Of a stretch of 64,000 nt of DNA, positions 1 to 64,000 are shown one piece after another (position 1 is the stretch's first letter; every line of letters begins with the position of its first letter). The stretch lies in contig DAOUJO010000013.1 of the NCBI GenBank assembly GCA_034422595.1, forward strand, positions 89,723-153,722. The letters are read 5' to 3'. The notes below the pieces were generated by a model. The model was not told the DNA's origin. It did no database searches and saw only the letters and a list, made by a program, of their open reading frames with translations. Both the position numbers and the translations under genes were made by a program. The stretch is from Dehalococcoidia bacterium. Its GTDB lineage: Bacteria; Chloroflexota; Dehalococcoidia; Lucifugimonadales; Australimonadaceae.

Positions 1-330
1 CTCACGAAGGAGCAGTCGAGGTTCAAGGAGCGGCTCGCTCAGGAGTACGCCGACCTCGTCTACAACGGGCTCTGGTTCACCGCGCACCGCCGCGACCTGG
101 ACGCCTACGTCCTCAGCACGCAGCGCCACGTGAACGGCACGGTGCGCGTGCGCCTGCACAAGGGCAGCGCGACGGTCACCGGGCGCGAGAGCGCGGAGGC
201 GCTCTACCGGCACGACCTCGCCACCTACGACGCAGGCGACACGTTCGACCACCAGGCGTCGGTCGGCTTCATCTCGGTGTTCGGACTGCCGGTGCGGACG
301 CAGGCGCGGGTGCAGGGAGAGGCCGAGTAA
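1..330 (+). CDS. argG: Argininosuccinate synthase, C-terminal part (5' truncated by window edge)
   Basis: Frame 1 open from base 1: ...YADLVYNGLWF...VNGTVRVRLHKG...LATYDAGDTFDHQASVGFI...GLP, the typical ArgG C-terminus; argH nearby. Confidence 0.92.
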   Translation, partial: LTKEQSRFKERLAQEYADLVYNGLWFTAHRRDLDAYVLSTQRHVNGTVRVRLHKGSATVTGRESAEALYRHDLATYDAGDTFDHQASVGFISVFGLPVRTQARVQGEAE

Positions 331-336
331 CCTCTC

Positions 337-1215
337 GTGAGCGGCGCACTCCTCGCGCTCGCCGCAGCCGCGATGCTCGGCCTCAACACGGCCGTCGTGC
401 GGCGAAGCATGCTCCGTGCGTCCGCCTACAACGGCATCGTCATCTCCATACTGCTCTCGGTGCCCCTGTTCGGGCTCCTTGCGCTCGTCTCCGGCCAGCT
501 CGTCCAACTTGGCGGCTTCACCGGCATGCAGTACGCCGTCCTCGCCGTGGGCGGCATCCTCAACTTCCTCGGCGGACGCTTCTCCCAGTTCCTCGCGATA
601 CAGGCCGTGGGCGCGAACCTCACCGCGCCGGTGCGAGTCCTCTCAGCGCTCGTTGGCGCCGTCTTCGGCATAACGCTGCTGGGCGAGCAGGTGGGGCTGC
701 TGCGCGGCACCGGCATCGCCCTGCTCATCGTCGCGCCGCTCGTCGCGTTCGCGCGTCCCCCGACCGTCCGCCTTGGCTCGCTGCAGATCGCGCGGGGCAT
801 CGTGTTCGGTCTCAGCGCGGCGGCGACGTACGGCGGCTCGACCGTCCTCCTGCGCTGGGCGCTCGACGACTCCGGGCTCACGATGCTCGGCGGGCTCGTC
901 GCGCATGGCGCTGCGGCGCTCGTCCTCATCGCGTCGCTCGCGCTGCCGGGGCGGCTGCGGGGCCTGCGCGAGGTCGACCGCACCGCGTTCAAGCTGTTCG
1001 TCGCCGTGACCGCCATCATGACGCTGGCGCAGGTGCTCCGGTTCGCCGCGCTCGAATCGGCGGACGCCGCTGTCGTCTCTCCGCTCACCGAAACGATGGC
1101 GTTCTTCGGCGTCGGGTTCGCGTTCCTGCTCAACCGCGATACGGAGGCATTCAACCCGCTCGTGCTGCTCGGCATCGTGCTCGCCGCCGCGGGGGCTATC
1201 GCCATTACACTCTGA
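337..1215 (+). CDS. DMT/EamA-family transporter
   Basis: 292 aa, about 10 hydrophobic segments in two EamA-like halves. Confidence 0.8.
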   Translation: MSGALLALAAAAMLGLNTAVVRRSMLRASAYNGIVISILLSVPLFGLLALVSGQLVQLGGFTGMQYAVLAVGGILNFLGGRFSQFLAIQAVGANLTAPVRVLSALVGAVFGITLLGEQVGLLRGTGIALLIVAPLVAFARPPTVRLGSLQIARGIVFGLSAAATYGGSTVLLRWALDDSGLTMLGGLVAHGAAALVLIASLALPGRLRGLREVDRTAFKLFVAVTAIMTLAQVLRFAALESADAAVVSPLTETMAFFGVGFAFLLNRDTEAFNPLVLLGIVLAAAGAIAITL

Positions 1216-1246
1216 CAACTCCCAACGATAAAATGGAGGACACGCG

Positions 1247-2134
1247 ATGCGTATCGGATGGATCGGCATAGGCCGCATGGGACGCCCCATGGTGGAGAAC
1301 CTCGTCCGCAAGGGGTTCGACGTCACGGTGCAGAACCGCAGCCAGGGCAAGGTGCACGAGCTCGCGGCGATGGGCGCGACAGTGGGCGAATCGTTCGCCG
1401 CGATGGGCGCGGAGCTGGACGAGGTGCACACCTGCCTGCCGGAGACCGCCGTCGTGGAGCAGGTGCTCACCGGCGGTGGGGGCGTGCTCGAACGCCCGAA
1501 GCCGGGGCTGATCGTCGTCGACCACAGCACGATCCACCCGGACGCCGCGCGCGCCCTCGCCGCGACCGCCCGCGAACGCGGAGCGTCGTTCATCGACGCC
1601 CCGGTCTCCGGCTCCGGCCCCGTCGCCGAGCGCGGCGAGCTGACCATCATGTGCGGCGGCGACGAAGAGGCGTTCGCCGCGGCGCGGCCTGTCATGGAGG
1701 CGATGGGGCGCACCGTCGAGCTGATGGGCGCGTCCGGCTCCGGCGCGGCGACCAAGGTGGTGAGCAACTTCCTCATGGCGACGAACCTCGCCGTAGCGAT
1801 GGAGTCACTGCTGCTCGCGGACAAGGCGGGGCTGGACCTGGAGCGGCTCTTCGCCGTCATCCGCACGGCGTCGGGCGCGAGCCGCGCGTGGGAGCGGAAC
1901 GTCCCGCGCATCCTCAAGCGCGAGTTCGGCAAGGACGGCTCCGCCTGGCTCACGATGAAGGACCTCGATCACGCGCACGAGCTGGCGGTCGAGTTCGGGC
2001 TGGACCTGCAGATATTCGAGACGGGCCGCCGCTTCTGGCACGCCGTCGTGGAGGAGTACGGCCTCGGCGAGGAGGACCCCTCGCACGGCTTCACTGCGCT
2101 CGAACAGCGCCTCGGCGTCACGCTGGGAGGGTAG
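1247..2134 (+). CDS. NAD(P)-dependent beta-hydroxyacid dehydrogenase (3-hydroxyisobutyrate/tartronate semialdehyde reductase family)
   Basis: IGWIGIGRMG Rossmann motif, FIDAPVSG, catalytic Lys in ATKVVSN; GGAGG RBS upstream. Confidence 0.88.
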   Translation: MRIGWIGIGRMGRPMVENLVRKGFDVTVQNRSQGKVHELAAMGATVGESFAAMGAELDEVHTCLPETAVVEQVLTGGGGVLERPKPGLIVVDHSTIHPDAARALAATARERGASFIDAPVSGSGPVAERGELTIMCGGDEEAFAAARPVMEAMGRTVELMGASGSGAATKVVSNFLMATNLAVAMESLLLADKAGLDLERLFAVIRTASGASRAWERNVPRILKREFGKDGSAWLTMKDLDHAHELAVEFGLDLQIFETGRRFWHAVVEEYGLGEEDPSHGFTALEQRLGVTLGG

Positions 2135-2156
2135 GACGTACAATAGACGCGACGCC

Positions 2157-3524
2157 ATGACCGACTACACGACCCACCACTTCGAGGCCGCCTCGCGCTA
2201 CACCGTCTCCGTCGGCTACGACCGCCGGCTCTACGAGCACGACATCGCGGGATCGGTCGCGCACGCCCGTATGCTCGGCAGGCAGGGCATCATCTCCGAG
2301 GCCGATGCCGGCGCCATCGTCGAGGGGCTGGACGCCGTGCGCCGCGAGATCGCGGACGGCGCGTTCAACTGGCGCGAGGAGCTCGAAGACCTCCACATGA
2401 ACATCGAGACGCGCCTCCATGAGCTCATCGGCGAGCCCGCCGCGCGCCTCCACACCGCGCGCTCCCGAAACGACCAGGTCGCGACCGCCACCCGCCTCTA
2501 CGTCCGCGATGCCATCGACCGCGCAACGTTGCTCCTGCGTGCCCTGCAGGGCGCGCTCGTGGCGCTCGCCGAGCGCGAGCAGGATGTGCTCCTCCCCGGG
2601 TACACCCACCTTCAGCGCGCGCAGCCCGTGCCGTTCGCGCACCACATGCTCGCCTACTTCGAGATGTTCGACCGCGACGCCGACCGCCTCGCCGATGCGC
2701 GGAAACGCGCCAACGTCCTCCCGCTCGGCTCCGGCGCGCTCGCAGGCGCGCCGTACCCCCTCGACCGGGAGTGGGTTGCGCGCGAGCTCGGCTTCGACGG
2801 CATCTCCGCGAACTCGATGGACGCCGTCTCCGACCGCGACTACGCCGTCGAGTTCCTCACCGCCGCCGCGACGTGCATGATGCACTGCTCGCGCCTCGCG
2901 GAGGAGATCGTGCTCTGGACGTCGCAGGAGTTCGGCTACCTGCGGCTCGGGCGGCAGTGGGTCACCGGCTCGTCCATCATGCCGCAGAAGCGCAACCCGG
3001 ACTTCGCGGAGATCGCGCGCGGCAAGACGGGCCGCGTCTACGGCAGCCTCATCGGCCTGCTCACCACGCTCAAAGGGCTGCCGCTCACCTACAACCGTGA
3101 CCTGCAGGAGGACAAGGAGGGGCTGTTCGACGCCGTCGACACGCTCGAAGCGACGCTCGACGCCATGCGCGGCATGCTGAGCGACTGCTCGGTGAACGCG
3201 GAGCGGATGCGCGAGGCCGCCGAGGACAGCGCCCTGCTCGCCACCGACATGGCCGACTACCTCGTCGGCAAGGGCGTGCCGTTCCGCGAGGCCCACGCCG
3301 CCGTGAGCGCGCTCTGCGAGCTCGCGGCTGAGCGCGGCGTCGCCGTTACCGCGCTGCCGCTCGACGACATGCAGGCCCGCTGCCCGGCGTTCGACGAGGG
3401 TGTGCGCGAACTGACCGCACTCGCCAGCGCAACGGCGCGCGACGTGCCCGGCGGCGCGTCGCCCGCCCGCGTGCGGGAGGCCCTCGCCGCCGCAAAGGCG
3501 CGCCTGGAGGCTTCCCGTGGCTGA
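2157..3524 (+). CDS. argH: Argininosuccinate lyase
   Basis: HTARSRNDQ, PGYTHLQRAQP, GSSIMPQKRNPD and YNRDLQEDKE motifs. Confidence 0.97.
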   Translation: MTDYTTHHFEAASRYTVSVGYDRRLYEHDIAGSVAHARMLGRQGIISEADAGAIVEGLDAVRREIADGAFNWREELEDLHMNIETRLHELIGEPAARLHTARSRNDQVATATRLYVRDAIDRATLLLRALQGALVALAEREQDVLLPGYTHLQRAQPVPFAHHMLAYFEMFDRDADRLADARKRANVLPLGSGALAGAPYPLDREWVARELGFDGISANSMDAVSDRDYAVEFLTAAATCMMHCSRLAEEIVLWTSQEFGYLRLGRQWVTGSSIMPQKRNPDFAEIARGKTGRVYGSLIGLLTTLKGLPLTYNRDLQEDKEGLFDAVDTLEATLDAMRGMLSDCSVNAERMREAAEDSALLATDMADYLVGKGVPFREAHAAVSALCELAAERGVAVTALPLDDMQARCPAFDEGVRELTALASATARDVPGGASPARVREALAAAKARLEASRG

Positions 3525-4206
3525 CGTCAGACTTGCCCCCTCCATCCTCTCGGCGGACTTCGCCCGCATCGGCGAGGTCGTCCGCGAGACCGAGGAGGCG
3601 GGCGCCGACTACATCCACGTCGACGTGATGGACGGGCGCTTCGTCCCGAACCTCACCATCGGCCCGCTCGTCGTCGAGGCGATACGCCCGCACACGACCC
3701 TCCCGCTCGACGTACACCTGATGATCGTCGAGCCGGAGCGCCTCATCCCGGACTTCGTCGCAGCGGGCGCCGACAAGATAACCGTGCACCAGGAGGCCGT
3801 GACGCACCTCGACCGCGCCGTCCACCAGATACGCGACCTCGGCGCGACCGCCGGCGTCTCGCTCAACCCGTCGACGCCCGACGCCACGCTCACCGAGATA
3901 CTGCCGGAGCTGGACCTCGTGCTCGTCATGTCGGTCAACCCCGGCTTCGGCGGGCAGTCGTTCATCCCGGGCGTGCTTCCGAAGGTGAAGCGCCTCCGCG
4001 CCGCGATAGACGAGCGCGGCCTCGCCACCGAGCTGGAGGTCGACGGCGGCATCAAGCCGGACAACGTGGCGCGGGTCGTCGCTGCGGGTGCGAACGTCAT
4101 CGTGGCGGGCTCCGCTGTGTACAATGACCGCATGACCGTTGCCGAAGCAGTCGCTGCCATGCGTGCCGCCGTCGAAGGTGGCGCAGGATCGGGCGTGCCC
4201 GATTAA
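3517..4206 (+). CDS. rpe: Ribulose-phosphate 3-epimerase
   Basis: APSILSADF, HVDVMDGRFVPN, DVHLMI, MSVNPGFGGQ, EVDGG motifs. Confidence 0.97.
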   Translation: MADVRLAPSILSADFARIGEVVRETEEAGADYIHVDVMDGRFVPNLTIGPLVVEAIRPHTTLPLDVHLMIVEPERLIPDFVAAGADKITVHQEAVTHLDRAVHQIRDLGATAGVSLNPSTPDATLTEILPELDLVLVMSVNPGFGGQSFIPGVLPKVKRLRAAIDERGLATELEVDGGIKPDNVARVVAAGANVIVAGSAVYNDRMTVAEAVAAMRAAVEGGAGSGVPD

Positions 4207-4774
4207 CCCCCGCATCGCCCACGTCCTCTGCCCCGGCCTCTCCGGCGCCGTCCTCCTCATCGTCGCGCTGTCGCTCGCTGTCGCCTGCGCGTCCCCAACC
4301 CCAACTCCCACGCCTGTCCCCGTCGCCGAGGTAGGCGACCGTGCCATGGTGCACTATACCGGCGCCCTCGACGACGGCACCGAGTTCGACTCCTCGCGCG
4401 ACGGCTTCCCGCTCGACTTCGTCGTCGGCAGCGGCCAGCTCATCGACGGCTTCGACAGCGCCGTGCGCGGTCTCGCTGTCGGCGCCAGCGTCACCGTGCG
4501 CCTGGAACCCGCCGAGGCCTACGGCGAGCCTAACCCCGAACTCATCGCCAACGTGCCGATCGAGGAGTTCCCGCCGGAGATGGTGGGCCAGTTGGCCATC
4601 GGCATGGCCATCCCGCTCTCCAACGGGATATCGCCGGTGATCACCAACATCACTGACACCTTCATCACCCTCGACGCCAACCACCCGCTCGCCGGCGAGG
4701 CGCTCAACTTCGACATAGAGCTCGTCGACCTCATCAAACCCACCCCCGTCCCCGACACCACCCCCGTCGCCTGA
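4139..4774 (+). CDS. FKBP-type peptidyl-prolyl isomerase (SlyD/FkpB-like with insert-in-flap domain), predicted lipoprotein; true start uncertain
   Basis: VHYTGALDDGTEFDSS, FVVGSGQLIDGF, PAEAYGE, DANHPLAGEALNFDIE; preceded by hydrophobic stretch ending LAVAC and a PT linker. Confidence 0.88.
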   Translation: MPKQSLPCVPPSKVAQDRACPINPRIAHVLCPGLSGAVLLIVALSLAVACASPTPTPTPVPVAEVGDRAMVHYTGALDDGTEFDSSRDGFPLDFVVGSGQLIDGFDSAVRGLAVGASVTVRLEPAEAYGEPNPELIANVPIEEFPPEMVGQLAIGMAIPLSNGISPVITNITDTFITLDANHPLAGEALNFDIELVDLIKPTPVPDTTPVA

Positions 4775-4807
4775 CCCCGCGGGACAGTATCATTCTGGGC
4801 GATTATT

Positions 4808-4848
4808 GATACTAAGTATTGACAGTGTGCAAACGCAATCGCTACCTT
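4808..4848 (+). promoter_or_regulatory. Sigma70-type promoter with overlapping Fur-family-like 7-1-7 box upstream of the Fur/Zur gene
   Basis: GATACTAAGTATTGACAGTGTGCA at 4808-4831; TTGACA at 4819-4824; TACCTT at 4843-4848; ATG 7 nt later. Confidence 0.7.
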
Positions 4849-4855
4849 CCGAACC

Positions 4856-5359
4856 ATGGCGACGGCCTCGACGAAATCGGCCAGCGCGGTCATGCAGACC
4901 GAGTCCAACATCCTTGCGGCGTTGGAGGAACACGGCAGCCGCATGACCTGGCCGCGCCGTCAACTGGCGAAGATGCTCGCTCGGCGGACTGAGTCGTTCA
5001 GCGCCGAGGAGATCGTAGCCTCGCTGCCGACTCTGGGCCGGGCGACCGTCTACCGCACGCTGCGCCTGCTCGGGGAGGCGGGTGTCCTCTGCAAAGCCAC
5101 CATGCCGGACGGTTCGCCGCGCTACTCGCTGGATGACACAAGTCATCATCACCATCACCTCGTCTGTGTCGGCTGCGAACGCATCGACGAATTCCGCCAT
5201 CCTTCTATCGAACGGATGCTCCGTGCCATGAAGGCCTATATCGGGAGCGAGCTTGTCGGGCACAGGCTGGAGCTGTACCACCGCTGCACTGTCTGCCGGG
5301 AGACGGGCCAGGGCGGCGAAGACATCCACATGCACGGGACCCACGTGCACGCTCACTGA
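4856..5359 (+). CDS. zur: Fur-family transcriptional repressor, probably Zur
   Basis: GRATVYRTLRLL helix, HHHHHLVCVGC and HRCTVC (two CxxC), His-rich tail; adjacent to a Zn-binding protein gene. Zur versus other Fur-family members is inferred from context. Confidence 0.8.
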   Translation: MATASTKSASAVMQTESNILAALEEHGSRMTWPRRQLAKMLARRTESFSAEEIVASLPTLGRATVYRTLRLLGEAGVLCKATMPDGSPRYSLDDTSHHHHHLVCVGCERIDEFRHPSIERMLRAMKAYIGSELVGHRLELYHRCTVCRETGQGGEDIHMHGTHVHAH

Positions 5360-5424
5360 ACTCAACGGATGGCTATGCGAGACCGGCAAGACCTTTGGAG
5401 CAGGGATATCGTCTCGATGCTATC

Positions 5425-5464
5425 GATACCAAGTATTGACAGTGTGCAGATGCCCTGCTATCGT
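5425..5464 (+). promoter_or_regulatory. Second copy of the promoter/operator, upstream of the ZnuA-AztD gene
   Basis: GATACCAAGTATTGACAGTGTGCA at 5425-5448 (23/24 identical to 4808-4831); TTGACA 5436-5441, 17-bp spacer, TGnTATCGT ending 5464. Confidence 0.72.
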
Positions 5465-5593
5465 CGAGGCCGTGAAGGGATGGCGGGGCGTCGCCTGACG
5501 TAAGGGCGGCAGAGAACACCTGATTACCCACGGATATTCAAGACCCGCGTGCACTCGCAACTGGGTCCATTGGGTATAGCTATGGAGGCTTAC

Positions 5594-8005
5594 ATGTCGA
5601 GACTGCATCTCACTAGAATGCACAGGCTGTTTATCGCCGCAGCCCTGGCCCTGGCGATAGCGGTTACTGCCTGCTCGGATGACCCTGAGCCCACGAACAC
5701 GCCCGTCAGTGCTCCGCCCACGAACACACCGGTCGTTGCGTCCGAACCGCTGAGTGTGGTGGCGAGCATCTACCCGATGCAGTACTTCACCGAACGGATC
5801 GGCGGCGACCGGGTGGAAGTCGAGACCATCGTGCCCCCCGGCGTCGAGGCCCACCAGTTCGAACTCACGACGAGCGACCTGCTCGCGATCGCCGAGGCCG
5901 ATGTCGTGGTGATGAACGGCCTCAGTCTGTTGCCCTGGCTGCACCGTGCGCTCGAGTCCCTGGGCGATGACGTCTCCGGTATCGTGGTCGAGGCTGCGTA
6001 CGCCGAGGCGGCACTGCCGTTCGTGGAAGACGAGCACGGCCATGAGGACGAGCACGGCCACATGGAAGATGACGACCATGGGCATGAAGACGAGCATGGC
6101 CACGAGGAAGACGAGCACGGCCACATGGAAGGTGACGACCACGGCCACGAAGAACATGCCTTTGACGGGCGTCTGCTGATCGCAGACCTCGATGCGCAGC
6201 ACCTCTCGGTGCTCGATCTGTCGACAGAGGAACTGGACGTCGGCGCCTTCGACATTGGTGCGCCCCCCGCTGCGATCTACCCCAGCCCGACCCACCGCTA
6301 CGCCTTCGTGCTCGCTCGCGGCCCGGGAGACGCCGATGACGGCATCCACCTCTTCGACGGCGGCGTCTACCTCGTCGAGCACGGCGACCACTTCGACCTC
6401 GTACGTGAGCCCGTCTCGCGTCACCCCTCTGTGGTGACGGATGAACGGCCGATCCACTTCGTCAACAGCTACGGCTGGACGGCAGTGTTCGCTGACGCTC
6501 ACGGCCACGCCTACCTCTACAACGAGGAGGAGCTCACCGGCACGCAGGGCGACTACCAGCCGATCTTGTTCGAGACCGGCGACACGCAGCACGGCGCTGC
6601 CCTGGCGATCTCGCCCGACCGCTTCATTGTGACCACTGTAAACCCCGACTATCCCGAGAACACGGACAGCACCCTCCCGGTCGGCGTTGAAGTCCGCACC
6701 CTCGACGACGTAGTCATCTATGACGCCAGCAACAGCTCCTGCCCCGGCATGCACGGCGAGACCCACAATGAAGAGGGCGCCATCTTCGGCTGCGTCGGCG
6801 GCGTGCTCTTCCTGCACCCGGAGGGCGCCAGCTACCACCACGAATTCATCGACAATCCACCCGAGATGCGCGAGGAGTCACGCATCGGCTCCTTCTTCGG
6901 ACACCACCACCTGCACCACTTCTTCGGTCGTGCCTCCTACTTCGACGGTCAGGGCTTCGCCGACGACGGCATCTGGCTGATCGACCCCGAGTCCGGCGAG
7001 TTCCGGCAGGTCTTCTCTGAACCCATCGCCGCCGGCGCTGTCGGCACGCACGGTGAGCGCCTCTACCTGCTCACCTCCGATGGCGAACTCCACGTGTTCG
7101 ACGCCCACGATGGCGATGAGGTTGCGCACCTCCACGTCATGGAGCCGGGCGAGGAGGCGCGGCCCCGCCTCATCATCGTCGGCGAGACCATGTTCCTCAC
7201 GAACCCGAACCACGGCGAGATCATCTCGGTCGACCTCGACCACCTTGAGGTGGAGGAAGTCTGGGACGTCGGCGGTTCGCCCTCCGGCATCGCCTTCGTT
7301 GGCATCCTTGGTGAAGGGGAGGACCACGAGGACGAGCACGGCCACGAGGAAGATGAGCACGGCCACGATGAGGACGAACACGGCCATGAGGAGGGGGACG
7401 AGCACGGCCACGATGAGGATGAGCACGGCCATGAGGATGAGCACGGCCACATGGAAGGTGACGACCACGGCCACGGCGAATTTGATCCTCACTTCTGGCT
7501 CGACCCGCTGCGCGCCATCGGCCAGGCGGAGCGCATAGCCGAGGCGCTGATCGAGGCGGACCCCGAGGGCGCCGACATCTACCGGGCGAACCTCGCCACG
7601 CTCTCCTCCGATCTCCGGGGGCTGCACTCCGAGTTCGAGGCGGGCCTCAGCTCGTGCGTCCACCGCGAGTTCGTCACCTCGCACTCCGCTTACGGCTACC
7701 TCGCGGCAGCGTACGGCCTGGAACAGGTCGGGATCGCCGGCCTCTCCCCTGAAGCGGAGCCGTCTCCGCAGCGTCTCGCCGCCATCGCCGACCGCATCAA
7801 GGAGCTCGGCATCAAGGCTGTGCTGCTCGAGCCCGTGCTCTCCGGTGCGCACGAGCAGGCGCTCGCCAGCGAGACGGGGGCAGGCATCTACCAGATCCAC
7901 GCGATAGAGAGCGCCACCCAGGCTGAACTGGACGAGCACGGGGACTACTTCGGCCTGATGCGCGACAACCTGAAGAGCCTGCGCGCCGCGATGGAGTGCT
8001 CGTAA
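5594..8005 (+). CDS. Cluster A-I (ZnuA/AztC-like) zinc ABC solute-binding lipoprotein with a nested AztD-like beta-propeller between two His/Glu/Asp-rich tracts
   Basis: Lipobox AVTAC; N-half VVASIYP...EAHQFE; insert with RLLIAD, VEHGDH, PIHFV, LPVG, CPGMHG, TSDG, RPRL; C-half DPHFWLDP, VTSHSAYGY, EPSPQRL. GGAGG 5 nt before ATG 5594. Confidence 0.88.
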   Translation: MSRLHLTRMHRLFIAAALALAIAVTACSDDPEPTNTPVSAPPTNTPVVASEPLSVVASIYPMQYFTERIGGDRVEVETIVPPGVEAHQFELTTSDLLAIAEADVVVMNGLSLLPWLHRALESLGDDVSGIVVEAAYAEAALPFVEDEHGHEDEHGHMEDDDHGHEDEHGHEEDEHGHMEGDDHGHEEHAFDGRLLIADLDAQHLSVLDLSTEELDVGAFDIGAPPAAIYPSPTHRYAFVLARGPGDADDGIHLFDGGVYLVEHGDHFDLVREPVSRHPSVVTDERPIHFVNSYGWTAVFADAHGHAYLYNEEELTGTQGDYQPILFETGDTQHGAALAISPDRFIVTTVNPDYPENTDSTLPVGVEVRTLDDVVIYDASNSSCPGMHGETHNEEGAIFGCVGGVLFLHPEGASYHHEFIDNPPEMREESRIGSFFGHHHLHHFFGRASYFDGQGFADDGIWLIDPESGEFRQVFSEPIAAGAVGTHGERLYLLTSDGELHVFDAHDGDEVAHLHVMEPGEEARPRLIIVGETMFLTNPNHGEIISVDLDHLEVEEVWDVGGSPSGIAFVGILGEGEDHEDEHGHEEDEHGHDEDEHGHEEGDEHGHDEDEHGHEDEHGHMEGDDHGHGEFDPHFWLDPLRAIGQAERIAEALIEADPEGADIYRANLATLSSDLRGLHSEFEAGLSSCVHREFVTSHSAYGYLAAAYGLEQVGIAGLSPEAEPSPQRLAAIADRIKELGIKAVLLEPVLSGAHEQALASETGAGIYQIHAIESATQAELDEHGDYFGLMRDNLKSLRAAMECS
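6025..6156 (+). repeat. Coding His-rich tandem repeat tract 1 (EDEHGH-like units)
   Basis: Repeated GA(C/T)GAGCA(C/T)GGCCA(C/T) units within the SBP gene. Confidence 0.9.
7324..7475 (+). repeat. Coding His-rich tandem repeat tract 2
   Basis: Same unit; 37 nt at 7439-7475 identical to 6113-6149. Confidence 0.9.
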
Positions 8006-8022
8006 GCTGGACAGCGACGGCG

Positions 8023-8057
8023 ATACGGCGGCCGTATGCTGAATGCGGCCGCCGTAT
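8023..8057 (+). terminator. 12-bp stem hairpin after the SBP gene (possible terminator or stabiliser)
   Basis: ATACGGCGGCCG 8023-8034 pairs with CGGCCGCCGTAT 8046-8057; no U-tract. Confidence 0.5.
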
Positions 8058-8076
8058 GGGAACGGGGAGGTGTGCG

Positions 8077-8526
8077 ATGAAGTGGCACGGCGGACCGGAG
8101 CGCATCGACGCAGACCGGATGCCGGACTGCGGGGTATGCGACAAGAAGTGCGCGGACTGCAGGGAGCGGACGGCCAACGACGGCTCCGTGAAACCGCTCT
8201 ACCCGGAGTCACGCGGGTTCGAGTTGGATGAGCTGCTCAACTTCGCGACTATCGCGGCCAACGCGGCAGAGCACCAGCTCGATCCCGAGGAGGCGGACGC
8301 TGAGTTCAATGCAGTACTCGTCGACCTGGACGCGGACGATGCCAGCTTCCTCGTGGACCTGATGTTCTATCAACCAACCAGCCCCCTCTTGGGGGGTGCG
8401 CCGAAGTCCTCCCCGGCGCACCCCCCAGCCCCGGCCGGGCGGGTCGCTGAGCAACGCGATCCGATCGACCGGACTGAGTCTGATGAGGAGGGGAAGACTT
8501 ATGACGAGGCTTCAGACACAGCTTAG
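8077..8526 (+). CDS. Hypothetical acidic protein with N-terminal CxxCxxxCxxC
   Basis: GGAGG at 8066-8070 then ATG 8077; CGVCDKKCADC motif. The 3' part reads through a GC hairpin and may be incidental. Confidence 0.5.
   Translation: MKWHGGPERIDADRMPDCGVCDKKCADCRERTANDGSVKPLYPESRGFELDELLNFATIAANAAEHQLDPEEADAEFNAVLVDLDADDASFLVDLMFYQPTSPLLGGAPKSSPAHPPAPAGRVAEQRDPIDRTESDEEGKTYDEASDTA
8391..8426. repeat. GC-rich hairpin with CCTCCC loop, copy A
   Basis: GGGGGGTGCGCCG-AAGTCCTCCC-CGGCGCACCCCCC, perfect 13-bp stem. Confidence 0.85.
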
Positions 8527-8624
8527 ACACGAAGCATCTACCCGTAGGAAAACCACGGATGGTACCGCTATGATGGTGCTCGGAAGATGCTCTCGCTGGA
8601 GATCCAAATAGCAAGGAGGAAAGA

Positions 8625-8807
8625 ATGGTAGATCTGACGGCCTATTCGGTGAAGCTGAAGAAGATGGTGGCCATCAAGGACCCGGAGTTGGTGACCCTGA
8701 AGAACGGACGGAAAGCAGTCCGCGGTGTAGCGGCTGAGGATCCGTCCAGCAAGGTCATCAGGATAGTGAGTGACAAGCAGGCGGAAGAGATCGGGAACGC
8801 CCGGTGA
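8625..8807 (+). CDS. Small basic DUF5679-like protein lacking all four cysteines
   Basis: AYSVKLKKMVAIKDPELVTLKNGRKAVRGV...SKVIRI matches the remembered family pattern AYCxKC...xTLKNGR...GxCPxCGTKxxRI; AAGGAGG RBS. Confidence 0.72.
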   Translation: MVDLTAYSVKLKKMVAIKDPELVTLKNGRKAVRGVAAEDPSSKVIRIVSDKQAEEIGNAR

Positions 8808-8821
8808 CAGCCGCCTGCTTC

Positions 8822-8927
8822 CGAGTAGCGCCATCGGTAGCGTGAACTCGTCGGACGCCGGCTGGAGTTGCACTTCGGCCTGATGTGCGGCAACGTGAAC
8901 AGTCGGCGTCCCGCGATGGTGTGCTCG
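8822..8927 (+). ncRNA. Candidate structured RNA (long rod-like hairpin) in the 3' region of the DUF5679-like gene
   Basis: 8822-8836 pairs with 8914-8927; 8853-8863 pairs with 8901-8911; inner GTTGC/GCAAC stem; G-U pairs favour the + strand. Family not identified. Confidence 0.4.
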
Positions 8928-8951
8928 TAACTGAACTGGCCCCTCTTGCAA

Positions 8952-8987
8952 GGGGGGTGCGCCGGAGTCCTCCCGGGCGCACCCCCC
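8952..8987. repeat. GC-rich hairpin with CCTCCC loop, copy B
   Basis: GGGGGGTGCGCC-GGAGTCCTCCCG-GGCGCACCCCCC, 12-bp stem; flanks also resemble copy A. Confidence 0.85.
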
Positions 8988-9449
8988 TATCCTGCTTTGG
9001 GCGGCTCACTGAGTCGCACCGTCGGTCCCGCCTGCGCGGGAACATCCAGGTTGAATCCCTGACACGCGCCTGTTGCGCGCCCAACGCACTCCCTCCCTAC
9101 CATGTCTGCATGACTACCCATCCCTTCCCGCGCGTAACACTATGCAACAGGATGAGACACCCCACGCAGGCTCTGACTTTTGAAAACTATGCACACCTTG
9201 TTCGACGAACGCGGGAAGCAGGTCGTGGCCTGCCTGACGCCATCGCAAGGTGCTCAAGGTGCTCAGATCGGGCATGCGGTTCACTCGTAACCCGACCAAC
9301 AAGATGTGCAGATTCCAGCCCGCATTGAACACCTTGCTCACGCCCCGCCCCGAAAACCCGCGTAATCTCCCCATGAATACGCTTGACGCTGGACGCGCGG
9401 AACGCCAATCTAGCGTCTCATCATTTCAGGGTACGGAGGGAAGTGCCCC

Positions 9450-9851
9450 GTGGACACGGCGGAGCAGGTACTGCGCGAGAGCAAGGTCATCGCTGTCGTC
9501 GGCCTGTCGGACAGGCCGGACCGTCCGTCGCACGGGGTCGCGAGGTACATGCAGGAGCACGGCTACCGGATCATCCCGGTGAACCCGAAGCTCACGGGGC
9601 CGGTGCTCGGCGAGCAGCCGTACGCCAGGTTGGAGGACGTGCCGGAGCACGTCGACGTGGTGGACATATTCAGGAGATCGGTGGATGTGCCGCCCGTCGT
9701 GGACGGGGCCATCCGCATAGGAGCCTCCGCTGTGTGGATGCAACTGGGGATATCCCACGGCGAGGCCGGAGCAAGGGCGGAAGCCGCGGGCCTGCGCGTC
9801 GTCATGGACAAGTGCATGGCCATCGAGCACCGCCTGATGAGAGGTCCGTAA
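9450..9851 (+). CDS. CoA-binding domain protein (YccU-like)
   Basis: IAVVGLSDRPDRPSHGV, IPVNP, VDVVDIFR, VWMQLG, VVMDKC motifs. Confidence 0.92.
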   Translation: MDTAEQVLRESKVIAVVGLSDRPDRPSHGVARYMQEHGYRIIPVNPKLTGPVLGEQPYARLEDVPEHVDVVDIFRRSVDVPPVVDGAIRIGASAVWMQLGISHGEAGARAEAAGLRVVMDKCMAIEHRLMRGP

Positions 9852-9910
9852 GCAACAGAGAGACGCCGCCACAAGAGGGGGTGCGTGCGCCGGCGACGGG
9901 AGACGTCGTC

Positions 9911-10744
9911 ATGATCTACCGTGAAGAGGAGCATGTCCGGTTGTTGAAGGAGCAGTCCCGCACAGCAGTGCGCCTGGCGATGAACGGGGACTGGGCGGAG
10001 GCCGCCCGGCTCAACCGCGAGATACTGGAAGCCGCGCCCGATAACGTCGAGGCGATGAACCGCCTTGGCAAGGCGCTCACCGAGCTTGGCGAATTCGGCG
10101 CGGCGCTCGACGCCTTCCGCCGCGCGCTCGTGTTCAGCCCCGACAACCCCATCGCTATCAAGAACGTCGACCGGTTGATGGCCGAGGCCGAGAGCGTATC
10201 GGCCCGCCGATCCGGCAACGGCAACGGTGGCACGCTCAAGCCCCGGATGTTCATCGCGGACCACGGCAAGAGCGCCGACGTAACGCTGCTGGCCTCGACT
10301 GGCGCGGGCAACTCCTCGCCCGGCACGCCCGTGACGCTGGAAGCGAACGGCGCCACCCTCGGTGTCATGGACCCGGATGGCAACTGCCTCGGCCTCGTAC
10401 CCCCGAACATGGCGCGCCGCCTGCTCTGCCTCATGTCGGGCGGCAATCGCTACGAGGGCGCGGTCTCCGGCACGGCGTCCGGCGCGGTGCGCGTCGTGCT
10501 GCGCGAGGCATACCAGCACCCGAGCCAGCGCTCCAGGGTCTCGTTCCCCGCGCAGCCCAGGTCTGTCGAGGAGCCGCTCCTCCCGGCGCTCGACGTCCTC
10601 GATGCGCCTGACACGACGCCGGTCAACGTGCCGGAGGTGCCGCTGTCGCTCCTCGACGACTCGCCGGAACTCGCCGCCGTCGGCGCGGGCATCGGCATCT
10701 TCGACGACGCCCTCCTCCCCGACCTCCCCGAGGACGACGAGTAG
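9911..10744 (+). CDS. Tetratricopeptide-repeat protein with C-terminal beta domain
   Basis: TPR-like helices (PDNVEAMNRLGKALTELGEFGAALDAFRRAL); the ORF-track start at 9383 overlaps the upstream gene, so ATG 9911 is preferred. Confidence 0.75.
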   Translation: MIYREEEHVRLLKEQSRTAVRLAMNGDWAEAARLNREILEAAPDNVEAMNRLGKALTELGEFGAALDAFRRALVFSPDNPIAIKNVDRLMAEAESVSARRSGNGNGGTLKPRMFIADHGKSADVTLLASTGAGNSSPGTPVTLEANGATLGVMDPDGNCLGLVPPNMARRLLCLMSGGNRYEGAVSGTASGAVRVVLREAYQHPSQRSRVSFPAQPRSVEEPLLPALDVLDAPDTTPVNVPEVPLSLLDDSPELAAVGAGIGIFDDALLPDLPEDDE

Positions 10745-10751
10745 GGTACGC

Positions 10752-10828
10752 CGTCGTTCCTGCGCAGGCAGAGACCTCGCTCCTGCCTGTCATTCTGAGC
10801 GGAGCGCAGCGAAGTCGAGGAATCTCTC
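10752..10828. repeat. Two REP-like palindromic units between convergent genes
   Basis: CGTCGTTCCTGCGCAGGCAGAGACCTCGC (10752-10780; near copy at 60197-60225) and TGTCATTCTGAGCGGAGCGCAGCGAAGTCGAGGAATCTCTC (10788-10828; near copy at 39409-39449). Confidence 0.75.
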
Positions 10829-10847
10829 GGGGAACGCCCGGTAGGGC

Positions 10848-12941
10848 CTACGCCTCGCCGAGGCTCTCCGCGAGCAGCTCCAGCAGGTCCTTCGCGGACT
10901 TGCTGCCCTCCTGCCCCTTCGCGCCGATGCCCTCCTCCATCATCTGGAGGCAGAACGGGCAGGAGACCCCGACCGCGTCCGCGCCGGTGTCGAGGAAGTG
11001 GTCGGTGCGGATGTGGTTGACCCGGGTGCCCTGCTCCTCCATCCACATGCGCCCGCCGCCCGCGCCGCAGCAGAAGCCCCGCTCCCGGCAGCGGTCCTCT
11101 CCCATCTCCACGAGCTCCAGCCCGGGGATGGCCCGCGCGATCTCCCGCGGTGCCTCGTAGATGTCGTTGTGGCGTCCCAGGTAGCACGAGTCGTGGTAGG
11201 CGACCGATAGCGGCACGGCCTTCGCGGGCCGGATGCGCCCGTCGCGGATCAGCCCTGCGACGAACTCGGTGTAGTGCGTCACCTCGAAGCGCCCGCCGAA
11301 CTGCGGGTACTCGTTCTTCAGCGTGTTGAAGCAGTGCGGGCAGAGCGTCACGATGCGCCGCACCTCGTAGGCGTTCAGCGTCTCGATGTTCTGCTCCGCC
11401 ATCATCTGGAAGAGGTACTCGTTCCCCATGCGGCGGGCGGGGTCGCCGGTGCACGTCTCCTCGCTCCCGAGCACGCGGTAGCGCACGCCGGCGAGTTTCA
11501 GCACCGACGCCATCGCCCGCGCGACCTGCTGCCCGCGCCCGTCGAGCGCCGCCGTACAGCCGACCCACAGCAGCACGTCGTGCTCCGGGTCGTCGCTCAT
11601 CGCAACTGCGTCCGCGCCCTCCATCCAGTCGGTGCGCGTCGCCTGTGTGCCGCGCCACGGGTGCCCGCGCTGCTCCATGGAGGTGAGCGCGTTCATCGCC
11701 CCCTCGGGCACGTCAGCCTCCTCCATCGTGAGGAGACGGCGCATGTCCACGATGGAGTCGATGTGCTCGACGAAGACGGGGCACGCCTCCATGCACGCCC
11801 GGCAGGTGGTGCACGACCAGAGCACGTCGGTCGTTATCGCGCCGTGAACGAGGTCGAGTTCCGGCGGTGGCGGCTCAGCGTCCGACCCCTGGGCCAGCAG
11901 CACCGGCGCGCGCGACTCCATGTAGGCCTTCGCGTCCTGCACCAGCTTCCGGGGCGAGAGTGGCTTGCCGCTGCGCCACGCGGGGCACTGGTCCTGGCAC
12001 CGCCCGCAGTTCGTGCAGGCGTCATAATCGAGCAACTGCTTCGACGTGAGATCCGTGAGCTCCCGCGCCCCGAACACCTCCAGCGTATCGAGGTCGCCCA
12101 TCGGCCGCAGCGCGCCCTTGGGCCGCGTCACGGAGGAGCGCATCACGAGGTTGAGCGGGCTGACGAAGATGTGCATGAGCGGCCCGAACCGCCATGCCGC
12201 GTAGACGAACGTCGCGGACATCAGCCCAGCGTGCGCCCACCAGAGTACGAAGTGCGAGACCTCCATCGCGTAGACCGTGAACCCCACGCCCCGTATGGCC
12301 ACCGCTATGACCCAGGAGAACGGGGACCAGTACGCCGACGCTACGCTGTACAGGTCGCTCGCCGGCTCCAACTCCGTCGCCGCCATCCGGAGCGACTGCA
12401 GGACGAAGCCGGAGAGCGCGCTCGCCAGCAGCAGTGCCAGCAGCACGTTGTTCTCCAGCATGGTGTTCAGCCGTGGCGGACGCACGACGTACCGCCGCCA
12501 CGCGGCGAGGCCGATGCCCGCGATGAGCATGACGCCGCCGATGTCCCATATCAGCTCGAGCTGCACCCCGATGTTGCGGGTCGGGAAGTGCCAGCCGAGG
12601 TACCGCTCTGCGTTGAACTCGACAGCGTCGAGCGACGTGGCGATGAACAGGATGACGATGCCCCAGAAGATGAGGAAGTGCATCGCGCCGGGGTAGCGCT
12701 CGTTGCGGACGAAGCGCCGGTGGCCTATGGAGTCGATAAACAGCGTGCGGAGCCCGCCGGCGAGCCGCACGCGCCACGGCCCCGCGTCCGGGTTCGGCTT
12801 GCCGAGCCGCCAGTAGCGCGAGCGCTGCCAGAGCGCCCAGGCGATCGCGGCCAGCGCGATGGGGGCGGTGAGATAGACGATCGCCCCCAGCGGATAGCCG
12901 ATGTTCCAGAAGTCGAGTCGTCCGGTCAGTTCAGGCGGCAA
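10848..12941 (-). CDS. Membrane Fe-S oxidoreductase (FadF/HdrD-like: TM domain, 2x[4Fe-4S], two CCG domains)
   Basis: CTNCGRCQDQCP, CTTCRACMEACP, WVGC, ETCTG, CPHC, YHDSCYLGR, FCCGAGGG, CPFC. Confidence 0.88.
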   Translation of the reverse strand: MPPELTGRLDFWNIGYPLGAIVYLTAPIALAAIAWALWQRSRYWRLGKPNPDAGPWRVRLAGGLRTLFIDSIGHRRFVRNERYPGAMHFLIFWGIVILFIATSLDAVEFNAERYLGWHFPTRNIGVQLELIWDIGGVMLIAGIGLAAWRRYVVRPPRLNTMLENNVLLALLLASALSGFVLQSLRMAATELEPASDLYSVASAYWSPFSWVIAVAIRGVGFTVYAMEVSHFVLWWAHAGLMSATFVYAAWRFGPLMHIFVSPLNLVMRSSVTRPKGALRPMGDLDTLEVFGARELTDLTSKQLLDYDACTNCGRCQDQCPAWRSGKPLSPRKLVQDAKAYMESRAPVLLAQGSDAEPPPPELDLVHGAITTDVLWSCTTCRACMEACPVFVEHIDSIVDMRRLLTMEEADVPEGAMNALTSMEQRGHPWRGTQATRTDWMEGADAVAMSDDPEHDVLLWVGCTAALDGRGQQVARAMASVLKLAGVRYRVLGSEETCTGDPARRMGNEYLFQMMAEQNIETLNAYEVRRIVTLCPHCFNTLKNEYPQFGGRFEVTHYTEFVAGLIRDGRIRPAKAVPLSVAYHDSCYLGRHNDIYEAPREIARAIPGLELVEMGEDRCRERGFCCGAGGGRMWMEEQGTRVNHIRTDHFLDTGADAVGVSCPFCLQMMEEGIGAKGQEGSKSAKDLLELLAESLGEA

Positions 12942-13046
12942 TGCACACCCTCGGGAGGAGTCTCGCAGGAGTTTAGCAGGCTACGTGTCAGGAGCGACGC
13001 TGCATGGAGCGTGATGCGGCGGGTCGGTGCTACCATTGACCTGCAC

Positions 13047-13136
13047 GGAGGGATGGCAGAGTGGACGATTGCGGCGGTCTTGAAAACCGCTGTGCCGGCG
13101 ACGGTACCGTGGGTTCGAATCCCACTCCCTCCGCCA
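13047..13136 (+). tRNA. tRNA-Ser (anticodon TGA)
   Basis: GGAGGGA/TCCCTCC acceptor stem, GCGGT-CTTGAAA-ACCGC anticodon arm, long variable arm, GGTTCGAATCC, encoded CCA. Confidence 0.95.
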
Positions 13137-13207
13137 AGCGCCGTGCTGGAGTAAAGTAACCGCATCGTATCCGCCGTCTTCCGTCAGGACGGCGCAAGGA
13201 GGCCATC

Positions 13208-14212
13208 ATGGCTGAGATCGTGCTCGTCGAGGCCTGCTCCCACTCCCCCTTCCTCTTCATGGAGCCGCACCTGTGGAACCAAGTGCGGGCTGCCCGTCCA
13301 CCGCTGCCGGACAACCCGGTGATGTCCGAGGAGGAGAACGCCGCGCAGCACAGGCGCTGCATGGACGCATTCGAGGTGCTGCGCCAGAAGATGGAGGAGG
13401 CGAAACCCGATGTCATCCTCGTCTTCGGCGACGACCAGCAGGAGCTCTTCGGGCTCGACAACTTCCCTGCCTTCGGCATCTTCGTCGGTGACGAGTTCGA
13501 GGGCTACCGCACGAGCGCCCGGACAGGCTTCATCCCCGGCGAGCAGCGGGGCTGGCGCGAGAAGACGTCCGAGACGTGGGTGACGGTGCAGAGCAACCCG
13601 CAACTCGCCCAGGAGCTGGCGGTCGGGCTGACGCACCGCGATTTCGACATCTCGTTCAGCTTCGAGGTGCCGAACAAAGAGCACGGCATGGGGCATGCGT
13701 TCATGCGCCCCTTCACCCGCATCATCCCCGATTTCGACGTCCCGATGATCCCGTTCTTCGTGAACTGCTACTTCGGCCCGCAACCATCGGCCAACCGCTG
13801 CTACCGCCTGGGCAGGGCGGTGCGCGAGGTGATCGAGGCGTCGCCGCTGGACCTGCGCGTGGCCGTCCTCGGCTCGGGCGGGCTGTGGCACACGCCGGGC
13901 AGCCCCACCTCGTGGCTCAACACGGAGTTCGACGAGCGCCTCCTCTCTTACATCCCGAAGGGTGACGGCAAGGGGATGGCGGACGAGTTCGACAGGGAAG
14001 GCGCAACACCGCCCGCGGACTACGGCCCGAAGACGGCCCGCTGGGTCGATGGCGGCACCGGCATGTACACGGGCATCGGGAGCGGCACGGGCGAGTCGCG
14101 CAACTGGGTCGCTGCGGCGGGAGTCGCGGATGGCAAGCCGGGCGTCGTGATCGACTACGTGCCGGTCTTCGCGTCGCCGTGTGGCATGGGCTTCGCCTAC
14201 TGGGAGATGTAG
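13208..14212 (+). CDS. Class III extradiol dioxygenase (LigB superfamily, DesZ-like), copy 1
   Basis: MAEIVL..CSHSP, FGDDQQELF, PFFVNCY..PQPSANRCYRLG, GSGGLWH, GESRNW, GMGFAYW resemble 3-O-methylgallate dioxygenase DesZ. Confidence 0.8.
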   Translation: MAEIVLVEACSHSPFLFMEPHLWNQVRAARPPLPDNPVMSEEENAAQHRRCMDAFEVLRQKMEEAKPDVILVFGDDQQELFGLDNFPAFGIFVGDEFEGYRTSARTGFIPGEQRGWREKTSETWVTVQSNPQLAQELAVGLTHRDFDISFSFEVPNKEHGMGHAFMRPFTRIIPDFDVPMIPFFVNCYFGPQPSANRCYRLGRAVREVIEASPLDLRVAVLGSGGLWHTPGSPTSWLNTEFDERLLSYIPKGDGKGMADEFDREGATPPADYGPKTARWVDGGTGMYTGIGSGTGESRNWVAAAGVADGKPGVVIDYVPVFASPCGMGFAYWEM

Positions 14213-14219
14213 CGCGCCG

Positions 14220-14603
14220 CTACTGGTTCGGGGCCATCGTGCGTATGCCGTAGCGCCGGATGTAGGAGTCGCGTGTCACGAGGACCAGGCCCTCCGCCTG
14301 CGCCTGCGCGATCAGCATCCGGTCGAACGGGTCCCGATGGTGCATCGGCAGCATCGCCGCCTGCTCCGCGTGGAACAGCGTCAATGGAAGGGGCATAAAG
14401 CCGGCTTGTTCCACCACACTGGACAGGTTTTCCGGGGCATCCAGCAGGGCTTTGGCCCGCTTCAGCGCGAGTTCCCAGATGCTTGCAGCGCTTACGAAGA
14501 CCTCGTTGCCAGGGTCAGCGATAGCGACAGTGGCGCGCCCCCCAAGCAGGGGGCTCTGCCATAGGAACCAGAGCAGGACGTGCGAATCGAGCAGCAGTCT
14601 CAT
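14220..14603 (-). CDS. VapC-like PIN-domain toxin
   Basis: LLLDSHVLLW, VSAASIWE, HRDPFDRMLIAQA, LVTRD; 4-nt overlap with the antitoxin. Confidence 0.92.
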   Translation of the reverse strand: MRLLLDSHVLLWFLWQSPLLGGRATVAIADPGNEVFVSAASIWELALKRAKALLDAPENLSSVVEQAGFMPLPLTLFHAEQAAMLPMHHRDPFDRMLIAQAQAEGLVLVTRDSYIRRYGIRTMAPNQ

Positions 14604-14866
14604 TGAAAGAGGGGGTCCTCAGGGTCGTCGCTGTAGAACAGCTCTTCGATCTCCTCGTCTGTCCACTCGAGCAGGTCCCAGTTCGGCTCAGGCCAGCCCT
14701 GCTCTTTCAAGATGCCTGGTTTGCGGGGCTTGCGCTCCTTCTCCTTGTAGGGGAGCAGTTCTAGGTACGGCTTGCCGGCCTTGGCGATGACGACGCGTTC
14801 GCCCTGGCAGGCGAGTTCGCCGAGGCGCGAGAGTTGGGACTTCGCTTCGTGCATGTTGACCTGCAT
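14600..14866 (-). CDS. Phd/YefM-family antitoxin
   Basis: VNMHEAKSQLSRL...GERVVIAKAGKP, acidic tail. Confidence 0.9.
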   Translation of the reverse strand: MQVNMHEAKSQLSRLGELACQGERVVIAKAGKPYLELLPYKEKERKPRKPGILKEQGWPEPNWDLLEWTDEEIEELFYSDDPEDPLFQ

Positions 14867-14877
14867 GCCGAACGCTC

Positions 14878-14901
14878 CTTAGTCGGACTAAGCTTAGCTA
14901 A
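14878..14901. promoter_or_regulatory. Palindromic autoregulatory operator of the Phd-VapC pair
   Basis: CTTAGTC-G-GACTAAG (14878-14892) and TTAGCTAA (14894-14901) just upstream of the antitoxin start. Confidence 0.6.
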
Positions 14902-14943
14902 TCATCCCGACGGTCTGCTGTCAAGCGGGGAACCGGTTGGACC

Positions 14944-15423
14944 TTACCCCGTGCTGCCGTACTGCCCTTCGTGGAAGAGGAGCGCGCCGCCCTCCCTGAC
15001 CTCTACGTGCTCGACCGCTGCCACGAACAGCGTGTGGTCCCCCGCCTCAACGTGCTGCTCGATGTGGCAGACCATGCCCACGAGCGCCTCATCCAGTAGC
15101 GCGACGCCGCTCTCGTGCATCGTGTGCGCCTCGGGCAGCGTCCGGCGCTCCTCGGGTGCGGCGCGACCGTAGAAGTCCGCCACTTCGGCCTGATCGCCAC
15201 GGAGAAAGTTCACTCCGAAGCACCCCTCGCGGCGGAGGTAGTCGCATGTGTTCCCGCCCGTCGCGACGCTCAGCAGCAGCAGCGGCGGGTCGAGCGACAC
15301 GGAGAGGAGCGCGTTCGCGGTGGTGGCATACGGCGCGCCGTCCGGCGAGCGCGTGGTGACGACGCTCACGCCGGTGGGGAACCTGCGCCATGCCTGGCGG
15401 TAGAGGGTGGGGTCGGCTGTCAT
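14944..15423 (-). CDS. Flavin reductase-like (HpaC/DIM6-NTAB) protein
   Basis: RQAWRRFPTGVSVVT, SVSLDPPLL, AGDHTLFV; start taken at ATG 15423. Confidence 0.9.
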   Translation of the reverse strand: MTADPTLYRQAWRRFPTGVSVVTTRSPDGAPYATTANALLSVSLDPPLLLLSVATGGNTCDYLRREGCFGVNFLRGDQAEVADFYGRAAPEERRTLPEAHTMHESGVALLDEALVGMVCHIEQHVEAGDHTLFVAAVEHVEVREGGALLFHEGQYGSTG

Positions 15424-15478
15424 CGGCGTGTAGGATAGAGCATCGGCGCGGCTTGCGCAGGACTGGAGGCCGGGAGCG

Positions 15479-15763
15479 ATGAACGAACAGCAACTGCTAC
15501 GGACCCTGAACTCGGTGGGGATGAGGTGCTTCATCACCTGGTTCAGGCAGTTCTGCGACCCGTCGCTTTCGAACGAGGACGTTGCGGCGCAGATTGAAGA
15601 GGCAGAACGTTACTCCCCCAAAACCTGCCGGAGCCGGACGAGCGGCGCTCGGCGCATCATCAGGGCCGGACGCGGCCGGGATGCGCTGACCATCATCGCC
15701 AACTCCCGAGCGGATGCCTGGACCCGGCAGGAAGCATCGAGGCTCCTGACCTCGCGGGGTTAG
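15479..15763 (+). CDS. Hypothetical small protein
   Basis: 94-aa ORF with RBS and plausible composition; no family recognised. Confidence 0.55.
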   Translation: MNEQQLLRTLNSVGMRCFITWFRQFCDPSLSNEDVAAQIEEAERYSPKTCRSRTSGARRIIRAGRGRDALTIIANSRADAWTRQEASRLLTSRG

Positions 15764-15775
15764 TGGGTAAGCGGC

Positions 15776-16639
15776 CTAACTCACGCCAGCCGCCGTCTTG
15801 ACCCCCAGCCACTCCGGCACCACGCGGAAGAGGTCGTCTTCCTTGTTGTGCCAGCCATGGTCGCCGCCCTCTAGGTGCACCCACGTCACATTCTCCCGCC
15901 CCTCGCAGAGCGCGGCCATGTCGCGGCCGGCGTCGCGCATCCGGGGGTGCGTCTCCTCGGTGCCGGTGAGGATGAGCAGCGGGCACTCGATCTCGTTCGT
16001 GTGCGCCTTCGTGATGTCGTAGTGCTCGGAGCAGTGGCGGTCGAGGTAGACGTCGGCGGAGAAGTACGCGCCGGGGTTGGGGAAGTCCACGAACATGATT
16101 TCGTGGCCGCGCCCGTCGGCGACCAGCGCCTTGGCGTTCTCGTAGTTCCGCAGGTGCTCCTCGCCCATCTCGCAGGCCGAGTAGTACTCGTGGGAGAAGC
16201 GCAGCGGCGCGAGCGATATGACCGCCGCGACGTTCGGGTCCTGGTTCTTCGCCTGTGCGAGCACGACGCGCACCGCCCCCAGGCTGCTGCCCCAGATGCC
16301 CACGCGCTCGTACCCGCGTTCCACCATGAACGCCACCGTCGCCTGCAGGTCCAGGTGGGTCTCGGAGAGCAACTCGTAGACGTTGCCGGTGCGCACCTTG
16401 CCGGCGCGACCGCCCACCACGTCGTGGCCGCGGGTGTTGAAGAGCGCAGTGGGGATGCCCATGTCGCGCAGCTTCGCCGCGCGCGGGTTGGAGGGCGAGA
16501 GGTAGAAGTTGCCGGCGGAGCCGTGCACCATCACCATCGCATCCACGAGCAGGTCCGTCCGGGGCTGCTCGGGCTCCAGCATTATGCCGCTCAGGGTAAC
16601 GCCGTCACTCGTCTTGGTGTGCACCAAGTCAACCAGCAT
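15776..16639 (-). CDS. Alpha/beta-fold hydrolase
   Basis: VHGS oxyanion region, WGSSLG nucleophile elbow, GGDHG catalytic His. Confidence 0.82.
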   Translation of the reverse strand: MLVDLVHTKTSDGVTLSGIMLEPEQPRTDLLVDAMVMVHGSAGNFYLSPSNPRAAKLRDMGIPTALFNTRGHDVVGGRAGKVRTGNVYELLSETHLDLQATVAFMVERGYERVGIWGSSLGAVRVVLAQAKNQDPNVAAVISLAPLRFSHEYYSACEMGEEHLRNYENAKALVADGRGHEIMFVDFPNPGAYFSADVYLDRHCSEHYDITKAHTNEIECPLLILTGTEETHPRMRDAGRDMAALCEGRENVTWVHLEGGDHGWHNKEDDLFRVVPEWLGVKTAAGVS

Positions 16640-16703
16640 GGTTCGCGCCTCCGGGGGCAGTCTGCTGCCGGTAGTATAAGCGCACGCGCGCCTGCCCGGT
16701 GTG

Positions 16704-18098
16704 TCAGTCCTCGTCGTGCGGCTCCGGCATCAGCACGAACTCGGGGTACGCCTCGATGCCCAGTTCGCCGATGTCCTGCCCGAGGCGTTCGATGTTGGAC
16801 GACACGCGCGCGCCCAGTGTCGCCTTGAACGCCATCCAGAGCAGCCAGGAGACGGGAAAGACGAACGCGCCGACCGCCAGCACACCGATGAGCTGCACGT
16901 GGAACTGTGCTCCCGCAGCGATCGATGCGGCGAGCGTACCCCAGATGCCCGCGAACAGGTGCGCGGGCACCGCGCCGACGACGTCGTCCAGCTTGATCGT
17001 CTCGAGCAGCTTGAGACCGGCGACAACGATCAGTCCGCCGATCGCCCCGATGATGATTGCCCAGTAGTGGTCGACGATATCGGGTCCGGCGGTGATGGAG
17101 ACGAGGCCGGCGATCGCGCCATTCAGCGCGGCGAAGAGGTCTATGCGTCCGAGTATCCAGCGCGAGACCAGTATGGCCGTGACGACGCCCGCGGCGGCAG
17201 CGAGGTTCGTGTTCACGATCACGATGCTCATCGCCACCGCGTCCACGGCGCTCGCCAGCGCGAGTTGAGAACCTCCGTTGAAGCCGAACCAGCCGAGCCA
17301 GAGGATGAACACGCCCAGCGTTACCGCGATGGTGTTGGAGGGCGGCGTCGGCCTCGCCTTGCCGTCGCGCCCGAACTTGCCGAGCCTCGGCCCCACGACG
17401 AGGATGCCCGCCAGCGCAGCCCAGCCGCCGGTGCTGTGCACGATCGTCGACCCCGCGAAGTCCTGGAAGCCCATCTCGTAGAGCCATCCGCCGCCCCACG
17501 TCCATGCGCCTACGATAGGGTAGATAAATCCTGTCAACAGGAGCGTGAAGATGAAGAACGACCACATCTTCACCCGCTCGGCCAGCGCGCCGGATACGAT
17601 GGAGGCGGCGGTTGCCACGAACACCATCTGGAAGAACCAGTCCGACATCACGGAGTAGCTGCTCTCATCGACGACCGCCGCCGCGCTGCCGTCGCCCGCA
17701 AGCAGGGCCACCTCTTCCGCCGACGGTCCGTAGAGCAGGTTGAACGAGCCGATGACGCCCCCGACGATGTCGACGTACATGAGGTTGTAACCGACGAAGA
17801 AGTAGGCCAGCCCCGCGATGGAGTAGAGGCCGATATTCTTCATGCAGATCATGGAGGCGTTCTTGGTGCGGACCGAACCGGCCTCCAGCATCGTGAACCC
17901 GGCAGCCATCCACATCACCAGCGCGCCCCAGACGAGGAAAGCGAACGTGTTGAGGACGAACGCGGTCTCCGAGGCAACGTCCGCGGCGCGCGCGACGGCA
18001 GGCTGGGCCACGAAGAGCGCCAGTGCGAGAAGGCCGGATACGGCAAGGACCAGAGGGGGACGCCGGTAGGACAGGATGCGCAGGACGGTCATCGGCAC
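16704..18098 (-). CDS. amt: Ammonium transporter (Amt family)
   Basis: WMAAGFTMLEAG, FFQMVF, DFAGSTIVHSTGGW, GWFGFNGGS, DDVVGAVPAH; twin His and Phe gate present. Confidence 0.95.
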   Translation of the reverse strand: MPMTVLRILSYRRPPLVLAVSGLLALALFVAQPAVARAADVASETAFVLNTFAFLVWGALVMWMAAGFTMLEAGSVRTKNASMICMKNIGLYSIAGLAYFFVGYNLMYVDIVGGVIGSFNLLYGPSAEEVALLAGDGSAAAVVDESSYSVMSDWFFQMVFVATAASIVSGALAERVKMWSFFIFTLLLTGFIYPIVGAWTWGGGWLYEMGFQDFAGSTIVHSTGGWAALAGILVVGPRLGKFGRDGKARPTPPSNTIAVTLGVFILWLGWFGFNGGSQLALASAVDAVAMSIVIVNTNLAAAAGVVTAILVSRWILGRIDLFAALNGAIAGLVSITAGPDIVDHYWAIIIGAIGGLIVVAGLKLLETIKLDDVVGAVPAHLFAGIWGTLAASIAAGAQFHVQLIGVLAVGAFVFPVSWLLWMAFKATLGARVSSNIERLGQDIGELGIEAYPEFVLMPEPHDED

Positions 18099-18140
18099 TT
18101 AACCTCCGCTCTCCGGTTGGGCGCGAGCGTACCGCATCCC

Positions 18141-18154
18141 TGTCGCGCGCGACA
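18141..18154. promoter_or_regulatory. Perfect 14-bp palindrome in the amt/argS divergent intergenic region
   Basis: TGTCGCGCGCGACA. Confidence 0.35.
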
Positions 18155-18204
18155 ACGTCGCGGGTAGGCAGTTTCCCGCGGAGCGCTGGTATCATGAACG
18201 TCCT

Positions 18205-19890
18205 ATGCTCGTCCGAGACCTCATCGCCGCACGCCTGCGCGACGCCGTCGGCGAGGCGCAACGCACCGGCGCGCTCCCCCCGTTCGACCTGCCGCAGTCC
18301 GGGTTCGTGGAACGTCCGCAGAAGGCCGACCACGGCGACTTCGCCTCCGGCCTGCCGCTGCGCGTGGCCAAGGCCGCGAAGCGCCCGCCACTGGAGATAG
18401 CCCAGGCGCTCGCGGACTCGCTTGCGAAGGCCGAAGACGGCGGGCCCGTCGGTGAGGTCTCCGCCGCGCCGCCGGGGTTCGTGAACTTCCGCTTGAGCGA
18501 CGACTGGCTCCGCGCCCAGGTGGAGGCGGTCCGCGCCGCAGGCGATACGTTCGGCAACGTGGACGTGGGCGCGGGCAGGCGCGTGCAGATCGAATTCGTG
18601 AGCGTGAACCCCACCGGCCCCGTGCATGTCGGTCACGCGCGCGGCGCGGTGCTCGGCAGCGGGCTCGCCCGCGCTCTCTCCGCTGCCGGTTTCGACGTCA
18701 CGCGTGAGTACTACGTGAACGACGCGGGCAACCAGATGGAGCTCTTCTACCGCTCCGTGTTCGCGAGGTACGCGGAGGCGCTCGGCAGGACGGACGTCCC
18801 GCTGCCGGACGACGGCTACCGGGGCGAATACCTCGTGGAACTCGGGACGGAGCTCGCCGGACGTCACGGTCCGCGCTACCTGGAGATGAACGAGGCTGAG
18901 GCGATAGCCGAACTCGGCGAGGAAGCCCTCAATCGCATGCTGGACGTGATACGCGCCGACCTCGACCGCATCGGCGTCGGGTTCGACGTCTGGTTCCGCG
19001 AGCGCGACCTCTATTCCGGCGGGCAGTACGAGGAGACGATGGCCCTCCTCCGCGAGCGCGGCTACACCGCCGTACGCGATGGCGCGGAGTGGTTCACCTC
19101 CACCGCGCTCGGCGACGAGAAGGACAACGTCATCGTGCGCAGCACGGGCGCGCCCACCTACTTCGCGTCCGACATCGCCTACCACCGCGACAAGTTCGGA
19201 CGGCGCGGTTTCGACCGCGTGATCGACATCTGGGGCGCGGACCACCAGGGCCACGTGCCGCGCATGAAGGCGGTGATGCAGGCGCTCGACCTTGACCCCG
19301 ACCGTCTCACCATCCTCATCGGCCAGCTCGTGACGCTGAAGCACGGAGGCGACATCGTTCGCGCGTCCAAGCGCTCCGGCAACATCGTGACGCTCGGCGA
19401 CCTGGTCAGCGAGGTGGGTGCTGATGCCTGCCGCTACTTCTTCCTCGCGCGCGCCGCCGAGAGCCAGATGGAGTTCGACCTGGAGCTCGCGAAGAAGGAG
19501 TCGAGCGAGAACCCCGTCTACTACGTGCAGTACGCCCACGCGCGCATCGCCGGCATCGTCCGGCAGGCCGCAGAGCGCGGCGTTGACTGGGACGACGGCG
19601 ACACGGCGTTGCTGACCGACCCCGCCGAGCTCGCCCTGGTGCGGAAGATGCTGCAACTGCCGGAGATCGTGGACTCGATCGCCGTGACGCTCGCCCCGCA
19701 CTCGCTGCCGCACTACGCCGTCGACCTTGCCACCGCCTTCCACTGGTTCTACGACCACTGCCGCGTGCTCTCGTCCGACCCCGAGGATGCGCCGCTGATG
19801 AAGGCGCGCCTCAAGCTGACCGAGGCCGCGCGCGTCGCGCTCGCCCGCACGCTCGCGCTGATGGGCATGAGCGCGCCCGAGACGATGTAG
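18205..19890 (+). CDS. argS: Arginine--tRNA ligase
   Basis: EFVSVNPTGPVHVGH (HIGH), YYVNDAGNQ, WGADHQG, SKRSG, NPVYYVQYAHAR, APETM. Confidence 0.97.
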   Translation: MLVRDLIAARLRDAVGEAQRTGALPPFDLPQSGFVERPQKADHGDFASGLPLRVAKAAKRPPLEIAQALADSLAKAEDGGPVGEVSAAPPGFVNFRLSDDWLRAQVEAVRAAGDTFGNVDVGAGRRVQIEFVSVNPTGPVHVGHARGAVLGSGLARALSAAGFDVTREYYVNDAGNQMELFYRSVFARYAEALGRTDVPLPDDGYRGEYLVELGTELAGRHGPRYLEMNEAEAIAELGEEALNRMLDVIRADLDRIGVGFDVWFRERDLYSGGQYEETMALLRERGYTAVRDGAEWFTSTALGDEKDNVIVRSTGAPTYFASDIAYHRDKFGRRGFDRVIDIWGADHQGHVPRMKAVMQALDLDPDRLTILIGQLVTLKHGGDIVRASKRSGNIVTLGDLVSEVGADACRYFFLARAAESQMEFDLELAKKESSENPVYYVQYAHARIAGIVRQAAERGVDWDDGDTALLTDPAELALVRKMLQLPEIVDSIAVTLAPHSLPHYAVDLATAFHWFYDHCRVLSSDPEDAPLMKARLKLTEAARVALARTLALMGMSAPETM

Positions 19891-19900
19891 GCCCGGGCCG

Positions 19901-21082
19901 ATGCGGCGCGTCGGAGAGGTGCTGCTCACGGCTGGGTGGCTCGGCCTCACCTCGTTCGGCGGCCCCGTTGCGCACATCGGCTACTTCCGCGAGGCGTACG
20001 TCGTCCGTAAGCGCTGGCTGGACGAGGAGACGTTCGCCGGGCTCGTCGCGCTCTGCCAGTTCCTGCCCGGCCCCGCGAGCAGCCAGCTGGGCATAGCCAT
20101 CGGTATCCGCCGTGCGGGGTTGCTCGGCGGCTTCGCGGCGTGGCTCGCCTTCACGCTGCCGTCCGCCGCGGCGCTCATCCTGTTCGCCTACGGCGTGCAG
20201 TCGCTCGGCGACCAGACCGGCGCCAGCTGGCTGCATGGCCTGAAGGTCGTCGCCGTGGCAATCGTCGCGCTGGCGCTGTGGGGCATGGCGCGGACGCTCG
20301 CGCCGGACAGGCCGCGCGTGACGATAGCGGCGCTGGCGGCCATCGCGCTGCTGGCCGCGCCGGGCATCGCGGCGCAGCTGGCGGTTATCGCGGGCGGGGG
20401 TCTGCTGGGCCTCGCACTCTTGCGCGCCGACGATTCCTCACCCACGCAGACGGATGCGCGGCGCGGGACGCCGTGGCTCGCGGTTGCCGCGCTCGCCGCG
20501 TTCCTCGCCCTGCTCGTCGCGCTGCCGGTCGCCGCGCGGATGGTGGATGTGGGCGCGCTGGCTGTCGCCGACAGCTTCTACCGCGCCGGGTCGCTCGTGT
20601 TCGGCGGCGGCCACGTCGTGCTGCCGCTGCTGGAGGCGGAGGTCGTCCCGCCGGGCTGGGTGACGAAGGACGAGTTCATAGCGGGGTACGGCGCGGCGCA
20701 GGCAGTGCCCGGGCCGCTGTTCACGTTCGCGGGCTACCTCGGCGCGGCGATGGAGGTGGTCGCTCCGCGATGGCTGGGCGCCCTGCTGGCGCTGGGCGCG
20801 ATATTCCTGCCGTCGTTCCTCCTCGTGGTCGGCGTGCTGCCGTTCTGGGAGCGGCTGCGCGGAGTCGCTCGCGTGCGTCGGGCGCTGATGGGCGTCAACG
20901 CGGCGGTCGTCGGGCTGCTGCTCGCGGCGCTGTACGACCCGGTGTGGACGAGCGCGATACGTGTGCCTGAGGACTTCGCGCTGGCCGTGGCCGCGTTCAC
21001 CCTGCTGGCGTTCTGGCGCGTGCCGCCATGGGCGGTCGTCGCCCTGGCGGCGGGAGCGGGCGCGCTGCTTGCGGCGCTCTAG
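19901..21082 (+). CDS. chrA: Chromate efflux transporter (long-chain CHR)
   Basis: LTSFGGPVAHIG, QFLPGPASSQ, LVFGGGHVVLP, QAVPGP duplicated CHR motifs. Confidence 0.9.
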   Translation: MRRVGEVLLTAGWLGLTSFGGPVAHIGYFREAYVVRKRWLDEETFAGLVALCQFLPGPASSQLGIAIGIRRAGLLGGFAAWLAFTLPSAAALILFAYGVQSLGDQTGASWLHGLKVVAVAIVALALWGMARTLAPDRPRVTIAALAAIALLAAPGIAAQLAVIAGGGLLGLALLRADDSSPTQTDARRGTPWLAVAALAAFLALLVALPVAARMVDVGALAVADSFYRAGSLVFGGGHVVLPLLEAEVVPPGWVTKDEFIAGYGAAQAVPGPLFTFAGYLGAAMEVVAPRWLGALLALGAIFLPSFLLVVGVLPFWERLRGVARVRRALMGVNAAVVGLLLAALYDPVWTSAIRVPEDFALAVAAFTLLAFWRVPPWAVVALAAGAGALLAAL

Positions 21083-21091
21083 CCCCGCGCT

Positions 21092-22264
21092 CTAGCGCGC
21101 GACTGCCTGCGCGTCCGGCGAGCGATTGGCCCCGATCTGGGCGATGCCCTCGTCGACGTTGGTGTCGATCATCGGGTGGTCCGGGTCGCGGAAGACGCCG
21201 ATGGGGTCCTCGCCGCGCTGCACCCGCTCGATCTGCTCCTTCATCACGCGCCGGATCAGCACGACGCCCCTGTCCGAGTACGAGAGGTGTTCGACGGTGC
21301 GGTCGGTGATGGGGCCCTGCGTCTCCCATGCCATCTGGTCCTGAGCGTTCACGTCGCGCAGGACGTACCGCGTGAAGGGGTGGTCCTTCTCCGGGTCTTC
21401 CTTGATGGGCGGGTCGAACTTGAACTCGGGATTGAACGCGTCCGGGTCCTCGCTGCCGTCCTCGTTCGGGTAGAAGTGCATGCGAAGGTGCCAGGTGTGG
21501 GTGTCGTCTATGGGCGTGCGGAACTGCGTGCTGGAGCCCTGGCGCAGGATGTTCGGCATGAGGACAGGGTGCTCGTCCACCATGCCGTTCTTGTAGGTGC
21601 GCTTCTTCATCATCCCGCCGTAGTCCGTCACGTAGAACTCGAAGTGCTCGACGTCGTCGGTGAAACCCCGCGTCGTGTTGACGGGCTGGCGGCCGCCTCC
21701 GGTGAACTCCTGGTGCAGCACCTGGAGGTGGGCCGGGTCCATCGAGTTCTCCATCGCCTGGAACCAGTTGCAGTTGAGCGGCGGGTGGATGCGCACCATG
21801 CGCTTGCCGTCCTTGCGGAACATCGTGTCGTAGGGCGCCATCGGCGGGGCAGGCAGGGGCCCCATGTAGGCGAAGACGAGGCCGATGTGCACCTGCACCT
21901 TGTAGGCGGTCTGCTTGACGGAGCGCATGATCGCCTCGTTCTTCTCCGGCGGGGTCTCGAGGATGTTGCCGTCGCAGTCGTACAGCCAGCCGTGGTAGGC
22001 GCAGGAGATGCCGCGCTCCTCGACCCGCCCGTAGACGAGCGACGCGCTGCGGTGCGCGCAGTGGTCGGCGAGGAGGCCGATGCGCCCGGACTTATCCTTG
22101 AAGAGGACGAGGTCCTCACACATGACGCGGACAGCCTTCGTGGGGCGCTCGTCCGTGAGGTCGGAGGCGATGGCGATGGGGTGCCAGTAGCGCCGGAGCA
22201 GTTCGCCCCCCGGCGTGCCGGGGCCGACTCTCGTAAGCAGGTCGTTCTCTTGCTGCGTCAGCAT
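21092..22264 (-). CDS. Rieske non-heme iron oxygenase alpha subunit (phthalate dioxygenase/LigX-like), copy 1
   Basis: CAH-x16-CAYH Rieske site; ENSMDPAHLQVLH; QD...WETQGPI...EHL..SDRG. Confidence 0.9.
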   Translation of the reverse strand: MLTQQENDLLTRVGPGTPGGELLRRYWHPIAIASDLTDERPTKAVRVMCEDLVLFKDKSGRIGLLADHCAHRSASLVYGRVEERGISCAYHGWLYDCDGNILETPPEKNEAIMRSVKQTAYKVQVHIGLVFAYMGPLPAPPMAPYDTMFRKDGKRMVRIHPPLNCNWFQAMENSMDPAHLQVLHQEFTGGGRQPVNTTRGFTDDVEHFEFYVTDYGGMMKKRTYKNGMVDEHPVLMPNILRQGSSTQFRTPIDDTHTWHLRMHFYPNEDGSEDPDAFNPEFKFDPPIKEDPEKDHPFTRYVLRDVNAQDQMAWETQGPITDRTVEHLSYSDRGVVLIRRVMKEQIERVQRGEDPIGVFRDPDHPMIDTNVDEGIAQIGANRSPDAQAVAR

Positions 22265-22330
22265 CGTTGCACCTCTCTCGTGCGTGCGTCCTTCTCGTGA
22301 GGTTACTGTACTCCTGTCGGGCGTGCGGGT

Positions 22331-22933
22331 CTATGTATCTTCCTCATCAGGAGACGGGAGCAGGTGCGCCGCGATCCGGAGCAGCGCGTCCCAGTCCTGG
22401 CGCTTCGGGCGGAGGCCGGTGTCCACCTGCACCGTCCACCCCCGGAACTCCTGGTTGTACCCGGATATCTCTAGGCAACCGACCTTCTTCGCGAGCCTGA
22501 CGACCGCCGGGTCGCCGGAGAGCGTGTCGAACAGCCCTGTCCCGCGGTCGTCGCCCGTCCATGTGACGGCGGTCACCCTGCCGAACAGCGGAAAGCTCTT
22601 CTCCCGGCTCGTCTTCATGTCGACCGCCTGCCGGTTGTCGACGTAGCGCAAGTCGTCCGGTTGGTCGTCGCGTCCCTCGTCCGGCAGGCAGAAGACGGTC
22701 CACCACCGGGTGGGGCTGTACTGGTTGCCGTCCTGCTTGACGATGTTGACCCACCGGAAGGGCCCCTCCGCGACGTCGATAACGCCGATCGAGCGAGTGA
22801 ACGTTCGTTTGCAGATCTCCTCCTCGGGGCGGCCGCGCTCGGCCATCTCGGCGCGCAGGCCGAGCGAGTTCAGGGCCTTGGCGATGTTGTCGCGCGTCTT
22901 GTCGCGCCATCGTTCGTGGAACCGTTCACGCAC
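22331..22933 (-). CDS. Hypothetical protein
   Basis: 200-aa ORF with AAGGAGG RBS and GTG start; no family recognised. Confidence 0.65.
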   Translation of the reverse strand: MRERFHERWRDKTRDNIAKALNSLGLRAEMAERGRPEEEICKRTFTRSIGVIDVAEGPFRWVNIVKQDGNQYSPTRWWTVFCLPDEGRDDQPDDLRYVDNRQAVDMKTSREKSFPLFGRVTAVTWTGDDRGTGLFDTLSGDPAVVRLAKKVGCLEISGYNQEFRGWTVQVDTGLRPKRQDWDALLRIAAHLLPSPDEEDT

Positions 22934-23074
22934 CAGGTCCTCCTTCAGGGGCGATGGCGCGGAAGATAGGGGTGGGGCGCGGGGCTGTCAACGCGCTCTG
23001 CATCTCATCAAGGTGTTCCCAGATGTCGTTCTTGACGTCAACCCTACGAGTGATTGCCTGCGCAAGATGACATT

Positions 23075-23207
23075 TTGACGCCTTTATCGACAAGGCCGTG
23101 GCCTGCTTCCGGGGTAAGGCGTCAAGGCGTCGCCGTAACGTGTATAACTTCTTCCTGCCATAGATCCTGTCTATAGCTGAGGCGTGAGCTATAGACGCGG
23201 TCTATGG
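23075..23207. other. Intergenic inverted-repeat pair and compound hairpin
   Basis: TTGACGCCTT (23075-84) / AAGGCGTCAA (23116-25); CCATAGA..GTCTATAGCT-8 nt-AGCTATAGAC..TCTATGG (23158-23207). Confidence 0.6.
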
Positions 23208-23275
23208 GTGCTGTGTGCGTGACGGTCATGCAACCAGCGTAGCGGCGCGGGGGGCGACGGCGTAAGGGGCGGATG

Positions 23276-24544
23276 TCACTTCGACCTGCGGTGGGTCTCC
23301 GGCACGAACAGCCCGAGGATGATCGAGGAGAGCATCCCGGCGGCGCCGACGACCCCCAGCGCCAGGGTGAAGCCGGAGAGGGCCGTGCAGACCGAGACGA
23401 CCACGGGATTGGTCGTGAACCCCGCCTGCGTGACCGTACGCCCCACCGCGAAGAACCGTCCCCTGCCGCCGGGAGGCGCGAGGTCGGAGCCGACGACCTG
23501 CCACGAGCCGGTGAGCAGGCTGTTCATCGTCTGCATGACGACGAACCCGACGATGAACCAGCCGAACCCCATCCCGAAGAACGACGTTACCCCCAGGAAG
23601 GCCATCCCGGCGCCTAGCAGGAAGAGGCCGGGCACGATGGATATCTTCCGCCCGAAGCGGTCCATCAGGTACCCGGCCGCGAAGGTGAGCGGTATCCCCG
23701 CGCCCGCCATCAGGCTGCTGAGGATGCCGAGCGTCGCGGGGTCGGCCTCCTGGTAGGCGTAGGCGGCGTAGAGGAACACGGTGTTGCCCGCCACGATGCC
23801 GCCGCGCGCCGTCATGCCGAGCCACTGGGCGAGGAACATGACCGGTATCGGATGAGCGAGGAGCGCCTTCCACGAGAAGCTCTCCGTGGGGGAGGACGCC
23901 TCGCTCCGGCCTCCTCGGCGTCCGCCCTGAGGCATCGTCTCCCTGGCGAAGAAACCGGGGATCATGGCGACGACCGCGAACGCGCCCTGGATGATGAACG
24001 CGATCTCGAGACCGTACGTCACGGCCAGCAGCCCGCCCGCCAGCGGCCCTGCCAGCGTGCCGACGTGCTGGACGCCGAGGAGGCTCGTGATCATGCGCCC
24101 GCGTGAGCCGGAGCCGCTGGTGTCGGCGATCATGGTGAGCCGGCTGAGCGTCCACATCTGCGTGCCCCATCCGCCGATGAAGCGGTAGACGAGCAGCGCC
24201 TCGAAGGAGCCCGCCCAGGCGGTGAGGAAGGCGGAGAGGGCGGTGAGCGCCGGACCCAGGATGAGGATCCAACGCCGCCCGATCTTGTCGAGCAGGTAGC
24301 CGATGGGGATGCTGGCGGTGAGCCCGCCGAGCATGGTCGCCGCGAACACGAGGGCGGCCTGCTCCGGCCCTACGCCGAACGACAGTGCGAACTCCGGCAG
24401 GACGGGGACCGTCGCCCCCATGCCGAAACCGAGGGCGATCGCGGGCAGGTGGAGCTGGAAGAGCAGCCGCAGGAGGCGCTGCGGAGAGGCGCCCGCATCC
24501 GTTGCGGGCGTCGGAGCCTGGCTGGAGGGCGGCTGCGTCGTCAC
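23276..24544 (-). CDS. MFS transporter
   Basis: About 12 TM segments; motif A GYLLDKIGRR and GYLMDRFGRK. Confidence 0.88.
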   Translation of the reverse strand: MTTQPPSSQAPTPATDAGASPQRLLRLLFQLHLPAIALGFGMGATVPVLPEFALSFGVGPEQAALVFAATMLGGLTASIPIGYLLDKIGRRWILILGPALTALSAFLTAWAGSFEALLVYRFIGGWGTQMWTLSRLTMIADTSGSGSRGRMITSLLGVQHVGTLAGPLAGGLLAVTYGLEIAFIIQGAFAVVAMIPGFFARETMPQGGRRGGRSEASSPTESFSWKALLAHPIPVMFLAQWLGMTARGGIVAGNTVFLYAAYAYQEADPATLGILSSLMAGAGIPLTFAAGYLMDRFGRKISIVPGLFLLGAGMAFLGVTSFFGMGFGWFIVGFVVMQTMNSLLTGSWQVVGSDLAPPGGRGRFFAVGRTVTQAGFTTNPVVVSVCTALSGFTLALGVVGAAGMLSSIILGLFVPETHRRSK

Positions 24545-24561
24545 GCGGGGAGGTTACACCC

Positions 24562-25149
24562 CTACATCGGCTCAATCACCCCGCAGGCTACCCGCTTGCC
24601 GGTGTCCGACTCCGTCTCTCCATAGGCGTCCGGGTTTTCGTGCACGATGATGGCGGAGCCGTCGTCATCGAATATGGAATGACTCAGGGCCGTGTCCAGT
24701 GTAATGCCAGCGGTAAAGAAGTCTGCGCGTGCGGAGCCGTCGGAGGCGGCGTAGATATTGGGCAGGTCGCCGCTGTGTCCCCCGGATTCGCCCCGCTTCC
24801 AGGCCGGGTGGACGAGACCATGTTCCGCATCGGTGGGGTTGAAGTGGTCTCCGGCGGCGCCAAAGTCAGGCGAACACGCGCCGATCTCGTGGATGATGAA
24901 CGCATGACCGCCCGGGGCCAATCCCTTCACATCGGCCATGATGAGGACCCCGGAGCTTGCTTGCAGGAATGTAACGGTCCCCATGGGATCACCGGACGGG
25001 GATTCCAGTACAGCCTCTGCAGTCAATCCCACTTCGGGTTCGGCCGCTTCACCTGAACCGGCAGTCAGCAAGACGAAGATGCCGATGACGATGACGGTTA
25101 CGATAACCGCAGGCACCACGAAAATAGCAAACTCCCATCGCACAGGCAT
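24562..25149 (-). CDS. Cu/Zn superoxide dismutase-family protein, membrane anchored, missing one Cu ligand
   Basis: HAFIIHE, GDHFNP, HSGDLPNI, IIVHENPD, KRVACGVI; N-terminal TM helix; GGAGG RBS before ATG 25149. Confidence 0.85.
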   Translation of the reverse strand: MPVRWEFAIFVVPAVIVTVIVIGIFVLLTAGSGEAAEPEVGLTAEAVLESPSGDPMGTVTFLQASSGVLIMADVKGLAPGGHAFIIHEIGACSPDFGAAGDHFNPTDAEHGLVHPAWKRGESGGHSGDLPNIYAASDGSARADFFTAGITLDTALSHSIFDDDGSAIIVHENPDAYGETESDTGKRVACGVIEPM

Positions 25150-25305
25150 TTTGAGAGCCACCTCCTTGGCTATCCCGCTGCGGGCCAATGTACAAGAAGA
25201 GGGGACTGTTGTAGGTGCCGGTGCAGTCTCAATTCAGGCACTGTTATTGGTACTACCCTGAACGTCATCGAACCGTTACGGAAGCAGTCTCGAACGTCAC
25301 CCCCT

Positions 25306-25351
25306 TCGGTATCGCGCCAGGAGTGTTCATGATGAGCTCGAGCATCTTGAC
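25306..25351. repeat. 46-bp direct repeat, copy 1 (partial duplicate of the deacetylase 3' region)
   Basis: 43/46 identical to 26127-26172; encodes VKMLELIMNTPGAIP on the minus strand. Confidence 0.9.
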
Positions 25352-25381
25352 AGCATCCTGAATCGGCATCATGATGTCTCC

Positions 25382-25639
25382 ATGAGGACGACGCTTACCC
25401 TGGATGATGATGTAGCGGACTCGCTCAAGGAGCAGGCGCGGCTGCTGAACATGCCGTTCAAGCGGATCGTGAACGACGCGCTGCGCCGGGGAATGTCGCC
25501 CGGAGTCCAGGAGGACCGTCCGGTGTTCCGGGTCACGCCGCTCGCCGGTGGGTTCCGGCCGGGGATCGACCTCCTCAAACTCAACCAGCTCAATGACGAA
25601 TTGGAGACGCAGTCTTTCGCCGGGCGGGACGCCGGATGA
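25382..25639 (+). CDS. VapB-like RHH antitoxin
   Basis: MRTTLTLDDDVA...FKRIVNDALRRG; ATGA overlap with a PIN toxin. Confidence 0.88.
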   Translation: MRTTLTLDDDVADSLKEQARLLNMPFKRIVNDALRRGMSPGVQEDRPVFRVTPLAGGFRPGIDLLKLNQLNDELETQSFAGRDAG

Positions 25640-26061
25640 TCGTCCCGGACGTGAACCTGCTCGTCTATGCATACAACGAGGCAGCGCCCTCCCACGAGCA
25701 GGCCCGCCGCTGGTGGGAAGGTCTGGTGAACGGCGCGGAGCGGGTAGGCGTCCCGTGGGTGGTGGCGGCGGGCTTCGTGCGGTTGCTGACCCACCCGAGC
25801 GTTCGTGAGCGGCCCGCAACGCCTATGCAGGCAGTGGACTATGTGGAAGAGTGGTTCCGCTTTCCCAACGTCGTGCCGCTGAATCCCGGCACGGAGCATC
25901 TCAGGCTGTTCCGCCGGGCCTTGGACGCTGCGGGTGTCGGTGCCAACCTGGTGACGGACGCTCATGTTGCTGCCCTGGCCATGGAGCACCAAGCGGAGGT
26001 CCACTCCAACGACGCCGACTTCGGCCGGTTCCCCGGCCTTCGTTGGCGTAACCCTCTCTGA
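25636..26061 (+). CDS. VapC-like PIN-domain toxin
   Basis: IVPDVNLLVYAY, NLVTDAHVAALAMEH, VHSNDADFGRFPGL. Confidence 0.92.
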   Translation: MIVPDVNLLVYAYNEAAPSHEQARRWWEGLVNGAERVGVPWVVAAGFVRLLTHPSVRERPATPMQAVDYVEEWFRFPNVVPLNPGTEHLRLFRRALDAAGVGANLVTDAHVAALAMEHQAEVHSNDADFGRFPGLRWRNPL

Positions 26062-26079
26062 TCATCGGTACGGAGCGCG

Positions 26080-26946
26080 TCAGCCGGTCTGTTCACGGTA
26101 CCAGCGGTAGACGTCGGTCGCCGTCATCGGTATCGCGCCGGGGGTGTTCATGATGAGCTCCAGCATCTTGACGAAGTAGGGGAAGCGGTGCGGCTGGCCC
26201 ACGATGAACGGGTGCAGGCCGATGGACATCACGCGCGCGGTCTCCGGCTCGTCGTTCAGGAGCGTCGTGAGGTGGTCGTGGACGCGCTCCAGCATCGACG
26301 GCCCCGGGTGGCCGAGCCGGATGTAGACGCCGATGTCGTTTAGTTCGAGCGAGTAGGGGACGGAGAAGAGCCTGCCGTTGGCGACGTTCAACTCGTAGGG
26401 CTGGTCGTCGTTGACCCAGTCGAGAACGAACTCGACGCCCGCGTCGACGAGCAGCTCCGGCGTGTCGGCGGACTCGCCGAGTCCGGGGCCGAGCCAGCCG
26501 AGAGGACGCCTGCCGCTGAACGCCTCGATGGTGTCGAGCGCGCGCTTGATCTCGGCTGCCTCGTCGTCCACGGCGGGCATCGGGCGCTGGTGGTAGCCGT
26601 GGGCGACGGCGTCCCATCCGGCGTCGAAGGCGGCACGGGCGACCTGCGGGTAGGCGTCGCAGACAGAGCCGTTGAGCGCCATCGTCATTGGGACGTGGCG
26701 GCTGCGCGTGGCGTCGAGTGTCCGCCAGAAGCCTGCGCGGAGGCCGTACTCGAACCACGAGAAGTTGGGCACGTCCGGCAGGCGCTCGCGCCCCGGCGGC
26801 TGCGGGCTGAGGGGGCGTCCGACGTGCTGGTCGAACTCGTTCTGCTCGACGTTCATCACGAGGATGACGGCGACGCGTGCGCCGCGCGGCAGGTGCAGCG
26901 CCGGCCTGTCGGGCAGTGGGACGAAGTCGGCTCTCGGGTTCGCCAT
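26080..26946 (-). CDS. Polysaccharide deacetylase family protein (PuuE-like)
   Basis: MNVE, SWFEYGLRAGFWR, HGYHQ, GWLGPG, DDQPY, IGLHPFIVGQPHR. Confidence 0.85.
   Translation of the reverse strand: MANPRADFVPLPDRPALHLPRGARVAVILVMNVEQNEFDQHVGRPLSPQPPGRERLPDVPNFSWFEYGLRAGFWRTLDATRSRHVPMTMALNGSVCDAYPQVARAAFDAGWDAVAHGYHQRPMPAVDDEAAEIKRALDTIEAFSGRRPLGWLGPGLGESADTPELLVDAGVEFVLDWVNDDQPYELNVANGRLFSVPYSLELNDIGVYIRLGHPGPSMLERVHDHLTTLLNDEPETARVMSIGLHPFIVGQPHRFPYFVKMLELIMNTPGAIPMTATDVYRWYREQTG
26127..26172. repeat. 46-bp direct repeat, copy 2 (inside the deacetylase gene)
   Basis: Matches 25306-25351 with three synonymous differences. Confidence 0.9.
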
Positions 26947-27028
26947 GGGGCTCCTCCGGCGGGGTGACGCCGCTCCCGATACTTTACAGGAGGGGCGCTG
27001 TCGACGGACAATGAGGGGACGCGCAGTG

Positions 27029-27105
27029 GGGCGGTTAGCTCAGTTGGTTAGAGCGCTTGCTTCACACGCAAGAGGTCACAGGTTCAAGTCCTGTATCGCC
27101 CACCA
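27029..27105 (+). tRNA. tRNA-Val (anticodon CAC)
   Basis: Cloverleaf with CTTGC-TTCACAC-GCAAG anticodon arm, GGTTCAAGTCC, encoded CCA. Confidence 0.95.
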
Positions 27106-27117
27106 CTGTGTGGACGT

Positions 27118-27203
27118 GCCGAGGTGGCGGAACGGCAGACGCGCTGTGTTCAGGGCGCAGTGTCCTTACGGGCGTGCGAGTTCAAATCTCGCCCTCGGCA
27201 CCA
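27118..27203 (+). tRNA. tRNA-Leu (anticodon CAG)
   Basis: CTGTG-TTCAGGG-CGCAG anticodon arm, long variable arm, encoded CCA. Confidence 0.95.
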
Positions 27204-27251
27204 CTAAGATTGTGACGCCTCCGGCCCCGCAACCGGCGGCACCTTGAGAGT

Positions 27252-27329
27252 GCGCTAGTAGCTCAGTCAGGATAGAGCGCATCCCTGCGGAGGATGAGGC
27301 CGTGGGTTCGAGTCCCGCCTAGCGCGCCA
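27252..27329 (+). tRNA. tRNA-Arg (anticodon GCG)
   Basis: GCGCTAG/CTAGCGC acceptor stem, CATCC-CTGCGGA-GGATG anticodon arm, GGTTCGAGTCC, encoded CCA. Confidence 0.93.
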
Positions 27330-27381
27330 CTCTTCTCTCCCCGTACACTGGCAGCCGGAACGCTCCGTGCTGTCCAGGACG

Positions 27382-27837
27382 ATGAACGACACCGCCCCTC
27401 TCCACCAGCGCTATCTGCCGTGGATGCTCGCGCTCGCGGCGCTGTTCGTGCTGCGCGTGCTGGCGCAGGCGGTGCAGTGGGCGGGACCCGTGCCGTTCCT
27501 CCCGCCGTTCGACACCTGGCAGGGCTCGGGGCTGCCATACCCCGCGCTGCTGGCCTCGCAGGCGGTCATCATCGCGCTGCTGGCGCGGGCGCTCGTAGTG
27601 GTGCGGTCGCAGTCGATCGCACCGGCGACGTGGAAGCACCGCGCGTGCTTCGTCCTCGGCGGGGCGTACTTCGCGGCGATGGCGTTCCGGCTCGTTGCGG
27701 GGCTCACGTTCCTCTCAGATACCGGTTGGTTCGCGGAGAGCCTCCCCGCGCTCTTCCACCTCGTGCTCGCGACGTTCGTCCTGCTGTTCGGGCACTACGT
27801 CTACAGCGCGGGCAGGGACGCCGGGGGCGCGGCGTGA
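27382..27837 (+). CDS. Hypothetical integral membrane protein (about 4 TM)
   Basis: Four hydrophobic segments; GTGA overlap with the next gene. Confidence 0.7.
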   Translation: MNDTAPLHQRYLPWMLALAALFVLRVLAQAVQWAGPVPFLPPFDTWQGSGLPYPALLASQAVIIALLARALVVVRSQSIAPATWKHRACFVLGGAYFAAMAFRLVAGLTFLSDTGWFAESLPALFHLVLATFVLLFGHYVYSAGRDAGGAA

Positions 27838-28727
27838 CCAACGCGATCGCGGACACGACGCTCGCCCGTCTCGCCGTCGTGGGCTCGTACCCGGGAGTGC
27901 TGGCGATCGGGTTCGCGGTCTACGCGGCGCTCGTGGGGATCGGCTGGCAGGTCACGGCTGCGTCGTGGGTCGCGGTCATCACCGGCGCGGCGCTCGTGAC
28001 GCTGCACGAGGCGCGGCTGCCGTACCGCAGAGAGTGGCATCCGACCGGGAGCGACGTCCGCGCGGACGCGATGTTCCTCGCGGCAGTGCAGGCCGTGCTG
28101 CCGCTGCTGTTCTCGGTGACGCTCGTGGTCGCGCTGGCGGACCTGTTCGATGCCCGCGGGCTGGCCGTCGAGGGGCTGTGGCCGCACGGCCTCCCCATCG
28201 CGGCACAGGTCGTGCTGATGATCGCGGCGGCGGACTTCCCGCGGTACTGGCTGCACCGGGCGTTCCACCGGTTCAGGCCCATGTGGCGACTGCACGCGGT
28301 GCATCACTCGCCGCACCGGCTCTACTGGCTGAACGTGGGGCGCTTCCACCCGATCGAGAAGGCGGTCCAGTACACGGTCGACACGCTGCCGTTCGCGCTG
28401 GCCGGCGTGCCACCGGAAGTGCTCGCGGCATACTTCGTCTTCTACGCGCTCAACGGCTTCTTCCAGCACTCCAACTGCCGCGTGCGTCTGGGGCCGCTCA
28501 ACTACCTGGTCAGCGGGCCGGAGCTGCACCGCTGGCACCACTCGGAGGTTACGGTGGAATCGGACAACAACTTCGGCAACAACCTCATCGTCTGGGACGT
28601 GCTCTTCGGCACGCGGTTCCTGCCTGCAGACCGCGAGGTAGGCATCCTGGGGCTGCACAACCGCGAGTACCCGCTGGGGTTCATCGCACAGATGCGGACG
28701 CCCTTCATCGCGGGGCTCGAACGATGA
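27834..28727 (+). CDS. Fatty-acid hydroxylase / sterol desaturase superfamily di-iron enzyme
   Basis: His boxes YWLHRAFH, LHAVHHS, LHRWHHS, plus NNFGNNLIVWDVLFGT; GTG start overlapping the upstream stop. Confidence 0.88.
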   Translation: MTNAIADTTLARLAVVGSYPGVLAIGFAVYAALVGIGWQVTAASWVAVITGAALVTLHEARLPYRREWHPTGSDVRADAMFLAAVQAVLPLLFSVTLVVALADLFDARGLAVEGLWPHGLPIAAQVVLMIAAADFPRYWLHRAFHRFRPMWRLHAVHHSPHRLYWLNVGRFHPIEKAVQYTVDTLPFALAGVPPEVLAAYFVFYALNGFFQHSNCRVRLGPLNYLVSGPELHRWHHSEVTVESDNNFGNNLIVWDVLFGTRFLPADREVGILGLHNREYPLGFIAQMRTPFIAGLER

Positions 28728-30361
28728 GCGGGCTGACCTACAAGCTGTTCAAGACGGCGCTGGGCGCGACGCAGGCGCGGCGCTACAAGCGGATGATGCG
28801 TGCAGCGGAGTCGCCCCGCGCTACCCAGGAGGCGGTGTTGCGCCACATCCTGTCTGCGAACGCGGATACGGAGTTCGGCAGGGAGCGCGGGCTGGGGAGC
28901 GTTGCGAGCGTGAGCGACTACCGGCAGGCGGTGCCGGTGCTCACGTACGAGGAGCTGCGCGAGGCGATCGAGCGGCAGGAGCTGACCGGCGAGCGTTGCC
29001 TGACGCAGGAGCAGCCGGTCTACTACCACCGCACGAGCGGGACGGTCGGCGCGCCGAAGAACATCCCGGTGACGGCGTCCGGCCTCGCGCAGATGAAGCG
29101 CGACCAGCGCCTCTCCGCCTACGTGTGGGCGCGGGACGCGGGCGTGCTGGAGGGCAAGGTGTTCGCCATCAGCGGCGCGGCGGTCGAAGGGCACATGGAC
29201 GGCGGCACGCCGTTCGGCTCAGCGTCCGGCCTGCTGTACCGTCACCAGTCGCGCTTCGTGCAGTCGCGGTACGTGCTGCCCGCCGAAGTGTCGGACATCG
29301 AGGACTACGACGCCCGCTACCTCGCGATGGCGGTATACGGCCTCGCCGAACCCGGCGTGACCGGCGCGGCGACGGCGAACCCATCGACGTTCCTCCGGCT
29401 GCTGTCGGTGGTGCACGACAACGCCGACGCCGTGCTCGGCTCCATCGCCTCGGGGCATCTGCCGGGCGAAGCGTCCGGCCTGCCGCTGCCGCCCCGGCCG
29501 GAGCGCGCGCGGGAGCTGGAGCGGCGCCTCAGCGCGGCAGGACGGCTGACGTACGCCGACATCTGGCCGGGCCTGCGCGGCATCGTCACGTGGACGGGCG
29601 GGAGCTGCGGCATCGCGCTCGGCAACCTGTCGCCGCTGTTGCCGGACGGCGTGCAGATCATCGAGTGGGGGTACTCGTCGAGCGAGTTCCGGGGGACGCT
29701 GAACATCAACGTGCGGCGGAACGCCTGCCTGCCAACGTTCCTCAACACCTTCTTCGAGTTCGCGGAGCGCGACGCGTGGGAGGCGGACACGGGCGAGTTC
29801 CTCTGCCTGGACGAGCTGGAAGACGGGCGCGAGTACTACGTGTTCGTCACGACCGGCGACGGCCTCTACCGGTACGACATCAACGACATCGTGCGGGTGA
29901 ACGGCCGGGTAGGGAACACGCCCACGCTGGGCTTCGTGCAGAAGGGCAAGGGCGTCACGAACATCACGGGCGAGAAGGTGACGGAGGCGCAGGTGCTGGA
30001 CGCGGTCACGTCGGCGTTCGCCCCCACCGGAGCGCCGCCGGAGTTCTTCATCATGCTCGCGGACGAGGCGGCGTCCGGCTACACGCTCTACGTGGAGACT
30101 CCGGCGTCCGCGTTCGCCGGTGGCGGGGCAGCCGACGAGATCGACCGGCTGCTCAGCGTGTCGAACATCGAGTACGAGGCCAAGCGCAAGAGCGGACGGC
30201 TCGCTCCACTGCGCGTGCGGCTGCTGCCGGACGGCGCGGGCGGACAGTACCGCGAGAGTTGCGTGGCGTCTGGGCAGCGGGACGCGCAGTTCAAGTACCT
30301 GCACCTGCAGTATGCGCGCGACTCCGCTTTCGATTTCGATGCCATCGCCGTTGCGGAGTGA
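28724..30361 (+). CDS. GH3-family acyl-adenylate/amido ligase
   Basis: NADTEFGR, RTSGTVGAPKNIP, GYSSSE, GLYRYDINDIV, GEKVTE, EYEAKRKSGRL; ATGA coupling. Confidence 0.88.
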   Translation: MSGLTYKLFKTALGATQARRYKRMMRAAESPRATQEAVLRHILSANADTEFGRERGLGSVASVSDYRQAVPVLTYEELREAIERQELTGERCLTQEQPVYYHRTSGTVGAPKNIPVTASGLAQMKRDQRLSAYVWARDAGVLEGKVFAISGAAVEGHMDGGTPFGSASGLLYRHQSRFVQSRYVLPAEVSDIEDYDARYLAMAVYGLAEPGVTGAATANPSTFLRLLSVVHDNADAVLGSIASGHLPGEASGLPLPPRPERARELERRLSAAGRLTYADIWPGLRGIVTWTGGSCGIALGNLSPLLPDGVQIIEWGYSSSEFRGTLNINVRRNACLPTFLNTFFEFAERDAWEADTGEFLCLDELEDGREYYVFVTTGDGLYRYDINDIVRVNGRVGNTPTLGFVQKGKGVTNITGEKVTEAQVLDAVTSAFAPTGAPPEFFIMLADEAASGYTLYVETPASAFAGGGAADEIDRLLSVSNIEYEAKRKSGRLAPLRVRLLPDGAGGQYRESCVASGQRDAQFKYLHLQYARDSAFDFDAIAVAE

Positions 30362-31466
30362 GCCGTTGCGCATCGAGCGTCTGGACGTCTACAGCTTCCC
30401 GGTGCCGTTCAAGGCCGTTTTCCGCCACGCGTCGGCGAGCCGCTCCCGCGCCGAGAACCTCATCGTCGCTGCGCGCTCCTCCGATGGCATCATCGGCTAC
30501 GGCGAGGGCTGCCCTCGCGACTACGTGACGGGCGAGACGGTGGAAGGCGGGGCCGCGTTCATCCGTCGCCACGCGCAGGCCATCGCGGACGAGGTGACCG
30601 ACGGCGTGAGCCTGCGGGCGTGGGCGGACGCGCACCGGAGCGAGATCGACGAGCATCCGGCGGCGTTCTGCGCCATCGAGCTCGCAATGCTGGACCTGCT
30701 TGGCAAGGCGGCGGGCGCGCCGGTCGAGGACGTCGTGGGCGTGCCGCGCCTCGACGGCGGCTTCACGTACTCCGCCGTGCTCGGCGATTCGCCGTATCTC
30801 GTGTACCGCCTGCAGCTCTTCCGCTACCGCAGGAAGGGCTTCACCGACTTCAAGGTGAAGGTCTCCGGCGACCCCGGACGCGACCGGCGCAAGCTGCGCG
30901 CGCTGGGGAAGAAGCGACTGCGGGTGCGGCTCGACGCGAACAACCTCTGGGCTGATGCGGACGATTGCATCGCGCACCTCAACGCGCTGGGCGGCAGCGT
31001 GTACGCGGTCGAGGAGCCGCTGACGGCGGGCGACCTCGCGGGTTTCGAGCGCGTGAGCGAGGAGTGCGGCGTCCGCATCATCCTGGACGAGAGCCTGCTG
31101 CGCGCCTCGCAGCTGGACGGGTTGGGAAGCCCGGAGCGGTGGATCGTGAACGTGCGCGTCTCCAAGATGGGCGGCATCGGCAGGTCGCTGGAGGTCGTAG
31201 AGCGCGCCGCGAGCCTGGGGATGGGCGTCATCGTCGGGGCGCAGGTCGGCGAGACGAGCATCCTCACGCGGGCGGGGCTGACGGTGATGCAGGCGGCGCG
31301 TCCGGTGCTCGCGGCGTCGGAGGGCGCGTTCGGGACGCACCTGCTGCGCGAGGACCTGACCGTGGAGAGCCTCATGTTCGGCGACGGCGGCGTGCTGACG
31401 ATACGGGACCCCGCCGCGCTGGGTCTGGGACTCGCCGTGCGGGAGGGGATGCTGGTCCCGGCGTAG
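30339..31466 (+). CDS. Enolase-superfamily MLE-subgroup enzyme (dipeptide epimerase / N-acylamino acid racemase-like); start approximate
   Basis: GYGEGCPR, FKVK, metal ligands in RLDAN / VEEP / ILDES, VSKMGG, GAQVGETS. Confidence 0.82.
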   Translation: MPSPLRSEPLRIERLDVYSFPVPFKAVFRHASASRSRAENLIVAARSSDGIIGYGEGCPRDYVTGETVEGGAAFIRRHAQAIADEVTDGVSLRAWADAHRSEIDEHPAAFCAIELAMLDLLGKAAGAPVEDVVGVPRLDGGFTYSAVLGDSPYLVYRLQLFRYRRKGFTDFKVKVSGDPGRDRRKLRALGKKRLRVRLDANNLWADADDCIAHLNALGGSVYAVEEPLTAGDLAGFERVSEECGVRIILDESLLRASQLDGLGSPERWIVNVRVSKMGGIGRSLEVVERAASLGMGVIVGAQVGETSILTRAGLTVMQAARPVLAASEGAFGTHLLREDLTVESLMFGDGGVLTIRDPAALGLGLAVREGMLVPA

Positions 31467-31534
31467 CGCCCGCCGCGCCGGTTTCGTGCTATCGTAGCCG
31501 TGCCGTCGGCCAGCGGCGGCAGGAGGCATGGGTC

Positions 31535-32830
31535 ATGCTCAGCGCAGAGGACAACGCTCTGCTCACCGCAACGTCGCGCGGGACGGCGATGGGCGATCTG
31601 CTGCGCCGGTTCTGGGTGCCGTTCCTCCTCTCCGACGAACTGCCGAAGCCTGACTGCCCGCCGGTGCGCACGCGCCTGATGAACGAGGCGCTCGTCGCGT
31701 TCCGCGACACGTCGGGACGCGTGGGGCTGCTGGCGGAGCGCTGCCCGCACCGTCGCGCGAGCCTCTTCTTCGGACGGAACGAGGAGGACGGCCTGCGCTG
31801 CATCTACCACGGCTGGAAGTTCGACGTGGACGGCCAGTGCGTGGACATGCCCTCCGAGCCTGCGACGAGCAACTACAGAGACAAGGTGCGCCAGACCGCC
31901 TACCCCACGGTCGAGGCAGGAGGCGTCGTCTGGGCGTACCTCGGCCCGGCGGAGCAGACGCCCGCGATGCCGGACTTCTCGTGGCTGCACCTGCCGCTGT
32001 CGCACGTCCACGTCACGAAGCGGCTGGAGCGCACGAACTGGGTGCAGGGACTCGAGGGCGGCATCGACTCGGCGCACTCCAACTTCCTGCACGCGACGGT
32101 GGACGGGTTCCGCCGGACGCCCGCGTGGCTGGAGCGCGCCCAGGCCGCGACCGACCTCCGCGCCCGCTACCACGCGCTCGACCGCTCGCCCGTCTTCCTG
32201 CCGGAGGACACCGACTACGGGCTGCGCGTCGGGGCGCAGCGGGACATCGGCGAGGGCACGCACTACTGGCGCTTCACCCACTGGATGATGCCGTTCTACA
32301 ACCTCTTCAAGCAGGGCTCGAAGAAGCCGGGCGCCAACAGCCAGGGCATCGCGTGGACGCCGATAGACGACCACAGCTGCTGGACGATCGTGGTGACGTG
32401 GAACGACGAGCGCCCGCTGAGCGGCGAGGACATCGAGGCGGCGGAGGAGTTCGCGGGCCCCGCTCTGCCCGGCTCGTTCCTGCCCGTACGCAACATGGAG
32501 AACGACTACATGATGGACCGGGAGTTGCAGGCGAACGGGACGTTCTCCGGCATCCCCGGCACGCAGGCGCAGGACATGGCGGTGCAGGAGAGCATGGGCT
32601 CCATCGTGGCGCGGTTCGAGGAGCACCTCGGTACGAGCGACGCCGCGATCATAGCGATGCGGCGCAGGCTGCTCCGGCAGGCGCGCGCCCTCGCGGACGG
32701 CGCGGACGCTCCGCTGGCGTCGCGCGACGGCTCCGTGTACCGCGTACGGTTCGGGGAGACGCTCGTCGAGGAAGGCGAGGAGCTCGACGCGGCAGCGCGC
32801 GAGCGCCTGTGCGCTCCTGCGGCATCGTAG
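31535..32830 (+). CDS. Rieske non-heme iron oxygenase alpha subunit (LigX/phthalate dioxygenase-like), copy 2
   Basis: CPH-x16-CIYH; EGGIDSAHSNFLH; QDMAVQESMGSI...EHLGTSD. Confidence 0.9.
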   Translation: MLSAEDNALLTATSRGTAMGDLLRRFWVPFLLSDELPKPDCPPVRTRLMNEALVAFRDTSGRVGLLAERCPHRRASLFFGRNEEDGLRCIYHGWKFDVDGQCVDMPSEPATSNYRDKVRQTAYPTVEAGGVVWAYLGPAEQTPAMPDFSWLHLPLSHVHVTKRLERTNWVQGLEGGIDSAHSNFLHATVDGFRRTPAWLERAQAATDLRARYHALDRSPVFLPEDTDYGLRVGAQRDIGEGTHYWRFTHWMMPFYNLFKQGSKKPGANSQGIAWTPIDDHSCWTIVVTWNDERPLSGEDIEAAEEFAGPALPGSFLPVRNMENDYMMDRELQANGTFSGIPGTQAQDMAVQESMGSIVARFEEHLGTSDAAIIAMRRRLLRQARALADGADAPLASRDGSVYRVRFGETLVEEGEELDAAARERLCAPAAS

Positions 32831-32866
32831 GCTGGTTGGGTACGTACATCACCGAGGAGGGACGAC

Positions 32867-33634
32867 ATGGCGCGGCTGACCATCGCTGACCTGCAACAGA
32901 TGAAGAACGACGGGAAGAAGATCGCGGCGGGCGTCTGCTACGACGTGCAGATGACGCGCATCCTGGAGCGCGCGGGCGTCGACCTGCTCTCGGTGGGCGA
33001 CAGCGTCAGCAGGACATTCCTAGGTATGGAGAGCGACGACGAGTTCTCGCTCGAGGCGATGCTGCTGTTCGGCAAAGCGGTGAGCCGCGTCGCGGAGCGG
33101 GCCGTCATCAACGTGGACATGCCGACGGTCGTCTGCAACGCAGGGCCGAAGGCGGTGGAAGAGGCGACACGCCGCATCAAGGAGGAGACGGGCGCGGACA
33201 TGACGAAGGTCGACATCCGCACCCAGGAGGAGGAGCTGTTCGACGACGTGCTCGCGGTCATCGGAGCAGGGCTTCCGGTCTACCCGCAGATTGGCTTCCA
33301 GGTGTTCGAGCCGCGTCACGGCGGCCCGGAGGCGCACGAGCACATCATGAAGTGGGCGAACGCGGTGCAGGACGCCGGTGCGGTGATGATCGACCTCACG
33401 AACGTGACGCTCGACATCTACGCCGACGTGGCGAAGGCGATGCGCATCCCGGTCATCGGCGGACAGACGGGGCCGGAGTCGGACGGGCGCATCTATGTGA
33501 GCTACTCGCTGACGGGCTACCGCGCCGACACGATCGACCGCACAGAGGAGCCGCCGACCGCGGCGCGCTACATCTACGACATCGTGGAGAAGGCGATAGC
33601 GAGCGTCCACGACGCCACGTGGGTCGCGCCCTAG
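32867..33634 (+). CDS. PanB-like (ketopantoate hydroxymethyltransferase fold) protein with divergent active site
   Basis: CYD, VGDS, VDMP, TKVD, PVIG, DGRIYV align to PanB, but the H136 and E181 equivalents are changed. Confidence 0.75.
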   Translation: MARLTIADLQQMKNDGKKIAAGVCYDVQMTRILERAGVDLLSVGDSVSRTFLGMESDDEFSLEAMLLFGKAVSRVAERAVINVDMPTVVCNAGPKAVEEATRRIKEETGADMTKVDIRTQEEELFDDVLAVIGAGLPVYPQIGFQVFEPRHGGPEAHEHIMKWANAVQDAGAVMIDLTNVTLDIYADVAKAMRIPVIGGQTGPESDGRIYVSYSLTGYRADTIDRTEEPPTAARYIYDIVEKAIASVHDATWVAP

Positions 33635-33639
33635 CCCGC

Positions 33640-34137
33640 GTGTCCCTCGTCAGGCACTTCACCTCCACCGGGTTCGTCGTTCAGGACGGCGCGACGCTGC
33701 TGCACCGGCACCCCAAGCTGGACATGTGGCTCCCTCCGGGCGGCCACGTCGAGGAGAACGAGGACCCGGTTCAGGCCGTGCTGCGCGAGGTCGAGGAGGA
33801 GACCGGCATCGTGGCCGAGGTGGTCCCGACCGGAGGAGTCGACGGCGCTCCGGCCATCCCCGTTCAGATATCGCCTCCCATCACCATCCTTATCGCGGAC
33901 ATCGACGACCCGGTGGACGGCTTCCACCAGCATATCGACTTCATCTACGTCTGCCGCCCCGCCACCCCCGTGACCGGTGTGCCGGACGGCTGGCTCTGGG
34001 TTACTGAGCAGGAGCTCGCTTCGGGTGCACCCTTGAGCAGCCCCGGCGTGGTCCCCGAACCTCCACCGGACAACGTGCGTGCTCAGGGAGCGCAAGCGTT
34101 CCGCGTGGTCCGGGACTACGAACGCGCCCGGGCGTAG
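33640..34137 (+). CDS. NUDIX hydrolase
   Basis: WLPPGGHVEENEDPVQAVLREVEEETG Nudix box; HQHIDFIY. Confidence 0.9.
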   Translation: MSLVRHFTSTGFVVQDGATLLHRHPKLDMWLPPGGHVEENEDPVQAVLREVEEETGIVAEVVPTGGVDGAPAIPVQISPPITILIADIDDPVDGFHQHIDFIYVCRPATPVTGVPDGWLWVTEQELASGAPLSSPGVVPEPPPDNVRAQGAQAFRVVRDYERARA

Positions 34138-34161
34138 CAGGCTGACGAGGGCGCGTTTCGC

Positions 34162-35400
34162 CTACGGCCCGCTGATCTTCAGCGTATGCCCGGTGGGGAC
34201 CTCGCCGGTGTACGCCCAGTCCGGCATGTCGAACTCGACCCCCTCGACGGCGAGCATGCGCTTGTACTCCTCGCGGATGTAGGGGTCCTCTTCCTGGTAG
34301 GTGATGCTGCGTCCGCCCATCTCGATGGGCAGGTTGCCGGAGACCTCGGTCTCGCCCTGTCGCCGCAACTGTATGCCGACGCCCTGCGGGATGCCGCCGA
34401 AGACGAGGAGCCGCAGCGGTTGCCTGCCTGTGCTGTGGTGCATGTGGAACCAGCCCGTGCCGCCGGGGTTGTTCACCACCATGCCGCCGGGGCGGTAGTC
34501 CTGCCGCATGACCGACTCGCCGTTGCCGGTCTCCCAAGGGCGGATCGTCGCCGACTGCGGCCACGCGAGTGTGTAGCCGGAGCCGTTGATGCAGATGAGC
34601 ACGACGGAGCCGGGGCCGGGCGGGTGGTGCGCCATCGAGTAGCGTCCGCTGTGGTGTTCGCCGACGAACGTGTAGAAGCGCCCGTTCGCCATCTGCGGGA
34701 TGACGCGCCGGTAGCCGGGCGAGCGCTGGTTGTCCAGCGGCAGCTCGCACGTTGCCATGTCCGGGATGAGGTTGGTGACGCGCATGGCGCGCTCGTGCAG
34801 CGGGTCCGCGACGATGCTGTCCTGCGGGCGGAAGTAGTCGTCGGAGTCGTCGAAGCGGTCGTTGAACGCGAAGTCGCTGTCGAAGATGAACTGCTGGTTG
34901 TCGAACAGGTTGAAGATGGGCGGGGCGGTCGTGCCGCCGATGAGGACGACGGGGCCGGAGCTCGCGTTGATGATGCGGTGATTCGTGTTGACCGGTATCG
35001 CGAAAAGGCTGCCGGCCTGCCACTCGAACGTGTGCTTGCGGTCGCTGCCTTCCCGCCAGACCTCCGTCGCGCCCCGGCCCTCGAAGACGTAGTAGACCTC
35101 CTCGTAGAGGTGGCGCTCGACGGTCGACTCGGAGCGCGGCGGCAGCTCCCAGGCGTACATGCCGAGCTTGCCGTCCGTACCGTCGAGCTGGATGAAGGAG
35201 CCGAGCCCGCCCATGCGCTTCCACGGCGATTTGGGTATCTCGCGGATGTCGTACATGCCGAGGCCGCGGTAGATGGGGAGGCCCTGCGCCTCCATGAAGT
35301 GGTCGTAGGGCGTCCGCGCCACCTTCCACGTGCCGAGTCCCGCACGCTCCTTCTCGCCCGATGGCTCGACGAATGCCTTGGCGTCGTTCACCTGCGTCAT
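34162..35400 (-). CDS. Bicupin protein (gentisate dioxygenase-like fold)
   Basis: ERHLYEEVYYVFEGRG...HRIIN cupin 1; YSMAHH...GSGY...WFHMHHSTG cupin 2. Confidence 0.75.
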   Translation of the reverse strand: MTQVNDAKAFVEPSGEKERAGLGTWKVARTPYDHFMEAQGLPIYRGLGMYDIREIPKSPWKRMGGLGSFIQLDGTDGKLGMYAWELPPRSESTVERHLYEEVYYVFEGRGATEVWREGSDRKHTFEWQAGSLFAIPVNTNHRIINASSGPVVLIGGTTAPPIFNLFDNQQFIFDSDFAFNDRFDDSDDYFRPQDSIVADPLHERAMRVTNLIPDMATCELPLDNQRSPGYRRVIPQMANGRFYTFVGEHHSGRYSMAHHPPGPGSVVLICINGSGYTLAWPQSATIRPWETGNGESVMRQDYRPGGMVVNNPGGTGWFHMHHSTGRQPLRLLVFGGIPQGVGIQLRRQGETEVSGNLPIEMGGRSITYQEEDPYIREEYKRMLAVEGVEFDMPDWAYTGEVPTGHTLKISGP

Positions 35401-35490
35401 GCGCTCACCTCCCGTCAGCCCAAGGATTGCTCACAGGCAATCTTGGCGCGTATCGCGCGTCGTGGCAAGCGGAAGGCGGGGCCGCCCCTG

Positions 35491-37095
35491 CTACGGCTGC
35501 CCTTCCTCAGGTGTGGCGGGATCGCCGGAGCGGCGCGGGCGCCGGATGTTGTAGCGAGCGCTCACGCGTTTGCTCAGCCTGATGGCGACCCAGCCGAGCA
35601 CGATGAGCGGGATGAAGACGACGACCCAGATGAGGATGTAGGAGAGCGCGATGCCGACCGCCGAGAGCGCGCGAACGGCATCCTTGAACGTACTCTCGAC
35701 CTCCCATCCGCCGATGAGGAAGCCTTCCGATTCGGTCACGAACACCTCGAAGGAGCCGGAGGACGATATACGCCCTGCGTCACTCATCGCGCTAACGGTC
35801 AACCGCACGTTGTAGGGGTCCGGCCGGTAGTCGATATAGGCGTGGGTGGCCTCGACGCGGGTGCCCTCATCTATCTCGCCGCTGACACTGGGCGAGCCGT
35901 CGCCGAAGTCCCACTGGTACTCGTAGTCCCAGAGCTCCTCCGGCGCCGTGAACGACGCGGTGTACCGGACCTCTTCTCCCTCTTCGACCGTGCGCCACTC
36001 GCCCGCGAAGACCTCGATGGACGGCACTTCGGTGACGGTTGCGAGCAGCGAGTCCGTGCCCTCAGCGATGCCGCCCTCGCCCCTGCCGGTGATCTCGACG
36101 GTCACGATGTAGGGCGAGTCGTCGCCGTCCGGGTAGACGTGGTTCACGGTCGCGGTGACGCGGCGTCCGTCCGTGGTTGGCGCAGTGGTGTGACCTGCGA
36201 CTGTGGAGCCGTCGCCGAAGTCCCAGGTGAACGTGAATTCGTCGACGCCGCCCGGCGGCGTGAACGTCGCGCGGAAGCGCGCCGGCTGCCCGACCCTGAA
36301 CGCCTCATCCGGCCCGGCGTCCACGACCATGTCGAGCGGCGCGACGGTGAGACTGACCTCGATGAGCGAGAAGGCGGCGACCTGCTCGAAGTAGTTGAGC
36401 CGTCCCTGCATCTCCTCGATCTGCAACTGGATGGAGGAGAGCTCGCTCTGGACCTTGAGCGCCTCTTCCACGTTCTGCGTCTGCTCGAGGAAGCCCAGGA
36501 GACGGGCCTGGGTCGCCTGCAGGCCGGAGAGGCGCGACTGCGTGTCAACGTACTGGTCGGTCACGTCCTCGCTCGTGACGGCGCGAGAGGTCGTTTCCCG
36601 CGCAGTGGCCTCGATCATGTCGAAGGCCCGGTCGAGCGACTCCGCGGGCACGCGGATGGCGACTGCGCCGGTGTGGCGTGACACTCGGTCGGAGCTGACG
36701 AGCCACCCGCCGAGCGATGCGGCGATGCCCGCGATGCGGTCGACCGTACCGGCGACGTCGTCGACGATGAGCGACATCCGCGCCGTGTGCACGATGATGC
36801 GGCTCTGCGTGAGAGGGGAGGAGCGGGGGTTGCCGGAGCCGTCGGCTGAATCCTCAGCCTCCTCCATCATCGCGGCGGGCACGGGCGTAGGCTGTGCCGG
36901 CTGCGCCTTCTCCAGCATCGCGCCGTCGGAGGCAGCCTCATCGCCGACAGAGAAATCCATCCGTCCCCCGCCTGCGGCCCCGGCCGGCCCCTGGGCCCCG
37001 GTGGGCACGAGCGAGTCTTCGCCACCGCATGCTGCAGTCAGCAGCAGCGCCACCGGGACCAGCGCTGCCAGGAACATCCTGATGATCTTCGTCAA
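35491..37095 (-). CDS. DUF4349-domain lipoprotein with two PKD domains and a C-terminal TM helix
   Basis: Lipobox LTAAC; IRVPA...SEDVTDQYVD...IEEMQGRLNY; two WDFGDG PKD motifs; TTG start with RBS. Confidence 0.8.
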   Translation of the reverse strand: MTKIIRMFLAALVPVALLLTAACGGEDSLVPTGAQGPAGAAGGGRMDFSVGDEAASDGAMLEKAQPAQPTPVPAAMMEEAEDSADGSGNPRSSPLTQSRIIVHTARMSLIVDDVAGTVDRIAGIAASLGGWLVSSDRVSRHTGAVAIRVPAESLDRAFDMIEATARETTSRAVTSEDVTDQYVDTQSRLSGLQATQARLLGFLEQTQNVEEALKVQSELSSIQLQIEEMQGRLNYFEQVAAFSLIEVSLTVAPLDMVVDAGPDEAFRVGQPARFRATFTPPGGVDEFTFTWDFGDGSTVAGHTTAPTTDGRRVTATVNHVYPDGDDSPYIVTVEITGRGEGGIAEGTDSLLATVTEVPSIEVFAGEWRTVEEGEEVRYTASFTAPEELWDYEYQWDFGDGSPSVSGEIDEGTRVEATHAYIDYRPDPYNVRLTVSAMSDAGRISSSGSFEVFVTESEGFLIGGWEVESTFKDAVRALSAVGIALSYILIWVVVFIPLIVLGWVAIRLSKRVSARYNIRRPRRSGDPATPEEGQP

Positions 37096-37277
37096 CTGCC
37101 ACCTTCTCCCGCTGCACTGTTGGCGCATCATAGGCGCATGCACCGGTGCTGGCCACTCTCGTTACGGACGCTCACACCTTGCCGTGTTCATGGAGTAGTA
37201 TGCGCTCACCGCGCGAAACGTTCCCTCAGGACGACGCGCGGCGACACCTCCCGCATCGCACAGGAGCAACGGACCAG

Positions 37278-38303
37278 ATGATCATTGACTCTCACGGCCA
37301 CTACACCACTGCGCCCGCCGGGGTGCAGATATTCCGGGCCACCCAGATCACGTTCATGGGCGCGCCCGTGAAGCACCCCGTCAACGTCTCCGACGACGAG
37401 ATACGCGCGTCGCTGGAGAACGGCCAGCTCAAACTGCAGAACGAGCGCGGCACGGACGTCGCCATCTTCTCGCCGCGCGCCTCCTGGATGGGCCACCACT
37501 TCGGCGGCGAGCTCGTCAGCCGCTACTGGACCGAGATCAACAACGACATCATCAAGCGCGTCTGCGACATCTACCCGGACCGCTTCATCGGCGCATGCTC
37601 GCTGCCGCAGTCGCCCGGCGTGCCGCCGGAGCGCGGCGTCGTGCAGGAGCTGGAGCGCGCCGTCAACGACCTGGGGTTCGTCGGCTGCAACCTCAACCCC
37701 GACCCGTCCGGCGGCTACTGGACCGACCCGCCGCTCGGCGACCGCTACTGGTACCCGCTCTACGAGAAGATGGTGGAGCTGGACGTGCCCGCCATGATCC
37801 ACGGCTCCGGCACGTGCAACCCCGCGTTCACCACCACCGGCTCCCACTACATGAACGTCGACAACACCGGCTTCGTCCAGCTGATGGACTCCAACATCTT
37901 CCGGGACTTCCCTGGCATCAGGTTCATCCTCCCGCACGGCGGCGGAGCGATCCCGTACCAGTACGCGCGCTTCAAGGGGCTGAGCATCATGGCGAAGCGC
38001 GAACCGTTCGACGATTTCCTGGGCCGCCTCTACTTCGATACCGCCATCTACAACCAGGCCGCGACGGAGTTCCTGCTCAAGACCATCGGCGTCGACAACG
38101 TGCTCTTCGCCTCCGAGATGATCGGCGGCGTGCAGGCCATCGACCCCGACACCGGACGCTGGTACGACGACACGAAGCCGTATATCGACGGCATCGACTG
38201 GCTGACGGAGGAGGACCGGTACAAGCTGTTCCACGGCAACGTGCTGAAGGTATACCCGCGCGCGAAGCCGTACATCGAGAAGATCGAGGCAGGCAAGACG
38301 TAG
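37278..38303 (+). CDS. ligJ: Amidohydrolase-fold 4-oxalomesaconate hydratase-like protein
   Basis: MIIDSHGHYTTAP, FSPRASWMGHH, LPQSPGV, NLNPDPSGG, PAMIH, PHGGGAIPY, LFASEMIG. The specific substrate is inferred. Confidence 0.82.
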   Translation: MIIDSHGHYTTAPAGVQIFRATQITFMGAPVKHPVNVSDDEIRASLENGQLKLQNERGTDVAIFSPRASWMGHHFGGELVSRYWTEINNDIIKRVCDIYPDRFIGACSLPQSPGVPPERGVVQELERAVNDLGFVGCNLNPDPSGGYWTDPPLGDRYWYPLYEKMVELDVPAMIHGSGTCNPAFTTTGSHYMNVDNTGFVQLMDSNIFRDFPGIRFILPHGGGAIPYQYARFKGLSIMAKREPFDDFLGRLYFDTAIYNQAATEFLLKTIGVDNVLFASEMIGGVQAIDPDTGRWYDDTKPYIDGIDWLTEEDRYKLFHGNVLKVYPRAKPYIEKIEAGKT

Positions 38304-38323
38304 CGACAATACAGGAGGAAGCC

Positions 38324-39403
38324 ATGGAGACGACTCTCGCAGCAGTCAAGGTCGCGCCCCGCACGGCGGAGATACAGGAGATCGACGTTCCTGATATCGA
38401 CTACAACAGCGCTCTGATGAGAGTCGAGGCGGCCGGCATGTGCGGCTCCTACGGCTACTTCACACGCGAGGGAGGCGGCAGCAGCCCGGCCCCCGGCATG
38501 AACGCCCACGAGAACGCCGGCGTCATCGTGAAAGCCGGGCAGGGGTTCCTGGACCGTCACGGCGTCGAGGAAGGTGAGCTCGTCGCGCTGGAGGAATATC
38601 TCCCCTGCGGACATTGCGAGTGGTGCCGCATGGGCGAGTTCCGGCACTGCTGGCTCACCGACACGCACAACAACCCGAACCACAGCAGACTGGCCGGCGG
38701 CTTCCGGCAGTACCTCTACCTGCCCCCGAACGTGGTGCTGCACAAGGTGCCGCAGACGATGACGGCCGACGAGGCCGCGCTGGCCCTGCCGGTCGGCAAC
38801 GGCGTGCAGTGGGCGGTCAAGGAGGGCGAGGCCGCCCCGGGCAAGACGGTCGTCGTGCAGGGGCCGGGCTCCAAGGGCCTCGGCGCCACCCTCGCAGCCA
38901 AGAAGGCTGGCGCGACGGTCATCGTGACGGGCCTGTCCAAGGATGGTTCGCGGCTCGAAGCGGCGAGGCGGCTCGGCGCGGACCATACCGTCGACGTGCA
39001 GACCAACGACTTCGTCGAAACGATCATGGACATCACGAACGGGCGCGGCGCTGACGCCGTGGTCGACTGTACCACCGGCCGCATCCCCGTCATCTTCAAC
39101 CAGGCCATCGAGGTCCTCGTGCGGCGCGGCGGCATCGTCGTCACGCAGGCCTACGAGCTCGAGTCCTTCTCGCTGGAGAAGCTGACGGGCAAGTACGGAC
39201 AGCTCCGGGCGTGCCGGGGCCACAGCTACGCAAGCGTGGCGATGGGCCTGGAACTGATCGCGTCGGGCGACTACCCGCTCAGGGAGATGGTGACGCACAA
39301 CTTTCCGCTGGAGCTGACCGGCGAGGCCTGCCTCGCCTCCGGCGGCGAGGGCGACGGCGCCGACGCTGTCTGGGTGATGGTCAACCCCAACATGGCGGCC
39401 TGA
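38324..39403 (+). CDS. Zinc-binding (MDR) dehydrogenase
   Basis: GMCGS, AHE, CGHCEWC...C structural Zn site, GPGSKG. Confidence 0.88.
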   Translation: METTLAAVKVAPRTAEIQEIDVPDIDYNSALMRVEAAGMCGSYGYFTREGGGSSPAPGMNAHENAGVIVKAGQGFLDRHGVEEGELVALEEYLPCGHCEWCRMGEFRHCWLTDTHNNPNHSRLAGGFRQYLYLPPNVVLHKVPQTMTADEAALALPVGNGVQWAVKEGEAAPGKTVVVQGPGSKGLGATLAAKKAGATVIVTGLSKDGSRLEAARRLGADHTVDVQTNDFVETIMDITNGRGADAVVDCTTGRIPVIFNQAIEVLVRRGGIVVTQAYELESFSLEKLTGKYGQLRACRGHSYASVAMGLELIASGDYPLREMVTHNFPLELTGEACLASGGEGDGADAVWVMVNPNMAA

Positions 39404-39408
39404 TCAGC

Positions 39409-39525
39409 TGTCATTCCGAGCGAAGCGCAGCGGAGCCGAGGAATCTCTCGCCGGACGCCTCATTGTGCGCCAACACCTCCTGAGAGATGTTCTCGACTTC
39501 GCCCGCGGCTCCGCTCAACATGACA
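39409..39525. repeat. Inverted pair of REP-like units (BIME-like)
   Basis: TGTCATTCCGAGCGAAGCGCAGCGGAGCCGAGGAATCTCTC (39409-49) and a degenerate inverted copy GAGAGATG...GCTCAACATGACA (39482-39525) between convergent genes. Confidence 0.78.
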
Positions 39526-39539
39526 ATGTGCGCACGCGG

Positions 39540-39926
39540 CTACGCCGCCTCTTTCACCGTGACGGCCACCACTCCTTGCGTCTCCCGCGTCTTGTAGAGA
39601 TCGGGCCGCATCGTCGGCGGGAAAGCGGTACGCACCCGCTGCGTGTCCACCGCCGTCACGACGAATGGCCTCCGCCACTTGAAGAGTACGCCGGACTCGA
39701 AGGCGCGCCCATCCCCTCCGGCGAGTCGCTCGTGCATACCGTCTCTCGCGGCATTCGTCAGGCTTGCTCCGATGCTGCTGAACGCCGCGCCCAGCCGCGC
39801 CAGCTGCCCGCACGTATGGCGCGCGTCCGGCTCCGCCAGTAGCACGGCCAGCCTCTCCAGCGCGTCGCCGGGGAGGAACGCTCCCAGCTCCGCCAGCGGG
39901 TTGATGTTCGGGTTCGCAACTGCCAT
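39540..39926 (-). CDS. Hypothetical protein
   Basis: 128-aa ORF with GGAG RBS; no family confidently recognised. Confidence 0.55.
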   Translation of the reverse strand: MAVANPNINPLAELGAFLPGDALERLAVLLAEPDARHTCGQLARLGAAFSSIGASLTNAARDGMHERLAGGDGRAFESGVLFKWRRPFVVTAVDTQRVRTAFPPTMRPDLYKTRETQGVVAVTVKEAA

Positions 39927-40086
39927 TTCGTTCTCCTCCCTGCCCCTGTCGGGCTATGCTCACTCTATGGCAGGCAGGGCCGTACCCCGCAATGCCCTCG
40001 TGTCACACTCCGCTTCGCGGCTCTGTCATGCTGAGCGCGGCCGCGTATACTGCGCGCAACGCGCAGCTCGACGCAAAGGGGGAGGC

Positions 40087-41070
40087 ATGGCCACCATCGT
40101 TGGAACGTTCTTCCACTCGCACGGAGGCACGACGTCGCTCCCGCCGGAGCTGTGGGTCGAGCGCCGGAACGCGCGGCCGATCCGCGCCGACGTGCCCAAC
40201 GAGTCGCTCGAGGTCAACATATCCAAGGCCAACCGCACGCACGAGGGCTTCCGCGTCCTGCGCGAGCGTATCGCCGAGCTCGAACCCGACGTGCTCGTCA
40301 TATTCAGCGACGACCAGCTGGAGTGCTTCGACTTCAACAACTACCCCGCGTTCGCCCTCTACGTCGGTGACAGCTACGCGAAGTCGCCGCGCGAGCCGCG
40401 CACCGCGGAGATCGGGCGGCACGCCGAGCCCGGCTACCGCTTCCCCGGCCACCCGGAGCTCGCCGTGCACCTGCTCTCCGGCGTCATGCAGCGCGGCTTC
40501 GATCCCGCCTTCTGTATGGACATGCCCAAGCCGGACCGCGGCCTCGCGGGCGGCGTCATCCGGTCGGTCGAGGAGCTGACCGATTTCTCGCTGCCGTCCG
40601 TGCCCATCATGATGAACCTCTACTTCGCGCCGCAGGTCTCCGGCCTGCGCAGCTACCAGTTCGGCAAGGCGGTGCGCGAGGCGCTGGACGACGCGCCGTC
40701 CGACCTGCGTGTCGCCGTTGCGGCGTCGGGCGGCCTCTGGCACACGCCGGGGATGCCGGGCGCGTGGCTGAACGAGGAGTTCGACCGCGCGATCCTCGCG
40801 CGCCTCGAAGAGGGCGACGCGCGCGGCATGGCCGACTACTTCGACTCCTACGTGATCCCGGAGGACGACACGAGCCAGGACGCCGCCTACCGCGGACGTG
40901 TCAGCACCGGCATGCCGTCGCCGGGCGGGCCGGCGTTCGGCACGCGCGAGACGTGCGCGTGGATAGCGGCAGCCGCCGTCAGCGACGGCCGCCCGACCAC
41001 CATTGTCGACTACATCGAGGTCTACGCCTCGCCGGTCGGCAACGCCTTCGCCTACTGCGACGACGTGTAG
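40087..41070 (+). CDS. Class III extradiol dioxygenase (DesZ/LigB-like), copy 2
   Basis: FFHSHGG, FSDDQLECF, ASGGLWHTPG, TRETCAW, DYIEVYASPVGNAFAY; GGAGG RBS. Confidence 0.78.
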   Translation: MATIVGTFFHSHGGTTSLPPELWVERRNARPIRADVPNESLEVNISKANRTHEGFRVLRERIAELEPDVLVIFSDDQLECFDFNNYPAFALYVGDSYAKSPREPRTAEIGRHAEPGYRFPGHPELAVHLLSGVMQRGFDPAFCMDMPKPDRGLAGGVIRSVEELTDFSLPSVPIMMNLYFAPQVSGLRSYQFGKAVREALDDAPSDLRVAVAASGGLWHTPGMPGAWLNEEFDRAILARLEEGDARGMADYFDSYVIPEDDTSQDAAYRGRVSTGMPSPGGPAFGTRETCAWIAAAAVSDGRPTTIVDYIEVYASPVGNAFAYCDDV

Positions 41071-41101
41071 GGTTTAGGTGAGTGGGGGTGCCCTCGCTCT
41101 A

Positions 41102-41114
41102 CTACTCCGGGAAC
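41102..41114. repeat. 13-bp direct repeat, copy 1 (duplicate of the Rieske gene stop region)
   Basis: CTACTCCGGGAAC, identical at 41813-41825. Confidence 0.8.
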
Positions 41115-41118
41115 CTCT

Positions 41119-41427
41119 CTATGCTCCTGTAGGTGTCCGGGTCGTAGCGCTGGCCTGAAGCTGGAGCCCCAGGGCATGCACCACCTTGAGCACTGTGCCA
41201 AACTCCGGGTTGCCGTCCGCAGACAGCGACTTGTACAGGCTCTCCCTGCCTAGACCTGTCTCCTGCGCGACCATCGCCATGCGCCGGGCACGCGCTATGT
41301 CGCCCAAGGTAGCCATGATAAGGCTCAGGTCACCCTCCTCTAGGGCGACATTCAGATAGGCGGCCATGTCCTCCTCGGTCTCCAGGTGCTCCGCTGGGTC
41401 CCAGGAACGAGTCTCTGTCCTTGCCAT
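41119..41427 (-). CDS. Addiction-module antidote (HigA-like HTH antitoxin, HI1420-like)
   Basis: WDPAEHLETEEDMAAYL, LGRESLYKSLSADGNPEFGTV. Confidence 0.9.
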   Translation of the reverse strand: MARTETRSWDPAEHLETEEDMAAYLNVALEEGDLSLIMATLGDIARARRMAMVAQETGLGRESLYKSLSADGNPEFGTVLKVVHALGLQLQASATTRTPTGA

Positions 41428-41439
41428 GTCTGCTGTCTC

Positions 41440-41733
41440 CTATAGTCCTCTGGCCAACGCCAGCGCCCGTTGAATGTCCCGCTCCTGGCTGTTCTTGTCC
41501 CCTCCGGCCAGAAGGACAACCAGGCTCTGGCCTCGCTGCGCGAAGTACACTCGATAGCCGGGGCCGTAGTCGATGCGGATCTCCGATACCCCTTCGCCCA
41601 CCGGTCTCACGTCGCTAGGATTGCCAAGGGAAAGCCGTCGGATGCGGCTGTCGATGCGAACCCTCGCTTGCCTGTCCCGCAGCCGCCTGAACCAACGCGC
41701 GTAGACCTCGGTTTGGCGGACCTCGACCATCAC
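41440..41733 (-). CDS. Addiction-module killer (RelE/HigB-like toxin, HI1419-like); start probably ATG 41730
   Basis: WFRRLRD, GEGVSEIRIDYGPGYRVYF, LAGGDK.SQERDI; toxin precedes antitoxin. Confidence 0.9.
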   Translation of the reverse strand: MMVEVRQTEVYARWFRRLRDRQARVRIDSRIRRLSLGNPSDVRPVGEGVSEIRIDYGPGYRVYFAQRGQSLVVLLAGGDKNSQERDIQRALALARGL

Positions 41734-41812
41734 CCCGATTGTAGGCTACAGGATACTTCGGCGCAAGTGATGCGCTGTTTCGCGGGACACCAGTCGGCGT
41801 GAAGCTCTCCCC

Positions 41813-43063
41813 CTACTCCGGGAACATCGCGACGATCTCATCGATGTTGGGGTTGTAGGCCTGGTGGCCGTAGTAGATCATCCGCGCCTGGTTCCGGTCC
41901 GGCGTGTAGTACACCTTCTCCTGCGTCATCTCGATACACTGGTTCGTCGCCGGGTCGCGGAACACGTTCATCGGGTCGCCGCCGTCCGCGACCGTCTCCA
42001 TCGCCTCGTTCAGCATCTTGCGCAGCAGGATGACGCCCGTGTCTGACTCCCCGAGCTTCTCGCGCGTGCGGTCGGCGATGGGCGTCTGCGTCACCCATGC
42101 CATGAAGTCCTGCACCAGCGGCAGCTCCACGTTCAATTCGCCGTTCGCGTCGTACAGCGGTATCTCGTAGTACGGCACCTTCTCCTGCGGCGGCACCTCC
42201 ACCTCCGGCGGGAACTGGTACCGCGTGTAGACGACGTGCAGCGTGTTGTGATCGTCGACCGGCACGCGTATCTGGAACTCGGTGCTCGTCGTGCCGGTGG
42301 TGGAGCGGAGGATGTTCGGGAACACCCACGGGTGGCCGACCTTCCAGATGTCGTCCTCCTCGGTGCTGCCCTCGACGATGCGCTTCTTGAAGACGCCGTT
42401 GGCGAACTGCTGGAAACCGATGCGCTGGTGGGGGCGCATCATCGCCTTGCGCCACGGCGGCACCTCCTCGCCGGTCTTCTGCGCGAGGTACCAGCCGTAG
42501 ACGCCGTGCAGCCACTCGGCGTGGACGGGGTCGGCTGAGTTCTCCTGGCACTGCAGCCAGTTGCAGGGCAGCATCGTGAAACCGATGTCGCGCCACGCGT
42601 GGTCCGTCACGAACAGGTCCCAGCGCGGGACGAGCGGCGCGGGCAGCGGGCCCATGTACGCGAACAACAGCCCGCTGAGCTCCTCGACCGGGTATGCCGT
42701 AACCTTCACCTTCTCCTTGAAGCGCCCGTCCGGGTGCACCGTCTCCTCGAACGGCTGCTCGATGCACTGGCCGCTCTCGTCCATCATCCAGCCGTGGTAC
42801 ATGCAGCGCAGGCCGTGCTCCTCGGGGATGCCGTAGGAGAGGTCGACGCGGCGATGGGGGCAGAAGCGGTCGATGAGGCCCAACGTGCCGGACCTGTCCT
42901 TGTACAGCACGAGGTCCTCGCCGAGCAGCCGCACCGCCTTGGTGGGGCGCTCGTCCATCTCCGCAGCGGCGGCGATGGGGTGCCAGTAGCGCCGCATCAG
43001 TTCGCCCATCGGTGTGCCGGGCCCGACCTGCGTGAGCCGTTCGTTCTCCTGCTGCGTGAGCAT
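41813..43063 (-). CDS. Rieske non-heme iron oxygenase alpha subunit, copy 3
   Basis: CPH-x16-CMYH; ENSADPVHAEWLH; QDFMAWVTQTPI...EKLGESD; RBS before ATG 43063. Confidence 0.9.
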   Translation of the reverse strand: MLTQQENERLTQVGPGTPMGELMRRYWHPIAAAAEMDERPTKAVRLLGEDLVLYKDRSGTLGLIDRFCPHRRVDLSYGIPEEHGLRCMYHGWMMDESGQCIEQPFEETVHPDGRFKEKVKVTAYPVEELSGLLFAYMGPLPAPLVPRWDLFVTDHAWRDIGFTMLPCNWLQCQENSADPVHAEWLHGVYGWYLAQKTGEEVPPWRKAMMRPHQRIGFQQFANGVFKKRIVEGSTEEDDIWKVGHPWVFPNILRSTTGTTSTEFQIRVPVDDHNTLHVVYTRYQFPPEVEVPPQEKVPYYEIPLYDANGELNVELPLVQDFMAWVTQTPIADRTREKLGESDTGVILLRKMLNEAMETVADGGDPMNVFRDPATNQCIEMTQEKVYYTPDRNQARMIYYGHQAYNPNIDEIVAMFPE

Positions 43064-43158
43064 CCTGCCACCTCCTGCTGCGCCGGGATTGTAGCGCACC
43101 ACGGCAACGCGCAGCGGACGTATAATGCGCCTCAATACGGGGCGACAGGAGGTGGGCG

Positions 43159-43857
43159 ATGGCAACTTACGGGTTCGAGGACCACTGCTGGCAGGACGTG
43201 GTGAGCGCCGAGGACATCGAGCTCTACAAGCACTACCAGCGCGAACTGTACGTCGGACGGCGTCCGGCGATACTGGCGATCGATCTGTACAACTCGGCGT
43301 ACCAGGGCGGTCCACTCCCGGTGCACGAGGTCGCGAAGGAGTTCCCGAGCGCCTGCGGCGAGTACGCATGGAACGCCATCGAGCCGACCAAGCAGCTGTT
43401 CGCGATGGCGCGGGCCCGCGGCTTCCCCGTCGTCTACACGACGGGCGAGGACCGGCCTGAGGCGCGCCCCAACCGCCTGCGCTCGACCAACCGCCGGCGG
43501 GCGAACCAGGGGGAGAACCCGTTCGGCATCTACGAGGCGTTCGCGCCGGAGCCGGAGGACCTCATCATCTACAAGCAGCGCGCGAGCGGCTTCTACGGGA
43601 CGCCGCTGGTGGCGCAGCTCGTGCAGATGGGCGTCGACACGGTGCTGGTCTGCGGCGAGAGCACGAGCGGCTGCGTCCGGGCTTCGGTGGCCGACGCCTA
43701 CTCCAACGGCTTCCACGTCGTCATCGCCGAGGAGTGCGTCTACGACCGTGCCCAGCTGTCGCACAAGGTCAACCTGTTCGACATGCACCACAAGTACGCC
43801 GACGTGATGCACTTGGACGAGCTCGCCGAGCACCTCGAGGCTTTCCCTGAGGCGTAA
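43159..43857 (+). CDS. Isochorismatase-family cysteine hydrolase (maleamate amidohydrolase-like)
   Basis: Catalytic D (AIDL), K (YKQRAS), C (STSGCVRAS); TATAAT and AGGAGG upstream. Confidence 0.88.
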   Translation: MATYGFEDHCWQDVVSAEDIELYKHYQRELYVGRRPAILAIDLYNSAYQGGPLPVHEVAKEFPSACGEYAWNAIEPTKQLFAMARARGFPVVYTTGEDRPEARPNRLRSTNRRRANQGENPFGIYEAFAPEPEDLIIYKQRASGFYGTPLVAQLVQMGVDTVLVCGESTSGCVRASVADAYSNGFHVVIAEECVYDRAQLSHKVNLFDMHHKYADVMHLDELAEHLEAFPEA

Positions 43858-43860
43858 AGC

Positions 43861-45480
43861 CTACCGCTGCGCGCCCTGAACGCGGGACTCGCGGCCGGCC
43901 CACTCCCGCTCGCGGAGGACATACTTCTGGATCTTGCCCGTCGCGGTCTTGGGGAGGTCGCCGAACTCGACGTGGCGAGGCGCCTTGAAGTGCGCGATGC
44001 GGTCGCGGCAGAAGGCGATGACCTCCTCGGCGGTGAGCGTGACGCCCTCGCGCGGCGTGATGAATGCCTTGGGCGTCTCGCCCCAGCGGTCGTCCGGCAC
44101 CGCGATGACGGAGACCTCCAGCACGCCGGGGTGCTCCATGATGACCTTCTCCACCTCCTGGCTGGAGATGTTCTCACCGCCGGAGATGATGACGTCCTTC
44201 GCCCGGTCCTTCAGCTCGATCTGTCCGTCCGGGTGCCAGACGCCGAGGTCGCCGGAGTGGAACCAGCCGCCTGAGAACGCCTGCGCTGTGGCGTCCGGGT
44301 CGTCCAGGTAGCCGGACATCACGCCGTTCGAGCGCATCACGACCTCGCCCATCGTCTCGCCGTCGCGGGGCACGTCGTTCATCTGCTCGTCGACGACGCG
44401 GAGGCCGGTGCCCGCGTGGACATAGGGCACGCCCTGCTTCGCCTTGGCGAACGCGCGCTCCTCCGGGGTCATTTCGTCCCATTCGAGCTGGGGCACGCAG
44501 AGCGTGATGGGTCCGTAGGTCTCGGTGAGGCCGTACAGGTGGATGATGTTCGCGCCCATGCCCTCCATCGTGCGGACGACCTGCGGGGCGGGCGGCGCGC
44601 CGCCGGTCGCGATGGTCAGGCCGGAGAGGTCCTGCCCCTCGGCTGCGGGCGAGGAGTACATGCCTGTGAGCACTGTTGGCGCGCCGCACATGTTGGTGAC
44701 GCCGTGCTGCTCGATGAGCCGGTAGACCTCGGCAGGGTCGACGCGGCGCAGGCAGACGTGGGTGCCGCCGACGGCGGTGACGGCCCATGTGTGGCACCAG
44801 CCGTTGCAGTGGAACATGGGGAGCGTCCAGAGGTAGACGCTGCGCCAGTTCAGCCCGGTCTCGATGACCTCGCCGAGCGCGTTGAGGTACGCGCCCCGCG
44901 CGTGGTACTGCACCCCCTTGGGCATGCCGGTGGTGCCGGAGGTGTAGTTGACGGTGATGATCTCCATCTCGGATGCGATGGGGTCGCGGTGCTCGCCATC
45001 CGGCGCCGACGCGAGGAACTCCTCGTACTCCGGGCCGGGGATGTCGTCGGCGCGTGGGACCTCGTCGACGACCTGTACGTAGAGCGACACGCCGGGGACC
45101 TCGTCGCGCACCTGACGGACGGTGGGCGCGAACTCGGAGTCGAACACGAGCACCTTCGCCTTCGAGTGGTTGAGGATGTAGGCGATCTCGCGCGGGGAGA
45201 GGCGGGTGTTGATGGCGACGAGCGCCGCGCCGATGCTCATGGGGCCGTAGTGCGCCTCCAGCAGCGGCGGGAGGTTCGGGACGATGAAGGCGACGCGGTC
45301 GCCTCTGCCGATGCCTGCGCTCTTCAGCGCTCCGGCGAGCCGGTTCACCCGGTCGCGCAGTTCGCGGTAGGTGTAGACACGCTCCTTGTAGATGACGGCG
45401 GGTTTGTCCGGGTAGACGAACGCGCTCCGCTCCAGGAACGAGAACGGCTCCAGGTTCTGATAGAAGACGGTGTTCTCCAT
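43861..45480 (-). CDS. Acyl-CoA synthetase (AMP-binding, AlkK/DmdB-like)
   Basis: NYTSGTTGMPKG, LPMFHCNGW, YGLTET, WFHSGD, DVIISGGENISS, PKTATGKIQK. Confidence 0.92.
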   Translation of the reverse strand: MENTVFYQNLEPFSFLERSAFVYPDKPAVIYKERVYTYRELRDRVNRLAGALKSAGIGRGDRVAFIVPNLPPLLEAHYGPMSIGAALVAINTRLSPREIAYILNHSKAKVLVFDSEFAPTVRQVRDEVPGVSLYVQVVDEVPRADDIPGPEYEEFLASAPDGEHRDPIASEMEIITVNYTSGTTGMPKGVQYHARGAYLNALGEVIETGLNWRSVYLWTLPMFHCNGWCHTWAVTAVGGTHVCLRRVDPAEVYRLIEQHGVTNMCGAPTVLTGMYSSPAAEGQDLSGLTIATGGAPPAPQVVRTMEGMGANIIHLYGLTETYGPITLCVPQLEWDEMTPEERAFAKAKQGVPYVHAGTGLRVVDEQMNDVPRDGETMGEVVMRSNGVMSGYLDDPDATAQAFSGGWFHSGDLGVWHPDGQIELKDRAKDVIISGGENISSQEVEKVIMEHPGVLEVSVIAVPDDRWGETPKAFITPREGVTLTAEEVIAFCRDRIAHFKAPRHVEFGDLPKTATGKIQKYVLREREWAGRESRVQGAQR

Positions 45481-45614
45481 GCGTAGCCTCCGCCGTCGCG
45501 AGATGCGGCGCTATTCTACGCATGGCAGGCGCGTCGTGGGGACGCATGGGGCGGGTGGTATCATCGCCGTGTGGGGCAGGTGCTGCCCCGATCTCCCATC
45601 GAGGTGTCGTAGCC

Positions 45615-46076
45615 GTGTCAGTTGCCGAGGACCGTCTGCAGGAGTTGGGGTTGGAGTTGCCGCAGGTGTCGACGCCGGTGGCGAACTATGTTCCCGCCGT
45701 TCGCACAGGGAACCTGCTGTACGTGGCGGGTCAGGTGCCGCGCGGCGCGGACGGGGCGATGATCACCGGCAAGGTGGGCGCGGACATGGACGCCGACGAT
45801 GCGTACAACGCCGCGCGCATCTGCGGGCTCTCCGCGCTGGCGGTGGCGAAGCGGGAGCTCGGCGACCTCGACAACGTCGTGCGGGTTGTCAGGGTGATGG
45901 GCCTCGTGAACGCGACGCCGGACTACACCCAGCAGCCGCAGGTGATCAACGGCTTCTCAGACCTGATGGTCGCGGTCTTCGGTGAGGCCGGACGGCACGC
46001 GCGCGTGGCCTACGGCGCGGGCTCGCTGCCGGGCGGCGCCGCAGTGGAGGTCGAGTCGCTGTTCGAGGTGCGGTAG
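45615..46076 (+). CDS. RidA/YjgF-family protein
   Basis: ANYVPAVRTGNLLYVAGQ, VINGFSDL, HARVAYG, AVEVE. Confidence 0.9.
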   Translation: MSVAEDRLQELGLELPQVSTPVANYVPAVRTGNLLYVAGQVPRGADGAMITGKVGADMDADDAYNAARICGLSALAVAKRELGDLDNVVRVVRVMGLVNATPDYTQQPQVINGFSDLMVAVFGEAGRHARVAYGAGSLPGGAAVEVESLFEVR

Positions 46077-46095
46077 GCCACCGGCAGACCGGTGG

Positions 46096-46989
46096 TCAGA
46101 CGCTCTCTCCGGCGGCGAAGCGTGCAGCGCGGAGCGTGTTCGTGAGCAGCATGGCGATGGTCATGGGGCCCACCCCGCCGGGCACCGGCGTGATGGCGGA
46201 TGCCTTCTCGGCCACCGCGTCGTAGTCCACGTCCCCCACGAGCCGGTAGCCGGACTTCCGCGTCGCGTCGTCGACGCGGTTGATGCCCACGTCGATGACG
46301 ACCGCGCCGTCCGCAACCATGTCCGCTGTGAGCGCACGGGGCCTGCCTATCGCGGCGACGACGATGTCGGCCTGCAGGGTGAGAGCGGCGAGATCGCGCG
46401 TGCCGGTGTGGCAGACGGTGACGGTGGCGTTCGCGCCGGGAGCCTTCTGCATGAGCAGGGTGGCGAGCGGTTTCCCGACGATATTGCTGCGCCCCACGAT
46501 GACGACGTGCTTCCCCGCAGGGTCGTTGCCGGAGCGAACGAGCATCTGCTGCACACCCGCAGGAGTCGCCGGGAGGAAACGCGGGTTGCCCTCGAGGAGG
46601 CGACCGCCGTTGATGGGGTGCATCCCGTCGACATCCTTGTCCGGGTCTATGGAGAGGATGACCTCCCGCTCCGCGATGTGAGGAGGCAGCGGAAGCTGAA
46701 CGAGGATGCCGTGGAAGCGGGGGGCCGCGTTGAGCTGCTGCACGAGCGCGATCAGCTCTTCCTGCGGGGTCTCCTCCGGTAACTCGAACGTTTCACTGAA
46801 CATCTCCGCCTCGTCGCAGGCGCGGCGCTTGTTGCGCACGTAGACGGCGGAGGCGGGATCGCTGCCTACGAGCACGGCAGCGAGGCCGGGCGTGGTCCCT
46901 GAGCGCTCCTTGAGCGCGTGCGTCTCTTCGGCGACCTCGCCGCGTATCTCCTCGGCCATCAGCTTGCCATCGATAACGGTCGCGGTCAC
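46096..46989 (-). CDS. folD: Methylene-THF dehydrogenase/cyclohydrolase
   Basis: IDGK, YVRNK, GILVQLPLP, KDVDG, GRSNIVGKP, VIDVGINR, ITPVPGGVGPMT. Confidence 0.97.
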   Translation of the reverse strand: MTATVIDGKLMAEEIRGEVAEETHALKERSGTTPGLAAVLVGSDPASAVYVRNKRRACDEAEMFSETFELPEETPQEELIALVQQLNAAPRFHGILVQLPLPPHIAEREVILSIDPDKDVDGMHPINGGRLLEGNPRFLPATPAGVQQMLVRSGNDPAGKHVVIVGRSNIVGKPLATLLMQKAPGANATVTVCHTGTRDLAALTLQADIVVAAIGRPRALTADMVADGAVVIDVGINRVDDATRKSGYRLVGDVDYDAVAEKASAITPVPGGVGPMTIAMLLTNTLRAARFAAGESV

Positions 46990-47085
46990 GTACTTCGCCT
47001 CCTGCAGGGATACGTCGATGATAGCAGCCGGTGAATGCAGAGGCTGATATGATGCTGGGGACGCGGGCTGCATGGGAGAACTACG

Positions 47086-47457
47086 GTGCAGGACATCTCC
47101 GTCGGCGTGGACATGATCGAGATTGACCGTATCGCCTCGACTCTGGAGCGTTTCGGGACACGGTTCCTGGAGCGCGTTTATACGGAGAACGAGATCGCGT
47201 ACTGTCGCGGACGCGCGCCGCAACTGGCTGCGCGGTTCGCTGCGAAAGAGGCGGCGATGAAGGCGTTGGGTACCGGCACGCGCGGCGTCGGGTGGCGCGA
47301 GGTGGAGGTGACGCGGAAGCGCAGCGGCGAGCCGGAGATAGCGCTCCACGGCAGGGCGGACGCTCGCGCTCAGAAGCTGGGGATAGACCGCTTGGCGGTG
47401 AGCCTGTCGCATTCCCGCGCGTATGCCGTGGCGTCGGTAGTGGGGCGTCTGTCTTGA
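47086..47457 (+). CDS. acpS: Holo-ACP synthase
   Basis: VGVDMIEI, RFAAKEAAMKALGTG, VSLSH. Confidence 0.95.
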   Translation: MQDISVGVDMIEIDRIASTLERFGTRFLERVYTENEIAYCRGRAPQLAARFAAKEAAMKALGTGTRGVGWREVEVTRKRSGEPEIALHGRADARAQKLGIDRLAVSLSHSRAYAVASVVGRLS

Positions 47458-49007
47458 AGGTCGTCACCTCGGAGGAGATGCGGCTGCTGGAGTCGCGAGC
47501 GGCGGAGGCGGGGGTTCCGGCGGAGTCACTGATGGAGAGTGCGGGACTCGCGGTTGCGCGCAGCATCGCACACCGTCTGGACGGTGTGCGGAGCAAGCGT
47601 ATCGTCGTGTTGGTGGGGCCTGGGAACAACGGCGGCGATGGAATGGTCGCGGCGCGTTACCTGGCGGACTGGGGAGCGGTGGTGACGCTCTACATGACGA
47701 CGGCGCGGCGGCGGGAGGACAAGTTCGAGGAGTGCCGCGAGCGCCGCTGCCGTGTGGTCGAGGCGTCGGAAGACCTCGAATGCTGGCAGTTGGGAAGCTA
47801 CGTCTCGCTCGCCGACCTCGTACTCGACGCGGTGCTCGGCATCGGCGCGCACCCCGGCCTCGACCCGGTCCTGCGGGCGATCTTCGAATCGGTGGCTGAG
47901 ATGAAAGCGCACTCCCAGCGGCCGGTGTTCGCTGCGCTCGATCTCCCCACCGGCATCGATGCGGACACTGGCGAGTGCGACGACGCCTGCTTCCCCGCAG
48001 ACGTGACGCTTGCGCTGGGTGCCCCGAAAGTAGGCCTGCTGCAGTTCCCGGGAGCCGCACGTGTGGGAGCGCTCGAAACGCTCTCCATCGGCTTGCCGGA
48101 AAGCGTCGACTACGGGCTGCCGCTCGACCTTGTGGACGCCTCGCTCACGGGTGGCCTGTTGCCGCCCCGCCCCTCGGACGGCCATAAGGGGAGTTTCGGG
48201 AACGTACTCGTTGTGGGGGGGCACCGGCGGTATGTTGGCGCGCCGGTGCTCGCGGCGTCGGCGGCGTACCGCGTGGGAGCAGGGCTCGTCAACCTCGCCG
48301 CCCCCGGGGGTGTGAGCCGCATCGCGGCAGTACAACTCATCGAACAGGTACACACGCCGCTTGCGGAGACGCCGGATGGTGGAGCGTCTGCCGAGGCAGC
48401 AGGGGCTGCCCGGGAGGTGCTGAATGCTGCTTCCGCAGCCGTGGTCGGGCCAGGCATGGGAGCGGACGACTCGTCGGCTGCGTTCCTGCGCGCGCTGCTG
48501 CTCACCGAGCCTGCGGTGCCAACGCCGGTCGTGCTGGATGCCGACGCGCTGAACATCCTCGCGAACATCTACGGCTGGCCGTCGATGCTCGCCGTACCCA
48601 CTGTGCTGACGCCGCATCCGGGCGAGATGGGGCGGCTGCTCGGACGGCCTGCGCACGAGGTGCAGGTGGACCGCAAGGGCGCGGCGATGGCGTCGGCGGA
48701 GCAGTGGGGTCAGGTGGTGGTGCTCAAGGGCGCGCATACGGTCGTTGCGGCGCCGGACGGTCGCGTTGCGCTCAGTCCGTTCGCGAACCCCGTGCTCTCC
48801 ACAGCAGGCTCGGGCGACGTGCTCGCCGGCATCATCGGCGGGCTGTTGGCGCAAGGGATGGAGCGCTACGAGGCCGCAGTGGCAGGGGTGTACCTGCACG
48901 GAGCGGCGGCTGAGCGCTGGAGCGCGGCGAATGGAAGCGGGGGGATGCTTGCGAGCGACCTGCTTGCGCTGCTCCCGCGCGTTACGGAGGACACGCGCGT
49001 TCGCTGA
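47454..49007 (+). CDS. nnr: Bifunctional NAD(P)HX epimerase/dehydratase
   Basis: LMESAG, GPGNNGGDG, DLPTG, HKGSFG, GPGMG, DADALN, LTPHPGEM, TAGSGDVLAG. Confidence 0.93.
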   Translation: MKVVTSEEMRLLESRAAEAGVPAESLMESAGLAVARSIAHRLDGVRSKRIVVLVGPGNNGGDGMVAARYLADWGAVVTLYMTTARRREDKFEECRERRCRVVEASEDLECWQLGSYVSLADLVLDAVLGIGAHPGLDPVLRAIFESVAEMKAHSQRPVFAALDLPTGIDADTGECDDACFPADVTLALGAPKVGLLQFPGAARVGALETLSIGLPESVDYGLPLDLVDASLTGGLLPPRPSDGHKGSFGNVLVVGGHRRYVGAPVLAASAAYRVGAGLVNLAAPGGVSRIAAVQLIEQVHTPLAETPDGGASAEAAGAAREVLNAASAAVVGPGMGADDSSAAFLRALLLTEPAVPTPVVLDADALNILANIYGWPSMLAVPTVLTPHPGEMGRLLGRPAHEVQVDRKGAAMASAEQWGQVVVLKGAHTVVAAPDGRVALSPFANPVLSTAGSGDVLAGIIGGLLAQGMERYEAAVAGVYLHGAAAERWSAANGSGGMLASDLLALLPRVTEDTRVR

Positions 49008-49015
49008 GAGTAGGT

Positions 49016-49318
49016 CTATCCCCTCGTCAGCGAGAGGACGATCTGTGCAGCACGGGTGAAGTCCTCGCGGCGAACCCGGATCGAGGCGTGACTCTGGGGC
49101 ATCGAGCGGGTGATGTCGAATGAAGATGCGGTCCTGAGTTGCGCCTGGATCCCTTGCCGGACCAGTTCATGGTGGATGGCCACGGCCTTCTCTTTCTGGG
49201 CCGCTCCCCACACGACGTGCACCTCTCGCCACATGCGGGCCTCTCGGTACGCCCGGTAGTAGAGGAAGCCGCCTGCGATCAGAGCCCCGATGGCGGCGAT
49301 GACGAACAAAGTTATCAC
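49016..49318 (-). CDS. Small membrane-anchored hypothetical protein (possibly DUF2007-like)
   Basis: N-terminal TM helix, then ...LVRQGIQA...IRVRRED..RA pattern. Confidence 0.5.
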   Translation of the reverse strand: MITLFVIAAIGALIAGGFLYYRAYREARMWREVHVVWGAAQKEKAVAIHHELVRQGIQAQLRTASSFDITRSMPQSHASIRVRREDFTRAAQIVLSLTRG

Positions 49319-49323
49319 TCCTC

Positions 49324-50538
49324 TTAGTTCTCTATGGGACGCCGGGCGTCCAGCAGTGCGGTGACACGATCGAGGATTGCCATCGCTACGTCATATTTTG
49401 CCATGAGGGGCAGCTCGGTGTCTCCGCTCTCGTCCACGAGCCAGACCTTGTTCTTGTCCGAGCCGAACCCTGCGTCAGGTAGAGTGATGTCGTTCGCCGC
49501 AACGAGGTCGGCTCCCTTGGTGCGTAGCTTGGCCTGGGCGTTCTTCAACAGATCGCTGCTCTCGGCAGCGAAGGCGACCTTCACGATGCCGTCCGGCACG
49601 GCAGCGATGATGTCCTCGGTGCGTTCCAGCGCAAGCGTCAGGTCGGCCATCGCTTCCTTCTTCATCTTTTCGCTGCTGGTCTCAGCGGGGCGGTAGTCGG
49701 CGACGGCCGCGGCCATCACGAGGGCGTCAGCGGAGCAGGCGGCCTCCTGGACAGCGGTGCGCATCTGTTCCGCGGTGTCGGCCCGTTCGACACGTACGCC
49801 GACGGGAAGGTCGAGCGCAGCGGGCGCAGTTACCAGCGTTACGTCTGCGCCGCGGTCCCGCGCGGCCTCCGCGATGGCGTAGCCCATCTTGCCGGAGGAG
49901 CGGTTGGTGAGCACGCGCACGGGGTCGAGCGGCTCCTGGGTGCCTCCCGCACTGACGACGATGCTCCGCCCGCGCAGGTCTCCGTTCGCGCCGAGCGTCT
50001 GCGCGATGCGTCCGAGCAGTTCGGGCGTCTCGGCGAGCCGTCCCCAGCCCACGAGGCCGGAGGCGAGCCGTCCCTCGCCAGGCCCCACGATGACCGCGCC
50101 ACGCTCTTGGAGCGTGTTCACGTTCTGCCGGACGGCGGGGTGCTCCCACATGTTCGCGTCCATCGCGGGGGCGATGAGCAGCGGTGCGCCGGTCGCCAGC
50201 GCCGTCACGCTGATGGGGTCGTCCGCCAGGCCGAGCGCGAGCTTCGCGAGCATGTGGGCCGTCGCGGGGGCGACGACGAGGATGTGCCCGGCCTGTGCCA
50301 GCGCAACGTGCTCTATCGCCTCCGGCGAATCGGGGTCGAACAGGTCGGTCAGCACCGGGCGATGGGTGATGCTGCGGAAGGTGAGCGGCGTGACGAACCG
50401 GGTTGCGGAGTACGTCATGAGCACGTCGACCTTCGCACCGCCTTGGGTGAGTTTGCTGGCGAGGTCGGCGGCCTTGTATGCGGCGATGCTGCCGCTCACG
50501 CCCAGGAGTACGCGCTTCTCATGGAACGGGCCGCTCAT
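49324..50538 (-). CDS. coaBC: Phosphopantothenoylcysteine decarboxylase / phosphopantothenate-cysteine ligase
   Basis: GVSGSIAAYK, APATA, PAMD, TQEPLDPVR.LTNRSSGKMG, AAVADY. Confidence 0.96.
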   Translation of the reverse strand: MSGPFHEKRVLLGVSGSIAAYKAADLASKLTQGGAKVDVLMTYSATRFVTPLTFRSITHRPVLTDLFDPDSPEAIEHVALAQAGHILVVAPATAHMLAKLALGLADDPISVTALATGAPLLIAPAMDANMWEHPAVRQNVNTLQERGAVIVGPGEGRLASGLVGWGRLAETPELLGRIAQTLGANGDLRGRSIVVSAGGTQEPLDPVRVLTNRSSGKMGYAIAEAARDRGADVTLVTAPAALDLPVGVRVERADTAEQMRTAVQEAACSADALVMAAAVADYRPAETSSEKMKKEAMADLTLALERTEDIIAAVPDGIVKVAFAAESSDLLKNAQAKLRTKGADLVAANDITLPDAGFGSDKNKVWLVDESGDTELPLMAKYDVAMAILDRVTALLDARRPIEN

Positions 50539-51329
50539 CGCGTGCCTCCGGTCTGGGCGGGCTCACGGTTCAGGTTGAAGATGTGGCGCAGGCCGCGCAG
50601 GGTCAGTTCCGGGTCGACCACGTCGAACACCGGGGTCTGCTCTGCGATGACCGGGACGAGACCGCCGGTGCCAACGACTGTCGCATCCGGCGCGTCCATC
50701 TCGTCGCGGAAGCGGCGCACCATCGCCTCGACGAGCCCGGTGAAGCCGAAGATGAGGCCAGAGTTGATAGAGGCGGTGGTGTTCTTGCCGATGGCATGCT
50801 CCGGCGCGGTGAGATCGACGCGGCGCAGCATGGACGTGTTAGCGGCGAGCGCGTCGCCCGCCAGCCCGACGCCGACGGAGATCGCCCCGCCGAGGTAGTC
50901 TCCGTCTGCCGTCACGGCGTCGAAGACCGTTGCAGTGCCGAGGTCGACGACGATGGCGGGCCCGCCGTAGTAGTGGAGAGCGGCTGCGGCGTCCACGATG
51001 CGGTCCGCGCCTACGTCATGCGGGCTCTGGTACAGGATGCGGATGCCGGTGCGCGTTCCCGCGCCGACGACCACAGGGTCGCAGGCGAAGAGGGTGCGCG
51101 CGACATCCTCGAACACGCCGGTGAGCGGAGGGACGACGCTGCAGAGTGCGGCGTCGGTGACGTCAGCCAGCGCGATGCCCTTCAGCGGGAGGAGTTCGCG
51201 TAGTTGAAGGGCATACTCGTCGGTGAGTCGGCGGGAGTCGGTGGAGAGCCGCCAGCTTGCCGTGAGGTCGTCACCGTCGAACGCGCCGATGGTGATGTTT
51301 GTGTTGCCTATGTCCAGCGTGAGGAGCAT
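50535..51329 (-). CDS. coaX: Type III pantothenate kinase
   Basis: LDIGNTN, VGADR, VDLGTAT, YLGGAI, GTGG. Confidence 0.95.
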   Translation of the reverse strand: MLLTLDIGNTNITIGAFDGDDLTASWRLSTDSRRLTDEYALQLRELLPLKGIALADVTDAALCSVVPPLTGVFEDVARTLFACDPVVVGAGTRTGIRILYQSPHDVGADRIVDAAAALHYYGGPAIVVDLGTATVFDAVTADGDYLGGAISVGVGLAGDALAANTSMLRRVDLTAPEHAIGKNTTASINSGLIFGFTGLVEAMVRRFRDEMDAPDATVVGTGGLVPVIAEQTPVFDVVDPELTLRGLRHIFNLNREPAQTGGTR

Positions 51330-51363
51330 GGGGAGATTATACGCCCCTCGGGAGTGGCTCCCC

Positions 51364-52584
51364 TCACTCCTCCCGGGCGCTGCGGCCGCCGAGCAGTGCG
51401 GCCACGGCCAGCAGGATCAGGACGAAAGTGGCCACCTCGAAGAGGAAGACGCTCCGAAGTCCCCAGGTGACGACCATGGCGCCTCCGGCCAGCGGCCCCA
51501 ACGCCACGCCGAATGCGTGCGCGAGTTGCGCCGATCCGAACGCCGCTCCATGCTGTCCGCTGGGGGAACGCAGCGCGATGAGCCCGTTCACGAGTCCTGA
51601 GAGGCCTCCGGAAAAGAGGGCGATAGCCGTGAAACCGACCGCGAGCGTGAGGTAGTCGATCGCGAAGTAGGGGACGAGCGCCGCGAGTGCTGCGAGCACC
51701 GTTCCTGCCATGAGCACACGTTGTAGCCCGACCTTGGGAGCGAGCCAGCCCATCACCACTGCAGAGATGGCGGACCCGATTCCACCCAGTGCGAACACGA
51801 TGCCGGACGCAGTGCCGCTGTCCGAGCCGCCTTCGACGATACTGACGAGCCCGGGAACGGCAGGCTGGATCATGAGGTGTGCGGCCAGCACGAGGAACAC
51901 GACAGCGTAGAGCGGCAGCATCGCTCGGGACGTGCTCAGCCGCCAGAGGACCATGAATGGCCGGACCAGGCCGAGCGAAGACTCCGCCGGGTGGAAGTCC
52001 TCACGTACCAGGAAGATGACGATGAGTGCGGAGCTCCAGAGCCCTGCTCCGGTGGCGATGAAGGCCGCCCGCATCCCCCACGCGTCATAGATGATGCCGC
52101 CCAGCAGGGGGCCGAGCGCGACACCTACGAAAAGGCCGGACTGGACGATGCCGGCGGCGAAGGGGAGCCGCTCCCTCGGCGTATGTGCAGCCACGAGAGC
52201 CATGATGGTGGGCACGACCCCGCTGGTCGCGCCGATGACGAACCGGGAAGCCATGAGCTGGAACGGCGTCTGTGAGAACCCGGAGATGGTGAGAAAGAGA
52301 CCGCCGAGGATTAATGAGCGCAGAACGTTCAGCTTGCGCCCGAAGCGGTCGCCCAGCACACCCCAGATGGGGCTGGAAAGCCCCATCCCGAGGCCGAATA
52401 CCCATCCGGCCAGCCCGGCCCAGAACGCGGCGCGCTCCGTGGTGAACCCGCCCAGCTCTTCGAAGAACAGCGGGTAGAAGGGGAAGGTGAAGGAGAAGCC
52501 GAGGGTCGTTCCCACCTGTGCGAACCACAGTGCGATGAGGTTCTTCTTCCAGGAGACGGGGCGTGAGAGCGTTGTGGACGACAC
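51364..52584 (-). CDS. MFS transporter (DHA1/MdtG-like)
   Basis: SPIWGVLGDRFGRK motif A, about 12 TM; GTG start 52584 chosen. Confidence 0.88.
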   Translation of the reverse strand: MSSTTLSRPVSWKKNLIALWFAQVGTTLGFSFTFPFYPLFFEELGGFTTERAAFWAGLAGWVFGLGMGLSSPIWGVLGDRFGRKLNVLRSLILGGLFLTISGFSQTPFQLMASRFVIGATSGVVPTIMALVAAHTPRERLPFAAGIVQSGLFVGVALGPLLGGIIYDAWGMRAAFIATGAGLWSSALIVIFLVREDFHPAESSLGLVRPFMVLWRLSTSRAMLPLYAVVFLVLAAHLMIQPAVPGLVSIVEGGSDSGTASGIVFALGGIGSAISAVVMGWLAPKVGLQRVLMAGTVLAALAALVPYFAIDYLTLAVGFTAIALFSGGLSGLVNGLIALRSPSGQHGAAFGSAQLAHAFGVALGPLAGGAMVVTWGLRSVFLFEVATFVLILLAVAALLGGRSAREE

Positions 52585-52696
52585 GGGAGTGAGGATAGCA
52601 CCGCTGCGTGAGGGGAGCGCGAGGCGTCTCCCGCGCGGGCTGAACGTCGCGTCTGCTAACATGAAACACGATACCCCACTTCTGGAGCCCCCGCGC

Positions 52697-55390
52697 ATGA
52701 CGACGGATCCGGCTGAAGAGCCGCTTTCGAAGGCCTACGACCCGCGCCAGGTTGAGGGCAGACTGTACGAATGGTGGGAGCGCTCCGGTTACTTCAGGGC
52801 CGCGCCCGACCCGGATCGGGAACCGTTCACCATCATCATGCCGCCGCCCAACGTCACGGGCGAGCTGCACCTCGGCCACGCGATGACCGCCGCGATAGAG
52901 GACGCGCTCACCCGCTATCATCGCATGAAGGGCGATGTGGCCCTCTACCTGCCGGGCACCGATCACGCGGGTATCGCCACGCAGGTCGTCGTTGAGCGCC
53001 AGCTCGCCGCGGAAGAGCTGACGCGCCACGACATCGGACGCGAGGCGTTCCTCAAGCGCATCTGGGAGTGGGTGGACAAGACCGGCGACACGATAGACAA
53101 CCAGCACCGCAGGCTTGGCGCGTCGTGCGACTGGGAGCGCAAGACGTTTACGCTGGACGAAGGCCCGGCCCGCGCCGTTCGCACGACGTTCAAGAACCTC
53201 TACGACGAAGGGTTCATCTACCGCAGCGAGCGGATCATCAACTGGTGCGTCAGCTGCCGTACCGCGCTGTCCGACCTGGAGGTCGAGCACCAGGAAGTGC
53301 AGGGCAACCTGTACCACATACGCTACCTCTACGAGGACGGCTCCGGACACCTGACCGTCGCAACGACCCGCCCGGAGACGCTGCTCGGCGACACGGCGGT
53401 CGCGGTGAACCCCACGGACGAACGGTACACGGGAGCGGCTGGGAAGCGAGTCCGGCTGCCGGTGCTCGGACGGCTCATCCCTGTCATCGCCGACGATGCG
53501 GTCGCAACCGACTTCGGCACGGGGGCGCTCAAGATTACGCCGGGGCATGACCCCAACGACTTCGAGACAGGCGAGCGGCACGGCCTGCCCATCGTCAACG
53601 TGTTGAATCCTGACGGCACGCTGAACGAGGAGGCGGGGCCCTACGAAGGATTCGACCGCTTCGACGCGCGCAAGGCGATCGTCGCGCAGTTGGAACGAGA
53701 GGGACTGCTGGAGAAAGTGGAGCCGTATACCCACTCGGTGGGCCACTGCCAGCGCAGCGGCGACCCGGTCGAACCCATAGTCTCGATGCAATGGTTCGTC
53801 AGGATCGCTCCGCTGGCCGAGCCCGCGCTCGCCGCTGTGCAGGACGGACGCATCCGCATCGTTCCCGAGCGTTTCGCGCGCGTCTACGCGAATTGGATGG
53901 AGAACATCCGGGACTGGTGCATCTCCCGCCAGCTCTGGTGGGGGCACCGCATCCCCGTCTGGTACTGCAGCGCGTGCGGGCACATGACTGTTGCAGTGGA
54001 CGAACCAGAGGTCTGCGAGGCGTGCGGCTCCGCCGACATAGCGCAGGACGAGGACGTGCTCGATACGTGGTTCTCGTCCGGCCTGTGGACGCACTCCACG
54101 CTCGGCTGGCCCGGGGACAACGCCGACCTGGACTACTTCTACCCCACCTCCGTCATGGAGACGGGCTACGACATCCTCTTCTTCTGGGTGGCCCGCATGA
54201 TCATGATGGGGATGTGGAACATGGGGGACGTTCCCTTCCGCACCGTCTACCTGCACGGTCTCGTGCGCGACGAGCACGGACAGAAGATGAGCAAGACGCG
54301 GGGGAACGTCCGCGACCCGTTGGACGCCATCGACCAGTACGGGACCGACGCGCTGCGTTTCGCGTTGACGACCGGCACGACGCCCGGCAACGACTCCCGC
54401 TTCAGCGACGACCGCTTGGAGGCGGCGCGCAACTTCGCGAACAAACTGTGGAACGTTGGCAGGTTCGTTATCGGCCAGACGGAGGGACGGGAAGGCATGG
54501 AGGGGTGGTACGCCACCCCCCCCCGCGAGCACCGGCAGGACAGGTGGATGCTCTCCAGGGCGCAGCAGACCGCCGTCCGCGTGAACGACCTCATCGCCGA
54601 GTTCCAGATAGGCGAGGCGGAGCGCGTCCTCCACGAGTTCATCTGGAGCGACTTCGCCGACTGGTACATCGAACTGGCGAAGGTGCGGATGCGCAGCGGC
54701 GACGACCAGCCCAGACGTGTGCTGGCGCACGTGCTGGAGCGCGTGCTGCGCCTGCTCCACCCGTTCATGCCGTTCGTCACCGAGGAGATATGGCAGCGCC
54801 TGACCGCGGTGCTGCCGCCCGAGGGCAACCTGCCCGAGTCCATCATGATCGCTCCGTATCCTGACCCGAAGGCTCGTCTGTCCGAGGAGGAGTTGCAGGC
54901 GCGCCGGGACGCCGATGCTCCCGCCTCCGAGGAAGTGGAACTGTTGATCGACCTCGTGCGAGCCATCCGTAACGTGCGCGCCGAACTCAAGATAGAGCCG
55001 CAGACGCTGCTGGACGCTTCGGTAGCCGCATCGCGGGCAGCGGCCACGCTGGAGACCGAGACGGACGCCATCCGCAGCCTCGCGCGTGTCGGCGCGCTGC
55101 GGTTCAGCGACGCTGACGCGGGCCGGGACACCGTACGCCTTGTGGTGCGGGACGTGACCGTGGCGCTCGACGTTGGCGGGTCGGTGGACCTCGATGCTGA
55201 GCGGGGGCGCCTGCGCGGGGAAGCGGCGAGTGTGGAGAAGCACGTCTCAGGGCTGGAGGGCCGCCTGAACAACGCGCAGTTCCTGGACAAGGCGCCTGCG
55301 GAGGTGGTGGAGCGCGAGCGCGAGCGCTTGGAAAGTGGCCGTGCCAGGCTGGAACGCATCACCGGGTTGCTCCGTGACCTGGGAGGGTAG
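52697..55390 (+). CDS. valS: Valine--tRNA ligase
   Basis: PPPNVTGELHLGH, GTDHAGIATQ, ATTRPET, DWCISRQLWWGH, KMSK, C-terminal coiled coil. Confidence 0.97.
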   Translation: MTTDPAEEPLSKAYDPRQVEGRLYEWWERSGYFRAAPDPDREPFTIIMPPPNVTGELHLGHAMTAAIEDALTRYHRMKGDVALYLPGTDHAGIATQVVVERQLAAEELTRHDIGREAFLKRIWEWVDKTGDTIDNQHRRLGASCDWERKTFTLDEGPARAVRTTFKNLYDEGFIYRSERIINWCVSCRTALSDLEVEHQEVQGNLYHIRYLYEDGSGHLTVATTRPETLLGDTAVAVNPTDERYTGAAGKRVRLPVLGRLIPVIADDAVATDFGTGALKITPGHDPNDFETGERHGLPIVNVLNPDGTLNEEAGPYEGFDRFDARKAIVAQLEREGLLEKVEPYTHSVGHCQRSGDPVEPIVSMQWFVRIAPLAEPALAAVQDGRIRIVPERFARVYANWMENIRDWCISRQLWWGHRIPVWYCSACGHMTVAVDEPEVCEACGSADIAQDEDVLDTWFSSGLWTHSTLGWPGDNADLDYFYPTSVMETGYDILFFWVARMIMMGMWNMGDVPFRTVYLHGLVRDEHGQKMSKTRGNVRDPLDAIDQYGTDALRFALTTGTTPGNDSRFSDDRLEAARNFANKLWNVGRFVIGQTEGREGMEGWYATPPREHRQDRWMLSRAQQTAVRVNDLIAEFQIGEAERVLHEFIWSDFADWYIELAKVRMRSGDDQPRRVLAHVLERVLRLLHPFMPFVTEEIWQRLTAVLPPEGNLPESIMIAPYPDPKARLSEEELQARRDADAPASEEVELLIDLVRAIRNVRAELKIEPQTLLDASVAASRAAATLETETDAIRSLARVGALRFSDADAGRDTVRLVVRDVTVALDVGGSVDLDAERGRLRGEAASVEKHVSGLEGRLNNAQFLDKAPAEVVERERERLESGRARLERITGLLRDLGG

Positions 55391-55472
55391 CCGCATCGGT
55401 ACGAGGACGCACCCCGGCGCGGAAGACCGCGGATCGCTCACCGACACGTACGCCGTGAGCGATTCGTAGGCC

Positions 55473-56762
55473 ATGCGGCTCGTACCCTCGAAACGCGGCA
55501 TCATGGGCGGGCTCCGCCTCGAGTTGGTCGTCATCACTGGAGGGCTGATCGCTTCGGCGCATGCCTCCATGATGATCATCACCCCTGTGATGCCGAAGTT
55601 CATCGAGCTGATCGGCGGCGGCGTCTTCGCGCTCGGACTCACGTTCTCCGTCTACGGCGTCGGACGTTTCATCACGAACATCCCCGCGGGCGTCATCTCG
55701 GAGAAGGTGGGGCGGAAGTGGATCATCACCATCGGCGGGCTGGGCGTCGCGCTGTTCGCGACGCTTGGCGGCTTCGCCCAGGACGTCCCGACGTTCCTCA
55801 CGCTACGCTTCCTGAGCGGCGTGGCGAGCTCCATGACCATCGTGATGGCGAACGTCGTCGCCGCGGACCTGAGCACGGTGGAGAACCGTGGGCGCGTCCT
55901 CGGGCTGATGCACGGACTGCAACTCGTTGTGGGGACGGGCAGCCCCGCGTTGGGCGGGCTGATAGGCGAGCTGTTCGGAACGCGTGCGCCGTTCTACGTC
56001 TCCGGCATCATGGTGCTCGTGTTCGCGCTCTGGGGTATCGTGCGGCTCCCGGAGACGCGTCCTGAACCGGGGAGCGAAGGCGCAGGCGCACCCATTCGGC
56101 ACAGCAACTCGCCGCGCGGTGCGCTATTCCTGCTGCGGGACACGAGCTTCCTCATGGTGTGCATCCTCGGCTTCTCCACGTTCTTCCTGCGCGGGGGCAT
56201 GTCCACGACGCTCATCCCGGAGTTCGTACACGACGTCCTCGAGATGGGGCCGGGGGCCATCGGACTGCTCTTCACGTTCTCATCGCTCATGCACGGGGTA
56301 CTCATCTATCCGGCGGGAGCGATGGCCGACAAGTACGGGCGCAAGATCATCATCATTCCGGCTGGGATCCTGATCGGCGTCTCCATCGCCTGGCTGCCGT
56401 TCGCGGAGACGCTGGGGCCGTTCATCGCGGCGTTCATCCTGCTGCACGTCGCCCAGGGATGGAGCGGCCAGGCACCGGTTGCCTACGTCGCCGACCTCGC
56501 CCCGGCAGGGATGCGGGGCATGGCGATAGGGCTGTACAGGACGTTCGGCGACGCGGCGGGGATGATCGGCCCGGTGGTCTCCATGACCCTCCTCTCGATC
56601 CACTCCTACCACGCGGCGTTCGGGTTCAACGCGGTGCTCTGGACGGTGACTGTCGTCGTGTTCGCCTACGTGGCGGTGGAGACGGGAGGGAAGCACCGCA
56701 AGCGTGGCCCGGTCGCGCTGCCGCCGGAGGCGCATCCGGAGCGAACGCAGGCGCAGACCTGA
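55473..56762 (+). CDS. MFS transporter
   Basis: GVISEKVGRK and GAMADKYGRK motif A; about 12 TM. Confidence 0.88.
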   Translation: MRLVPSKRGIMGGLRLELVVITGGLIASAHASMMIITPVMPKFIELIGGGVFALGLTFSVYGVGRFITNIPAGVISEKVGRKWIITIGGLGVALFATLGGFAQDVPTFLTLRFLSGVASSMTIVMANVVAADLSTVENRGRVLGLMHGLQLVVGTGSPALGGLIGELFGTRAPFYVSGIMVLVFALWGIVRLPETRPEPGSEGAGAPIRHSNSPRGALFLLRDTSFLMVCILGFSTFFLRGGMSTTLIPEFVHDVLEMGPGAIGLLFTFSSLMHGVLIYPAGAMADKYGRKIIIIPAGILIGVSIAWLPFAETLGPFIAAFILLHVAQGWSGQAPVAYVADLAPAGMRGMAIGLYRTFGDAAGMIGPVVSMTLLSIHSYHAAFGFNAVLWTVTVVVFAYVAVETGGKHRKRGPVALPPEAHPERTQAQT

Positions 56763-56776
56763 CGGCGTTCGTTCGC

Positions 56777-57490
56777 CTAGCGCGTTGCGGCGCGCTCGCG
56801 CAGCTCGTTGAGCATGCGCAGCCCCTTGCGGGTGTCGCTCGCGATGCGGGCCTGCTCCGAGTTGGCGATGCGCCGCTTGAAGAGCCAGTAGGTGAACGCG
56901 CGGGACTCAGCAAGGGTCAGACGCACGCGGCGTCCGCGCCCGTGCTCGCGCTGGAACCGCCGCAGGAGAGGCAGGAGCTCGGCGCGGTAGAGGCGCTCGG
57001 CGATGAGGTTCTGCACGCCGAACGGATGCTGCAGTCCGCGCACGCTGCGCTCCTTCTCCACCTCGCGCTCCACGGCATGCCAGAGGGCTTCCTCCACCAC
57101 GACGCCGTAGAAGTGGTTGAGGTGCGCCCGGTATTTGTCGGGGCCCAGAAGGCTCTTGAAGTGTGCCTCGGTTATCCCGTCCGGAAGCATGCCGGTGAAG
57201 AGCAGCGCCTCCGTCTCCTCGGCGGGGATGCAGCCTGCCGGCGCCTCGCGCAGCAGGCGCTCCGCCAGCAGCAGCCAGTCGAACGCCTCCCCCTCGATGA
57301 GGTAGTCGAGCCGCACGCCGTCGACGACCTCGGACGGAGCGGTCCATTCGCCTATGGCAGCCAGCAGCGCTTCCGGCCAGGGTGTGCCGCCCTTCAGCGC
57401 GCTGCGGAAATGCTCGACCGTCCCGTTGGCCGTCTCGCCGTTGGGAGGAGCGGACACCGGCGTGGGGCGCAGCGCGACGGTCGCTTCCAT
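56777..57490 (-). CDS. Conserved hypothetical protein
   Basis: WPEALLAAIGEW, YLIEGEAFDWLLLAERLL, AHLNHFYGVVVEEAL, FTYWLFKRR. I recall this as a Chloroflexota hypothetical family (not verified). ATG 57490 follows secA. Confidence 0.65.
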   Translation of the reverse strand: MEATVALRPTPVSAPPNGETANGTVEHFRSALKGGTPWPEALLAAIGEWTAPSEVVDGVRLDYLIEGEAFDWLLLAERLLREAPAGCIPAEETEALLFTGMLPDGITEAHFKSLLGPDKYRAHLNHFYGVVVEEALWHAVEREVEKERSVRGLQHPFGVQNLIAERLYRAELLPLLRRFQREHGRGRRVRLTLAESRAFTYWLFKRRIANSEQARIASDTRKGLRMLNELRERAATR

Positions 57491-57495
57491 GGCGG

Positions 57496-60153
<2,658 letters not shown>

Positions 60154-60196
60154 GTTATGAACGGCCTCCGTGTCCATTCTAGCAGCCCACCTCTTT

Positions 60197-60301
60197 CGTC
60201 GTTCCTGCGCAGGCAGGAACCTCGCCTGGTGTAGGGGCGTCCCTTGTGGGCGCCCTGTATGGCCCCCCTCCGCCCTCTGGGAGAGGGGCTGGGGGTGAGG
60301 G
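60197..60301. repeat. Cluster of three different REP-like palindromic units
   Basis: CGTCGTTCCTGCGCAGGCAGGAACCTCGC; GTAGGGGCGTCCCTTGTGGGCGCCCT; CCCCCTCCGCCCTCTGGGAGAGGGGCTGGGGGTGAGGG. Confidence 0.65.
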
Positions 60302-60328
60302 TTGCCCACCTCTCCCTCGAATGGATTC

Positions 60329-60378
60329 GTCACCGTGCCGTCATAAAAATCGTCATAAAAAGTCACCCACAAGTCACC
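60329..60378 (+). promoter_or_regulatory. Five helically phased GTCAY repeats (Pho-box-like) upstream of the sulP pair
   Basis: GTCAY at 60329, 60340, 60352, 60362, 60373; includes CGTCATAAAAA twice. Confidence 0.6.
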
Positions 60379-60436
60379 GTTTCTGTGAGAAAGTCCTTCC
60401 CGCCAGGACGTTACACGTTGCAGGTGGCGGTGCCGC

Positions 60437-62050
60437 ATGATCTACAACATCCGAGCGTTTCGTGGGGACCTCTTCGGCGGTATCACTGCGGCGGTGGTGG
60501 TGCTGCCGGTGTCGCTGGCCTTCGGCGTGGCGTCGGGACTCGGGGCGGTCGCGGGGATGTACGGCGCGGTCGCGGTGGGCTTCTTCGCGGCGGTGTTCGG
60601 CGGCACGAAGCCCCAGATATCCGGCCCCACCGGTCCGATGGCCGTCGCGATGGCGGTCATCGTAACGAGCCACGCGGAAACCCTGGCCGAGGCGTTCACC
60701 ATCGTCATCATGGCGGGGCTGCTGCAGGTGCTGCTCGGCGTGATGCGGGTCGGGCGTTTCGTCGCGTACACGCCGTACTCGGTCATATCCGGGTTCATGT
60801 CCGGCATCGGCGTCATCATCATTCTCATCCAGACGTTGCCGTTCATCGGCGTCGGAACCGCGACGGGGGGGCCGGTGGGAGCGATCCGCGCGTGGCCGGA
60901 TGCGGTGACCGACCTGAACCCGAGCGCGGTCGCCATCGCCGGGACGACGCTGCTGGTGGGGGTGCTCTGGCCCGCGCGCTTGCGGAGGTTCCTCCCGTCC
61001 ACGCTGGCGGCGCTGATCGCGGGGTCGCTGCTGGGCATATTGTGGTTGACGAACACCCCGGTTATCGGCGAGGTGCCGAGCGGTCTGCCGGAGCTGCGGG
61101 TGCCGGACGTATCGCCCGGCTTCCTCGTGGGCGCGATACAGCCTGCGCTGATCCTCGCCCTGCTCGGCTCCATAGACAGCCTGCTGACCTCGCTGGTGGC
61201 CGATGCGATGACGCGCACGCGCCACAACCCCAACCGGGAACTGCTGGGGCAGGGCATCGGCAACACCGTCACGGGGCTCATCGGCGGACTGCCGGGCGCC
61301 GGGACGACGATGGGCACGGTGGTGAACCTGCGGGCAGGCGGACGAACGCCGGTGTCCGGCGTGCTGTGCGCGGGGATCCTGCTGGCGATGGTGCTGGAAC
61401 TCGGCCAGTACGTGGAGGAGGTGCCGCACGCGGTGCTCGCAGGCATCCTGATGAAAGTGGGCTGGGACATCATCGACTGGCGGTTCATCACCCGCGTCCA
61501 CCGCGTCCAGCGGGAGCACCTGCTGGTGATGGCGCTCACGCTGTTCCTCACGGTGTTCCTGGACCTGGTCACCGCCGTCGCCATAGGCCTGATCGTTGCC
61601 GGCATGGCGAGCGCACGGCAGTGGGAGCGGCTGGAGCTGGACAGCGTGGTCTCCGTGCCGCTCCTGGACAGCACGTTCCTCACCCCCGACGACACGTCCG
61701 ACGATGCGGACCTCTTCTCCGCGCGGGCCGGCCTCGTATCGATGCGCGGGAGCTTCTCGGTTGCATCGTCCGGTAAGATAACCACCGCGATAAGCGCGGA
61801 CATCCGCGACCACGAGGTCGTGATCATGGACTTCTCGGACACGGTGCACATGGACGACAGCGCCGCGCTCGTGATCGAGCAGCTGATCGACGTGGCGTAC
61901 GACCAGGACACGGCGTGCATCATCATGGGCCTGAAGGGCAGGCCCGCCGTGACGATGCAGGCGCTGAACGTGCTGCGGCGCGTCCCCCGGGACCACTTCG
62001 TCGCCGATATCGACGAGGCGCGGGAAGTCGCGAAGCGGGTACTCGCATGA
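60437..62050 (+). CDS. SulP/SLC26 anion permease with STAS domain (BicA-like), copy 1
   Basis: GDLFGGITAAVVVLP, QISGPTGPM, GSIDSLLTS, ELLGQGIGN, STAS MDDSA. Confidence 0.92.
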   Translation: MIYNIRAFRGDLFGGITAAVVVLPVSLAFGVASGLGAVAGMYGAVAVGFFAAVFGGTKPQISGPTGPMAVAMAVIVTSHAETLAEAFTIVIMAGLLQVLLGVMRVGRFVAYTPYSVISGFMSGIGVIIILIQTLPFIGVGTATGGPVGAIRAWPDAVTDLNPSAVAIAGTTLLVGVLWPARLRRFLPSTLAALIAGSLLGILWLTNTPVIGEVPSGLPELRVPDVSPGFLVGAIQPALILALLGSIDSLLTSLVADAMTRTRHNPNRELLGQGIGNTVTGLIGGLPGAGTTMGTVVNLRAGGRTPVSGVLCAGILLAMVLELGQYVEEVPHAVLAGILMKVGWDIIDWRFITRVHRVQREHLLVMALTLFLTVFLDLVTAVAIGLIVAGMASARQWERLELDSVVSVPLLDSTFLTPDDTSDDADLFSARAGLVSMRGSFSVASSGKITTAISADIRDHEVVIMDFSDTVHMDDSAALVIEQLIDVAYDQDTACIIMGLKGRPAVTMQALNVLRRVPRDHFVADIDEAREVAKRVLA

Positions 62051-63678
62051 AGATCAGCTACAGCCTGACGACGCTCCGGGGCGACGTCCTGGGCGGCGTT
62101 ACGGCGGGTGTGGTCGGGCTTCCGCTGGCGCTGGCTTTCGGCGTGGCGTCCGGCCTCGGGGCGACCGCGGGCATCTACGGGGCGGTCGCGGTCGGTTTCT
62201 TCGCGGCGGTGTTCGGAGGGACGAAGTCGCAGATATCGGGCCCGACAGGGTCGATGACCGTGGCGATGGCGGTCATCGTGACCGCCCACGCCGAGACCTT
62301 CGCCGAGGCGTTCACCATCGTCGTGATGGCGGGCATGATACAGATCGCGCTCGGCCTCATGCGGGTGGGGCGGTACGTCTCCTACACCCCTTACTCCGTG
62401 GTGTCCGGCTTCATGTCCGGGATCGGCATCCTCATCATCCTCATCCAGACGTTGCCGTTCATGGGGGCGGCCGTCGTTACCGGCGGCCCCGCGGACGCGG
62501 TGAACGGGTGGCCGGATGCGGTGACCAACGTCAACTACGCTGCGTTGGCGGTCGGGGCGACCACGCTGGTGGTGATGGTGGGCTGGCCGGGCCGGTTCTC
62601 GAGGTTCTTCCCGGCGACCCTGGTGGCGCTGCTCGCGGGGACGCTGCTGAGCGTTCTGTGGTTGACCGACGTTCCCGTGATCGGGGACGTGTCGGCCACG
62701 CTGCCGGGGCTGCAACAGCTGGCCCTCTCCCCGAGCGTGCTGGCCGGCGCCATACAGCCGGCGCTGATCCTCGCGCTGCTCGGCTCGATAGACAGCCTGC
62801 TGACCTCGCTGGTTGCCGATTCGATGACCCGGACGCGCCACGACTCAGACAGGGAGCTGATAGGGCAGGGCATCGGCAACACGATAGCGGGCTTCATCGG
62901 CGCGCTGCCCGGCGCCGGTTCCACGCCGGGCTCCGTGGTCAACATCCGTTCCGGCGGGCGGACCCAGGTATCGGGGGCCATACGCGCGGGAGTGGTGCTG
63001 TTGCTCGTGCTGGGGCTCGCCGAGTACGTCAAGGTGATCCCCCACGCGGTGCTCGCGGGCATCCTGATAAAGGTGGGCTGGGACATCGTCGACTGGCGTT
63101 TCGTCACTCGCCTGCACCGCGTCCAGCGGGAGCACCTGCTGGTGATGGTGCTCACCATGGGGCTGACGGTGTTCCTGGACCTGGTCACCGCCGTCGCCAT
63201 AGGCCTGATCGTTGCCGGCATGGCGAGTGCACGGCACTGGGAGCGGCTGGAGCTGGACAGCGTGATGTCCATTCCGCTCCTGGACAGCGTCTTCCTCACC
63301 CCGGATGACGAGTCCGACGACGCGGACATCTTCTCAGCGCGGGTGGGTCTCGTATCGATGCGCGGGAGTTTCTCCGTGGCGTCGTCCGGCAAGCTGACCA
63401 CCGTGATAACGGCGGACATCCGCGACCACGAGGTCGTGATCCTGAACTTCTCCGACACGGTGCACATGGACGACAGCGCGGCGCTCGTGATCGAGCAGCT
63501 GATCGACGTCGCCTACGACCAGGATACGGCGTGCATCGTCATGGGTCTGAAAGGTCGGCCTGCCATCACCCTCCAGGCGCTCAACGTGCTGCGCCGCGTC
63601 CCTGAGCACCGCTTCGTCGACAACGTCGACGAGGCGCGCGAGGCGGCCAGGGAGATACTGGCGGGCTCCCCGGAGTGA
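62047..63678 (+). CDS. SulP/SLC26 anion permease with STAS domain (BicA-like), copy 2
   Basis: Same motifs; ATGA overlap with copy 1. Confidence 0.92.
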   Translation: MKISYSLTTLRGDVLGGVTAGVVGLPLALAFGVASGLGATAGIYGAVAVGFFAAVFGGTKSQISGPTGSMTVAMAVIVTAHAETFAEAFTIVVMAGMIQIALGLMRVGRYVSYTPYSVVSGFMSGIGILIILIQTLPFMGAAVVTGGPADAVNGWPDAVTNVNYAALAVGATTLVVMVGWPGRFSRFFPATLVALLAGTLLSVLWLTDVPVIGDVSATLPGLQQLALSPSVLAGAIQPALILALLGSIDSLLTSLVADSMTRTRHDSDRELIGQGIGNTIAGFIGALPGAGSTPGSVVNIRSGGRTQVSGAIRAGVVLLLVLGLAEYVKVIPHAVLAGILIKVGWDIVDWRFVTRLHRVQREHLLVMVLTMGLTVFLDLVTAVAIGLIVAGMASARHWERLELDSVMSIPLLDSVFLTPDDESDDADIFSARVGLVSMRGSFSVASSGKLTTVITADIRDHEVVILNFSDTVHMDDSAALVIEQLIDVAYDQDTACIVMGLKGRPAITLQALNVLRRVPEHRFVDNVDEAREAAREILAGSPE

Positions 63679-63744
63679 TCTGAGCAGGCCTGTCTCATCA
63701 GGTTGGTATACTCCGCGCATCCCAAGACTAGGTGCGGAGGAGCG

Positions 63745-64000
63745 ATGACCGACCTCGAGAAGCGAACGCTGGGGCGCACCGGCATGGACGTTACCGTGCT
63801 GGGTTACGGCGCGATGGAGCTGCGGGGCGTCCCGCGCGGCAGGGAGGTGCCCGAGGAGGACGCGGGCAGGATCCTGAATACGGTGCTGGATCTGGGCATC
63901 AACTACATCGACACGTCGATCGACTACGGCGTGAGCGAGGAGCGCATCGGGCGGCACATCGCCCACCGGCGCGGCGAGTACTTCCTCGCCAGCAAGTGCG
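63745..64000 (+). CDS. Aldo/keto reductase (3' truncated by window edge)
   Basis: MTDLEKRTLGRTGMDVTVLGYGA...GINYIDTSIDYGVSEERIG...FLASKC; GGAGGAG RBS. Confidence 0.9.
   Translation, partial: MTDLEKRTLGRTGMDVTVLGYGAMELRGVPRGREVPEEDAGRILNTVLDLGINYIDTSIDYGVSEERIGRHIAHRRGEYFLASKC

Follow-up and report, generated by a model that had tools for sequence, protein, structure and literature searches.

The window analyzed here, a stretch of 64 kb, encodes an 803-aa lipoprotein in which a cluster A-I solute-binding protein (SBP) is interrupted by a His tract, a beta-propeller related to the metallochaperone AztD, and a second His tract. This layout had been put forward in an earlier note from the sequence alone, and it is borne out by the open reading frame (ORF), Pfam ZnuA, and NCBIfam AztD; the motifs quoted there (EAHQFE, DPHFW, TSHSAY, RLLIAD, HGDH, PIHFV, PVG, CPGMHG...FGC, TSDG, RPRL, and SPSGIAFVG) all occur in the translation. 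We consider it probable, with every mechanistic step still inferred, that the protein acts as a one-chain zinc relay, in which a three-His cluster A-I SBP with an AztD-type propeller in its metal-loop feeds an ABC-3 transporter. The nested design is common in Chloroflexota genomes.

Layout of the Nested Protein

The forward-strand ORF could begin at GTG 5549 or ATG 5594 and ends with a stop at 8005. Judged from the letters, ATG 5594 is the likely start of the gene, giving 803 aa, and is preferred because GGAGG stands at 5582-5586. The following features are recognized within it:

5594..8005, + strand: full coding sequence of the 803-aa lipoprotein, comprising the split SBP, His tract 1, the AztD-like propeller, and His tract 2 (profiles, PDB alignment, AlphaFold model AF2, Foldseek)
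5594..5674, + strand: signal peptide with lipobox (…AIAVTAC), Cys27 (translation)
5741..6004, + strand: SBP N-lobe, residues ~50-137, with the first Zn ligand His87 in EAHQFE (Pfam, PDB alignment, AF2)
6020..6160, + strand: His/Asp/Glu tract 1, residues ~143-189, N-terminal tether, predicted disordered (pLDDT, DNA repeat)
6161..7309, + strand: AztD-like beta-propeller, residues 190-572 (NCBIfam AztD, PDB AztD alignment, Foldseek)
7310..7477, + strand: His/Asp/Glu tract 2, residues ~573-628, C-terminal tether (pLDDT, DNA repeat, invariant His)
7478..8005, + strand: SBP C-lobe, residues 629-803 plus stop codon, with ligands His633 (DPHFW) and His697 (TSHSAY) (Pfam, NCBIfam, PDB alignment)

The lipobox Cys27 is invariant in the family alignment (n = 89 sequences), and residues 3-27 form a helix in the AF2 model. 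The Pfam ZnuA profile (PF01297) matches the protein in two stretches, with 254.1 bits against a gathering threshold of 29 (E 2e-75). His87, His633, and His697 are invariant in the 89 homologues, which thus carry His at all three ligand positions. In cluster A-I SBPs three His are the zinc-type set, whereas Mn/Fe SBPs use two His, a Glu, and an Asp. Glu772 aligns to the region that holds the Glu ligand of AdcA-type SBPs; the position is E or D in 12 of the 89 sequences, only in the window's clade. The SBP fold is modeled with confident lobes (N-lobe pLDDT ~80-94) and a long helix at 638-685. Foldseek matches to the SBP part include Lmb, Lbp, YcdH, AdcA, ZnuA, and AztC, and both Foldseek and the PDB sequence search, where AdcA is the best match, place the window's lobes nearest the AdcA, YcdH, and Lmb group. 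The lobes stay below the cut-offs of the NCBIfam AztC equivalog (NF040870, 169 bits vs 350) and of NCBIfam AdcA (NF033605, 153 bits vs 700), and no Pfam match to a ZinT domain was found in the nested protein.

The insert is AztD-like, as the earlier note had supposed: it matches the AztD profile, takes the AztD fold, and retains every site 1 ligand, all site 2 ligands but one, and the disulfide cysteines. Residues 198-569 match positions 3-354 of the 356 in the NCBIfam AztD profile (NF038015, E 1e-37). The score, 129.7 bits, is far below the curated cut-off of 400, and the propeller is therefore a distant AztD relative, 20-24 % identical to the solved AztDs. Searched alone against the PDB with phmmer, the insert retrieves AztD entries 6CMK (E 7e-21) and 6CK1 (E 2e-15). 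The E-values of the ZnuA, AztD, and PDB matches lie well outside anything expected by chance. The nine best Foldseek matches in the PDB are all AztD (target TM 0.77-0.81, E 3e-25 to 2e-21), the top entries being AztD 6N01, 6CMK, and 6CK1, followed by zinc SBPs. The match to the eight-bladed fold of AztD rests on Foldseek, the blades of the model not having been counted. The idea of a propeller of generic PQQ, WD40, or cd1 type was discarded: in Foldseek such matches trail those to AztD by 11 orders of magnitude or more, and the AztD ligands are kept.

Residues were matched to the AztD ligand identities given in PMC6689063. At site 1, His288, His333, and His387 align to His124, His167, and His218 of PdAztD and are invariant (n = 89). 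At site 2, the motif H263-G264-D265-H266-x-D268 aligns to His99, Gly100, His102, and Asp104 of AztD; H263, D265, H266, and D268 are invariant in the same alignment, and Gly is found in 70 of the 89 sequences. The fourth AztD site 2 ligand, the C-terminal His408, is without an assignable counterpart, and the last strand is followed by a His tract, with no free C-terminus; among AztDs themselves, only 68 % conserve this ligand (PMC6689063). The site 2 hairpin (257-270) is modeled with low confidence, and apo CkAztD is disordered at the matching place (PMC6689063). Finally, C383 and C400, invariant as well (n = 89), align to the AztD disulfide Cys214/Cys231.

Both tethers are low in confidence (pLDDT < 50 at residues 138-186 and 574-627) and are encoded by tandem repeats, with unit GA(A/G)GACGAGCACGGCCAC in tract 1 and GAGGA(T/C)GAGCACGGCCAC, the same unit, in tract 2. 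Across the family the tract 1 linker measures 22-67 aa and contains 8 His in the median. Tract 2 ends in an invariant H625-x-H627-G (n = 89) directly before the second SBP ligand. Residues 111-121 of the YcdH loop align twice, to the end of the first query stretch (143-154) and to the start of the second (612-622), and this double alignment upholds the view that the propeller was inserted within the His-rich loop. The insertion point is the loop equivalent to the D-loop of AztC. The AF2 model consists of two folded lobes and a folded propeller with disordered tethers, which is what the earlier note had expected of AlphaFold; its pTM is 0.53, and the mutual orientation of SBP and propeller is unpredicted.

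Regulator, Operator-like Elements, and Neighboring Genes

The surroundings of the nested gene contain the following elements:

4808..4831, + strand: operator-like element GATACTAAGTATTGACAGTGTGCA, a palindrome ATACT-A-AGTAT beside a TTGACA hexamer, upstream of the Fur-family gene (sequence)
4856..5359, + strand: Fur-family metalloregulator, 167 aa, with an HHHHH run and two CxxC pairs (Pfam FUR, E 3e-25)
5425..5448, + strand: second operator-like copy GATACCAAGTATTGACAGTGTGCA, upstream of the SBP gene (sequence, pattern count)
5436..5464, + strand: sigma-70-like promoter, TTGACA, 17 nt, TG-TATCGT, overlapping the operator-like element (10/12 matches)
8077..8526, + strand: conserved downstream ORF, 149 aa, of unassigned function (tblastn, 65 % identity to a 118-aa neighbor in locus L001)
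8622..8804, + strand: conserved 60-aa ORF (MVDLTAYSVKLKKMV…) (93 % identity to a 62-aa ORF of L001)

The 5-1-5 palindrome was spotted by eye and then tested as a pattern, of which the window holds two copies with none expected (100 shuffles); an inverted-repeat search of the promoter region with a minimum length of 12 was negative. The motif GATAC-N3-GTATTGACA is conserved in loci L001, L003-L017, and L021, mostly 5' of the nested SBP gene, and in L001 5' of FUR. The region yielded two promoter-like sites (0.5 expected), and none was called on the + strand at the 4808..4831 element. The regulator scores below the cut-offs of the NCBIfam Fur, PerR, and Zur models (Zur 28 bits vs 167), its best matches in that collection being the Fur and PerR models. 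The scores do not separate Zur from Fur, and we infer from context only that the regulator is Zur-like.

Gene neighborhoods were counted over 82 related loci of homologues. A Fur-family gene adjoins the nested SBP in 45 of these, and genes for an ABC ATPase and an ABC-3 permease lie directly 3' of it in about 37. No ABC ATPase or ABC-3 permease gene was found in the 64-kb window, so that delivery to a transporter is unproven for the window copy, which is preceded by the Fur-family gene alone; nor do transporter genes stand beside the nested gene in L003-L017 and L021. In L001, genes for Fur, ATPase, and permease flank a paralogue with the loop only. The 149-aa ORF downstream, without a Pfam match, shows conserved synteny with the nested SBP gene across the window's clade and is present in 12 of the 82 loci. 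The 60-aa ORF, also syntenic and duplicated in some relatives, occurs in 13 loci, and its one Pfam match, to DUF5679, is weak and sub-threshold (E 0.005). A search for an intrinsic terminator 3' of the nested SBP gene was negative.

Distribution and Evolution

The earlier note had called for a search for the same architecture in relatives, and it recurs in all 120 of the best homologues, seven of which carry two tandem propellers. Relatives are encoded by 260 stretches in species-representative genomes, mostly of Dehalococcoidia and Caldilineaceae. The abundance of the family in marine, apparently sponge-associated Chloroflexota, an origin that we assume from isolate names, suggests strong competition for zinc there. 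The size of the family, the two-propeller versions, the lack of transporter genes near the window copy, and the putative exchange of the propeller between SBP scaffolds, with its later loss in some lineages, are points that go beyond the earlier note.

The trees of the lobes and of the propeller are discordant with 100 % bootstrap. Furthermore, loop-only SBPs, with loops of ~105-150 residues, nest among the nested SBPs, and the lobes of the loop-only paralogue are 77-92 % identical to the nested lobes. The tree conflict and the position of the loop-only SBPs indicate that the propeller behaves as a swappable cassette. In the main family the lobes are most similar to PsaA, MntA, and YfeA. We tentatively put forward a joint reading, for which the case is at present slightly short of even, that the propeller with its His flanks is a recombination-competent cassette inserted, swapped, and excised at the metal-loop, the flanking repeats maybe serving as substrate, and that the fusion is both an intramolecular relay and "Rosetta-stone" evidence for loop-mediated transfer from AztD to AztC. 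As part of this reading, at least two SBP scaffolds would be involved, one AdcA/ZnuA-like and one PsaA/AztC-like, yielding receptors with zero, one, or two propellers; the propeller may have moved from one scaffold to another and, in certain lineages, subsequently disappeared. The two His tracts are direct repeats of one ~21-nt unit, and may have been a recombination substrate.

A Proposed Zinc Relay and Its Alternatives

In AztABCD, AztC receives zinc only from site 2 of AztD, composed of the terminal strands and a hairpin of blade 2, and complex formation is rate-limiting for the transfer (PMC6689063, PMC7463823, PMC9175090), which requires the loop of AztC (PMC7463823). Site 1 transfers no zinc, and a role in storage or tuning was suggested by the authors (PMC6689063). 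In the mechanism that we propose for the nested protein, zinc shortage would cause a Zur-like repressor to leave the GATAC-N3-GTAT operator overlapping the -35 hexamer, and the gene would be expressed. Several zinc ions could then be captured by site 1 in the pore, by site 2 at the termini, and by the His-rich tethers, which together span ~100 residues. The N- and C-terminal strands of the propeller itself form site 2, which therefore sits exactly where the tethers leave; zinc bound there would pass to His87, His633, and His697 of the same molecule, probably through the invariant HxHG motif. The SBP site would act as a kinetic trap, as in AztC, and the loaded SBP would dock on a ZnuBC-type ABC-3 permease with its ATPase. 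Tethering would in this way make intramolecular what is a slow, rate-limiting bimolecular encounter between AztD and AztC. For the window's clade, the transporter genes would have to lie elsewhere in the genome; in one relative they stand beside the loop-only paralogue. Such self-loading, with intramolecular transfer from propeller to SBP, is an inference not yet demonstrated, and there are no biochemical data for any member of the family.

The propeller might instead be mainly a zinc store, buffer, or affinity tuner, with the SBP loading by dissociation and rebinding and the fusion raising only local zinc and capacity. Site 1, which does not transfer zinc in AztD and for which storage or tuning was suggested (PMC6689063), is invariant; the two-propeller variants resemble an increase in capacity; and the tethers, being long, acidic, and His-rich, can be expected to bind zinc weakly but in quantity. 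We nevertheless regard a store alone as unlikely: the motif of site 2, the site capable of transfer, is no less invariant and lies at the tether junctions, and the insertion occurred at the transfer loop of AztC rather than at an easier terminus, as with ZinT in AdcA. Somewhat harder to sustain is a scenario restricted to the window's clade, where the nested protein would be an orphan, serving as a surface zinc reservoir or chaperone for the loop-only paralogue, or in another surface role such as that of the Lmb/Lbp-type SBPs in adhesion. The missing transporter genes, both in the window and adjoining the gene in L003-L017 and L021, the loop-only paralogue of L001 with genes for Fur, ATPase, and permease around it, and the affinity of the window's lobes to the AdcA, YcdH, and Lmb group are all compatible with it. 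Yet this clade retains all three zinc ligands and the overall SBP fold intact, SBP genes apart from permease genes are common, and the loop-only lobes are similar enough to the nested lobes for one permease to accept either.

A metal other than zinc (Mn, Fe, Ni, or Co), with the regulator being Fur, Mur, or Nur, would be in keeping with the sub-cut-off Fur and PerR matches of the regulator, with the PsaA-, MntA-, and YfeA-like lobes of the main family, and with the capacity of His-rich tracts to bind Ni and Co too. It is nevertheless very improbable, given that all 89 members have the zinc-type set of three His and that AztD is a zinc protein whose site 1 ligands and three of four site 2 ligands are kept. 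As to the ORF being an assembly chimera or a fused pseudogene, both junctions do fall in low-complexity DNA repeats prone to misjoining; the possibility is effectively refuted by the nested order in every one of the 120 best homologues, many of which lie in complete chromosomes or in contigs 1-5.9 Mb long, by the intact frame, and by the invariant ligands of both domains. The genuineness of the fusion, on which the earlier note depended, is supported by hundreds of independent sequences.

Novelty and Significance

No description of an AztD-in-SBP fusion was found in the searchable literature, in agreement with the earlier note's impression that the architecture is undescribed. The proteins are abundant in databases yet not catalogued for this architecture: source records name them only as "zinc ABC transporter substrate-binding protein," and the AztD model scores below its cut-off. 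No Pfam model detects the nested propeller. There is hence an annotation gap, in that hundreds of such proteins hide an unannotated metallochaperone domain of ~385 residues. Direct transfer from AztD to AztC has so far been based on one docking model and mutagenesis, and a fusion found in nature, with the transfer site of the chaperone brought to the transfer loop of the receptor, provides independent evolutionary support for that model. A single-chain protein would open the hand-off to first-order kinetic measurement, and might allow it to be trapped structurally. More broadly, an insert gained in a disordered low-complexity loop, and then swapped, duplicated, or lost, suggests that repeats can make a loop a docking port for domains.

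Comparison with Known Zinc Systems

The AztABCD systems of Paracoccus denitrificans and Citrobacter koseri (6CK1, 6CMK, 5W56/5W57) use the same two kinds of protein. The nested protein shares with AztD the propeller fold, the disulfide, and the ligands of both sites apart from the fourth of site 2, and with AztC the three-His cluster A-I SBP and a flexible, His-containing loop directly before the second ligand; a Fur-family regulator gene is linked in both systems. In contrast to AztABCD, chaperone and receptor are one polypeptide, with the chaperone within the loop of the receptor. The propeller has diverged from AztD to the low identity noted above and falls short of the NCBIfam cut-off. In the window the SBP lobes resemble AdcA and YcdH rather than AztC, and each tether has ~45-55 residues of His/Asp/Glu composition, compared with the 17-residue D-loop of AztC. 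The hosts differ as well, being Chloroflexota for the nested protein and Proteobacteria for AztABCD. The streptococcal AdcA (7JJ9), composed of a ZnuA-like part and a C-terminal ZinT, offers a precedent in that a zinc SBP and its accessory zinc-recruitment module form one covalent unit. However, AdcA carries its lipocalin-like ZinT fused end to end, whereas the nested protein has a beta-propeller in the middle of the SBP and no ZinT. The long-loop SBPs of ZnuA type (E. coli and Synechocystis ZnuA, B. subtilis YcdH) agree with the nested protein in the position of the loop, its His/acidic composition, and the three-His site, but their loops are without a folded domain.

Architecture of the Nested Protein

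The gene of the nested solute-binding protein (SBP) lies in a forward-strand frame that is open without interruption from 5549 (GTG) to 8005. Translated from the ATG at 5594, with GGAGG upstream at 5582-5586, it gives a lipoprotein of 803 aa. ZnuA (PF01297) was the sole Pfam family matched, in two separate stretches (E 2e-75), which places the protein in the cluster A-I SBPs, and the AztC, AdcA, and ZnuA-type SBP models of NCBIfam each match in two stretches as well. Between these lies a match to the NCBIfam model of AztD, the zinc metallochaperone beta-propeller (residues 198-569, profile positions 3-354 of 356, E 1e-37), which at 129.7 bits is under the curated cut-off of 400. Sequence searches of the PDB matched the SBP lobes to AdcA, YcdH, ZnuA, and AztC, and the insert to both solved AztDs (6CMK and 6CK1). 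The His-rich loop of YcdH (residues 111-121) aligns twice, once where the first query stretch ends and again where the second starts; therefore, the insert lies within the His-rich loop, immediately ahead of the second zinc ligand. The earlier note on this protein is borne out in its structural reading: every motif that it quoted is found in the translation, and the AztD-like domain does lie inside the loop. The observed layout is as follows.

Domain layout of the nested SBP (window 5594-8005, + strand)
Residues 1-27: signal peptide with the lipobox cysteine at its end, invariant in the family
Residues about 50-137: N-lobe, carrying His87
Residues about 143-189: His/Asp/Glu tract 1
Residues 190-572: propeller
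Residues about 573-628: His/Asp/Glu tract 2, with the invariant H625-x-H627-G at its end
Residues 629-803: C-lobe, carrying His633 and His697

Zinc Ligands and Predicted Structure

We mapped the propeller ligands by counting through a phmmer alignment to PdAztD, the Paracoccus denitrificans protein, with the ligand list taken from PMC6689063. Site 2 of PdAztD (His99, Gly100, His102, Asp104) corresponds to H263-G-D-H266-F-D268, site 1 (His124, His167, His218) to H288, H333, and H387, and the disulfide Cys214/Cys231 to C383/C400. All these residues are invariant in an alignment of 89 sequences, except the glycine (70/89). AztD has a fourth site 2 ligand, a C-terminal His, which is kept in only 68 % of AztDs (PMC6689063); no counterpart could be assigned in the nested SBP, which has a His tract at that place. 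Conservation of both ligand sets, in propeller and SBP, is a direct observation; zinc specificity is inferred.

An AlphaFold2 model built from the same alignment (mean pLDDT 75.6, pTM 0.53) has both lobes and the propeller confidently predicted, and both His tracts below pLDDT 50. Within the propeller, the sole low-confidence part (also below 50) is the site 2 hairpin, residues 257-270 (6362-6403); the same hairpin is disordered in apo CkAztD of Citrobacter koseri (PMC6689063). Searched against the PDB with Foldseek, the model has AztD structures as its nine best matches (target TM 0.77-0.81, E 3e-25 to 2e-21), with zinc SBPs ranking after them. Model and structure search agree with the expectation of an AztD-like propeller alongside intact SBP lobes. 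The propeller fits the AztD family by structure and ligands, without reaching the HMM cut-off. The structural interpretation is supported; function remains inferred.

Distribution and Variants

The same architecture was sought in relatives, and the nested order is present in 120/120 of the best database homologs (703-1376 aa). In 113 the order is N-lobe, propeller, C-lobe; the other seven, of 1216-1376 aa, carry two tandem propellers in the loop (P0012, P0014, P0020, P0021, and P0013, P0015, P0016, the last three truncated at one end). This variant also occurs at a related locus (L034, 8388-10793). In a rough tree, the two propellers of P0020 are near-identical, suggestive of a recent tandem duplication. 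Both linkers are rich in His, Asp, and Glu family-wide: the first has a median of 40 residues and 8 His, the second of 42 residues and 11 His. An assembly chimera is effectively ruled out by the recurrence of this order in all 120, many of which come from contigs 1-5.9 Mb long.

With each species represented by one genome, a scan returned 260 stretches encoding relatives, of which the best 80 are nearly all from Dehalococcoidia (including SAR202), Caldilineaceae, and other Chloroflexota. Isolate names alone, in loci L003-L082 (APA_bin, RHO, IRC, COS, SB06xx, PNGco, Spongiisociaceae), suggest that the carriers are mostly sponge-associated. A second, far more divergent nested lineage, whose propellers have about 31-35 % identity to that of the window, is found in Caldilinea, Anaerolineae, and Aggregatilineales. 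Relatives carry source names no more specific than "zinc ABC transporter substrate-binding protein", "ZnuA", or "hypothetical"; the nested family is large, yet unannotated as such.

Several homologs (P0028, P0066, P0014, and others of 916-987 aa) have an extra Ala/Gln/Ser-rich repetitive segment of ~200 residues (about 30-240; …SAAEIQ..V..AIAAQP…) between lipobox and N-lobe, resembling a stalk or spacer. Two tandem nested SBP genes (5684-7816 and 8142-10343) follow one Fur-family gene in L003, the closest reference genome (86 % identity). Other fusions (P0200, 626 aa; P0236, 1077 aa; P0146, 1030 aa) are of the types ZinT + AztD, AztD + ZinT, and FG-GAP/ASPIC + AztD-like propeller; AztD-type propellers therefore combine with several other modules.

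Evolution of the Propeller Insert

The window lobes share just 30-42 % identity with their counterparts in the bulk of the family (clade-to-clade means 37 % for the N-lobe and 33 % for the C-lobe) and are most like AdcA and YcdH, the bulk-family lobes being most like PsaA, MntA, YfeA, and AztC. The propellers of the two groups are 59-73 % identical. Two homologs, P0017 and P0018, combine window-type lobes (73-84 %) with a distant propeller (51 %), and P0022 has a propeller close to the window's (73 %) in foreign lobes. Bootstrapped neighbor-joining trees of lobes and propeller, from the same 89 sequences, conflict fully at these points.

Bootstrap support for two clades in the lobe and propeller trees
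Window group + P0017 + P0018: lobes 100 %, propeller 0 %
Window group + P0022: lobes 0 %, propeller 100 %

This conflict indicates that the propeller has been swapped among SBP scaffolds. SBPs with a His-rich loop and no propeller also fall inside nested clades. A 433-aa paralog at locus L001 (13999-15300), its gene flanked by FUR and ABC_tran/ABC-3, has the same lobes, ~105 His/Asp/Glu loop residues, and no propeller. Lobe identity to the nested P0018 is 92 %, and the paralog groups within the clade of the window (100 %) and, at 97 %, with P0018 and P0009. Another such SBP, L133, falls within the second nested lineage (99 %). Given these placements inside nested clades, the propeller has been recently lost, or gained, more than once. 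Although clearly an SBP of the ZnuA type, the L001 paralog has an empty precomputed Pfam field.

Essentially one 21-nt unit, GA(A/G)GA(C/T)GAGCACGGCCAC, is tandemly repeated in both His tracts, which bracket the propeller as direct repeats. If these recombined, the cassette would be excised or exchanged, leaving a long His-rich loop as in the propeller-less paralogs; this is an inference, with breakpoints unmapped. We regard the sequence comparisons as evidence that the insert may be a mobile cassette.

Genomic Neighborhood

A Fur-family regulator gene (4856-5359) lies upstream of the nested SBP gene. Directly upstream of the regulator is a gene (4139-4774) for an FKBP-type peptidyl-prolyl isomerase whose N-terminus is lipoprotein-like. 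A 24-nt element, GATAC(T/C)AAGTATTGACAGTGTGCA, stands upstream of both regulator and SBP genes (0 expected by chance); in it, the short palindrome ATACT-A-AGTAT is combined with a -35 hexamer, that of the promoter-like site TTGACA-17-TG-TATCGT. Its form GATAC-N3-GTATTGACA is conserved at some 15 related loci, in most cases ahead of the nested gene, and in L001 it also precedes the Fur gene heading the transporter operon. Regulation of the nested SBP is inferred.

No ABC ATPase or ABC-3 permease gene, second SBP, or stand-alone AztD was found in the 64-kb window. Operon linkage is observed in relatives: ATPase and ABC-3 permease genes immediately follow the nested SBP gene in ~37/82 related loci, and a Fur-family gene adjoins it in 45/82. 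Because of this linkage, the nested SBP is the operon's own SBP in the family as a whole. The window's clade differs from the bulk in the order Fur gene, nested SBP, and a pair of small conserved ORFs (8077-8526 and 8622-8804), which always lie 3' of the nested SBP. The second encodes 60 aa, 93 % identical to its L001 counterpart, with a sub-threshold DUF5679 match only, and is tandemly duplicated in L001, L014, L017, and L021. In L001, the transporter genes lie 3.6 kb farther along, adjoining the 433-aa paralog. G+C is 0.60-0.65 across 4500-9500, a stretch that takes in the Fur gene, SBP gene, and small ORFs, versus about 0.70 on either side.

Inferred Zinc Hand-off and Comparison with Known Systems

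Zinc passes from AztD to AztC, its partner SBP, from site 2 only, which is formed by the N- and C-terminal strands and a blade-2 hairpin; transfer also requires the flexible D-loop of AztC (residues 117-133, shortly before the ligand His138) along with the histidines of this loop (PMC6689063, PMC7463823, PMC9175090). In the nested SBP, flexible His-rich tethers join the propeller termini to the D-loop-equivalent position, a few residues from His633. Site 2 sits at the propeller termini and is hence tethered at the SBP loop position; the neighboring N- and C-termini make insertion sterically easy. In the most economical reading, which is inferred, zinc would be captured by the propeller sites and tethers, handed over intramolecularly to the three-His SBP site, and delivered by the SBP to a ZnuBC-type permease.

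By the curated NCBIfam models of AztD + AztC and of AdcA, the nested SBP is a member of neither family. AztD is entered as a separate periplasmic protein in a zincophore review table, and no AztD-SBP fusion is mentioned in the AztD structural papers, the zincophore review, or full-text searches (a set that does not include the 2015 discovery paper). The nested SBP is a chaperone-receptor fusion, known in kind, with an unusual and mechanistically telling nested topology. It is analogous to AdcA, which joins a ZnuA-like part to ZinT, and, its function being inferred, would work likewise to the AztD and AztC pair.

Follow-up and report, generated by a model that had tools for sequence, protein, structure and literature searches.

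A widely conserved four-gene module in a Dehalococcoidia bacterium that may build and tailor a membrane-associated acyl amino-acid conjugate

The window analysed here is a 64,000-nucleotide stretch of DNA from a Dehalococcoidia bacterium of the SAR202 group (GCA_034422595.1 DAOUJO010000013.1:89723-153722). Directly 3' of a tRNA-Val/Leu/Arg cluster, it carries four co-directional genes encoding a membrane protein (memb), a membrane di-iron enzyme (FAH), a GH3-family ligase (GH3) and an enolase-superfamily protein (MLE-R) (Table 1). This placement, proposed in a first-pass annotation made from the DNA alone, was confirmed by Pfam, ARAGORN and the ENA gene calls. The memb and FAH genes share a GTGA overlap at 27834-27837 and the FAH and GH3 genes an ATGA overlap at 28724-28727, with GTG as the start codon of FAH and ATG as that of GH3. 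The genes and both overlaps were also recovered in the ENA gene calls for this contig, which were made independently. The third junction, annotated at first as another overlap, is probably a 4-nt gap: homologues and public gene calls place the MLE-R start at TTG 30366, 4 nt past the GH3 stop, and a GGAG lies 7 nt 5' of this codon. A start at ATG 30339, which would give a 23-nt overlap with GH3, is not the one that homologues conserve. One sigma70-like site was located at 26983-27012, 5' of tRNA-Val, and no terminator-like site was found from 26900 to 33700. The adjacency to tRNA genes was retained in several SAR202 sublineages (L001-L010, L017 and L019) and was not found in the scanned loci outside SAR202.

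Table 1. The four-gene module and its neighbours, with positions counted from the first nucleotide of the window.
Feature	Position	Strand	Description
tRNA-Val(cac), tRNA-Leu(cag), tRNA-Arg(gcg)	27029..27329	+	ARAGORN; just upstream, context outside the module
memb	27382..27837	+	151 aa, four-helix membrane protein, no Pfam match; alternative GTG start at 27367
FAH	27834..28727	+	297 aa, PF04116 (3.2e-30); OlsE-like member of the fatty-acid hydroxylase / sterol desaturase superfamily (membrane di-iron oxygenases)
GH3	28724..30361	+	545 aa, PF03321 + PF23571 + PF23572 (GH3_M, GH3_C); ATP-dependent acyl-acid amido synthetase family
MLE-R	30366..31466	+	366 aa, MR_MLE_N + MR_MLE_C; MLE-subgroup enolase-superfamily protein, beta6 catalytic Lys replaced by Arg; alternative ATG start at 30339
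Rieske/LigXa-type oxygenase	31535-32830	+	Pfam; lineage-specific, outside the conserved module
PanB-like protein	32867-33634	+	Pfam; lineage-specific, outside the conserved module
NUDIX protein	33640-34137	+	Pfam; lineage-specific, outside the conserved module
cupin	34162-35400	-	Pfam; lineage-specific, outside the conserved module

At least a dozen major bacterial lineages, with about 200 genomes in all, kept the order of the module, and neighbouring genes were sometimes fused. The first-pass annotation had named beforehand the absence of the quartet from other genomes as grounds for giving up its reading; in fact, every one of the 161 distinct loci with readable flanks contained the FAH, GH3 and MLE genes as a group in this order, 117 of these loci also contained memb, and the genes lay on a single strand with one exception. 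Members diverged down to 31-50% identity and came from Dehalococcoidia (SAR202), Alpha-, Beta-, Gamma- and Deltaproteobacteria, Acidimicrobiia, Binatia, Nitrospira, Nitrospinaceae, Methylomirabilia, Acidobacteriota, Verrucomicrobiota, Bacteroidota and Armatimonadota. No conserved fifth gene was found in these loci. In-frame fusions covered each adjacent pair: memb::FAH (P0416, P0467, P0482, P0497 and loci such as L150), FAH::GH3 (about 23 loci) and GH3::MLE (L135). The recurrence of one gene order at about 160 distinct loci places the arrangement far beyond chance, and the fusions of all adjacent pairs indicate that the four proteins are tied together, with a soluble ligase tethered to a membrane enzyme. 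That the genes are neighbours by accident or through shared transcription alone, with no common function, is extremely improbable given an order kept across so many major lineages and a fusion somewhere of every adjacent pair.

The ligase scored 165.4, 63.9 and 48.4 bits against the GH3 domains PF03321, PF23571 and PF23572, for each of which the Pfam gathering cut-off is 23.6. The nucleotide motifs TSGTVGAPKNIP, YSSSE and YRYDIND were present, and the core residues of TSGT..K..P, YxxSE and YRYxxxD were invariant among 81 homologues. The top PDB sequence matches were plant enzymes (e.g. AtGH3.15, JAR1 and PBS3; 7e-22 to 8e-12, AtGH3.15 being the nearest at 7e-22), which share the three domains and the motifs. 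Unlike these soluble, stand-alone, hormone-acting enzymes, the GH3 of the window is operon-linked, and its homologues are fused to a membrane oxygenase in about 23 loci. Among 18,950 NCBIfam models, its sole match was OlsH (NF052613) at 85 bits, below the equivalog cut-off of 620, with the best-scoring stretch in the N-terminal residues 16-233; 12 of 12 diverse GH3 members of the cassette likewise matched OlsH alone in this set (best E 1.2e-30). OlsH, a bacterial GH3 shown experimentally in 2025 to form N-acyl-ornithine from free fatty acid with ATP and Mg2+, belongs to the OlsH/OlsI(/OlsG) pathway for GH3-dependent ornithine-lipid synthesis in Singulisphaera acidiphila (PMC12493201). It resembles the window's enzyme in being an operon-centred bacterial GH3 with the three-domain architecture and nucleotide motifs, and it shows that such an enzyme can need neither CoA nor ACP to join a free fatty acid to an amino acid. 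As OlsH N-acylates ornithine, bacterial GH3 enzymes are no longer uncharacterised (PMC12493201). The partners of the two ligases differ: OlsI, an alpha/beta-hydrolase O-acyltransferase, is the operon partner of OlsH in all planctomycete examples (PMC12493201), whereas neither OlsI nor the OlsG methyltransferase is conserved with the window's module, in which the fixed partners of GH3 are a di-iron hydroxylase, an enolase-superfamily protein and a four-transmembrane protein.

A similar relationship was observed for FAH, which scored 105.7 bits against PF04116 (cut-off 31) and retained the histidine boxes HRAFH, HAVHH, QHSN and HRWHH, invariant among 78 homologues. Its sole NCBIfam match among the 18,950 models was OlsE (NF052566), aligned near full length over model positions 37-284 of 293, and OlsE was also the sole match of 12 of 12 diverse FAH members of the cassette (best E 1.9e-58). 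The score of 168 bits against an equivalog cut-off of 475 indicates a paralogous clade and not an OlsE equivalog. With both OlsH and OlsE scores far under their cut-offs, substrate identity is not transferable from either. OlsE of Rhizobium tropici and Agrobacterium is, like the window's FAH, a member of the di-iron FA_hydroxylase superfamily, but FAH differs in being always linked to GH3, to which it is fused in many lineages, and to a dedicated four-transmembrane protein; we know of no such GH3 or four-transmembrane linkage for OlsE. OlsE hydroxylates the ornithine head group at C4 (PMC12971839).

The membrane partner itself had no match in Pfam or NCBIfam. A word search retrieved 281 homologues and a profile search 1063 representative clusters, all unnamed or annotated as 'hypothetical protein'. 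The AlphaFold (AF2) model (pLDDT 91) consisted of four long helices, as expected of the four-transmembrane product annotated at first, and Foldseek retrieved nothing from the PDB better than E = 0.99. Invariant polar residues included R25, Q29, Q32, W46, Y53, R103 and H126. These data suggest that memb represents an undescribed family and a partner of the hydroxylase FAH; the memb::FAH fusions also support the earlier proposal that it acts with the enzymes at the membrane.

For MLE-R, an AF2 model (pLDDT 91) displayed the capping domain and TIM-barrel fold. The top Foldseek matches were the dipeptide epimerase 3jva and the N-succinyl-Arg/Lys racemase 2p88 at a TM score of about 0.85 and about 24% identity; across 3jva, 2p88 and MLE structures the scores ranged from 0.83 to 0.86, and 1jpm was likewise close (about 0.85). 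The K-x-K of beta2 and the Mg2+ ligands D/E/D at the ends of beta3, beta4 and beta5 were present, and the pattern KKDED was retained in 134 of 135 loci, with D for E in the remaining one. MLE-subgroup racemases and epimerases use two acid/base lysines (K162/K268 in Bacillus subtilis YkfB, K163/K263 in the Amycolatopsis N-succinylamino-acid racemase), and all the characterised ones known to us rely on the second. In MLE-R, the position of this catalytic lysine at the end of beta6, which aligns with 3jva K264 and is equivalent to YkfB K268, was occupied by Arg in all 135 loci, within the motif N-x-R-x-S-K-M-G-G. The catalytic motifs, described in the first-pass annotation as intact in all three enzymes, are therefore intact in FAH and GH3 and altered in MLE-R. 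Every NCBIfam model for dipeptide epimerase, N-succinylamino-acid racemase, muconate cycloisomerase or OSBS scored MLE-R under its cut-off, the best being TIGR02534 (79 of 335 bits), DgcA (78 of 400), menC (70 of 201) and Ala-Glu epimerase (42 of 500), and the DxD motif of dipeptide epimerases was not evident among the invariant residues past beta8.

These observations bear on whether MLE-R works as a canonical racemase of N-acyl amino acids or epimerase of dipeptides, in which case the product would be a D-amino-acid lipoamino acid. Its fold, its nearest neighbours and its intact K-x-K and metal ligands would suit such an enzyme, but one of the two acid/base catalysts is replaced throughout and the NCBIfam models for racemases and epimerases all score far under their cut-offs (DgcA again being the best of them), so that we consider this assignment improbable. 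Canonical two-lysine epimerisation is, as judged from the residues, unlikely. Since MLE-R lacks the second lysine, formation of a D-amino acid by the standard mechanism, as first proposed for this locus, is not supported, and the substitution leaves the third step of the module without characterised precedent.

The Rieske/LigXa, PanB-like, NUDIX and cupin genes adjoined the cassette only in close SAR202 relatives (L001-L012 and L016; partly L017-L020 and L042) and were absent from all other loci. Within the window, the flanks of the module are rich in catabolic oxygenases, with Rieske/LigXa, LigB and amidohydrolase genes abundant, as is typical of SAR202 catabolism. Elsewhere, a PotABCD-type importer lay within the cluster, between memb and FAH, in 8 loci of one sponge-associated gammaproteobacterial clade, with a potA subfamily score of 361 against a cut-off of 355.6. 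A CocE/NonD alpha/beta-hydrolase lay within the cluster in 6 loci from a few lineages, and in L278 it was fused to memb. Such genes inside some clusters would be equally in line with a compound that is taken up from outside and processed. Plants inactivate hormones by GH3 conjugation, and a module that conjugates an imported carboxylic acid or amine through GH3 and then oxidises and rearranges it for catabolism or inactivation would account for the importer, the hydrolase and the catabolic flanks. Nevertheless, these accessory genes are limited to a few clades while the four core genes are universal, the flanks are not conserved beyond close SAR202 relatives, the ATP cost of amide formation is unusual for catabolism, and the FAH::GH3 and memb::FAH fusions suggest a lipophilic substrate resident in the membrane. 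A role in import or detoxification thus appears rather unlikely.

The reading that we prefer, with a probability of about 0.5, is that the four genes form one membrane-associated module that builds and tailors an amide-linked conjugate of a fatty-acyl (or other lipophilic acyl) group and an amino acid, of the lyso-aminolipid type. In a first step, GH3 would use ATP to adenylate a free carboxylic acid and then pass the acyl group to an amino acid at its alpha-amino nitrogen, as the chemistry of its family and the precedent of OlsH lead us to infer. The OlsE-like FAH, for which the family and the fusions are established, would then hydroxylate, or possibly desaturate, the conjugate in the membrane, where memb may serve as an integral membrane partner or subunit of FAH. 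In a third step, which may also come before that of FAH, MLE-R would bind the N-acyl amino acid by its free alpha-carboxylate via Mg2+ while the K-x-K lysine takes the alpha-proton. Because the lysine on the opposite face is an invariant Arg, a one-base reaction appears more likely than standard two-lysine racemisation; candidate outcomes are beta-elimination of the introduced hydroxyl to yield an N-acyl dehydroamino acid, or a non-canonical epimerisation. The characterised racemases and epimerases of the MLE subgroup take as substrates amino acids that are N-acylated and carry a free alpha-carboxylate. In support of the preferred reading, the structures nearest to MLE-R, those of dipeptide epimerases and the N-succinyl-Arg/Lys racemase, belong to enzymes that work at the alpha-carbon of amino acids bearing an N-acyl group, the chemical class of GH3 products.

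Among the cassette loci examined, the module had no conserved O-acyltransferase of the OlsI or OlsA type, so that the prediction does not extend to a full acyloxyacyl aminolipid. The product would then be a single-chain N-acyl amino acid, which also suits a small molecule that diffuses and serves as a signal or secondary metabolite, for example of the N-acyl dehydroamino acid or lactone type, in place of a bulk membrane lipid. Bacteria are known to make N-acyl amino acids whose amino-acid core is 2,3-dehydro, by way of unrelated enzymes: the N-acyl-dehydrotyrosines arise through the NasY acyltransferase, an adenylyltransferase/cyclase and a nitroreductase (PMC12479983). The likeness of the NAS/NasY pathways to the module lies in the probable product class, long-chain N-acyl amino acids, some altered at the alpha/beta position, and is one of analogy only, as their enzymes are unrelated to those of the module. 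Phyla were also intermixed in a neighbour-joining (NJ) tree of the cassette, as is typical of accessory traits. On the other side, the carriers are free-living, have small genomes and come from highly diverse lineages, the gene set is fixed at four without variability in transporters, regulators or tailoring enzymes, more like a housekeeping envelope function, and the nearest families are membrane-lipid enzymes. A diffusible product is accordingly regarded as a minority possibility, to be doubted to much the same degree as import or detoxification.

The N-acyl-amino-acid or aminolipid pathway suggested by the first-pass annotation thus gains weight from OlsE and OlsH as the sole curated matches of the hydroxylase and the ligase, although its novelty has to be qualified: a GH3-based pathway of this type is not wholly new, given the precedent of OlsH (PMC12493201). 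By its sequences, the module is akin to the OlsH and OlsE enzymes of ornithine-lipid metabolism, yet it is a member of neither family, and its product is most likely a modified fatty-acid–amino-acid lipid that is as yet undescribed.

A compact group of four co-directional genes follows a cluster of three tRNA genes in the window (67.5% G+C), whose nearest relatives were SAR202/Dehalococcoidia metagenome-assembled genomes with GH3 identities of up to 97%. The quartet encodes a four-transmembrane (4-TM) protein, a di-iron hydroxylase (FAH), a GH3 ligase and an Arg-type enolase-superfamily protein (MLE-R). Position and common orientation were as described in the first-pass annotation, and the stop/start overlaps that it placed at the first two junctions (GTGA and ATGA) were found in the sequence. 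A third overlap, placed at 30340-30361, is probably not real, since MLE homologues start at the residue of TTG 30366 (consensus N-terminus MRIxRLEV in the alignment), public gene calls give a length of 366 aa, the ENA call for the same contig sets the start 4 nt past the GH3 stop, and a GGAG lies 7 nt 5' of the TTG. Despite this revision, the quartet is still tightly packed. A single sigma70-like site, preceding tRNA-Val, came out of the promoter scan, and the terminator scan returned none; both results say little in this organism.

Features of the window considered in this analysis (nucleotide positions)
Feature	Position	Strand or direction	Description
tRNA-Val-cac, tRNA-Leu-cag, tRNA-Arg-gcg	27029-27329		Directly upstream of the quartet
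4-TM protein	27382-27837	Co-directional with the quartet	151 aa; no Pfam or NCBIfam match
FAH	27834-28727	Co-directional with the quartet	PF04116 FA_hydroxylase
GH3	28724-30361	Co-directional with the quartet	All three GH3 domains
MLE-R	30366 (TTG)-31466	Co-directional with the quartet	MR_MLE_N/MR_MLE_C
Rieske/LigXa_C oxygenases (three paralogues)	21092-22264; 31535-32830; 41813-43369	-; +; -	
MFS transporter	23276-24544	-	
Cu/Zn superoxide dismutase	24562-25188	-	Hydrophobic N-terminal segment; immediately upstream of the MFS transporter
Small ORF and PIN-domain protein	25382-26061	+	85-aa ORF without Pfam match, sharing 4 nt with the start of the gene for the 141-aa PIN-domain protein; the tRNA cluster lies ~1 kb downstream
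Polysacc_deac_1 protein	26080-26946	-	Best NCBIfam match PuuE allantoinase N-terminal domain, 108 bits against a cut-off of 425
PanB-like protein (Pantoate_transf)	32867-33634	+	PanB scores 124 against a cut-off of 272 bits and 108 against 208
DUF4349/PKD protein	35491-37143	-	550 aa; DUF4349 and two PKD domains; probably secreted or surface-located
LigB-type ring-cleavage dioxygenase and Amidohydro_2 protein	39643-41070 and 37146-38303	+	

The small ORF and its PIN-domain neighbour look like a VapBC-type toxin-antitoxin pair, and close relatives also have the Polysacc_deac_1 gene upstream of their tRNA cluster. The closest relative (locus L001) carries an extra tRNA-Arg(gcg) on the opposite strand (4892-4963, -), ~1.3 kb upstream of the Val-Leu-Arg cluster, and ARAGORN called no such copy in the window. 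A tRNA-linked genomic island was rejected, the tRNA adjacency being kept within SAR202 sublineages only. The Rieske/LigXa_C, LigB and Amidohydro_2 set is an oxygenase-rich catabolic repertoire typical of SAR202. The PanB-like protein is probably not ketopantoate hydroxymethyltransferase, as judged from scores far under the cut-offs and from its kept neighbours, namely Rieske oxygenase, NUDIX and cupin genes in SAR202 relatives. The Rieske, PanB-like, NUDIX and cupin genes downstream of the quartet were rejected as pathway members because they adjoin it in close SAR202 relatives only.

The distribution of the quartet was assessed on one-genome-per-species contigs by three independent scans, using a GH3 query, a profile of the 4-TM protein and a degenerate DNA pattern of the Arg-containing β6 motif; 11 of the 120 matches to the DNA pattern, Sorangium among them, arose by chance and were left out after a tblastn check. 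After removal of duplicates, 196 distinct loci contained the Arg-type MLE gene. FAH, GH3 and MLE occurred together in 161 of these, with the 4-TM gene as well in 117, and most of the rest were cut by the fetched window or contig end. The order FAH-GH3-MLE was retained in every case, and the 4-TM gene was located 5' of FAH in 120 loci and 3' of MLE in 38 (counts before duplicate removal). Among loci with readable flanks, only L182 and L208 had MLE without GH3, and their neighbours were uninformative. The pathway proposed in the first-pass annotation hinged on co-occurrence of these genes elsewhere, which was found across many phyla. The carriers, nearly all metagenome-assembled, belonged to Dehalococcoidia, Alpha-, Beta-, Gamma- and Deltaproteobacteria, Acidimicrobiia, Binatia, Nitrospira, Nitrospinaceae, Methylomirabilia, Acidobacteriota, Verrucomicrobiota, Bacteroidota and Armatimonadota, with identities to the window proteins as low as 31-50%. 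Clustering of all flank ORFs revealed no fifth conserved gene, and a literature search gave no publication in which these genes are treated together.

When the trio was concatenated, a neighbour-joining tree, which carries no bootstrap support, interleaved the phyla and, for example, nested three gammaproteobacterial loci inside the Dehalococcoidia clade, which suggests horizontal transfer between phyla. The first 80 loci had suggested a sponge-symbiont-specific trait; this was rejected when the profile and motif scans recovered the quartet from freshwater, soil and groundwater lineages. In one Dehalococcoidia genome (CBDFLP010000018; loci L042/L098), FAH appears to have been largely deleted or degraded, with ~50 of its residues detectable between the 4-TM and GH3 genes and the other three genes remaining.

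Searching the 4-TM profile against 1.84 billion representative proteins yielded 1063 matches, several of which were long proteins. Continuous fusions of the 4-TM protein to FA_hydroxylase were seen in four representatives distant from one another (P0416, P0467, P0482 and P0497), and another (P0489) was a fusion to a CocE/NonD hydrolase, followed on its contig by an 855-aa FAH::GH3 fusion and MLE. A scan of all fetched loci for neighbouring genes that share a frame and are not separated by a stop codon identified 4-TM::FAH fusions in 10 loci, FAH::GH3 fusions in 25 (~23 distinct) and a GH3::MLE fusion in one; ORF lists confirmed the fusions of L128 (FAH::GH3, 858 aa), L135 (GH3::MLE, 928 aa) and L150 (4-TM::FAH, 449 aa). 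As each adjacent gene pair of the quartet is fused in some locus, comparative genomics argues strongly for joint action of the four proteins, and the fusions place the ATP-dependent ligase at the membrane beside the di-iron enzyme. The explanation that the four genes are unrelated neighbours is excluded.

Accessory genes occur inside the cluster in some lineages. One clade of sponge-associated Gammaproteobacteria carries a complete PotABCD-type importer (an ATPase with TOBE domain, an SBP_bac_8 binding protein and two permeases) between the 4-TM and FAH genes in eight loci (L112, at 6539-10835; L064/L131, L109, L111, L114, L115 and L121). A CocE/NonD α/β-hydrolase (Peptidase_S15 plus PepX_C) lies in the cluster in L134, L138, L139 and three more loci from a few Betaproteobacteria and relatives, and is fused to the 4-TM protein in L278 (7001-9178); this hydrolase is a possible counterpart of the O-acyltransferase OlsI, with acyltransferase or esterase activity. 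Importer, hydrolase and the catabolic oxygenases flanking the quartet in the window would all suit a module that takes up and processes an external compound, a role that we consider unlikely because only a few clades show these features. On present evidence, the alternative that the product is a diffusible signal and not a bulk lipid has about the same probability.

FAH exhibited four histidine motifs invariant across 78 homologues, and GH3 retained three nucleotide-binding motifs conserved across 81 homologues. MLE-R kept the K-x-K at β2 and the D/E/D metal ligands, whereas the end of β6, where characterised MLE-subgroup enzymes carry the second acid/base lysine, was occupied by Arg. The earlier claim that all three enzymes have intact motifs therefore does not hold for MLE-R, whose "epimerase" label is doubtful. 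The Arg aligned opposite K264 of the dipeptide epimerase 3jva; the metal-ligand offset was constant (E215/D240 in 3jva and E219/D244 in YkfB), so that K264 is equivalent to K268 of B. subtilis YkfB in the established residue numbering (E219, D244, K268). Of 135 loci, 134 shared the residues K, K, D, E, D, R and K at these positions, the exception having D for E. In the AlphaFold model (pLDDT 91), the Arg directly follows the strand at 259-263, and the nearest structures were dipeptide epimerases and N-succinyl-Arg/Lys racemase (TM ~0.85, ~24% identity).

When compared with 18,950 NCBIfam models, FAH matched only the ornithine-lipid hydroxylase OlsE (168 bits over nearly the full length, cut-off 475) and GH3 only the GH3-type N-acyl-ornithine synthetase OlsH (85 bits, cut-off 620), and 12 diverse members of each family gave the same result; by the curated cut-offs, the window enzymes are not members of either family. 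OlsH, reported in 2025, forms N-acyl-ornithine from free fatty acid with ATP and Mg2+, and shares one operon with the α/β-hydrolase OlsI and the methyltransferase OlsG; its authors note that bacteria have thousands of GH3 homologues whose specificity is unknown (PMC12493201). The OlsE reaction places a hydroxyl group on C4 of the ornithine head group (PMC12971839). In contrast to the OlsH operon, the module has neither OlsI nor OlsG as a conserved neighbour, and its fixed partners are the Arg-type MLE and the 4-TM protein. The original aminolipid or N-acyl-amino-acid reading stands broadly, with OlsE and OlsH as nearest families, OlsH to be added to it and its epimerase to be corrected. The module is a variant of the GH3-dependent aminolipid/N-acyl-amino-acid theme, with unusually strong comparative support and two uncharacterised families.

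From the families, conserved catalytic residues, conserved gene order and fusions observed here, a general model can be proposed in which a GH3-made amide conjugate is tailored by the oxygenase/4-TM pair and MLE-R (probability about 0.5). GH3 would adenylate a lipophilic carboxylic acid and join it to an amino acid, after which the OlsE-like oxygenase and its 4-TM membrane partner would hydroxylate or desaturate the conjugate. MLE-R would bind the free α-carboxylate via Mg2+, with the K-x-K lysine abstracting the α-proton. The Arg on the opposite face makes a one-base outcome seem more likely than standard two-lysine racemisation, and a canonical racemase, the activity found among the nearest structures, is quite improbable. 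Candidate third steps are β-elimination of the introduced hydroxyl to give an N-acyl dehydroamino acid, and epimerisation with an unusual base; any specific version is considerably less probable than the general model. Arg acts as the proton-abstracting base in some metal-assisted β-eliminations, for example in pectate lyases. Bacterial N-acyl dehydroamino acids exist, and their enzymes are unrelated to the quartet (PMC12479983).

The 4-TM protein represents an uncharacterised family that partners a di-iron oxygenase. A structure search found no PDB neighbour for a confident model (best E = 0.99), and a cytochrome-like His pair was not conserved, a single His being invariant. In one SAR202 subclade (L093 and L095, from the same genomes as L014 and L043), the 4-TM gene lies apart from the trio, flanked by genes for a formate-dehydrogenase-like molybdopterin oxidoreductase and a class II aldolase, and in two Betaproteobacteria (L149 and L152) it follows UbiD; neither context gave a clue to function.

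The MLE-subgroup clade with Arg in place of the catalytic Lys is likewise an uncharacterised family and a clear target for enolase-superfamily enzymology. OlsH is the sole bacterial GH3 with an assigned function among thousands, and the module would add a second function with a different architecture, spread over many phyla and unusually well supported by gene order and fusions. A bolder reading, which we regard as tentative and on balance doubtful, is that a membrane-bound four-protein complex makes a widespread, previously unrecognised class of lipoamino acids. The 4-TM protein would then be a new obligatory di-iron oxygenase partner, and MLE-R would act on a lipid substrate by a reaction new to its superfamily, such as β-elimination to an N-acyl dehydroamino acid or non-canonical epimerisation using Arg. 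If so, this class would occur in nitrite oxidisers, methylotrophs, SAR202 and sponge symbionts. Among the carriers are groups of importance for the nitrogen and carbon cycles (Nitrospira, Nitrotoga, Nitrospinaceae, methylotrophs, SAR202 and sponge symbionts), about whose envelope lipids little is known. Like ornithine lipids, the product may influence tolerance of stress, phosphorus economy or interaction with a host, provided that it is a membrane lipid or a signal.
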